From positions 1 through 26,652 of the forward strand of contig WQZE01000001.1 of assembly GCA_009780875.1 (NCBI GenBank): DNA of 26,652 bases, written 5' to 3'. This DNA comes from Bacillota bacterium (lineage in GTDB: Bacteria; Bacillota; Clostridia; Christensenellales; Pumilibacteraceae). Shown in pieces: positions 1-26,652 of the stretch (position 1 is the first letter of the stretch; the number at the start of each line of letters is the position of its first letter). The translations under genes and the position numbers were made by a program. The notes under the pieces are model-generated. The model ran no database searches, was not told the DNA's origin, and saw only the letters and a program-made list of their open reading frames with translations.

Positions 1-2
1 AA

Positions 3-617
3 GTGCGAGATGCAAAAATGAATCTCACCAAAGCAGAGGAACAACATATGGATGAGATTGCGCTGGTTGGTGAAAGTGTTTTTGAAAATATGGGTTCTGA
101 TTGGGAACAAGCATTTTCACAATTTGTAGATGTTTTGAATGCAGATGAATTGCAAATTATGAACACGATGATAGACAAAATGAATGAGGGCAAAGTGGAT
201 GGGAGCCTGGAAAGAGGTACTTTTAGAATCCATTTGTATGTCCAATTTTCAACGGGATATTTTGTCGGGTATTTGGTCTCTGGATTGATAGTGACTTTTA
301 TTTCTAGTATTGTGGTTTCTATGATAGGTGCAGGGACGGCGGCAGGTGGACCCGTAGGATCCGTTGTAGGCACGATTGTGGGTGCCCTTATTGGTGGGGC
401 AATACAGTCTAGTGTGCAAAATTTGATTGATAGGAGTGGACAAGGCGGATTTTACCGCAAATTGATTGATGAGTCATTTTGGTTTTTGTGGAACGGAAAG
501 TGGGAGAAAAATTTGTTGGACTATTTGATGGATTTGATTAGTTTTGCAGGTGGTGGATTTATTGGTGGGAGTTTTTCAGGTGTGCCAAGTGGACAAGTGA
601 GATTGCAATATGCTTAA
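3..617 (+). CDS. Hypothetical glycine-zipper membrane protein (5' end may lie outside the window)
   Basis: Open frame from the window edge. Long hydrophobic stretch followed by GAGTAAGGPVGSVVGTIVGALIGGA (GxxxG-type repeats). Stop overlaps the next start (ATGCTTAA, 610-617). Confidence 0.7.
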   Translation: MRDAKMNLTKAEEQHMDEIALVGESVFENMGSDWEQAFSQFVDVLNADELQIMNTMIDKMNEGKVDGSLERGTFRIHLYVQFSTGYFVGYLVSGLIVTFISSIVVSMIGAGTAAGGPVGSVVGTIVGALIGGAIQSSVQNLIDRSGQGGFYRKLIDESFWFLWNGKWEKNLLDYLMDLISFAGGGFIGGSFSGVPSGQVRLQYA

Positions 618-1422
618 AAAATTATATTTATTGAGTTTTTCGTTGTTTTTTGTTTTGCCCGTCATTGCAATGTGTATCAAATTATTTTTGAGGGTGCAGA
701 GTCAGTTTGTGCTGATGGATGGGATTGTGCTGGGCGTGTGTTTGGTGGTTTTTGGGCTGTCTAGTTTGGTGGTGCACATACGCAAAAACAAAATAAAAAG
801 AATCAACGAGAAAGTCGTGCCATATTTGTTGGTGAGTGCAGTGGTGCTGTTTTTTGCGGTACGATTGTTGCCAAGACCGTATACGGACGACAAGATTTTT
901 GGTTGGTTTGACAATGTGTGGGATGTGCGGTTGCATTTGTTGTATGGTGTGCTTTTGGGTATTGTGTTGATTCAAGGCATTGCAGCGTTTTTTGCAATCA
1001 AGCAAAGGCAAGTGGCAGTGCGTGTTTTGTGCTTTCCAAAGTCGTACAAATTGCTTGCAGTTGTCGCCTTGATAGATTTTTTTGTATTGTTTGTGACCGC
1101 ACTTGTCAAAACAATGTTGCAAAGGGGTCATGGCACTTTGGATGGGATTGTTTGTGGGGCGTTGGCTGTGATGTACTTGTATTATGTTGGACTTGTGTGG
1201 TTTTTGAATAAAGCACGAGTGCCCAAAAATACTTGGGCAAAGATGGCGATTGTGGTGCCCATAGTTCTTGGATTGTTGTGGGTGGTGGTTTTGGTTTTGC
1301 CTGTTGACTTTTGGGCGGACAAATTGTTGTATCTTGTCTTGGGTGTCTCCAATCTTGGTGCACTAGGCATTTTTTGGCACGGTGTCAGCAAAGGGAACAA
1401 CCAACAAGAGTGTTTTGAGTAG
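610..1422 (+). CDS. Hypothetical polytopic membrane protein (about 7-8 hydrophobic segments)
   Basis: 270-aa ORF of alternating hydrophobic and basic segments, translationally coupled to the upstream ORF. Confidence 0.75.
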   Translation: MLKKLYLLSFSLFFVLPVIAMCIKLFLRVQSQFVLMDGIVLGVCLVVFGLSSLVVHIRKNKIKRINEKVVPYLLVSAVVLFFAVRLLPRPYTDDKIFGWFDNVWDVRLHLLYGVLLGIVLIQGIAAFFAIKQRQVAVRVLCFPKSYKLLAVVALIDFFVLFVTALVKTMLQRGHGTLDGIVCGALAVMYLYYVGLVWFLNKARVPKNTWAKMAIVVPIVLGLLWVVVLVLPVDFWADKLLYLVLGVSNLGALGIFWHGVSKGNNQQECFE

Positions 1423-1575
1423 GATGCCACGGGAGGAATTGAAAGATTGAAACTGGGGGTTTACAAGATTTGCGTGGGATAGATTATTTGAACAATGGGA
1501 TGGAACACTAGGTGTGAAAAAACTTGTCGTTTTGCCGGGTTTGTGGGATGGTTTTTTAGGGTTATTGCGTATACA

Positions 1576-1621
1576 AAAAAATATCTTTCCCCAAAGTTGC
1601 TTTTGGGGAAAGATATTTTTT
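1576..1621. terminator. Bidirectional intrinsic terminator
   Basis: 20-bp perfect stem AAAAAATATCTTTCCCCAAA / TTTGGGGAAAGATATTTTTT with a 6-nt loop, between convergent genes. Confidence 0.9.
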
Positions 1622-1625
1622 AGGA

Positions 1626-2864
1626 TTATTTTTTAGGATTATTTTTTTGCCCGTTTTGGTTGGGCTGTGGTTTGCGTGGTGGTCTTTGGGGTTTGGGGCG
1701 TGGGGTGAACACGGTCATTGGGTAGGGGTTTTCAGCCGGTTCGGGGATGTCTTTTTTGATGGTGCGTTGGATGTCTTTGAGATAGGGGAGCTCGTCATAA
1801 TCGCAAAAAGAAATCGCAAGTCCATCTTTGCCCGCTCTGCCCGTCCTTCCAATGCGGTGCACATAGGACTCGGGCTCGTTGGGGAGTTCGTAATTGAAGA
1901 CAAGTTCAAGGTTGTCAATATCAATGCCCCTGGCCGCAATATCGGTCGCCACCAAAATTTTGAGACGCCCTTGTTTGAATCCTTGCAAAGCACTTTGTCG
2001 TGCTCCTTGGGATTTGTCTCCGTGGATGGCCGCCGAGGGAATATTTTGCTTTTTGAGGCGGTCGCACAACCTGTCTGCACCGTGCTTGGTTCTGCAAAAA
2101 ACCAAGGCTCTTGGGTTGTTGTGTTGTTTGAGCAAATCAATGATGAGGTCTGGCTTGGATGCACGGTCCGTTTTGTAGACAAGTTGGGTGATCTTGTCAA
2201 CCGTACTAGATGGTGGGGTGATGGTGATATTGACGGGGTCACGCAAAAGGGTTTGTGTCATTTTGAGTATCTCAGAGGGCATCGTTGCCGTGAAAAACAA
2301 GGTTTGTTTTTGTGTGGGCAAAAATTCAAGACACCGCTTGACATCGTTGATAAACCCCATATCAAGCATACGGTCCGCCTCATCCAAGACAAATATTTTG
2401 ATTTGCTCAATGGACAATACGCCTTGCCACACCAAATCAAGCAAGCGACCAGGCGTCGCCACCAAGATATCTACGCCTTGTTTGAGTGCCAACTCTTGTG
2501 GGTGTTGGGACACGCCGCCAATCAACAAGCAAAGCCGTTGTTTGGTGTATCTGCCATAAGCACGCAAACTCTCATCAATTTGCAAAGCCAACTCCCGTGT
2601 AGGGGTCAGTATCTAGGCCCTTGCTCTTTTGGCAGGTGGGAGTGCGAGAAGTTCGGGCGAGGGTGGATTGTTGTGCAAGTATTGCAAAATAGGAATTGCA
2701 AATGCCGCTGTCTTGCCAGTGCCGGTTTGGGCACAGCCCAAGACATCACGCCCTTGCAAGGCAGGAGGGATGGCTTGTTGTTGAATGGGGGAGGGGGTTT
2801 CGTACCCCTCTTTTTTGATGGCGTCCAAAATCCTTGGTACAATGTTGAGGTCAATAAAGTTCAT
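1626..2864 (-). pseudogene. DEAD-box RNA helicase (RhlE-like) with one in-frame TAG at 2613-2615
   Basis: One frame carries the Q motif ([14 protein letters not shown]), motif I (AQTGTGKT), then RARA*ILTPTRELALQ (motif Ia), TPGRLLD, DEAD, TAT, HGDKSQGAR and HRIGRTGRAG. The two ORF-track pieces (2613-2915 and 1626-2591) share this frame. Confidence 0.85.
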
Positions 2865-2870
2865 ACTCAC

Positions 2871-2899
2871 ATTATACCAAAAAACAAACAAAAAAGCAA
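2871..2899 (-). promoter_or_regulatory. Sigma-A promoter of the helicase gene (extended -10, probably leaderless mRNA)
   Basis: TTGCTT-17 bp-TATAAT with a TG extension (TGGTATAAT). ATG follows 6 nt after the -10 hexamer; no Shine-Dalgarno. Confidence 0.7.
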
Positions 2900-2923
2900 G
2901 CACAATGCCGTGCAATGTGCTTG
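2890..2923 (-). terminator. Probable intrinsic terminator downstream of the flavin reductase gene
   Basis: Minus strand: CAAGCACA-11 nt-TGTGCTTG stem followed by CTTTTTT. Confidence 0.55.
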
Positions 2924-3049
2924 TGTTTGGATTTATTTCAAAATTGGTTGCGATGAGCCGTCTGATTTTAAACTTGATTATAAAATAATCATAATGTTTA
3001 GCAGGGGCGTTGCATCACAAGATGTTACAAATAATTTAGCACGCAGACA

Positions 3050-3146
3050 TTTTGAATCCCAAAGTCCAACAAATTCTTTTCATTCGGTGATTTTGATACC
3101 CGAAGTCCAACCAAATATACTCATCAGGGGCTTTGAATCCCAAAGT
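3050..3146. repeat. Three imperfect direct repeats with 40-41 bp period
   Basis: TTTGAATCCCAAAGT (3051), TTTGATACCCGAAGT (3092), TTTGAATCCCAAAGT (3132). The first two continue with CCAAC. Confidence 0.7.
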
Positions 3147-3178
3147 TTCTGAATCCAGAATATTATTCAGAAACTTTG
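3141..3178. repeat. 14-bp perfect inverted repeat spanning the flavin reductase stop codon
   Basis: CAAAGTTTCTGAAT (3141-3154), 10-nt spacer, ATTCAGAAACTTTG (3165-3178). Confidence 0.8.
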
Positions 3179-3660
3179 ATTTCTAGAATCTCTCCAATAT
3201 ACATCATATGATAGTCTTGTTTGGGATACAGTTTTTCTATGTGTTCTTTTTGCAAAAAGCAAGCAGGGTCAAAGTATTGTGCCGACATTTTTTTGCACAC
3301 ATACACCTTTTTGGACTCCACAAAGTAGGGGGCATCGTGACTGTACTCCACCGCCATCCCACTGGTCTTGATTTTGTCCTCTCTAAAACCGCTGGCCGCA
3401 CCAAAATACTTGTGCTTGTCGTGGTGTTCATCTTTCAAAAAAGACACCGCAAAAGTATCCACCGCATCCAATATGGTCTTGGTGTGCCGCTGTGGTCTGA
3501 CCACCAAATAAAACACGGGCTTGTTCCACATATAGCCAATACCACCCCAAGCCACGGTCATCGCTCCTGTCTTGTCGCCATCCCTAGCCGACACCACCGC
3601 TCAATCCCGAAACAACTCCTCAAAAAAAGGATTGCTCTCACCAACGCCAATCGTTTTCAT
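3163..3660 (-). pseudogene. Flavin reductase-like (flavoredoxin-type) protein with one in-frame TGA at 3601-3603
   Basis: ATG at 3660 after a G-rich SD gives MKTIGVGESNPFFEELFRD*AVVSARDGDKTGAMTVAWGGIGYMWNKPV...RPQRHT...DYHMMYIGEI. The stop falls where this family typically has Trp (as in NPF..IGKDWMLITAG). Confidence 0.75.
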
Positions 3661-3929
3661 ACCCCCCCCCTAGAACACACCATTGCCACGGTAAAACGGC
3701 AATGATACCGTTATCTCAATGAAATGTACAAATGTGCACTCAACCAATGTATTTTAGAATATCATTTTGTGTCACTTTTGTCAAGTGAATTTGTACATAT
3801 CCGCATCGCATAGGACTGTTTTTGATTCGTATGCAGTAGATCCTATTGCAACCTATGGGCAATGGGATTGATTTATGAAAGTGTGAGGTAGTGAATACGC
3901 TATTACTCTGCGACATAGAAATAAATATG

Positions 3930-3959
3930 TTTTTTGAATAATTTAAATTATTCAAAAAA
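3930..3959. promoter_or_regulatory. Perfect 30-bp palindrome just upstream of the -35 box
   Basis: TTTTTTGAATAATTT|AAATTATTCAAAAAA with no spacer; ends 4 nt before TTGACA. Confidence 0.7.
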
Positions 3960-3963
3960 ACAA

Positions 3964-3992
3964 TTGACAAATTATGTAGAAAGGAGTATAAT
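3964..3992 (+). promoter_or_regulatory. Perfect consensus sigma-A promoter pointing into the island
   Basis: TTGACA (3964-3969)-17 bp-TATAAT (3987-3992). Confidence 0.9.
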
Positions 3993-4020
3993 TATAAAAT
4001 AAAGTGTTTCTTTTTGATAA

Positions 4021-4051
4021 GTACACAACAAAGGATAATTGTATATTATGG
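4021..4051 (+). repeat. Left copy of the 31-bp inverted repeat (contains AAAGGA RBS and ATG at 4048)
   Basis: GTACACAACAAAGGATAATTGTATATTATGG; 31/31 identical to the reverse complement of 8549-8579. Confidence 0.95.
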
Positions 4052-4584
4052 GTTTGTTTTATTTATCTTGCAATCTTAAAATATCTGAACTGGCAAGTTT
4101 TGCTCAAATTATATTTTACTTGCTCACATTCATCTTTACAATGCTACCGATTGGGATAAATCAACTCTTTCTACGGCCAGCACAAGAGGCCGCCCAGCAA
4201 ATAGTAGAGTTAGAAAAAGTGCTGGATAAGATAGCACAGATATACAAGACCCCATCGCTATTATTGCCTGAAATTCAAGCAAAACTTGTGGCAGAAGTTC
4301 AACAAATTTCTGTCCGCTATAATTATCCTAATAAAAAATTTTTACGCTTTATATATCGCACCATATCTCGTAAAATTTTTTGCCAATTTATAAATACATC
4401 TGCATATATCCGAACAAATCTTGAAAGGATATACGGACGCATCTTATCGTGGCAATCCGAGATGGGCAATGATGGGGAAAAATTATACCCATCTAGATTT
4501 AATGCAACAAAAATAATGATTGAAGACATTGCGAACAGAAAAAGATGGGGAAAATATTGTGAAAACAAGCAGAAATTTGAATAA
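4048..4584 (+). CDS. Hypothetical protein with one N-terminal transmembrane segment and a predicted helical region (178 aa)
   Basis: AAAGGA RBS and ATG inside the left repeat. Hydrophobic segment FAQIIFYLLTFIFTMLPIGI. Stop lies 1 nt before the next ATG. Confidence 0.75.
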   Translation: MGLFYLSCNLKISELASFAQIIFYLLTFIFTMLPIGINQLFLRPAQEAAQQIVELEKVLDKIAQIYKTPSLLLPEIQAKLVAEVQQISVRYNYPNKKFLRFIYRTISRKIFCQFINTSAYIRTNLERIYGRILSWQSEMGNDGEKLYPSRFNATKIMIEDIANRKRWGKYCENKQKFE

Positions 4585-4585
4585 A

Positions 4586-6832
4586 ATGACTCCTATTTTT
4601 TGGGTAGGAATCCGTGAGTCTGAAATATCCGACAGTCAACATTTATTTGCTGGGAGTGTTACCTATTATGGCTCTAATCAAAATGGGAATAGGTCTTATT
4701 GCAATGAGCGTGTTTGCATCTATTCAATTTCATCAGAGGCAAAATTGTTTGTTAAAAATAGTTTGTTAGAGATAATTGCCATCCACCCCGATTGTTCTTT
4801 TTTGTGGTATAATTTGGAAAAAGCTTATTGCTATGGTGAAGAGATTTTGAAGAAATCCTTGGGACTCAATAGCCAAGACTTGTTTCAAACATTCAACAAC
4901 AAAATTCAAACTCGCTTTTGGGCTGAACAATTTTGTAGTGTACCTACTTCAAAAAAAATATTGGGCCAAGCGTGTGAGTACAAATACTTACAGTGTCAAA
5001 TGAGCAATGCCAAAGCATTTATTATTCAAGAGGCATTGGGTTCTGGTGGGAAAACTTCCTATTTGATGACTAGCAAGAATCAGGATGTAGTGTATAATCT
5101 TCTCACCCCGCAAAATGAATACTTGGTTTCGGCTTATATTGAACACAGTATATCTGTCAATGTGCACGCACTCATTGCGGACAAGCATATTGCCGTGTCT
5201 AATGGTTCATTGCAGATAATAGAGAATGAAAATAATACTTTTTTATACAAAGGCGGAGATTATATTGCTTTCTCACAACTAGATTTTCCCACACAAAAAA
5301 AAATCAATCAAACTGCTCAAATACTTTGCAAACATTTACAAAGCCAGGGTTATAGAGGCATTGTAGGACTGGACTTTGTAGTAGATGCCAACAATAATGA
5401 ATACTTTATTGAGTTCAATTGTAGGTTTCAATCTTCTACAATGCTTTTAAACACGGCGCTCATAAAAAACAATAAAAGGAGTGTTTTTGAACAACATATC
5501 CAATGTTTTGCAGACGGCTACAAACCAGATTTGACCGTATGCGTAAGTCAAAGTTTTTACAAATACTATTGCAATTTTGATGTTTCAATTTTGCACCCAA
5601 AATTGAAATTATTGGAACAACATAGTTCAACTAAAATTTTTTATAATGGACTCTCTTTGGACTCAACTAAACAAGGACAGTATATGTTTGATGTGACATA
5701 CAATAGGTCTATTTGTGACATATCACCTAATCATACGCTATGGGTAAGCGAAAATATAAAATTTGAAAAAGATGTAGTGCGATTTAATAAGTTGGATGAC
5801 AAGTTGTGGCATAAGGCAAACTTGCTAACGAGAGGAGTTAGAATAGATTTAGAAGAAATAGAAAAAGCAATTGGAAAAATAAAAGAAGGAACTTTTTCTT
5901 CTATTGATATGACTCTTGAAAATGGGCTGTATGTGAATTGTCCTGTCAATATAGAATTTACACAACTAAGTCCTTATCGTGTGCGAGTGATAGCAGGAGT
6001 TTGCACGCTATGTTTCTTTGATACGCCTCTTTGCACAGTGGAGATAGAATCATTAAATCCCCATATTGAATCCAAAGTAACCAAATCAGGTCATCCCATC
6101 AAAAGAATTGCTTATTTGTCTGGGGATAGGATTCGCATCACCTGTGCACCCTCCTGCTGCTTCAAAGACTCTATGCAAGGGTGCAAATTTTGTAACTCCA
6201 CAAGAAAGCCCAAGGACTATTCCTTGTCTGACATTTTAGACACCTTGGAAATTTGCAAACAACATATTCCTTGCCGTCATTATTTGATTGGTGGCGGCAG
6301 TGATGAGAGTGCTTATGGATGGGAAACTATTTGCCTCATTGCAAACAAATTAAAATCCATAACGACAGAAATCAGTTGTATGTGCATCCCCCCATCCGAT
6401 CCAAAGACTCTTGAAAAAATGAAGGCAAACGGAATCACTGATGTGTCTATCAATATAGAAATTTTTGATGAAAACCAAGCCATCGCACATATGCCCGGTA
6501 AGGGGCGTATTGCAAGGGAGCATTATTTTGATACACTCAAAAAAGCCGTATCCATATGGGGCACGGGCAATGTGCGAAGCATCGTGATACTGGGTCTAGA
6601 GCCAATGGGTACTCTGCTTTCCGGCATTGAGAGACTATGTCAACTAGGGGTTCAACCTGTACTGTCGGTGTTCAGACCTACAGCCGGATGTGATTATGAA
6701 AATAATATCTCACCGCCCATAGACTATTTGCTTGATGTGTATCAGCAAATTGAACAAATTTGCATCAAGAACAAGGTTGAACTAGGGCCTCGGTGTCCAA
6801 GGTGCCAGAACAACATCATGATTGTGGAATAA
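4586..6832 (+). CDS. ATP-grasp ligase / radical SAM fusion protein (748 aa)
   Basis: N-terminal half has ATP-grasp motifs (EALGSGGKTSYL; SAYIE; GYRGIVGLDFVV..FIEFNCRFQSST). C-terminal half has a Cys cluster (CAPSCCFKDSMQGCKFC), barrel-like motifs (LIGGG, SINIEIFD, MPGKG, VILGLE, SVFRP) and a terminal CPRC. Confidence 0.8.
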   Translation: MTPIFWVGIRESEISDSQHLFAGSVTYYGSNQNGNRSYCNERVCIYSISSEAKLFVKNSLLEIIAIHPDCSFLWYNLEKAYCYGEEILKKSLGLNSQDLFQTFNNKIQTRFWAEQFCSVPTSKKILGQACEYKYLQCQMSNAKAFIIQEALGSGGKTSYLMTSKNQDVVYNLLTPQNEYLVSAYIEHSISVNVHALIADKHIAVSNGSLQIIENENNTFLYKGGDYIAFSQLDFPTQKKINQTAQILCKHLQSQGYRGIVGLDFVVDANNNEYFIEFNCRFQSSTMLLNTALIKNNKRSVFEQHIQCFADGYKPDLTVCVSQSFYKYYCNFDVSILHPKLKLLEQHSSTKIFYNGLSLDSTKQGQYMFDVTYNRSICDISPNHTLWVSENIKFEKDVVRFNKLDDKLWHKANLLTRGVRIDLEEIEKAIGKIKEGTFSSIDMTLENGLYVNCPVNIEFTQLSPYRVRVIAGVCTLCFFDTPLCTVEIESLNPHIESKVTKSGHPIKRIAYLSGDRIRITCAPSCCFKDSMQGCKFCNSTRKPKDYSLSDILDTLEICKQHIPCRHYLIGGGSDESAYGWETICLIANKLKSITTEISCMCIPPSDPKTLEKMKANGITDVSINIEIFDENQAIAHMPGKGRIAREHYFDTLKKAVSIWGTGNVRSIVILGLEPMGTLLSGIERLCQLGVQPVLSVFRPTAGCDYENNISPPIDYLLDVYQQIEQICIKNKVELGPRCPRCQNNIMIVE

Positions 6833-8552
6833 CAATAAAAGCCAAAGCTGCAATATTCGCACTTGATATGAGTTTTTGATTGGGTGAAAAGGATAGACTT
6901 ATTGATACCGTATTTATTCCTGGCACAAGGGTACTATTTTTTTCTTTTAGGAGAGTTAAAAAAGATTCTACTACAGAATTTGGCTCAGTTAGGTGTTGAT
7001 CGCATTCAGTCGTTTGCATCAAATCACAAGGAGTTTTATCTTTAATTGCAACGGTCTCGGCCGGCTTATTAGGAGTTGGCGTAGGCTTGCTCTTTGTCGC
7101 TTCTTCTTTCATAGCCTCGGTGGACGGCGTGGTCACGATTTGATTTTTTTCCTTTGAGATTCCTTTTATTAAACGCTTATATAGGTATTTTCCATACCCA
7201 ATTACTGTTACTATCGTTACAAGTTGATTTGCAGCTTCCAAAATTTTGGAAATATTGGGTGTAATTACATTCACAAGGATTTCCACAAGTGAGTTATGGC
7301 TAATTTGCAAATAAAATTTATTTTCATTTCCTTGGGTCAATTCGCTAAGTGTTTTGTCTATTTTTTGTTGCAATTGCAATACCTTTTCATAGTGTTTGGA
7401 AGAATCAATATTGGTTTTTATCACCATCTCTAATTGATTGGTGTACAATGGTCTATACAATAAAATATCTTTTATTTCACCAAAATGAATTCTCCATTTA
7501 TTCCGCTCTGCAGAGGTTGTTATATATTGCTTGGCACGCATTTCTAGATGTTCTAGGAGTTCCTTTTCTGTGTGTCCATTGGTGCCAAACAAACCAAGAA
7601 TAGCACCCAAATGACAAAGATGTTTAAAAATTCTAAAATTTTTGACCTGTAAACAGGCAAATAATCCCCGTTTGAGGTACTCATAGGCGATTTGCATTTG
7701 TCCGATAGCATAATACAAGTTGCACAATGGAAAATATTCGTTTTCATATTGATTAAAATGTATAATGAAAGATTTCAAAAGTTTTTTATAGTCCGTTGCA
7801 TCCAAGTAGCGATCTACGGGTCGTTCCCTATTTGCTTGTGGTGCATTCTTTTCATCACTACTTTTTTCAACCTCCATTAAGAATTGAATAGACTCTCCAT
7901 TTGCATTTAGGATTTCTTTCATCAGCCCAATGGTATAGGGGATTTGATATGCCGGTAAATATATTTTGTCAAATATATTCTGATTCCATTCCGTAAAATC
8001 CAAATTGAGATGACACATCTGCACCTCGGTGAATTTGCAAGAATGAAACTTGGTTCCATCCAATGTATTGTGTTCAAATTGACAGTTTTTAAACTCGCAT
8101 TCTTCAAAAAGCGTTTGACTAATGGTGCTTCTATGGAATGAGACATTATAAAATTTTGTTCTAAGAAAATTACATTGACTAAAATTATTCCCTTCAATTC
8201 TCTCGGCAAGGTCATCAAATCCAATCGCACAATCCACAAAATCACAACTTTGAAAATTAGTACCTTTCAGGTAGCAATTGTGAAATTCAACCTTCTGAAA
8301 GTGCGAGCCCGTCAGTGCAGAACAATCAAAAACGCTTTGATTGAATCTCATATCCATTAGTTGTGATCGTTTTAAGTTGAGGTTGATGTATTGATTTTTT
8401 TCGTGGTCTACCCAATTCTTACTCTTATTGTAACGGGTCACAGGATTTCCAAATACGGACAACTCTTGGTTGGAAACCTCTAAATCTACGCTAGTGTATT
8501 TAGGTATGCCTGCTTTTTTGCCCGTTGCTTCTAGCCACTTCCTATCATCCAT
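6816..8552 (-). CDS. Pentapeptide-repeat protein with helical middle region and low-complexity C-terminus (578 aa)
   Basis: Repeating 5-residue periodicity over roughly residues 55-195 (e.g. SQCNF LRTKF YNVSF HRSTI SQTLF EECEF KNCQF EHNTL DGTKF HSCKF). RBS and ATG lie inside the right repeat. Overlaps the 3' end of the fusion gene by 17 nt. Confidence 0.85.
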   Translation of the reverse strand: MDDRKWLEATGKKAGIPKYTSVDLEVSNQELSVFGNPVTRYNKSKNWVDHEKNQYINLNLKRSQLMDMRFNQSVFDCSALTGSHFQKVEFHNCYLKGTNFQSCDFVDCAIGFDDLAERIEGNNFSQCNFLRTKFYNVSFHRSTISQTLFEECEFKNCQFEHNTLDGTKFHSCKFTEVQMCHLNLDFTEWNQNIFDKIYLPAYQIPYTIGLMKEILNANGESIQFLMEVEKSSDEKNAPQANRERPVDRYLDATDYKKLLKSFIIHFNQYENEYFPLCNLYYAIGQMQIAYEYLKRGLFACLQVKNFRIFKHLCHLGAILGLFGTNGHTEKELLEHLEMRAKQYITTSAERNKWRIHFGEIKDILLYRPLYTNQLEMVIKTNIDSSKHYEKVLQLQQKIDKTLSELTQGNENKFYLQISHNSLVEILVNVITPNISKILEAANQLVTIVTVIGYGKYLYKRLIKGISKEKNQIVTTPSTEAMKEEATKSKPTPTPNKPAETVAIKDKTPCDLMQTTECDQHLTEPNSVVESFLTLLKEKNSTLVPGINTVSISLSFSPNQKLISSANIAALAFIVIPQS

Positions 8553-8579
8553 AATATACAATTATCCTTTGTTGTGTAC
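8549..8579 (-). repeat. Right copy of the 31-bp inverted repeat (contains RBS and ATG at 8552)
   Basis: Plus-strand CCATAATATACAATTATCCTTTGTTGTGTAC is the exact reverse complement of 4021-4051. Confidence 0.95.
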
Positions 8580-8626
8580 AGTGTGCGATTTTTTATAAAT
8601 TTGGTTGTTCTTGTCTTTTGGTTTGG

Positions 8627-8655
8627 TTGCACTTTTTTTTTATTTGTGGTATAAT
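8627..8655 (+). promoter_or_regulatory. Sigma-A promoter of the P-type ATPase operon
   Basis: TTGCAC-17 bp (including T9)-TATAAT with a TG extension. Confidence 0.75.
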
Positions 8656-8768
8656 TATGGGAGAGTATTTTGATTTTGTGTTGTTGGGGAGGTGGAGTTT
8701 TGGGATGGGGAGTGGGGCACAAAGTTTGGGGGTGGATTTTGGATATTGGGCAGAATGATATTAGTTTG

Positions 8769-11294
8769 ATGGAGCCGCAGGCGTTGGAGGGCAACATTAT
8801 TACGGTTGAGCAGATGCAAAAGGCTCGGCAGAGAAAACGCAAGGGTCCCAAGTTGACGCAGGCGGATATGTCGCAGGCGGAGCGGTATGTTGTGGAGTAC
8901 AAGGATGGGTTGAGTACGGAGCAGGTTGCCAAACGCAATGAGGATGGATATATCAACTTTGCGAGTGACACGGGGGGCAAGACCTATGGGCGGATTTTGT
9001 TCAACAACCTTGTGACCTTTTTTAACTTTTTGACATTTGGTGTCGCTATCGCTTTGATAATAGCGGGGGCTGGTTTTGCACAAATGTTTTTTATGGTCAT
9101 TATTTTGGTCAACTTGGCGATTGGTATTTGGCAAGAGTTCAAAGCCAAGGCGGCGGTCGCCAAGTTGACGCTTGTGTCGGCACCTACGGCGATGGTGGTG
9201 CGGAATGGGAGCAAGGTGTCTATTCCCATCTCAGAGGTCGTGCTGGACGATATCATTTATTTGGAGCAAGGCAAACAAATCCCCTCGGATGCAAGGGTGA
9301 TACACGGGGAGTTGGAGGTCAACGAGAGTATGTTGACGGGCGAAAGTGTACCCATTGCCAAAAAGAATGGTAGTACGATTTTGGGCGGTAGTTTTGTGAC
9401 AGCGGGCAAATGCTATGCACGGGTGGAACGAGTGGGCAGTGCCAACTATGTACAGACTTTGTCCTCACACGCCAAAAGATATGTCAAGCCCAAAAGTGAG
9501 ATTCAAGACAGTGTGCGTCGCATCATCAAAGTGGTGTCCATCATTTTGGTGCCCATCTCTACTGTGTTGATTGTGTATAGTTTTCTCAACAACGGCAGTT
9601 GGCAAGCCACTATTTTTAGTGTTTCTGGGTCCATTATCGGAATGATACCCGCCGGAATGTTTTTGTTGACCTCTTTGGCTTTGTTTGTGGGGCAAGCAAG
9701 GCTGGCACGCAAGAATGTCTTGGTGCAAGATTTGTATTGCATAGAGATGCTTGCAAGGGTCAATATTTTGTGTCTTGACAAAACGGGAACCATCACGGAT
9801 GGTACGATGCAGGTCAATGAAGTTGTGGAGGTCGGCACACCCAAAGAGGGTGCAAAGGTTGCAGAACTTGTGTCCGCCATCATCACAGCGACGGGCGACA
9901 ATAACCAAACCGCTTTGGCACTCGCCAACAAGTTTGGATATGCAACCAAAGACAACCCACACAAACCCAAAAAGGTGTTGCCTTTTAGCAGCACTCGCAA
10001 AATGAGTGCGGTGGAGTTTGAGGGGCAAGGCACCTACTTTTTGGGAGCACCCGAGTTTGTGTTGCAAGATATGGGATCCAAGGTGGAAGAAATTGTCAAT
10101 GATAGAGCCAAACAGGGTTTGCGTGTAATGTGTCTTGCACACAGTATGGGCGAAATAAAGGAAGAGAAACTGCCCGGCACACGGCGTGCACTTGCACTCA
10201 TTGCCATTGAGGACCATATCCGAGAAGATGCAATCACCACCATCAAGCATTTTAGGGAGAATGGAGTCAAAGTCAAGGTCATCTCAGGAGACAATCCTTT
10301 GACCGTGAGTGAGGTCGCCAAAAGAGTGGGCATTGACAAAGCGGACTTGTGGGTATCCTTGGACGGGTTTGATGAGAGCCAGGTCATCTCGGTTGCTGAC
10401 AAGTACACCGTGTTTGGGCGTGTGACACCCGAACAAAAACAATGGCTTGTCAAGGCGATGAAATTGGATCGCAACAATACCGTGGCGATGACGGGCGACG
10501 GGGTCAATGATATCTTGGCAATGAAAGAGTCGGATTGTGCCATCTCGGTGGCAAGTGGCTCTGAGGCTGCAAGGAATGTGTCCCACTTGGTTTTGATGGA
10601 TAGCAATTTTAATTCTATGCCAAGTGTGGTGCAAGAGGGCAGGCGAGTCATCAACAATATTGAAAAATCTTCGGCACTGTTTTTGATGAAGACTTTGATG
10701 ACCATCTTGTTGACCGCCTTGGTGCTTATCAACATTGTGTTGCCTCCTGAGATTATTGGATGGATGCGTGAGTATCCGTTGCAGACAAACAACTTGTTGA
10801 TGTTTGAACTTTTTGTGGTGGGCGTGCCGAGTATGTTCTTGGCGTTGCAATCCAACAAGGAAATCATCAAAGGCAAATTTTTGTACAATGTATTGTCGCA
10901 AAGCGTGCCGGGCGGACTTGCCTTGTTTGCCAATATTGTGGCACTCTATATATTTAGACACAGACTTGGACTGGAAAGTGATCAACAAATCCTCAGTATG
11001 ATTGTCATCTCTATGATTTTTACGGGACTTATGGTGTTGATTAGGATTGCTAGCAAGCCCTCCTTTAATACTTTTAGGGTGGTGCTCGTGGTGGTGGTCT
11101 TTGGACTCACGAGTGCGAGCGTGTTTGCTTTGGGTCCCATCTTTGGCATAGACTACAAGCCAGCATTTTTGGCGAGCAAGGATGACCCCAATGTCCTCAA
11201 TATGACACAGACTTTATTTTTGTTTACGACCACGCTTTTGGCGTATGGAGTGGTGGGTGTGCTTACCACGGCTCTTAGCAAAGTGAAACTTTGA
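8769..11294 (+). CDS. Cation-transporting P-type ATPase (HAD-IC, CtpE-like); start assigned to ATG 8769
   Basis: TGES, phosphorylation motif DKTGTIT, ISGDNP, MTGDGVND, and multiple transmembrane segments. M4 reads IPAGM. Confidence 0.93.
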   Translation: MEPQALEGNIITVEQMQKARQRKRKGPKLTQADMSQAERYVVEYKDGLSTEQVAKRNEDGYINFASDTGGKTYGRILFNNLVTFFNFLTFGVAIALIIAGAGFAQMFFMVIILVNLAIGIWQEFKAKAAVAKLTLVSAPTAMVVRNGSKVSIPISEVVLDDIIYLEQGKQIPSDARVIHGELEVNESMLTGESVPIAKKNGSTILGGSFVTAGKCYARVERVGSANYVQTLSSHAKRYVKPKSEIQDSVRRIIKVVSIILVPISTVLIVYSFLNNGSWQATIFSVSGSIIGMIPAGMFLLTSLALFVGQARLARKNVLVQDLYCIEMLARVNILCLDKTGTITDGTMQVNEVVEVGTPKEGAKVAELVSAIITATGDNNQTALALANKFGYATKDNPHKPKKVLPFSSTRKMSAVEFEGQGTYFLGAPEFVLQDMGSKVEEIVNDRAKQGLRVMCLAHSMGEIKEEKLPGTRRALALIAIEDHIREDAITTIKHFRENGVKVKVISGDNPLTVSEVAKRVGIDKADLWVSLDGFDESQVISVADKYTVFGRVTPEQKQWLVKAMKLDRNNTVAMTGDGVNDILAMKESDCAISVASGSEAARNVSHLVLMDSNFNSMPSVVQEGRRVINNIEKSSALFLMKTLMTILLTALVLINIVLPPEIIGWMREYPLQTNNLLMFELFVVGVPSMFLALQSNKEIIKGKFLYNVLSQSVPGGLALFANIVALYIFRHRLGLESDQQILSMIVISMIFTGLMVLIRIASKPSFNTFRVVLVVVVFGLTSASVFALGPIFGIDYKPAFLASKDDPNVLNMTQTLFLFTTTLLAYGVVGVLTTALSKVKL

Positions 11295-11316
11295 GCACGA
11301 AATTTTGGAGAAAAAG

Positions 11317-11979
11317 ATGAAAACATTGATAATCAATGCACAGCCAGATTTTGGCAATCCTATGCATTTTACCAACAAAATGCAAGAAAAATTTGCAAGT
11401 TTGTTTGGGGGCAAGTTTGACAAAAGTCAATTGACCGTCCTCAACTTGTATGATACAAAAATCCCGCAGATTGACAGCGAGCAATTGCTCAGTGTGTGGA
11501 AAAAACAACAGACAGGGGAGGCGTTGACGAGTGCCGAAAAAACGATTGAAAAGCAACACACTCATTTGTTGGAGCAGTTTTTGGAGCATCACCGTGTGGT
11601 CATTGTGATGCCACTACACAACTTTAATATCACGGCAAGAATGAAAGATTATATAGACAATTTGATGATTGCTAGAAAAACATTTAGGTACACAGGACAA
11701 GCAGACAAGGACGGCAAAGTGTCCGCAGGGCTGTTGACAGATGACCGCAAAGCCTTGCTTTTGTATTCTAGTGGTTCCGTTTTTACCAAAGACGATTTTT
11801 ACAAGGACTTGGATTTTGCACCCAAATATTTGCGTACAATGTTAGTAGAGATGATGGGATTTGACAATATGGACATTGTGAGAGTGGAGGGGACCTCACG
11901 GTCCGGGGCAGACAAAGAGGCAATGCTTGCAAAGGCGATGGAGGCGTTGTCCACGGCTTTTGAAAAAATGTATGGTTAG
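11317..11979 (+). CDS. azoR: FMN-dependent NADH-azoreductase-like flavodoxin-fold protein
   Basis: GGAG RBS. MKTLIINAQP, MPLHNFNITARMKDYIDNLMIARKTFRYT, SSGSVF, YLRTMLVEMMGF. Confidence 0.8.
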   Translation: MKTLIINAQPDFGNPMHFTNKMQEKFASLFGGKFDKSQLTVLNLYDTKIPQIDSEQLLSVWKKQQTGEALTSAEKTIEKQHTHLLEQFLEHHRVVIVMPLHNFNITARMKDYIDNLMIARKTFRYTGQADKDGKVSAGLLTDDRKALLLYSSGSVFTKDDFYKDLDFAPKYLRTMLVEMMGFDNMDIVRVEGTSRSGADKEAMLAKAMEALSTAFEKMYG

Positions 11980-12007
11980 GCTCATAGAGAATGAGTAGAG
12001 GGGTAAT

Positions 12008-13039
12008 ATGAAATATCAAGATACGATAATGTTTAGAGAGATTGGCGAGCAACCGACCGTGTTGGAGGGACTTGTCAAAACAAATCACGAGGTGCTTGCC
12101 AAAATTGCTGAGCGGGTCAAAAAGGGCGAGATTGACAATATCAGCATTGGGGCACGAGGGAGCAGCCTGCACGCTAGTATGTATTTTGCTCATCTTGTGG
12201 AGATATTCACCACGCTTCCGGTCAAATTTTTGTCGCCTAGTGTTTTTACGAGTTATGGCGGCAAACTTGAAATCAAGAGGAGTCTTGTGATTGGGGTGTC
12301 CCAATCGGGCAAAGCCGCCGATGTCTTGGAGTGCTTGCGACACGCCAAAAAAGATGGCAGTATTACGGTGGCGGTCACCAATCATTTGGACAGCCCGCTT
12401 GCCAAAGAGGCGGATTATCATTTGTATCTCAACGCACAAAAAGAGGTCAGCGTGGCGGCGACCAAGACGGTGACCGCACAAATGTATGTGCTCTTGCTGT
12501 TGGCACAATCCCTTTGTGCAGACCCACTGCTCATCAACGCACCGCAAATGATTGTGAGCGGTATCCAGAGCGTGCTCAAAAATGCGGGCAATATTGCGGA
12601 TTATGCCAAAAAGTTTGTGGACACCAAAGATATGTTTGTGCTTGCAAGAGGGCTCAACAAATCCGTTGCGTTGGAGAGTGGACTCAAACTATCGGAGACC
12701 ACCTATATCAAGGCATTGGCGTATTCTGTCAGTGATTTTTGGCACGGGCCCTACGCAATGATTGACAAGAATGCGACCGTGATTGCCTATGCGCCCAAAG
12801 GTCAAAGCCAAAAAGATGTATTGGAGATGGTGCAAAAGTGCAAAGGGGACGGTGCAAAAGTGACCGTGATTGGCACCAAAGACTGTACGCCGGACATTGT
12901 GATTCCTGAGGGCACGGACATAGAGACGCCTTTTTACAATTTGGTGACGATGCAAATTTTGGCGTGTGCTTTGTCTACCCACAAAGGTATCTCTGTGGAC
13001 ACACCGAGAGGGCTCAACAAGGTGACCATCACCAAGTAG
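12008..13039 (+). CDS. Double-SIS sugar-phosphate isomerase/deaminase (GlmS isomerase-domain-like, no glutaminase domain)
   Basis: EIGEQP, ARGSS, GVSQSG, EVSVAATKT, ARG..VALESGLKLSETTY, DFWHGP, C-terminal LNKVT. Confidence 0.88.
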   Translation: MKYQDTIMFREIGEQPTVLEGLVKTNHEVLAKIAERVKKGEIDNISIGARGSSLHASMYFAHLVEIFTTLPVKFLSPSVFTSYGGKLEIKRSLVIGVSQSGKAADVLECLRHAKKDGSITVAVTNHLDSPLAKEADYHLYLNAQKEVSVAATKTVTAQMYVLLLLAQSLCADPLLINAPQMIVSGIQSVLKNAGNIADYAKKFVDTKDMFVLARGLNKSVALESGLKLSETTYIKALAYSVSDFWHGPYAMIDKNATVIAYAPKGQSQKDVLEMVQKCKGDGAKVTVIGTKDCTPDIVIPEGTDIETPFYNLVTMQILACALSTHKGISVDTPRGLNKVTITK

Positions 13040-13125
13040 TGCAAAAAATATTTTATTTTGCGAACCAAACCATAGCAATTGCCGCATTTGTATGTTATAC
13101 TTGTATTGTGAGCAACCAAAAAATC

Positions 13126-13159
13126 AATGAGTGACCTCCAAGAGGTGACTCATTTTTTT
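13126..13159 (+). terminator. Intrinsic terminator-like hairpin upstream of the holin-like gene
   Basis: AATGAGT-G-ACCTC-CAA-GAGGT-G-ACTCATT followed by a T run. Confidence 0.75.
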
Positions 13160-13183
13160 ATCGGGAGCCAAAAGGAGAGAGAT

Positions 13184-13477
13184 ATGGAAATAATGCAAAT
13201 TCTGGGTGTGGCTAGCGTGCCTTTTGTGGTGGCAGTGGTGCACGAACTTTTGAGGGTGTACAAGATGATTGTGGATAAAAAAGTGCCACAGGAAAGCAAA
13301 GAGGCGTTTGTCAAATTGATACCGCTTTTTGCGGGAGTCTTGGGATTGTTGATAGGCGTGGGTGCGTACTTTGTGGGCGTGCTTGGGGACAGTTTGCCAA
13401 AGGCAATTTTGGTAGGGATTGCAAGCGGACTGGGTGCCACAGGGATTGACCAAGTAGCCAAACAATTGGGCAAATAA
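13184..13477 (+). CDS. Phage-holin-like small membrane protein (97 aa)
   Basis: AAGGAG RBS. Three hydrophobic segments. C-terminal GIASGLGATGIDQVAKQL resembles small Firmicute holins. Confidence 0.65.
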   Translation: MEIMQILGVASVPFVVAVVHELLRVYKMIVDKKVPQESKEAFVKLIPLFAGVLGLLIGVGAYFVGVLGDSLPKAILVGIASGLGATGIDQVAKQLGK

Positions 13478-13514
13478 AATACCTCGGCACACGAGCACAA
13501 AAGGGCATACTGCA

Positions 13515-14057
13515 TCAAGCAATATGCTCTTTTGTTTTTTGAGGAGCCAGTGCGAGTGCAACCACGCTTGCCAAGGCAAAGGCAAGTTTGTTGATGGTTC
13601 CTAGGCGTATGGTGTTGGAGAGCGCATTTTTGCAAAGTTTGTCTGAGATGATGCCCGTCAAAGATAGGTCTCCACAAGCAGGCAATTGCTTGCCATCGAC
13701 CGAGCCTGGGTGAATGGGCCCATAAATAATTTTGCACTTGCCAACTTTTTGTGTGTTTCCAATCATACTATCTATCGCAATTACTAGACTATTTTTGTGA
13801 TTTGTGGTAATATATTGGTAGGTTTCTTTCAAATTGAGTGCGTGCACGGGGTGGTCAAGGTCTCCATAGACAAAGCACGGGGCATCAAAAGCGTGTTTGA
13901 GATAGTGACCACACATAGGGCCCAGACTGTCTCCCACAAGTTTGTCGCTCCCAATACACAGCACCACAAGGGGGCGTTTGTACAAAAGCAGTCTCAACAG
14001 ATTGCTGGCGGAGTGAGCCAGGGAGGGGTCAAAATAGAATCCTTTTTTGTTGTTCAT
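13515..14057 (-). CDS. yyaC: Spore protease YyaC-like (DUF1256)
   Basis: LCIGSDKLVGDSLGPMCG, VYGDLDHPVHALNL, IAIDS, PG..G.QLPACGD..LTGI. Confidence 0.88.
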   Translation of the reverse strand: MNNKKGFYFDPSLAHSASNLLRLLLYKRPLVVLCIGSDKLVGDSLGPMCGHYLKHAFDAPCFVYGDLDHPVHALNLKETYQYITTNHKNSLVIAIDSMIGNTQKVGKCKIIYGPIHPGSVDGKQLPACGDLSLTGIISDKLCKNALSNTIRLGTINKLAFALASVVALALAPQKTKEHIA

Positions 14058-14109
14058 ACAAATGAGTGTTGACAAAAAGGCAAAGGGCTATACTAGCAAG
14101 GAGAGATGT

Positions 14110-14787
14110 ATGTATACAGAGACGCTCAAACAATTGGGTGTAACAGAGGAGCAAATGCAAAAGTTTGAAACTTTTTTTGATTTGCTCCTTGCGTACAATG
14201 CACACACCAATTTGACCGCCATTGTGGACAAAGAACAAGTCTTTGTCAAGCACTTTGCGGACAGTCTATTGCCAAGGGCGTTGCTAAGCCAGAATGCAAG
14301 CGTGGTGGATATTGGGTGTGGTGCCGGTTTTCCCTCTCTGCCTCTTGCAATTGTTAGGTCAGACTTGCAGTTTTTGTTGGTGGATAGTGTCGCCAAAAAA
14401 CTCAAATTTGTACAGCAAGTGGTGGATGTGTTGCACCTGCAAAATGTGCAGGTATTGCACAGCCGGGCGGAGGATATCACAAAAAGAGAGCACTTTGACT
14501 TTTGCGTAGCAAGGGCGGTTGCCGGCTTGCCAACGCTAATGGAGTATTGTGTGCCTTTTGTCAAAGTAGGTGGGCAAGTGCTTGCGTACAAGTCCAACGA
14601 GATTGAAGAGGAGTTGGCAGACGCAAACAAAGCAATCACCCTTTTGGGAGGGGTATTGCAAGAGGTGGTGCCACTAGACTTGCCTGGCACAGACATTGTA
14701 CGCAAGATTGTGATTGTGCAAAAGATAAAAAAAACAGAGAGCAAATATCCAAGGAGTGGCAACAAGCCACGAACCAATCCATTGTGA
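14110..14787 (+). CDS. rsmG: 16S rRNA m7G527 methyltransferase
   Basis: AAGGAG RBS. NLTAI, KHFADSL, DIGCGAGFP, DSVAKK, SRAE, ARAVA, C-terminal YPR.G.KP..NPL. Confidence 0.95.
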   Translation: MYTETLKQLGVTEEQMQKFETFFDLLLAYNAHTNLTAIVDKEQVFVKHFADSLLPRALLSQNASVVDIGCGAGFPSLPLAIVRSDLQFLLVDSVAKKLKFVQQVVDVLHLQNVQVLHSRAEDITKREHFDFCVARAVAGLPTLMEYCVPFVKVGGQVLAYKSNEIEEELADANKAITLLGGVLQEVVPLDLPGTDIVRKIVIVQKIKKTESKYPRSGNKPRTNPL

Positions 14788-14800
14788 GTAGGGCAATACC

Positions 14801-17800
14801 GTGCAGAGTATAAAAACAAACACCATAGATAAAATTGGAAATTTGGGACAAGATGTGGAATCCTTGCTTGCCGAGATCAGACGCAAAAAACAAGTGTCTG
14901 CCGTTTTGGCGACCCCCAAAAAATACTTGATTGCAAGCACGCTTTCTAGCCTAGATGTGGTGGTGTATGTGTGCAATGACTATTTTGCGGCAGGGGTTGC
15001 CTTGGAGCAATTGAGTGCCATTTTGGGAGAGCAAGCGGTGGCGTATGTGCCACATCGTGACGATGTGTTGACGGCACACAAGGGGCAGAGCAGGGTCGCT
15101 GATTTTGACAGACTCAAAGCCTTTGACAAGATTGCCAAGGGAGCCACGCTTGTGGTGACCACGGTGGCAGCGTTGACACAAAGGTGCGTTGCAGGGGGCA
15201 AGTTTGTTGCAAAGACGCTGTGTGTCAAAACAGGGCAAGAACTCCCCAAAGATTTTTTGGCAAGGCTCATAGAGATGGGCTATCAAAAAAATGACCAGGT
15301 GGAGGAGCGTGGGCAGTTTAGTACCCGGGGAGATATTTTGGATATATGGTCACCCCATCTTGAACCCATTCGGATTGATTTGTTTGGGGATACCGTGGAG
15401 AGCATCAAGCATTTTGATAGTGAGACAAAAAGGTCCACCCGGTCACTAGACACGGTGTGCGTGATTCCGTGTAGCGAGTGGATGGGGAGTGAGAGGGTAG
15501 ACAAGTATCTTGCACAACTAGCCAAGTACAAAGAGTGCACGATGGCACAGCAATTGTGTGTGGATTTGGAGTGTGGCAGGATTGACACGGCGATGAGTAT
15601 TTTGTGGGGGCTTGACCAAGCAGGGGGCGACACACAGGATTTTGCAACGGTGCCGCAGTTTGTGGAGTATTTTTTACAAGGCAAAAAACTGACCGTCGTG
15701 TATGATGACTGCAAAAAATGCAGTGATGCCTTGGAAATTGCCGTGACAGAACACAACCAGAGAGCCAAACAAATGATTTTGGCAAACAACCTTGTGCCGA
15801 CATTGGTTGCTTTGGTGGAGACTCCCTTTGCGTTTGGAGACCACCAACTTGCCTATCATCAGGTTTTGTCGCAAAATCGCATTTTTGAACCCAAGGCACT
15901 CCACAACTTTGGACAAACGAGTGTGCAAAATTACAGTCACGATTATAGGGTGCTTTTGGAGGATTTGTTGCAATGGCAAAACAGCGAGTACCAGGTTTTG
16001 GTATGTTTGGATGAGGCACAAAAACGGGCGGACTTTTCCAAGTGGGTGACGGACAACGGTCTCAAAAATTTTGCAGGGTTGCAAGTGGTGGATGCGGGGC
16101 TACACTATGGAGACCACTTTTTTGGTGCTAAAAAAATTATCCTGGGCAAATTTGATTTGTACAAAAAAGCCTTTGCAAAAAAAATCAAGAGAGCCAAGCA
16201 ATCCGTTTTTACACAGCCGGATTTGGGTGATTTTGTGGTGCACCATATTCACGGCGTGGGCGTGTATGAGGGCGTGCAAAAGCAAGAGTTTGTGGAGGGT
16301 GCTGCAAGAGACTATGTGGTTATCAGGTACCGTGACAATGATTTGTTGTATGTGCCCGTGGAGAATATGGACACGCTTGCCAGGTTTGTGTCCAAAGAAG
16401 AGCCGCATCTTCATCGCTTGGGGGGACAAGAATTTGCCAAGGTCAAGGATAGGGTGCGGGCAAGCGTGAAAAGACTTGCCTTTGACTTGGTCGCCTTGTA
16501 TGCAAACAGACAAAAGGCAAGTGGGCACAAATATGAGAGCGACCAACCCTTGTACCAAGAGTTTGAGAATCAATTTGAATTTGAACCCACGCCCGACCAA
16601 AAAAGTGCTACCCAAGATGCTTTGCAAGACTTGCGTCAAGGCAAAGTGATGGACAGACTTTTGTGTGGAGATGTGGGATACGGCAAGACCGAAGTGGCTA
16701 TGCGGGCAGCGTTTAGGGTGCTTTTGGAAGGTCATCAGGTGGCGTTTGTTTCGCCTACTACCATTCTTGCCAAACAGCATTATTTGACGGTCAAAAAAAG
16801 AATGGAGCGATTTGGTGTGCGAGTGGCATCCATGTCTCGGCTTGATGGAGCCAAGCAAATTGCAAACACGGTGCAACAAGTGGGGCAAGGAGCGATTGAT
16901 ATTGTGGTGGGTACGCACAGGGCACTCAGCAAGGATTTGGTGTTCAAAAATTTGGGATTATTGGTGCTTGATGAGGAGCAACGGTTTGGCGTGGGGGACA
17001 AAGAAAAAATCAAACAACTCAAAAACACGGTGGGCGTGCTGTCTATGAGTGCTACGCCCATCCCACGGACTTTGCATATGTCTCTGTCGGGGATACGAGA
17101 CATTAGTATCATTGACACACCACCCACCAACCGCATTCCTGTTCAGACCTATGTTGCCGAGTACACAGAGAGCCTTGTGGTGGATGCCATAGGGCGTGAA
17201 CTTGGCAGAGGTGGATCGGTGTTTATTGTGTACAACCGAGTGGAGCATATGGAGCCATTTGCGTGCGGTATCCAAAACCTTGTGCCCTCCGCCAAAGTGA
17301 TTTTTGCACACGGACAAATGGACAAACAAAAACTAGAAGATGCCATTTTGTCTTTTGGTGAGGGCAGGCACAATGTCTTGGTTGCTAGCACCATCATAGA
17401 AAACGGGATAGATATGCCCAATGCCAACACCATTATTGTGGTGGGTGCCGAGAGATTGGGACTTGCACAAATGTATCAATTGCGTGGGCGAGTGGGCAGG
17501 AGTGATAGGCAGGCGTATGCATATTTTACTTTTGATGATGGCAAAACTTTGTCGGAGACCGCTAGCAAAAGATTGAGAGCCATCAGTGAGTTTACCGACC
17601 TTGGGGCTGGGTACAAGTTGGCTATGCGTGACCTTGAAATCCGAGGAGCGGGCAATGTGCTTGGGAGAGAGCAACACGGACATATGGACAAGGTTGGCTA
17701 TGACTTGTATTGCCGTTTGTTACAACAAGCCGTAGAAGAGCAAAGAGATGGTGTGGTCAAAAGCAGTGACCATTTTGAAATCAAGGTGAGCACGGATTTG

Positions 17801-18175
17801 TCGGCACACATACCGCACGGTTATCTTGCGGACGAACAAAGCAGACTCAATTTGTATAGCCGAGTGGCAAGGTTGCAATCACAAAAAGAGCGACAAGATT
17901 TGCTGAGTGAGATGCTGGATATCTATGGCACGCCCCCCAAACAAGCACAAAATCTGCTTTTGATTGGTTTGGCCAAAAACCTTGCACAAAAACAAAGTGC
18001 TGTCGGAGTCGTCATCAAAAAAAATGTCATTGGTATCAAGTTTGAAAAAATCAAAGACATACCCAAGTCCTTGCAAGGCGCCTTGCAAAAAGGGCAGTGC
18101 GTGTTGGACCCACAAACCGCTATGGTCAAGTGGGGCAGTGTAGGAGCAATGTTGGCGATGTTGTCGCCCGCATAA
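14801..18175 (+). CDS. mfd: Transcription-repair coupling factor
   Basis: RGDILDIW, CarD-like RID (GDFVVHHIHGVGVY), DRLLCGDVGYGKTEVA, DEEQRFGV, MSATPIPRTL, QLRGRVGR, RDLEIRGAGN, TRCF-like C-terminus. Confidence 0.97.
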   Translation: MQSIKTNTIDKIGNLGQDVESLLAEIRRKKQVSAVLATPKKYLIASTLSSLDVVVYVCNDYFAAGVALEQLSAILGEQAVAYVPHRDDVLTAHKGQSRVADFDRLKAFDKIAKGATLVVTTVAALTQRCVAGGKFVAKTLCVKTGQELPKDFLARLIEMGYQKNDQVEERGQFSTRGDILDIWSPHLEPIRIDLFGDTVESIKHFDSETKRSTRSLDTVCVIPCSEWMGSERVDKYLAQLAKYKECTMAQQLCVDLECGRIDTAMSILWGLDQAGGDTQDFATVPQFVEYFLQGKKLTVVYDDCKKCSDALEIAVTEHNQRAKQMILANNLVPTLVALVETPFAFGDHQLAYHQVLSQNRIFEPKALHNFGQTSVQNYSHDYRVLLEDLLQWQNSEYQVLVCLDEAQKRADFSKWVTDNGLKNFAGLQVVDAGLHYGDHFFGAKKIILGKFDLYKKAFAKKIKRAKQSVFTQPDLGDFVVHHIHGVGVYEGVQKQEFVEGAARDYVVIRYRDNDLLYVPVENMDTLARFVSKEEPHLHRLGGQEFAKVKDRVRASVKRLAFDLVALYANRQKASGHKYESDQPLYQEFENQFEFEPTPDQKSATQDALQDLRQGKVMDRLLCGDVGYGKTEVAMRAAFRVLLEGHQVAFVSPTTILAKQHYLTVKKRMERFGVRVASMSRLDGAKQIANTVQQVGQGAIDIVVGTHRALSKDLVFKNLGLLVLDEEQRFGVGDKEKIKQLKNTVGVLSMSATPIPRTLHMSLSGIRDISIIDTPPTNRIPVQTYVAEYTESLVVDAIGRELGRGGSVFIVYNRVEHMEPFACGIQNLVPSAKVIFAHGQMDKQKLEDAILSFGEGRHNVLVASTIIENGIDMPNANTIIVVGAERLGLAQMYQLRGRVGRSDRQAYAYFTFDDGKTLSETASKRLRAISEFTDLGAGYKLAMRDLEIRGAGNVLGREQHGHMDKVGYDLYCRLLQQAVEEQRDGVVKSSDHFEIKVSTDLSAHIPHGYLADEQSRLNLYSRVARLQSQKERQDLLSEMLDIYGTPPKQAQNLLLIGLAKNLAQKQSAVGVVIKKNVIGIKFEKIKDIPKSLQGALQKGQCVLDPQTAMVKWGSVGAMLAMLSPA

Positions 18176-18206
18176 TCTTTCAAAAAACCAAGTTTCACAA
18201 AAACGC

Positions 18207-18235
18207 TTTACAAAAATTGGAAATTTTGGTATAAT
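18207..18235 (+). promoter_or_regulatory. Sigma-A promoter of the PrsA-like lipoprotein gene
   Basis: TTTACA-17 bp-TATAAT with a TG extension. Confidence 0.8.
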
Positions 18236-18244
18236 AAAGAGTAA

Positions 18245-18259
18245 CAAACAATTTGTTTG
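18245..18259. promoter_or_regulatory. Operator-like 7-1-7 palindrome just downstream of the predicted transcription start
   Basis: CAAACAA-T-TTGTTTG. Confidence 0.45.
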
Positions 18260-18335
18260 GAGATTGTGCCATTTGTCTTGTATGCAATGCTTTGCAGTTG
18301 GCAAAAATAGGTAGAGTAGACTTGGCTGAGGTTTT

Positions 18336-20312
18336 ATGAAAAAAAGTGTGAGTGACAAAAAAACAAAGTTTTGGAGAGTGGCAACCATTGCTTTTGCAAT
18401 GTTTTTTGCAGTGGCTTTTTTTGCTGGATGCAATTTGGTGCAAAAAGATGCGTTGAGAGATGACTCCTTGATTGTGGCAACCGTGCAAATTGGAGAGCAA
18501 AAGCAACAAGATGGTGGGGACAAAGTTTTTGCCAAGCAGACTTTTCATATCTACAAGCAAGACCTCAAAAATCAATTGAGCAGTCAAGCACAAAGTGGGA
18601 CAACCATTGATGAGGCGGCTGCCAATGCTGCCATAGATGTTTTGGTACAAGGAGAGTTGGTGCAACTTGACTTTGCAAAACAATTGTATTTTGGCGACCT
18701 TGTGCTTGCACCCAGCATTGATATGACGCCCAATGATTTGGAGGATGACCATTTTGAGACCGATTATCGGGTTTTCAATGCCATTCTCAAAGCGACCTAT
18801 ACCAACATAGACAAACGCTTGTTTGAGATTGCCAATGAGATTTTGGCGGAGAGAGGGCAACCCGCCATTGGCAAACCGGATTCGGGCAGCAATAGGCCCG
18901 AGTTTCCTGTTGCACCCAATGAGGATGTGCCTTTGAGACCCACCGACCCTGGCTATGTGCCAGAGGCATTGTATGTGCCCGATGTTTTTCCTGGCAATAG
19001 TGGGGACGGCACGGATGCTAGCAACGATGGCAACAATTATGCATCGCTTCAAAGAGAGGCGTTTAGACGCTATATCAAAGAACTCACGACGGGCATACCT
19101 GATATTTTTAGGGCGAGCAAAGATATCCAAAAGGGCTATCAAAAACAAATGGAGGATATCACCGCTATCCTCAAAGGTGCGGACCAAAAAGAGGCGTATA
19201 GACAAGGGTATCTCAAACTGGGCAATGACCTCGTTGATTTTATCCAAAAGGGTGGCAACTATCTTGAAAAAGGTGAGCAAAGCATTTTGTGGTACAGTGT
19301 TGCTAGGAGTTCTTATAGGGCACAGTTGCTCAGTTTGTTTAGAGACCGCATTGAGTGGAGTGCAAGGGACAACATTAGCAACGAACGCATAAACAAGTAT
19401 TACAATGATACGCTAGACAACCAAAAAAGACAATTTGCCGATGATGCAGATGGCGGTGCTTTTGCAACGGCTGCCGATGGTACGGGCTTGTTGTTGTACA
19501 ATCCTGGCAATCGTTTGTATTGGGTCAAACATGTCTTGGTGGAGTTTAGCGAGGCACAAAAGGCGGAACTTGCCAATATCAAGGCGATGGCTCAGTCACA
19601 AGAGGAATATGTGCGATTGCGTGCAAGCCTTGCTGGCGTGGACGAAAGCCGTGGAGTCTATGGCATCAATATCAAAACACACCCCATTGTGGACGGCAAT
19701 GAGGACGCAAGCATCCAATTGACGGCCGCCGATGTCTACAACGAAATCAAGCATAGAGTGGGCACAAGTGGTTTTGATGCACAGACGGGCAATGGTTATG
19801 ATAGTCACAGGACCTTTGACAGTATGATTTTCAAATACAATCGTGACAAGGGCTTTGCGGACAAAATCAAGGATGAGGGTAGAGGGTATCTTGTCAAACC
19901 CGCCAGCGTCCCCAACAATCCAGAAAAAGATGGATTGGATGGACAATGGATGGTTGAGTTTTCCAAAGCAGCAAGGGCTTTGCGGTACCAATACAATGGG
20001 GATGCACAATTGGGTGGGGACCCTATGCTTCAAAACAGATTGGGCACAATGGAACCTGCCTTGACAGATTATGGCTTGCACATTGTTTATTTGAGTGATG
20101 TGACCGTATCCAATAGAGTGTTGGGGCTGGGTGACTATACCACGGCATCCCATAGACGCAAAGTGTATGATGCCATCAAAGATACGCTTGCCAACCAAGA
20201 TGCCGGCAAGGCGTATGAAATCTGGCAGGCACAAGCCGTTGGGGACTACCTCAATCAAAACAGTGAGGCGGTCACACGGTTCCCAAAAAGATACAAAGAT
20301 TTGTGGCAATAA
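18336..20312 (+). CDS. Large lipoprotein with a C-terminal parvulin-type PPIase domain (PrsA-like foldase)
   Basis: Basic N-terminus, hydrophobic core and lipobox FFAG-C32. Parvulin-like motifs YWVKHVLV, FDSMIFKYNRDKG, WMVEFSKAARAL, LTDYGLHIV. Follows mfd, as prsA often does in Clostridia. Confidence 0.75.
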   Translation: MKKSVSDKKTKFWRVATIAFAMFFAVAFFAGCNLVQKDALRDDSLIVATVQIGEQKQQDGGDKVFAKQTFHIYKQDLKNQLSSQAQSGTTIDEAAANAAIDVLVQGELVQLDFAKQLYFGDLVLAPSIDMTPNDLEDDHFETDYRVFNAILKATYTNIDKRLFEIANEILAERGQPAIGKPDSGSNRPEFPVAPNEDVPLRPTDPGYVPEALYVPDVFPGNSGDGTDASNDGNNYASLQREAFRRYIKELTTGIPDIFRASKDIQKGYQKQMEDITAILKGADQKEAYRQGYLKLGNDLVDFIQKGGNYLEKGEQSILWYSVARSSYRAQLLSLFRDRIEWSARDNISNERINKYYNDTLDNQKRQFADDADGGAFATAADGTGLLLYNPGNRLYWVKHVLVEFSEAQKAELANIKAMAQSQEEYVRLRASLAGVDESRGVYGINIKTHPIVDGNEDASIQLTAADVYNEIKHRVGTSGFDAQTGNGYDSHRTFDSMIFKYNRDKGFADKIKDEGRGYLVKPASVPNNPEKDGLDGQWMVEFSKAARALRYQYNGDAQLGGDPMLQNRLGTMEPALTDYGLHIVYLSDVTVSNRVLGLGDYTTASHRRKVYDAIKDTLANQDAGKAYEIWQAQAVGDYLNQNSEAVTRFPKRYKDLWQ

Positions 20313-20334
20313 AGAGAAAAAGAGAGAAAATGAC

Positions 20335-20379
20335 AGGGATGGATTGATAACACTGCGTTTGGTCAATCCTCCCTTTTTT
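20335..20379 (+). terminator. Intrinsic terminator
   Basis: AGGGA-T-GGATTGA / TCAATCC-TCCCT stem followed by a T run. Confidence 0.7.
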
Positions 20380-20389
20380 GTGTAAAATT

Positions 20390-21307
20390 ATGATTGCAAA
20401 ACTATTACCCAAAACCAAAAAAATCTTGTCGTATCCGACCATCTTTTTGGCGAGTATCACCAATGCCTTGGGGATGCATATTTTTATCATACCCAATCAC
20501 TTTGCGGCGGGGGGCGTGGGTGGTATCTCCAATATGATACAGCACGCCACGGGCATTAGCAGTGGTGTTTTTATGTTGGCAATCAATGTACCGTTGATTG
20601 TGATTGCTTTTATTTTTTTGGGACACGAACTTGCTATCAAGTCCACGCTGTCCATTTTGACAGCATCGGGAGCCTTGTTTTTGATGGATTATTTTGGCTT
20701 GCCGGGATATGATGTCAAGGTGCAAGCGGACAGTCAATATATGCTGGCGGCCGTAGGTGCGGGGGTTGTGTGCGGTGCGTCGGTGGCAACCATTTTCAAA
20801 ATGCAGGGCACGACGGGCGGCACGGATTTTGTGGCGGCTTTGATACACAAAAAGAGCCCCAATCTCAATATCATTTGGTATATCTTTGCAATGGATATGG
20901 TGGTGGCATTGGTGTCTATTTTTGTGTTCAAGGGAGCCAATGGCAAACCCAATATCACACCTGCCTTGCTCTCTCTTGTGTTGATGTTTGTCAACGGGCG
21001 GACTTGTGATAGGATTATGGCGGGATTCAAGGCCGCCATCAAGTTTGAGATTATCACCAGTCAGCACGAGGAGGTCAAGCAAGCATTGTTTGACGGAGTA
21101 GGGCGTGGTGTGACTCGGATACCTGCCTATGGTATGTACAACAAGAGCGAGTTGAGTATTTTGGTGTGCGTCGTACGCCGCAGTGAGATACCCAAAGTGC
21201 AAGAGATTTTGAGACAGTTTCCCGGGACTTTTAGCATCATTACCAAAACCTCCGATGTGTTGGGTCAGCGGTTTAGCAGCGTTCACAAAGGCAAAAGTGG
21301 TCTATAA
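20390..21307 (+). CDS. YitT-family membrane protein (DUF161 repeats plus DUF2179)
   Basis: FAAGGVGGIS, INVPLIV, GTTGGTDFVA, C-terminal GVGRGVT...GMY...LVCVVRRSEIPKV. Confidence 0.92.
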   Translation: MIAKLLPKTKKILSYPTIFLASITNALGMHIFIIPNHFAAGGVGGISNMIQHATGISSGVFMLAINVPLIVIAFIFLGHELAIKSTLSILTASGALFLMDYFGLPGYDVKVQADSQYMLAAVGAGVVCGASVATIFKMQGTTGGTDFVAALIHKKSPNLNIIWYIFAMDMVVALVSIFVFKGANGKPNITPALLSLVLMFVNGRTCDRIMAGFKAAIKFEIITSQHEEVKQALFDGVGRGVTRIPAYGMYNKSELSILVCVVRRSEIPKVQEILRQFPGTFSIITKTSDVLGQRFSSVHKGKSGL

Positions 21308-21317
21308 AATTGTGGAC

Positions 21318-21350
21318 AAAAAACTGCTGCCACTGGGCAAGCAGTTTTTT
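21318..21350. terminator. Bidirectional intrinsic terminator
   Basis: AAAAAACTGCT...AGCAGTTTTTT between convergent genes. Confidence 0.85.
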
Positions 21351-21397
21351 TGCAAAAAATTGTGTGTGTGCATATGCACAAATGTGCAAGTGGGGGA

Positions 21398-21709
21398 TTA
21401 GTGTTTGATATAGGTCATACACATAGCCGCCTTGTCACTGGTGGAACTCATCACGGTGATTCCATTGGCAATGCATTTGGTTGATTTGTTGAAAATGCAG
21501 TCGTGTGCCGTGCATTCTACGGCGGTGTCCACGCTATAATTGGCTGGCACAAAATCCTCACCACCCTCAAACATTTGTCTTCGCTTGTCTTCGTTTGGTT
21601 TGTATGTCGTGCAGTCCGTGCTGTTGTCAACGCCTATTTTTTTGGATACGCAACAGTACCCTTTGTTGAATTGGCAGTCTCTTAGTCCACATTTTAGGTC
21701 TTTCATCAA
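21398..21709 (-). CDS. Tandem DUF1540 Cys-rich small protein
   Basis: GAGGA RBS. Two copies of the C-x4-C-x-(F)N-x3/4-C pattern (LKCGLRDCQFNKGYCC; VECTAHDCIFNKSTKC), each followed by a C.TY motif. Confidence 0.85.
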   Translation of the reverse strand: MMKDLKCGLRDCQFNKGYCCVSKKIGVDNSTDCTTYKPNEDKRRQMFEGGEDFVPANYSVDTAVECTAHDCIFNKSTKCIANGITVMSSTSDKAAMCMTYIKH

Positions 21710-21870
21710 AGTTCCTCAAAAATTTATTTGCGGGCAAAGTGAGTGCATAATACCAACTTTGCCGCATAGTACTAGTATTGACAAGTTTGAAAATAATTAT
21801 TACCCCCCCTTGGTGCAATTTTTTGTGGGGGGAGCGTGTTGAAATTTCCCAAATTTTTACAAAATACTGA

Positions 21871-21899
21871 TTGACAAGTTTTGCAATTTAAGGTATAAT
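21871..21899 (+). promoter_or_regulatory. Perfect consensus sigma-A promoter
   Basis: TTGACA-17 bp-TATAAT. Confidence 0.9.
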
Positions 21900-21967
21900 A
21901 ATAATACCTATATTTTGCAATCTCATTTTGCAAATGTTGGAGATAGGACATTCAAGAGTGTGACAAA

Positions 21968-22249
21968 ATGAAAAAAACAAAAAATAACAATCTTTGCCCT
22001 GATTGCGGTGCGGCATTGCAAGAGGGGATGTGCCTTTCTTGTGACCCTGCGGGGGTGTTTAGCATGCCCAAAAGTCAAGTCAAGGTGGTGGGCAAGAGTG
22101 GACAAAAATCCGAACCTCAAAAAGTCCGCAACCTTTTGGGTGGACTTGTGGGGCAATTGTTTGGATTGGAAGACGCATCCGATGACGATGATTTGGATGA
22201 TGATAGACAAACGGTCGCCAAAGAGATAGAGTTTGAGCAATTGGACTGA
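21968..22249 (+). CDS. Small hypothetical protein with an N-terminal zinc-ribbon-like motif and acidic tail
   Basis: CPDC...CLSC. GGAG RBS-like sequence upstream. First ORF after the consensus promoter. Confidence 0.65.
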   Translation: MKKTKNNNLCPDCGAALQEGMCLSCDPAGVFSMPKSQVKVVGKSGQKSEPQKVRNLLGGLVGQLFGLEDASDDDDLDDDRQTVAKEIEFEQLD

Positions 22250-22311
22250 GAACGATGGACGCCAAACCAAACCAAAAAATCAGGGACGCAAGTCAAAGAG
22301 TTGGGAAAACT

Positions 22312-23124
22312 ATGAAAAAAATAGCATATTTAGCACCGTACAATAGTACGACGGCAGAGGTTGCCGATACGCTGGGCAAAAGAGGGTATGGGGTACTGGA
22401 ATGTATCACCGCCCACGAAATCATTGCAAGCATTGATGCGGATACCTATGGCGTGATTCCACTTGAAAATTGTGTGGATGCCTCCGCAAGTGAGAGTTTG
22501 GATGCTTTGTTGGCGACCGACAAAGCGGTTTATATTAGCAAAAAACATTTGCAACGGGCGGACTACCGTATTTTTGTTATCAATGGCGTCAAGTACAGTG
22601 ATATCAAAAAAATCAAGGCACCTGCCTATGTGTACGAGATGTGTAGGCAAAACCTTCACGATATTATGCCACAAGCAAGCATTGAGTTTGTGTCCAGCAC
22701 GGATAGAGCGATTGAGGAGTTGAGCGCAACCACTTGTGCCATTGCGAGTGTCATCAACAAAGCCAAGCATTTGTCAATGGGGAGCACAAGTATCACCGAT
22801 GAGGGCTCGCCTAGTACCAGTTTTGGATTTTTGACGATGGATACTACGGTGGCAAAAGATGCGCAGACAACCTTGCTTGCGGTCACTGTTGCCAACCACA
22901 AAGGGGCGATTGCGGGCGTTGCGGATGCTTTTGATAGGCACGATATCAAAATCCAAAGTTTCAAAACACATAGCGTGCGTGAGGAAAGCATTCAATTGAT
23001 TGTGGAGTTGCAAATCAATGCGAGAGCCAAAGATATGAAAGGTGCCATCGATGACATCAATGGCGAGGCGGATGCGGAGGCATTGGAGCACACAAGTAGG
23101 GTCAAACTCTTGGGTTGCTATTAG
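22312..23124 (+). CDS. Divergent prephenate dehydratase-like protein with ACT domain
   Basis: KKIAYLAP, YGVIPLEN, SSTDRA, C-terminal VKLLGCY and an ACT-like region (VANHKGAI) match the PheA layout, but several core motifs are altered. Confidence 0.75.
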   Translation: MKKIAYLAPYNSTTAEVADTLGKRGYGVLECITAHEIIASIDADTYGVIPLENCVDASASESLDALLATDKAVYISKKHLQRADYRIFVINGVKYSDIKKIKAPAYVYEMCRQNLHDIMPQASIEFVSSTDRAIEELSATTCAIASVINKAKHLSMGSTSITDEGSPSTSFGFLTMDTTVAKDAQTTLLAVTVANHKGAIAGVADAFDRHDIKIQSFKTHSVREESIQLIVELQINARAKDMKGAIDDINGEADAEALEHTSRVKLLGCY

Positions 23125-23149
23125 GAAAGGCGTGATTAGGAGGGGGCAT

Positions 23150-23980
23150 ATGTTTTGTAGACAATGTGGGCAATCCATAGACAAGGATTCTTTGTTTTGT
23201 GCAAAGTGCGGGACAAAGGTGGCAACACAAGACGCTACCAACACAGAGGTTGTAGAGCCGGGGCGGGGCGTGTCTAGCGACAAGCTAGCCAATCCTTTTG
23301 GGGCTGAGTACGGCAGGGCGAGTGGTGCGGCCTTGGGTGAGGGGATGACGCCTGTCGGGTTTTTTGTGTCCGCTCCCAAGGTGATTCCTGGCGTCAAGTT
23401 TGCAAGAGGGGTGGCGATTGCCATTGGAGCCTTTTTTTTGCTGATGCTTTTTGGATGGGCGACGACCGCACTTGCCTACAAAAACAGTGCGGCATTGCCT
23501 CCCAATTTTTTTGGCGGATTGGTGATGCCCACCCAAGAGTTTGAGGCGGTGGCGCTCATACAGACGCTTGGAGCGGCGATTTCTTTGTTGGTGTGCATTG
23601 TGGCGTGGCTCATTGTGGGTTTTTCTGCAAGGTTTTCGCAAAGAAAATTGCAAACGAGCCTTGATAAAAAACTTGCACACAAAACACAAGTCATTTTGTT
23701 TTGCGTGCTCATCGTTGCTTTGGTGCTTTGTGCTGTCGTGGCAGTTTTGAGTTTTGTGTTTGACAATCGGTTGTATGATGCACTCTTGCGAACCTATACC
23801 GAAGACGAGGTGGCAGGTGCCGATTTGATCAAACTACCCATCAGTGTCACTTGGATGGCTTTTAATTTGATACTGCAATATATTTGGGGTATTGTACTTG
23901 CGGGGATTGCCCTTGGGTACTCTTGCAAAAACTACAAGAGAGCGTGCCAGGAGATGGGCACAGAAACAGAAAAAAAGTGA
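23150..23980 (+). CDS. Zinc-ribbon domain membrane protein
   Basis: AGGAGG RBS. MFCRQCG...FCAKCG followed by four hydrophobic segments. Confidence 0.85.
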   Translation: MFCRQCGQSIDKDSLFCAKCGTKVATQDATNTEVVEPGRGVSSDKLANPFGAEYGRASGAALGEGMTPVGFFVSAPKVIPGVKFARGVAIAIGAFFLLMLFGWATTALAYKNSAALPPNFFGGLVMPTQEFEAVALIQTLGAAISLLVCIVAWLIVGFSARFSQRKLQTSLDKKLAHKTQVILFCVLIVALVLCAVVAVLSFVFDNRLYDALLRTYTEDEVAGADLIKLPISVTWMAFNLILQYIWGIVLAGIALGYSCKNYKRACQEMGTETEKK

Positions 23981-24023
23981 CGCAAAAAGGGAGCAAGAAT
24001 CTTTGCCCCCAAGGGTCAAGTGG

Positions 24024-24052
24024 TTGACAAAGTATGTATTTTTTGGTATAAT
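24024..24052 (+). promoter_or_regulatory. Perfect consensus sigma-A promoter with extended -10 (probably leaderless mRNA)
   Basis: TTGACA-17 bp-TATAAT with TG; ATG 6 nt downstream. Confidence 0.9.
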
Positions 24053-24058
24053 TATTGT

Positions 24059-24394
24059 ATGGAACAATCTTCAATTAGAGCCAAAATGGATGTGCTGAGT
24101 GAGGAGTCACAAAGCGTGCTCAAAACACTTTGTTCAAACTACCGTGGGGTTATGCGTGTCAAGGCGGAGTTTAGGTGCAGTATGCATTATGGATTGGACA
24201 AATTCAAAAAAGAAGTGTCCGCCAATATGCGTGAAATTAGGCGCGCAAAACTGGTGACCACTTGGCGTATCAACGAGGAAGAAACCGACGAAGATTTGGA
24301 AATGTGCTATTTTATGGTGCATTGCAATCTCAACCTTGATGTGGATGATATGGCTGAACTGTCGGTCAATTCACAAACTGTGTTTTTTGGCTAA
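24059..24394 (+). CDS. Hypothetical protein (111 aa)
   Basis: ATG at the predicted transcription start of the consensus promoter; fills the gap between neighbours. No family recognised. Confidence 0.7.
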   Translation: MEQSSIRAKMDVLSEESQSVLKTLCSNYRGVMRVKAEFRCSMHYGLDKFKKEVSANMREIRRAKLVTTWRINEEETDEDLEMCYFMVHCNLNLDVDDMAELSVNSQTVFFG

Positions 24395-24430
24395 GTTTGT
24401 GATGGGGTGCTTATTTTCTAAACAAAGAAT

Positions 24431-25021
24431 ATGGATATTTTAGCGTTTGTGTTATTGCTTGGGCTTGTGCCGCTAGTATGTGTCTTGTGTGGGGCATATT
24501 TTGTGTACAAGATTGTGGTGCTCGTCAAAAGGCAGATACGCTTGCGAAATAGTATCACGCTGATTGACCTCAAATTCAACAAAGTGCACTATATTTTGTT
24601 TTCAAGTGTGGTTTTTATTTTGTCTGTGTATACGGTTTTTCAATTGTTTGATGGGCGGAGTCCGGATACCATCTTTTTTGCAGAGCATTTTGCCTTTGAA
24701 AAATGGCAGACCAATATAGCCCTTGGTGGAATCTTGTTGGTACAAGTCTTGTTTTTTGCGTTGTTGTTGACCATTGCGTTGTCCAAGAGTGCCATTGTGG
24801 ACAAAGGTGTGTATACGGGCATAGGTTATATAGAGTGGCACTTTTTGTATGATTATTTGATAGATATGCACAATCACGCAGTCGTCTTGACGGCAAGCAA
24901 AAGCACTTTTTTGACCGTACTCAATACGACACCCCTTTTGCGTGTGGATAAAAATAATATTCAAAAGTTGATTTTTATACTCAACAAAAACAAAAACAAG
25001 TTCAATCAAATGATTGAGTAG
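24431..25021 (+). CDS. Hypothetical membrane protein (three hydrophobic segments plus soluble C-terminal domain)
   Basis: 196-aa ORF; GVYTGIGYIEW motif after the last hydrophobic segment. Confidence 0.75.
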   Translation: MDILAFVLLLGLVPLVCVLCGAYFVYKIVVLVKRQIRLRNSITLIDLKFNKVHYILFSSVVFILSVYTVFQLFDGRSPDTIFFAEHFAFEKWQTNIALGGILLVQVLFFALLLTIALSKSAIVDKGVYTGIGYIEWHFLYDYLIDMHNHAVVLTASKSTFLTVLNTTPLLRVDKNNIQKLIFILNKNKNKFNQMIE

Positions 25022-25473
25022 AGCCCAAGCCCTTTTGTGCGTGTCAAAACGCTCGGGGTCTTGTGATGTGGATGAGGAGAATTTTGTGAGCGATCATAAA
25101 AAAAATAAAGAGGAAAATGGGAGTGACAATTTGTCCAATGTGCCTTATGGGTGGAGACATAGACTCAGTATATCCAACAAACAAATCAAGCAATCCAAGT
25201 TGTTTAGGACCATTATCCTAGAACAAAGCGAAAGGGATAGAGTCTTGCCTTCAATGCGTCCCGAGTGAGCACCTTCTCAACAACACAAGCACCTTGGGCA
25301 CAAAGGGTGTTGAAAAGGCAAGGTCTTGTTTGACAAAATGCTTTGTGGAGACTGTGCGTGTTGCTAGGGTAGGTTTGTAGGGGATAGCAAAACACAAGTT
25401 TTGTGGAGTGCCTTTGTTTTTGAAAGTTTGCTCTCTTGCTTGTGGCAAACTTTTATTTTATGGACTGTGGATT

Positions 25474-25869
25474 ATGACAACAAATAAGACGGACAAGTTG
25501 CAAAGGAGTGGAGAGGATTATTTGGAGGCAATTTATACCATTTTGCAAACGGATGACCACGCCCATTCGGTAGATATTGCCAAGGCACTCGGAGTCACCA
25601 AGCCGAGTGCCTTTGTTGCCTTGCAAAACCTTGCCGAGCAAGGGTATATTAGCAAGCAGTTGTATGGTGCGGTGGTGCTCACACCCAAAGGGGTGGCGTA
25701 TGCACAAAGTGTGCTACAAAAACACAAAGCGATTACCAAATTATTTGTGGATATTTTGGGCGTGGACCCAAAAGTTGCGGAACAAGATGCGTGCAAGGTG
25801 GAGCATTGTTTGAGTGAGCAAACGACCCAAAAACTGTATGAATTTTTGGAAACAAAGGACAAGAAATAA
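25474..25869 (+). CDS. DtxR/MntR-family metal-dependent transcriptional regulator
   Basis: SGEDYLEAIY, HSVDIAKALGVTKPS, YGAVVLTPKG, KHKAITKLF, DACKVEH.LS. Confidence 0.93.
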   Translation: MTTNKTDKLQRSGEDYLEAIYTILQTDDHAHSVDIAKALGVTKPSAFVALQNLAEQGYISKQLYGAVVLTPKGVAYAQSVLQKHKAITKLFVDILGVDPKVAEQDACKVEHCLSEQTTQKLYEFLETKDKK

Positions 25870-26355
25870 ATGTGCCATCAAAGCAAGGAAGATTTTATGA
25901 AACAAGCCTTGGCACAAGCAAGGCAAGCCTTGCAAAGGGGCGAGGTGCCCATTGGAGCGGTGGTTGTGTGTGAGGGGCGTGTGGTGGGTGCGGGCTACAA
26001 CCAGCGTATACAAGAGAGTGATGCCACTGCACACGCTGAGGTGGTTGCTTTGCGACAAGCAGGGCGTGCCTTGGGGCGATGGAACTTGTCAGGATGTCAA
26101 TTGTATGTGACGCTTGAACCGTGTGTGATGTGTGCTGGTGCCATCGTGAACGCAAGAATTGACACCGTGTATTATGGAGCCAAGGATGACAAGTGGGGTG
26201 CAATGGGCAGTCGCTACCAAATAGGGAGCGAGGACAAATGCAATCACCGTTGCCAAGTGGAGAGCGGGATTTTGCAAGAGGAATGCGGTGCTTTGTTGCG
26301 TGATTTTTTTTCAGCGTTACGCCATCAAAAAAAGGAATTGGGAGAGAGCAAATGA
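25870..26355 (+). CDS. tadA: tRNA adenosine(34) deaminase
   Basis: GEVPIGAVVV, HAE, LYVTLEPCVMCAGAI, YGAKDDKWGA, LLRDFF. Confidence 0.92.
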   Translation: MCHQSKEDFMKQALAQARQALQRGEVPIGAVVVCEGRVVGAGYNQRIQESDATAHAEVVALRQAGRALGRWNLSGCQLYVTLEPCVMCAGAIVNARIDTVYYGAKDDKWGAMGSRYQIGSEDKCNHRCQVESGILQEECGALLRDFFSALRHQKKELGESK

Positions 26356-26652
26356 AAAATATTTTGTGTATCAATGATTTGTCGTGCTATGCACATTGCA
26401 GTCTTGCGGTGGCAATGCCCGTCCTTGCAAAGTATGGGCATAGAGCGGTGGCGTTGCCTACGGCATTGTTTAGCACGCATACAGGCGTGGAGGGATTTTG
26501 TCACTTTGATACAAGCCCCTTTTTGCAACAAGCACAAGAGCATTTTGAAAAGTTGGGTTTGCAATTTGATTGGGTGTATAGTGGCTTTTTGGGCACCACT
26601 GCCCAAGTGGATTGGCTGGGTGACTTGTTTGCAAAGACCCAAAAGCAAAAGC
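26352..26652 (+). CDS. pdxK: Pyridoxal/pyridoxamine kinase, truncated by the window end (absent from the ORF track)
   Basis: ATGA overlap with tadA and a GGAGAG RBS. Translates as MKNILCINDLSCYAHCSLAVAMPVLAKYGHRAVALPTALFSTHTG...FDWVYSGFLGT. Confidence 0.88.
   Translation, partial: MKNILCINDLSCYAHCSLAVAMPVLAKYGHRAVALPTALFSTHTGVEGFCHFDTSPFLQQAQEHFEKLGLQFDWVYSGFLGTTAQVDWLGDLFAKTQKQK

Follow-up and report, generated by a model that had tools for sequence, protein, structure and literature searches.

A three-gene cassette between inverted dif-like repeats as a putative Xer-type inversion switch under a fixed outside promoter

The window, i.e., the whole stretch of 26,652 nt (26.6 kb) of DNA that was analyzed, contains a 4.5-kb cassette of three genes bracketed by perfect inverted repeats. 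Judged from sequence comparisons, the two repeat arms are probably dif-like recombination sites of a cassette family whose members are flipped as a whole by an Xer-like tyrosine recombinase. We are likewise fairly confident in the wider reading of the locus as a switch, in which the arms serve as Xer-like sites and the cassette flips under a fixed promoter that lies outside. This reading builds on the observed sites, promoter and gene order, on the conservation of the sites in the family and their linkage to recombinases, and on an inversion observed in a relative, whereas the effect of a flip on gene expression is inferred in the absence of transcription data. The features of the locus are as follows.

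3930-3959, no strand assigned: perfect AT-rich palindrome of 30 nt that directly precedes the -35 box
3964-3992, plus strand: outside promoter TTGACA-17-TATAAT, 12/12 consensus matches, pointing inward, with the -10 box ending 28 nt ahead of the left arm
4021-4051, plus strand: left arm, with the core GGATAAT-TGTAT-ATTATGG at 4033-4051, AAAGGA at 4030-4035 and the ATG of the first cassette gene at 4048-4050
4048-4584, plus strand: gene for a predicted membrane protein of 178 aa, no family match
4559-6832, plus strand: gene for a fusion of ATP-grasp and variant radical-SAM domains, 757 aa (Pfam ATP-grasp_3 and Radical_SAM)
6816-8552, minus strand: gene for a pentapeptide-repeat protein, 578 aa (Pfam Pentapeptide families), convergent with the enzyme gene, start inside the right arm
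8549-8579, minus strand: right arm, with the core at 8549-8567 and the ATG at 8552-8550, both on the minus strand
8643-8654, plus strand: extended -10 box TGGTATAAT, which serves the outward-facing P-type ATPase gene and is given for context only

The arms are inverted copies that are complementary at 31 of 31 positions, and the match stops at the very next base on either side. Among the long inverted repeats of the window they form the longest pair and the sole perfect one; by an arithmetic estimate, about 1e-10 exact inverted repeats of 31 nt would be expected by chance in 26.6 kb. A search for further copies of the 31-mer, as had been suggested in a preliminary description of the locus, was run on the whole MAG (1.32 Mb) and returned only the two arms. 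Either arm carries AAAGGA together with the ATG that opens an inward-facing ORF, and terminates one base past this ATG. The exact inversion, the divergence at the next base and the presence of AAAGGA and a start codon in each copy had all been claimed before and are borne out. Placing the ribosome binding site and ATG inside the repeat is correct for this locus but does not hold as a family trait: elsewhere, what is conserved is the recombination core, and a separate ribosome binding site lies further in at each gene, so that the arrangement seen here is special to a sub-lineage.

The gene calls of the module, a membrane protein, an ATP-grasp/radical SAM enzyme and a pentapeptide-repeat protein, were upheld by Pfam and NCBIfam searches. 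In some relatives, the slot of the 178-aa protein is occupied by DUF4760 proteins, to which homology is not detectable. The fusion gene, for which TTG at 4520 is an alternative start, shares sequence with the gene upstream of it, and at its 3' end it has 17 nt in common with the pentapeptide gene. Its product lacks the canonical radical SAM motif CX3CX2C but still passes the NCBIfam variant_rSAM model NF045502 (168 bits, cut-off 125); the invariant cysteines C533, C542 and C545 form a CX8CX2C motif instead. The two halves of the cassette, membrane protein plus ATP-grasp/radical SAM enzyme on one side and the pentapeptide-repeat protein on the other, belong to different Pfam families and are not paralogs. 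None of the three cargo proteins matches a PADLOC defence model, the likeness of the pentapeptide-repeat protein to HalA is weak (33 bits vs. a cut-off of 250), and no defence enrichment was found among the flanking genes in 13 lineages.

The cassette is the only one at this site and is located between chromosomal housekeeping genes coding for a flavin reductase and a P-type ATPase. Promoter scoring agrees with the earlier claim of a perfect promoter outside the left arm and nothing comparable outside the right: the top inward promoter-like site beyond the right arm reaches 8.5, compared with 12.5 for the left promoter on the scale used here, and consensus scans, without TSS data, found no inward promoter on the right side comparable to that at 3964-3992. 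Of 56 lineages of the family, 22 have a strong inward promoter at most 60 nt from one arm only, and none has such a promoter at both arms. These one-arm promoters divide 10 vs. 12 between the two cassette ends, and 19.6% of flanks carry a strong inward promoter, the corresponding share in a shifted control being 3.0% (p = 1.7e-4). All of these promoter calls are consensus scans with no transcription data behind them. The palindrome at 3930-3959 folds with -9.7 kcal/mol (z = -4.5) and could act as an insulating hairpin or serve as an operator or accessory site.

The module of fusion enzyme and pentapeptide-repeat protein was found at no fewer than 145 metagenome loci and at least 149 genome loci in several phyla, with a protein identity of about 30-35%. 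The family is defined by two tail-to-tail genes, for a fusion enzyme with about 760 aa and a pentapeptide-repeat protein with about 500 aa, a definition satisfied by the window genes at 4559-6832 (plus strand) and 6816-8552 (minus strand). In every case, the pentapeptide homologs converge tail-to-tail on the fusion gene (median gap 2.5 nt, overlap in 34 of 70), and the invertible segments comprise 2.6-5.8 kb of complete genes. Among the loci with enough flanking sequence, inverted repeats with the shared core GGATAAY-N5-RTTATC bracket the module in 40 of 52. The arms of the family are 16-142 nt long and nearly always 100% identical in one genome, but differ between genomes. The consensus of 64 distinct family sites is AAGGATAAT-N5-ATTATC, which the window core fits; the latter ends in G and not in C, as do 12% of the family sites, and this replacement of the final C creates the ATG. 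Read as GGATAA-TTGTATA-TTATGG (4033-4051), the window core consists of two inverted half-sites and an asymmetric 7-bp overlap region, and we take it to resemble the dif site of E. coli (..CATAA-TGTATA-TTATG..).

In 32 of 43 lineages (74%), an Xer-like tyrosine recombinase adjoins one of the arms at a distance of at most 700 nt, in 17 cases at the fusion end and in 15 at the pentapeptide end. These recombinases match Phage_integrase with E values of about 1e-40 and find their best NCBIfam matches in XerC and XerD, on whose models they score 194-232 bits, below the cut-offs of about 330. That such an enzyme acts at the dif-like sites is supported by linkage only; binding and cleavage are inferred. 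No recombinase is encoded anywhere in the 26.6-kb window, in line with the preliminary description, and the search of the genome that it had proposed yielded an Xer-like candidate on contig C136 of the same MAG. The NCBIfam score profile of this candidate is like that of the cassette-linked recombinases. Its setting is of the housekeeping type, it adjoins no site-bearing contig end, and its placement in the tree is uncertain due to long branches. A second pair of similar sites is located at contig ends of the MAG, which is only 77% complete. Action of the C136 recombinase, or of another one, in trans on the arms is thus an inference.

A comparison of orientation across relatives, another of the checks proposed earlier, revealed a clean inversion in a human-gut lineage whose 4.16-kb cassette was found in both orientations. 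Contig L070 is inverted relative to L066, L068, L071 and L098, with the breakpoints inside the 22-nt arms; compared with L071, L066 and L098, the cassette is 99-99.7% identical and collinear, and the flanks are swapped and reverse-complemented. This is the only lineage in which both orientations were directly seen. In addition, eleven contigs extend exactly from arm to arm and eight others stop at an arm, even though the arms fall short of the k at which assemblers usually finish. For the window lineage, a single orientation was assembled at a depth of about 6x, and the 31-nt arms interrupt the Logan contigs, built with k=31, regardless of orientation. The comparative data support, at the level of the family, the original inference that the whole cassette inverts under a fixed promoter through a recombinase supplied in trans, but flipping at the locus itself remains unseen. 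Flipping has been shown in a relative and not yet in the window; that the window locus still flips is inferred, and we somewhat favor this view.

In the proposed mechanism, an Xer-like tyrosine recombinase would act on the arms via the inverted GGATAA half-sites and the asymmetric 7-bp overlap region. As the sites are inverted, recombination would flip the 4.5-kb cassette between them, and the promoter at 3964-3992 would stay in place outside the flipped DNA. In the assembled state, this promoter is predicted to read the gene of the small membrane protein and that of the ATP-grasp/radical-SAM enzyme. Since the two halves overlap tail-to-tail without a terminator, the enzyme transcript would continue as antisense RNA over the pentapeptide gene. 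In the flipped state, expression of the pentapeptide-repeat protein would depend on the same promoter, together with the same 5' UTR, Shine-Dalgarno sequence and ATG. We give even chances to the view that this is an undescribed class of switch, present in at least 150 gut and environmental species, in which a dedicated Xer-like recombinase, dif-like sites and a fixed promoter select either the enzyme or its non-homologous partner, and read-through antisense transcription silences the other. It could equally well prove right or wrong that a single cell expresses only one half of the module at a time, in a two-state logic that differs both from ON/OFF invertons and from variant shuffling. The same balance applies to the suggestion that, in some lineages of the proposed class, the leader and start codon are also common to both halves.

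Several other explanations can be considered for the inverted repeats. The arm length equals the k-mer size used by Logan, whose contigs break at both arms, and 31 is a common assembler k, so that a chance-shared 31-mer or a chimeric join might be suspected. This would, however, have to coexist with two independent MEGAHIT k141 contigs that run unbroken through both arms in a single assembled orientation at an identity of 99.99-100%: L003, which corresponds to window positions 20-8339, crosses the left junction, and L197, corresponding to 8321-18771, crosses the right one. Read depth is equal over cassette and flanks, and the same architecture recurs in scores of unrelated assemblies. An assembly artefact, named beforehand as a possible refutation, retains practically no probability and was rejected because these contigs cross the junctions. 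A shared regulatory leader, i.e., a common operator or translation-initiation region for two convergent units without any rearrangement, would account for the Shine-Dalgarno sequence and ATG of both genes within the arm and for a core that forms a dyad, like many repressor operators. We regard it as very improbable, as inversion was directly seen in a relative, the arms of other members lie upstream of each gene's own ribosome binding site, recombinases adjoin the arms, and the leader showed neither an Rfam match nor a significant RNA fold. Furthermore, the asymmetric spacer and up to 142 nt match between the arms of one genome and diverge from genome to genome, a pattern that selection on an operator alone does not explain.

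Two further possibilities accept the arms as recombination sites. The cassette could be a horizontally acquired member of the invertible family that lacks a working cognate recombinase and is fixed in the orientation with the enzyme operon on. Unlike in 74% of lineages, no recombinase adjoins the locus, two assemblies agree on one orientation without a contig break at the arms, and the lineage nearest by site sequence (L008-L011, L072), also without an adjacent recombinase, shows a single orientation in five of five contigs. Yet the arms are still identical at 31/31 positions, including 12 nt beyond the core, and arm pairs without a mismatch, up to 142 nt long, also persist in eleven further lineages that have no recombinase next to an arm. 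The Xer-like recombinase on C136, the second pair of similar sites and the incompleteness of the MAG likewise speak against such a locked state, which we consider unlikely though worth keeping in mind. Alternatively, the inverted dif-like sites might serve mainly in Xer-dependent transfer between genomes, with inversion as a non-regulatory by-product. The cassette GC content of about 35%, compared with about 46% in the flanks, the scattering of the family over phyla in unrelated genomic settings and the combination of dif-like sites with Xer-like recombinases would fit a mobile module. A role restricted to mobility is nevertheless improbable given the enrichment of strong promoters at one arm and never at both, the gene sets that always point inward and start right behind the arms, often with a common leader and first codons, and recombinases that are dedicated and adjacent and not the housekeeping pair. 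Mobility is moreover compatible with a switch and does not rule it out.

The inversion switch shares its logic with known systems. In the vpma locus of Mycoplasma agalactiae and the vsp locus of M. bovis, inversions by the tyrosine recombinases Xer1 and Mbr, respectively, place a silent gene behind a unique promoter; the sites are located in the 5' untranslated region just before the start codons (positions -1 to -72), and the Xer-like recombinase is encoded beside the locus (PMC2268961). The rotation of whole genes under a fixed promoter, emphasized in the preliminary description, is upheld as an architecture, but is not unprecedented in view of these loci (PMC2268961). As in vpma/vsp, the arms of the window are inverted and located at the starts of alternative genes, with a single promoter outside the invertible DNA. 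The vpma/vsp genes, however, are paralogous surface lipoprotein genes, several of which are shuffled (PMC2268961), whereas the cassette is one invertible segment in which the two tail-to-tail halves of a conserved module are non-homologous. Moreover, the cassette family covers many phyla, and the window locus lacks the adjacent recombinase present in 32/43 lineages.

The G segment of phage Mu, a further precedent, and the C segment of P1 are each about 3 kb long and consist of two tail-to-tail gene sets between short inverted repeats with the promoter outside. The recombinase gene, gin or cin, adjoins the segment on the outside, and its product, a serine recombinase, depends on Fis and an enhancer; the genes that alternate are paralogs, namely tail-fibre variants with a constant 5' part in common. 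The inverted repeats, the tail-to-tail gene sets, the outside promoter and a recombinase beside the segment are thus likenesses, and the tyrosine-type Xer-like recombinase, the dif-like sites and the mutually unrelated cargo genes are differences. The cassette is a variant of expression-site inversion switching as known from mycoplasma vpma/Xer1 and the Mu G segment.

Acinetobacter pdif modules are reportedly gene modules bounded by Xer-type dif-like sites in varied contexts, which form arrays on Rep_3 plasmids, are presumed to use the host XerC/XerD and are seen as mobile units (PMC6449649, PMC13141974). Discrete gene modules between dif-like sites in different contexts are common to both, but the cassettes described here are chromosomal, single, mostly equipped with a dedicated recombinase and provided with a fixed promoter by one arm; the window locus shows no pdif-type array or Rep_3 plasmid setting with XerC/XerD sites of alternating orientation. 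Invertons such as fimS of E. coli, flgB and cwpV of C. difficile and the PSA promoter of Bacteroides have short inverted repeats, depend on a recombinase and make populations reversibly heterogeneous; they reportedly flip a few hundred bases with a promoter or terminator (PMC5386303, PMC10939037). Here, in contrast, whole genes amounting to 2.6-5.8 kb rotate next to a promoter that stays fixed. No published description of the cassette family was found, and it is apparently both widespread and undescribed.

Most of the known programmed inversions flip a small promoter or shuffle paralogous segments, whereas in this arrangement, found in well over a hundred species, the whole, unrelated genes of a conserved module would turn under a fixed promoter. 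It falls into a blind spot of inverton surveys, which target short invertible regions or homologous coding segments, and accounts for the recurrent orphan contigs of about 4 kb in metagenome assemblies. With the effect on expression being inferred, it also suggests that dif-like sites and Xer-like enzymes were recruited to gene regulation beyond the mycoplasmas. Mutants locked in either phase would reveal the role of each half and thereby provide an experimental handle on the uncharacterized pair of enzyme and pentapeptide protein. Cultured gut Lachnospiraceae that carry the module include Faecalicatena orotica DSM 1287, Lachnospiraceae bacterium 10-1 and Lachnospiraceae bacterium 28-4.

Because 31 is a common assembler k-mer length, the possibility that the two 31-nt arms of the cassette were an assembly artefact was checked first. 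Logan contigs (k=31) from both public runs holding the locus (X1 and X2) break inside both arms; an inverted 31-mer must break k=31 contigs in either orientation, and these breaks are therefore silent on orientation. An independent MEGAHIT assembly (k141) has a contig across each junction, L003 (window 20-8339, one mismatch) and L197 (window 8321-18771, exact), and this rules out the artefact that the preliminary description had named as a possible refutation. The inverted-repeat structure is genuine. Depth is even, at ~6x, over flanks and cassette, and one orientation dominates in the sample of the k141 assembly. Data sets with the locus include the Logan sources SRR5829604 and SRR10512953 and the reads underlying ENA assembly ERZ27257292. 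Runs X1 and X2 contain identical contigs at near-equal depths and are thus probably a single data set filed twice, not independent samples.

Features of the cassette and its promoter (window positions, strand, description)
3964-3992, + strand: outside promoter TTGACA-17-TATAAT, 12/12 consensus matches
4021-4051, + strand: left arm, exact inverted partner of 8549-8579 (31/31)
4048-4584, + strand: 178-aa protein without family match, ORF opened by the left-arm ATG
4559-6832, + strand: 757-aa ATP-grasp and variant radical-SAM fusion, downstream of the 178-aa gene on the same strand
6816-8552, - strand: 578-aa pentapeptide-repeat protein, ORF opened by the right-arm ATG
8549-8579, - strand: right arm, exact inverted partner of 4021-4051 (31/31)

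The arm pair is the longest inverted repeat of the 26.6 kb and the sole perfect long one. The arrangement reported from the initial inspection was recovered throughout: the copies are exact over their whole length and part at the next base on either side, each carries AAAGGA and the ATG of an inward-facing ORF, and beyond the right arm there is no inward promoter comparable to that on the left, the best candidate there being poor. Sites, promoter and gene geometry are observed in the window itself. The suggested search of its own genome, a 1.32-Mb MAG (226 contigs, 77% complete) from a termite-gut metagenome, revealed no copies of the 31-mer other than these two. GC content is ~35% between the arms as against ~46% in the flanks.

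An exact-product look-up of the pentapeptide protein returned no record, and a word-seeded search only two distant relatives. The fusion enzyme has homologues of ~32-35% identity, and downstream of every one of them lies a pentapeptide-repeat gene in convergent orientation. A family scan with a pattern derived from alignment A1, which comprises five fusion proteins, located the fusion at at least 145 metagenome loci and at least 149 loci of species-representative genomes, with carriers including Lachnospiraceae, Oscillospiraceae, Bacilli, Spirochaetaceae, Bacteroidales, Chitinispirillales, Coriobacteriaceae and some Proteobacteria. Cultured carriers include Faecalicatena orotica DSM 1287 (L164), Lachnospiraceae bacterium 10-1 (L108) and 28-4 (L127), and Bacterium C-53 (L151). 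A ~760-aa fusion gene and a ~500-aa pentapeptide gene in tail-to-tail arrangement form the constant core of the cassette, a conserved and widespread module. The median distance between them is 2.5 nt: of 70 lineages, 34 have overlapping genes and a further 26 a gap of at most 50 nt. Which accessory genes precede the fusion or the pentapeptide gene varies across the family, and the window's 178-aa protein exhibits no detectable similarity to the small DUF4760 proteins of relatives.

Inverted repeats bracket the module even in relatives whose proteins are only about one third identical. In a systematic scan, 86 loci had the module enclosed by inverted repeats of 16 nt or more with a common core; of the 52 loci whose fusion gene is full-length and whose flanks suffice, 40 have a motif-bearing bracket. 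In outside-to-inside reading, 64 distinct sites give the core consensus AAGGATAAT-N5-ATTATC, with two inverted GGATAA half-sites flanking an asymmetric 7-bp centre. This is the layout of tyrosine-recombinase core sites, and judged by sequence the arms look like recombination sites. The core also resembles Xer dif sites, and a dif-like core in the arm, suggested separately at first inspection, is matched by the family consensus. In the window, the core (GGATAA-TTGTATA-TTATGG, 4033-4051) fits the consensus bar one base, a G for the last C, which creates the ATG. In L006 and L013, each gene has an RBS of its own downstream of the arm, so that the conserved AAAGGA belongs to the recombination site; it doubles as a Shine-Dalgarno sequence only in the sub-lineage formed by the window and L008, a termite-gut relative. 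A known RNA element or structured leader was also considered and rejected, as the leader matched no Rfam family and folded no better than shuffled sequence.

Several minor features of the sites were recorded. In L008 (7952-8001), the left-arm ATG opens a mere 15-codon mini-ORF (MDDR...) that shares its first residues with the pentapeptide protein at the other arm. As its stop lies 2 nt before the fusion ATG, the shared start codon seems to be used via translational coupling. Long arms of 54-124 nt with two or three core-like dyads each occur at L046:6834-6949, L115:5025-5148, L139:251-312 and L104:5894-5947, a hint of several possible places for crossover, or of accessory binding sites. In the window itself, a perfect 30-nt AT-only palindrome at 3930-3959 (T6-GAATAATTT/AAATTATTC-A6) immediately precedes the -35 box of the outside promoter. 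Its inner part resembles the core dyad with a shorter spacer; an insulating hairpin, an operator and an accessory recombinase site are possible roles for it.

A gene of the Phage_integrase family lies directly outside an arm in L006 and L012. Of 43 lineages that remained after dereplication and had 1.5 kb or more of flank on each side, 32 carry a homologue of this recombinase (45-60% identity) within 700 nt of an arm. It lies at the fusion end in 17 of them and at the pentapeptide end in 15, and points toward the cassette in 20 and away from it in 12. Linkage to a recombinase is therefore observed for the family. XerC and XerD are the best-scoring models for these enzymes, but the scores fall far under the curated cut-offs, which indicates Xer-like enzymes rather than the housekeeping pair. 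The window belongs to the 11 lineages without an adjacent recombinase, which still have perfect arms of up to 142 nt. A recombinase acting in trans had been proposed for it. The search of its genome confirmed that none adjoins the cassette and yielded one Xer-like gene on contig C136 (L179:427-1455), next to rplM and rpsI, with the score profile of the cassette-linked enzymes and 43% identity to that of L006. In a tree it falls among the cassette-linked enzymes, a placement made unsafe by long branches. No site is linked to this gene, and C136 does not overlap the site-bearing contig ends of the MAG; a trans-acting recombinase for the window locus remains an inference.

The same MAG contains a second pair of like sites, on contigs C53 (L180:6413-6892) and C210 (L181:2600-2705). 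Both contigs end 9-31 nt outside a common TACTAGATAATTTTTAATTAT (core GATAAT-TTTTA-ATTAT[C/G]), with a gene start immediately after it. Past the site, C53 encodes a 145-aa protein, a NUDIX-domain protein and a guanylate-kinase-like P-loop protein, and C210 a 412-aa guanylate-kinase-like protein. The two may represent a second invertible cassette with other cargo that broke at its arms during assembly.

With every locus oriented by its fusion gene, an inversion should show up as flanks that are exchanged and reverse-complemented. The comparison across relatives called for at the outset revealed both orientations within one human-gut metagenome lineage. The 4,160-bp segment of L070, between 22-nt arms, is collinear with those of L071, L066 and L098 (99-99.7% identical), while both of its flanks match, as reverse complements, the opposite flanks of these three loci; the alignments join within the arms. 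Inversion is thus observed in the family. A contig of a Clostridiales MAG (L136) consists of the same 4,160-bp segment from arm to arm; family-wide, 11 contigs run exactly arm-to-arm and eight more end at an arm. The arms being much shorter than the assemblers' final k, such breaks are as mixed read orientations would give, which is supportive but not proof.

For 56 dereplicated lineages, the 60 nt next to each arm were scored for inward sigma-70-like sites, a score of at least 10 being counted as strong (the window promoter scores 12.5). In these consensus scans, made without mapped transcription starts, a strong site lies by exactly one arm in 22 of 56 lineages, by neither in 34 and by both in none. 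Strong sites occur at 19.6% of flanks versus 3.0% in a control shifted 300 nt outward (Fisher p = 1.7e-4). Of the 22 one-arm sites, 10 flank the fusion end and 12 the pentapeptide end; both states are thus represented among the genomes, in line with what a switch predicts.

In the proposed mechanism, an Xer-like tyrosine recombinase would pair the two inverted core sites, and strand exchange within the 7-bp centre would turn the cassette. For the assembled orientation, the 3964-3992 promoter would give an mRNA with a ~48-nt leader containing the entire left arm, from which the 178-aa gene and then, through the overlap, the enzyme gene would be translated. As no terminator separates the convergent genes, this transcript would continue antisense across the pentapeptide gene, itself without a good promoter. 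In the flipped state, translation of the pentapeptide protein would start from the identical leader with its Shine-Dalgarno sequence and ATG, and the enzyme operon would be covered by antisense transcription. These consequences for expression are inferred.

Inversion of a whole cassette under a fixed outside promoter, as put forward in the preliminary description, is thus supported at family level by the sites, the recombinase linkage, the inverted L070 and the one-sided promoter; flipping was not seen at the window locus, where inversion activity is inferred with moderate confidence. For this genome, a locked relic cannot be excluded, and is regarded as possible if unlikely. Less probable still is a mobile module of the pdif type, which would fit the low GC content and the scattered distribution but leaves the one-sided promoter unexplained; this reading does not exclude a switch. 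That the arms serve as operators only is very improbable in view of how they evolve. They range from 16 to 142 nt; the two arms of one genome nearly always agree at 100% of positions, in the asymmetric spacer as elsewhere, and different genomes have different arms. This implies a concerted evolution expected of mutually recombining sites and not of operator copies; inversion in the family contradicts this explanation as well. An assembly artefact can be practically dismissed given the k141 contigs across both junctions. A transposon was rejected, since the cassette carries no transposase and the arm edges show no target-site duplication. In an empty-site and synteny comparison, all 30 relatives belonged to other genera, and gene content upstream of the ATPase was not conserved; island borders could not be defined on this basis.

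The geometry of the invertible cassette matches that of the G segment of phage Mu. Its switch logic is that of the mycoplasma vpma/vsp loci, where a unique promoter is combined with 5'-UTR sites and with the tyrosine recombinase Xer1/Mbr encoded next to the locus (PMC2268961); unlike there, the alternative genes of the window are not paralogues and no recombinase is adjacent. In promoter invertons the promoter itself turns; here it keeps its place, and the inverted DNA is kilobases of genes. From the Acinetobacter pdif modules the cassette differs in being chromosomal and single, in its dedicated recombinase and in promoter placement. No description of the module or switch was found in the published literature. 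Pentapeptide-repeat proteins were reported to be depleted beside predicted inversion targets, and neither module nor switch is among those listed in that study (Milman et al., 2023; PMC9881135).

With regard to the cargo, PADLOC gave no matches and a protein atlas only generic pentapeptide clusters. A defence-island role was dropped, as a Pfam tally of 50 flanking proteins revealed a miscellaneous context without defence-island character. Agr-type genes (AgrB, GHKL histidine kinase, LytTR response regulator) adjoin the cassette at L021:8301-8882 and three to four other loci, numbers too few for an association. In the radical-SAM half of the window's fusion protein (P0004, gene 4559-6832), the invariant cysteines at residues 533-545 form CX8CX2C rather than the canonical CX3CX2C; this spacing is common to five homologues of ~33% identity, and the NCBIfam variant_rSAM model is passed. 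A short cassette variant with 2.6-2.8 kb between the arms (L006:2534-2698, L094, L166, L178, L103) pairs the pentapeptide gene with a stand-alone ATP-grasp of ~330-400 aa lacking the radical-SAM half, and in L006 a 54-aa ORF lies between the two genes.

What the first reader, a model, noticed from the sequence alone, without database searches (positions are those of the whole stretch)
4021..4051. The repeat contains a tyrosine-recombinase-like core (ATAA-7 bp-TTAT) resembling dif
Seen: the 3' half of the repeat reads GGATAA-TTGTATA-TTATGG, a short dyad (ATAA/TTAT) around an asymmetric 7-bp spacer. Established: tyrosine recombinase sites are dyads around a 6-8 bp asymmetric spacer, and E. coli dif is GGTGCGCATAA-TGTATA-TTATGTTAAAT. 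The 11-mer TGTATATTATG is shared exactly, but the outer arms do not match and the spacer is 1 bp longer. Inference: a host Xer-like or other tyrosine recombinase could act here, and the site may double as a standard translation-start cassette. An alternative is that each gene arrived as an independent cassette sharing this leader.
Basis: partly seen in the sequence, partly recalled or inferred. Interest (0 to 1): 0.6.

Follow-up and report, generated by a model that had tools for sequence, protein, structure and literature searches.

The report
Recombinase flip site doubling as leader
The short dyad in the 31-base repeat is the conserved target site of a Xer-like tyrosine recombinase that flips a 4.5-kb gene cassette, so one outside promoter can read either of two opposed gene sets; its extra likeness to E. 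coli dif is mostly chance.

Summary
Observation confirmed. GGATAA-TTGTATA-TTATGG lies at 4033-4051, inside an exact 31-nt inverted pair (4021-4051 / 8549-8579) that occurs nowhere else in the genome.

I fetched 80 homologous cassettes (ATP-grasp/radical-SAM enzyme facing a pentapeptide-repeat protein) from several phyla. About 45 are bracketed by inverted repeats, and every repeat contains GGATAAY-N5-RTTATC, that is ATAA-N7-TTAT.
- The 7-nt centre varies freely: 39 different centres among 42 sites.
- In several loci the repeat is only the 16-18 nt dyad.
- In 22 loci, a ~310-aa XerC/XerD-like tyrosine recombinase gene abuts one repeat. It lies on either side of the cassette.
- Eight short contigs end exactly at the repeats, the assembly signature of both orientations in one sample.

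So the tyrosine-recombinase reading is supported. The actor is a dedicated Xer paralogue, not housekeeping XerCD at dif. The TGTATA match to dif is peculiar to this copy.

The window has no adjacent recombinase. The best candidate is on contig C136, and its 57%-identical relative in a related genome abuts such a site.

Flipping in this genome is inferred, not shown.

The closest described systems are Ureaplasma XerC/mba-UU376 and Mycoplasma Xer1/vpma.

This scan has reported the same kind of flip cassette before on other DNA.

The parts
3964..3992 (+). Outside promoter: TTGACA-17-TATAAT, pointing into the cassette, 28 nt before the left arm
   Evidence: 12 of 12 consensus match, the best in 3000-9500. 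No comparable inward promoter lies outside the right arm. A near-copy of this promoter sits at the end of contig C134 of the same genome.
4021..4051 (+). Left arm of the 31-nt inverted repeat (outer 12 nt, SD AAAGGA 4030-4035, dyad core, ATG 4048-4050)
   Evidence: Exact 31/31 reverse complement of 8549-8579. These are the only two copies in the genome.
4033..4051 (+). Dyad core GGATAAT-TGTAT-ATTATGG. Inferred strand-exchange (overlap) region is 4039-4045, between ATAA and TTAT
   Evidence: Matches the family consensus GGATAAY-N5-RTTATC derived from 42 repeat pairs. The cleavage positions are inferred from tyrosine-recombinase site geometry, not measured.
8549..8579 (-). Right arm of the inverted repeat. 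Core is 8549-8567, inferred overlap region 8555-8561, ATG of the pentapeptide gene 8552-8550
4048..4584 (+). First inward gene on the left, 178 aa, no Pfam match. Its start codon lies in the right half-site of the left arm
4586..6832 (+). ATP-grasp + radical-SAM fusion enzyme gene (748 aa), the conserved left-hand cargo
   Evidence: Pfam PF02655 and PF04055. Homologues of 31-35% identity were found in 80 loci.
6816..8552 (-). Pentapeptide-repeat protein gene (578 aa), the conserved right-hand cargo, converging on the enzyme gene. Its start codon lies in the right arm
   Evidence: Pfam PF13599 and PF00805. The homologue reads inward from the right repeat in all 41 loci.

Best explanation
The dyad at 4033-4051, with its inverted twin at 8549-8567, is the core recombination site of a dedicated Xer-like tyrosine recombinase. 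Recombinase molecules would bind the GGATAAY and RTTATC half-sites. They would cut on either side of the 7-nt centre (4039-4045 and 8555-8561) and exchange strands. Because the two sites are inverted, this flips the 4.56-kb cassette. The only strong promoter (3964-3992) stays outside. In the assembled orientation it therefore reads the 178-aa gene plus the ATP-grasp/radical-SAM gene. After a flip it would read the pentapeptide-repeat gene through the same SD, spacer and ATG. Shown: the site family, its conservation, the physical linkage of a recombinase gene to it in relatives, and assembly evidence of both orientations in other samples. Inferred: the cleavage positions, that flipping still happens in this genome, and that the recombinase encoded on contig C136 performs it in trans.
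For: 1. An unbiased search for exact inverted repeats around 80 homologous cassettes found bracketing repeats with ATAA-N7-TTAT in about 45 loci.
2. Positions not imposed by my later pattern are also conserved: G2 in 39/42, Y7 in 42/42, R13 in 42/42, C18 in 31/42. The central three positions are random, and 39 of 42 centres differ.
3. In L018 and L065 (16 nt) and in L020 and L075 (18 nt) the repeat is nothing but the dyad.
4. A ~310-aa ORF lies -17 to +272 bp from one repeat in 22 loci, which is 18 of the 24 loci with at least 2 kb on both sides. It has Phage_int_SAM_1 + Phage_integrase domains and scores 220-248 bits on the XerC/XerD models, below their cut-offs. R, K, HxxR, H and Y are invariant.
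5. The recombinase lies on the enzyme side in 15 loci and on the pentapeptide side in 7. L064 and L065 are 77% identical inside the cassette yet have it on opposite sides. The left flank of L017 is the reverse complement of the right flank of L028.
6. Contigs L018, L021, L024, L025, L027, L041 and L042 begin and end exactly at repeats of 16-34 nt, and L026 ends at one. That is expected only if both junction types were present in the reads.
7. In the window's own genome, the C136 recombinase is 39-40% identical to the adjacent set, within that set's own spread, and is sister to its main clade. It is sporadic in the bacterial family, found in 2 of 60 other genomes. In G002 its 57%-identical homologue ends 10 nt from a dyad site at the first base of a contig. 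The partner site there carries a -10 box and the leader AAAGGATAAC-TGTAG-ATTATG.
8. A second dyad pair, TGATAAT-TAAAA-ATTATC, lies within 40 nt of the ends of contigs C53 and C210 of the same genome.
Against: No recombinase gene lies in the 26.6-kb window, and there is no remnant of one. The contig is assembled straight through both arms, so nothing shows two orientations in this sample. The 31-mer was not found in the metagenome collection, so no inverted version of this very locus is known. The tree branch joining C136 to the adjacent clade has only 85/61 support. C136 lies next to a tRNA gene, as integrases of mobile elements often do. Eight positions of the logo were fixed by my search pattern. 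The contig-end argument rests on how assemblers behave, not on reads.
Confidence: 0.75

Rival explanations
1. Fossil or locked switch. The site belongs to the family described, but this genome has no cognate recombinase, or only an unrelated one, so the cassette is fixed with the enzyme side on.
For: There is no adjacent recombinase and no remnant. The contig is assembled through both arms. The genome is only 77% complete, so presence or absence of the right enzyme cannot be settled. Five other loci with long flanks also lack an adjacent recombinase.
Against: The arms are 31/31 identical, including 12 nt outside the dyad that nothing else would obviously keep identical on the right flank. An intact recombinase of the right clade is present on C136. 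A second site pair lies at contig breaks in the same assembly.
Confidence: 0.14
2. Pseudo-dif. The housekeeping Xer recombinase(s) of the host act on the site, as on dif, on plasmid pdif sites or on phage dif-like attachment sites.
For: The inner half-sites ATAAT/ATTAT are those of the conserved dif palindrome at positions 7-12 and 17-22 (PMC3025954). An 11-mer is shared with E. coli dif. Phage dif-like sites can have centres longer than 6 bp (PMC3025954).
Against: The spacing is one base longer, the outer arms are unrelated, and there are two inverted copies. The 11-mer is unique among 42 family sites; the others share only 5-8 nt. All five other genomes checked carry the cassette-adjacent recombinase in addition to separate XerC/XerD-like genes of about 30% identity to it. 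The C136-type enzyme is found in only 2 of 60 related genomes, so it is not a housekeeping gene.
Confidence: 0.05
3. Shared expression leader only. The 31-mer is a duplicated 5' leader (SD, spacer, ATG, perhaps an RNA hairpin) that gives both genes the same translation start, and no recombination occurs.
For: SD and ATG lie inside the repeat. The dyad can form a 5-bp AU hairpin around the start codon.
Against: The predicted folding is no better than for shuffled sequence (z = -1.1 and +0.4). In most homologous loci the dyad lies far upstream of the start codon. This reading does not explain the linked recombinase gene, the two orientations or the contig breaks.
Confidence: 0.04
4. Terminal inverted repeats of a transposon, or target sites of a serine invertase of the Hin/Gin type.
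For: Perfect inverted repeats bound a segment whose G+C is lower (0.34-0.41) than that of the flanks (0.45-0.49).
Against: The segment has no transposase or serine-recombinase domain, and no Resolvase-family match exists in the genome. The dyad is symmetric about a single base, which does not fit a 2-bp central crossover. The linked enzyme in relatives is a tyrosine recombinase located outside the repeats.
Confidence: 0.02

Closest known systems
Ureaplasma parvum XerC (UU222) with the mba/UU376 locus and the UU172 element (PMC3599477, PMC3047005)
   Same: A Xer-type tyrosine recombinase inverts DNA at short inverted repeats, so that two oppositely oriented, unrelated genes are expressed alternately. 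Binding to the repeats and inversion in a heterologous host were shown experimentally. The published IRUU172 repeat begins ATAAT-TTAA-ATTATC, the same half-sites as here.
   Different: The centre is one base shorter (ATAA-N6-TTAT). The cargo is surface antigens of a mollicute. Here the cargo is an ATP-grasp/radical-SAM enzyme versus a pentapeptide-repeat protein, and the cassette is spread over several phyla.
Mycoplasma agalactiae Xer1/vpma and M. bovis Mbr/vsp expression-site switches (PMC2268961)
   Same: There is one promoter. The recombination sites lie in the 5' untranslated leader of each alternative gene. A Xer-like recombinase gene lies beside the locus, and inversions bring a silent gene behind the promoter.
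   Different: Those are multi-gene families of related lipoproteins with several sites. Here there are two sites and two unrelated gene sets, and in this window the SD and ATG lie inside the site itself.
dif, and the pdif-flanked dif modules of Acinetobacter plasmids (PMC3025954, PMC6449649, PMC13141974)
   Same: ATAAT/ATTAT inner half-sites. Discrete gene modules are bounded by inversely oriented Xer-type sites.
   Different: dif and pdif are 28 bp (11-6-11) and are acted on by the housekeeping XerC and XerD. Here the conserved part is 17-19 bp, the centre is 7 nt, and the linked enzyme is a separate paralogue.
Invertible G segment of phage Mu (Gin) and C segment of P1 (Cin); comparison from my own knowledge
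   Same: Convergent alternative gene sets sit inside an invertible segment and are read from a fixed outside promoter.
   Different: Those use serine invertases, 26-bp sites with a 2-bp crossover, an enhancer and Fis. None of these features is seen here.

Membership tests
Inversion site of a Xer-type tyrosine recombinase (expression-site switch) | Two copies in inverted orientation bracket the segment | tested here: met
   Exact 31-nt inverted pair, 4497 nt apart, and the only copies in the genome.
Inversion site of a Xer-type tyrosine recombinase (expression-site switch) | Dyad half-sites around an asymmetric 6-8 bp centre that is identical in the two partners | tested here: met
   GGATAAY / RTTATC around a 7-nt centre. 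An odd-length centre cannot be palindromic. The centre is identical within each pair but differs between loci, with 39 of 42 distinct.
Inversion site of a Xer-type tyrosine recombinase (expression-site switch) | The site is conserved in homologous loci while the surrounding sequence is not | tested here: met
   About 45 loci. In four of them the repeat is reduced to the 16-18 nt dyad.
Inversion site of a Xer-type tyrosine recombinase (expression-site switch) | A cognate tyrosine recombinase with intact catalytic residues | tested here: inconclusive
   Met in relatives: 22 loci have an adjacent gene, and R, K, HxxR, H and Y are invariant. In the window's own genome there is only a candidate acting in trans, on C136.
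Inversion site of a Xer-type tyrosine recombinase (expression-site switch) | Both orientations exist | tested here: inconclusive
   Met for relatives: the recombinase lies on either side, and eight contigs end exactly at the repeats. Not testable for this locus, because no reads are available and the 31-mer is absent from the metagenome contigs.
Inversion site of a Xer-type tyrosine recombinase (expression-site switch) | Recombinase binding and strand cleavage at the site | not testable with these tools
   Needs band-shift and cleavage assays.
dif (chromosome dimer resolution site of XerC/XerD) | 28 bp, 11-bp arms around a 6-bp centre | tested here: not met
   The centre between ATAA and TTAT is 7 nt. 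The outer arms do not match dif.
dif (chromosome dimer resolution site of XerC/XerD) | A single copy per chromosome in the terminus region | tested here: not met
   There are two inverted copies 4.5 kb apart. The GC skew keeps one sign across the window apart from single small dips at 3-4 kb and 7-8 kb.
dif (chromosome dimer resolution site of XerC/XerD) | Acted on by the housekeeping Xer recombinase(s) | tested here: inconclusive
   In five other genomes the linked enzyme is an extra paralogue. The genome's own dif could not be identified in the fragmented assembly.
hix/gix-type site of serine invertases | A serine recombinase is present, and the site is 26 bp with a 2-bp central crossover | tested here: not met
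   There is no Resolvase-family match in the genome, which is 77% complete. The dyad is centred on a single base.

The most novel reading that the evidence does not exclude
The dyad is the universal docking site of a cross-phylum system in which a Xer-like paralogue does two things. It flips cassettes, and over evolutionary time it exchanges them between sites, much as dif modules are shuffled. One promoter-plus-site dock can therefore receive different either/or pairs of conflict or defence genes: SIR2-STALD versus TIR in L020, the enzyme versus the pentapeptide protein here, and other cargo in G002 and on C53/C210. In this bacterial family, the 19-nt site serves at once as recombination core, Shine-Dalgarno sequence and start codon.
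Probability: 0.3. Interest if true: 0.75.

Novelty: new variant of a known kind. Interest (0 to 1): 0.55.

Why it matters
This gives a defined, testable target motif, GGATAAY-N5-RTTATC with an inferred 7-nt overlap region, for a widespread clade of Xer-like recombinases usually annotated simply as XerC/XerD or integrase. It also explains why assemblies break at these cassettes.

With the motif, such switches can be found directly in genomes and metagenomes. Either/or expression of unrelated genes, several of them defence-like, can then be studied in cultured gut bacteria.

For annotation, it warns that these 'Xer' genes are not chromosome-resolution enzymes. It also warns that a likeness to dif in AT-rich DNA needs comparative support before it is trusted.

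Tried and rejected
- I used the search for related loci instead.
- **Related genomes.** The same-family genomes share no DNA with the cassette, only with the neighbouring P-type ATPase gene. No orthologous locus in the other orientation is available.
- **Metagenome scan.** The exact 31-mer gave nothing in metagenome contigs.
- **The genome's own dif.** Patterns based on the E. coli and Firmicutes arms gave only scattered, unconvincing hits.
- **RNA hairpin or leader structure.** Folding was not better than for shuffled sequence.
- **Serine invertase.** No Resolvase family member is present in the genome.
- **Transposon reading.** No transposase lies in the segment.
- **Literature.** Searches for this cassette as an invertible element found nothing specific. 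The systematic survey PMC9881135 lists pentapeptide-repeat proteins as depleted next to predicted inversion targets.
- I redid it from coordinates.
- **Taxon.** The organism could not be named with the tools at hand.

Full report
**What is in the window.** It is the inner part of a 31-nt stretch, 4021-4051, whose exact reverse complement lies at 8549-8579. These are the only two copies in the 1.32-Mb, 226-contig, 77%-complete assembly, even with three mismatches allowed. The 19-nt core is expected 0.01 times by chance in the window.

Each arm holds AAAGGA and, 12 nt later, an ATG (4048-4050, and 8552-8550 on the minus strand). Three genes lie between the arms:
- a 178-aa gene with no family match (4048-4584, +);
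- an ATP-grasp/radical-SAM fusion (4586-6832, +);
- a pentapeptide-repeat protein gene (6816-8552, -).

The two outer genes read inward. The segment has lower G+C (0.34-0.41) than its flanks (0.45-0.49). A perfect TTGACA-17-TATAAT promoter at 3964-3992 points into the left arm. Nothing comparable points into the right arm. The window contains no recombinase gene or remnant of one.

**Is the dyad conserved?** I took seven protein homologues of the enzyme, aligned them and fetched 80 loci from one-genome-per-species contigs. They come from Lachnospiraceae, Oscillospiraceae and other Clostridia, Bacilli, Bacteroidales, Spirochaetaceae, Chitinispirillales, Alpha- and Gammaproteobacteria, and a Candidatus Absconditabacteria bin.

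I then searched each locus for exact inverted repeats of at least 14 nt lying 2.5-9 kb apart. This search knew nothing about the motif. It found a bracketing pair in about 45 loci, and every pair contains ATAA-N7-TTAT.

A register-fixed table of 42 pairs gives the consensus G-G-A-T-A-A-Y-t-n-n-n-a-R-T-T-A-T-C.
- The eight ATAA/TTAT positions were imposed by my second pattern, so they carry no independent weight in that table.
- Other positions are conserved without being imposed: G2 (39/42), Y7 (42/42), R13 (42/42) and C18 (31/42).
- The three central positions are random, and 39 of the 42 seven-nt centres differ.
- Within each pair the centre is identical.
- In L018 and L065 the whole repeat is 16 nt, and in L020 and L075 it is 18 nt. 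That is the dyad and nothing more.

**Which enzyme?** I clustered all ORFs in and around 41 loci. The enzyme and the pentapeptide protein are inside the repeats in all 41. A third family of about 310 aa lies outside, from -17 to +272 bp from one repeat, in 22 loci. Among the 24 loci with at least 2 kb on both sides, 18 have it.

Its properties are as follows.
- It has the Phage_int_SAM_1 + Phage_integrase architecture.
- It scores 220-248 bits on the NCBIfam XerC and XerD models, below their cut-offs of 330-335.
- Arg, Lys, His-x-x-Arg, His and the nucleophile Tyr are invariant.
- In 15 of the 22 loci the gene reads toward the cassette, and its stop codon often abuts or overlaps the repeat.
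- Five genomes were checked in full. Each has this gene in addition to other XerC/XerD-like genes that are only about 30% identical to it.

In a tree, 16 adjacent recombinases from Firmicutes and Bacteroidales form one clade and the four proteobacterial ones form another. Both are apart from those other XerC/XerD-like genes. This is a dedicated paralogue, not the chromosome-resolution enzyme.

**Does the cassette flip?**
- Relative to the recombinase gene, the enzyme side is proximal in 15 loci and the pentapeptide side in 7.
- L064 and L065 are 77% identical inside the cassette, yet the recombinase lies on opposite sides. The left flank of L017 is the reverse complement of the right flank of L028.
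- Seven short contigs (L018, L021, L024, L025, L027, L041, L042) begin and end exactly with repeats of 16-34 nt, and L026 ends with one.

The contig-end observation needs a word of explanation. A repeat that short does not break an assembly by itself. A contig running from the outer edge of one arm to the outer edge of the other is what a de Bruijn graph yields when the reads contain both junction types. This is an inference from assembler behaviour, not a read-level observation.

**The window's own genome.** It holds three tyrosine recombinase genes and no serine recombinase. The one on contig C136 (343 aa) has these features:
- it is 39-40% identical to the adjacent set, within that set's own range of 28-81%;
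- it has all the catalytic residues;
- it is sister to the main adjacent clade, with modest support of 85/61;
- it is not a housekeeping gene of this bacterial family, since only 2 of 60 other family genomes have it.

In one of those two genomes, G002, the 57%-identical homologue ends 10 nt from ATAAT-CTACA-GTTATCC, and that motif forms the very first bases of its contig. The partner site lies 103 nt from the end of another G002 contig. It is preceded by a -10 box and reads AAAGGATAAC-TGTAG-ATTATG followed by a different gene. That is the same leader design as in the window, with other cargo.

The window's genome also has a second dyad pair, TGATAAT-TAAAA-ATTATC. Each copy is followed by an SD and the ATG of an unrelated gene, and each lies within 40 nt of a contig end (C53 and C210).

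These facts make C136 the best candidate for a recombinase acting in trans. They also make it likely that such sites are active in this population. For the window's cassette itself there is no direct evidence: the contig runs through both arms, and the 31-mer was not found in metagenome contigs.

**The resemblance to dif.** The conserved palindrome of dif, at positions 7-12 and 17-22, is CATAAT/ATTATG (PMC3025954). The family half-sites GATAAY/RTTATC therefore resemble it, which fits the Xer-like nature of the enzyme.

But the spacing is one base longer, the outer arms are unrelated, and there are two inverted copies. Of the 42 family sites only the window's shares more than 8 nt with dif; the others share 5-8 nt, which is just the half-site. 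The TGTATA identity is therefore a peculiarity of this copy. The final G of ATTATG reflects the start codon.

I could not identify the genome's own dif.

**The 'translation-start cassette' idea.** This holds for a subset of sites: the window, G002, L050, L064, L066, L073 and L089 have the ATG in or at the right half-site. Several others use the GGA of the left half-site as part of an SD. In most loci the start codon lies 30-200 nt further in.

The RNA fold of the leader is unremarkable.

The idea that each gene arrived separately with a shared leader is not supported, because the gene pair and the repeat pair always occur together.

**Comparison with known systems.** The nearest described system is Ureaplasma parvum XerC (UU222). 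[quoted passage not shown] The published IRUU172 repeat starts ATAAT-TTAA-ATTATC, the same half-sites with a centre one base shorter (PMC3599477).

Mycoplasma Xer1/vpma has recombination sites in the 5' leaders of its alternative genes, and a single promoter (PMC2268961).

Acinetobacter dif modules are gene modules bounded by inversely oriented pdif sites.

I found no paper describing this cassette, or this motif, as an invertible element.

This scan's earlier notes report the same kind of Xer-flipped either/or cassette on several other genomes, and one on this window. I treated them as leads, and my tests above agree with them.

**Cargo and purpose.** One locus, L020, has a second dyad-flanked segment on the other side of the same recombinase gene. 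It sets a SIR2-STALD protein against a TIR protein plus a P-loop protein. The recombinase and site therefore serve several either/or cassettes, some of them with defence-type genes. What the enzyme/pentapeptide pair does remains unknown and is not the subject of this finding.

**Verdict.** It needs correcting in detail: the enzyme is a dedicated paralogue, not dif/XerCD; the spacer match is chance; and the genes did not arrive as separate cassettes. The switch is a new variant of a known kind.

Noticed in passing
G000 contigs C53:6863-6877 and C210:2654-2668 (loci L110, L111): A second site of the same type, TGATAAT-TAAAA-ATTATC-TAGTAT, is shared over 22 nt by two contigs and lies within 40 nt of each contig's end. 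Each copy is followed by an SD and the ATG of a different gene. On C53 the gene row includes a NUDIX and a guanylate-kinase-like P-loop protein. On C210 it is an unassigned 412-aa protein.
   Followed up: partly
window 3930-3959: A perfect 30-nt palindrome, T6-GAATAATTTAAATTATTC-A6, lies 5 nt upstream of the -35 box. It has ATAA-N6-TTAT geometry, like dif and like the Ureaplasma IRUU172 core. It has no U-tail after the stem on either strand, so it is not a plain terminator. It could be an accessory or regulator binding site.
   Followed up: no
G000 contig C134:1-160 (reverse strand): A near-copy of the window's promoter (TTGACAA..AAAGGAGTATAATT) points toward the contig end, which consists of tandem ACTTGATT units. 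The promoter module is repeated in the genome, again at an assembly break.
   Followed up: partly
L020:3852-6677: A second dyad-flanked segment lies beside the same recombinase gene in a Ruminococcus MAG. SIR2-STALD reads inward from one end, and TIR plus a P-loop protein read inward from the other.
   Followed up: partly
L114:1-40 (G002:C13) and L116:1490-1530 (G002:C3): In a genome of the same family, the homologue of the C136 recombinase ends 10 nt from a dyad site at the first base of its contig. The partner site on another contig has a -10 box and the same SD-site-ATG leader design as the window, in front of an unrelated gene.
   Followed up: yes
L017:6116-6216, L033:6022-6145, L056:251-312: Some repeats are 60-125 nt long and contain two or three dyads in a row. 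This suggests accessory binding sites or nested alternative crossover points.
   Followed up: no
G000 contig C136:1470-1560 (L003/L112): A tRNA-like sequence lies on the opposite strand directly downstream of the candidate recombinase gene. This placement is also typical of integrases of mobile elements.
   Followed up: no
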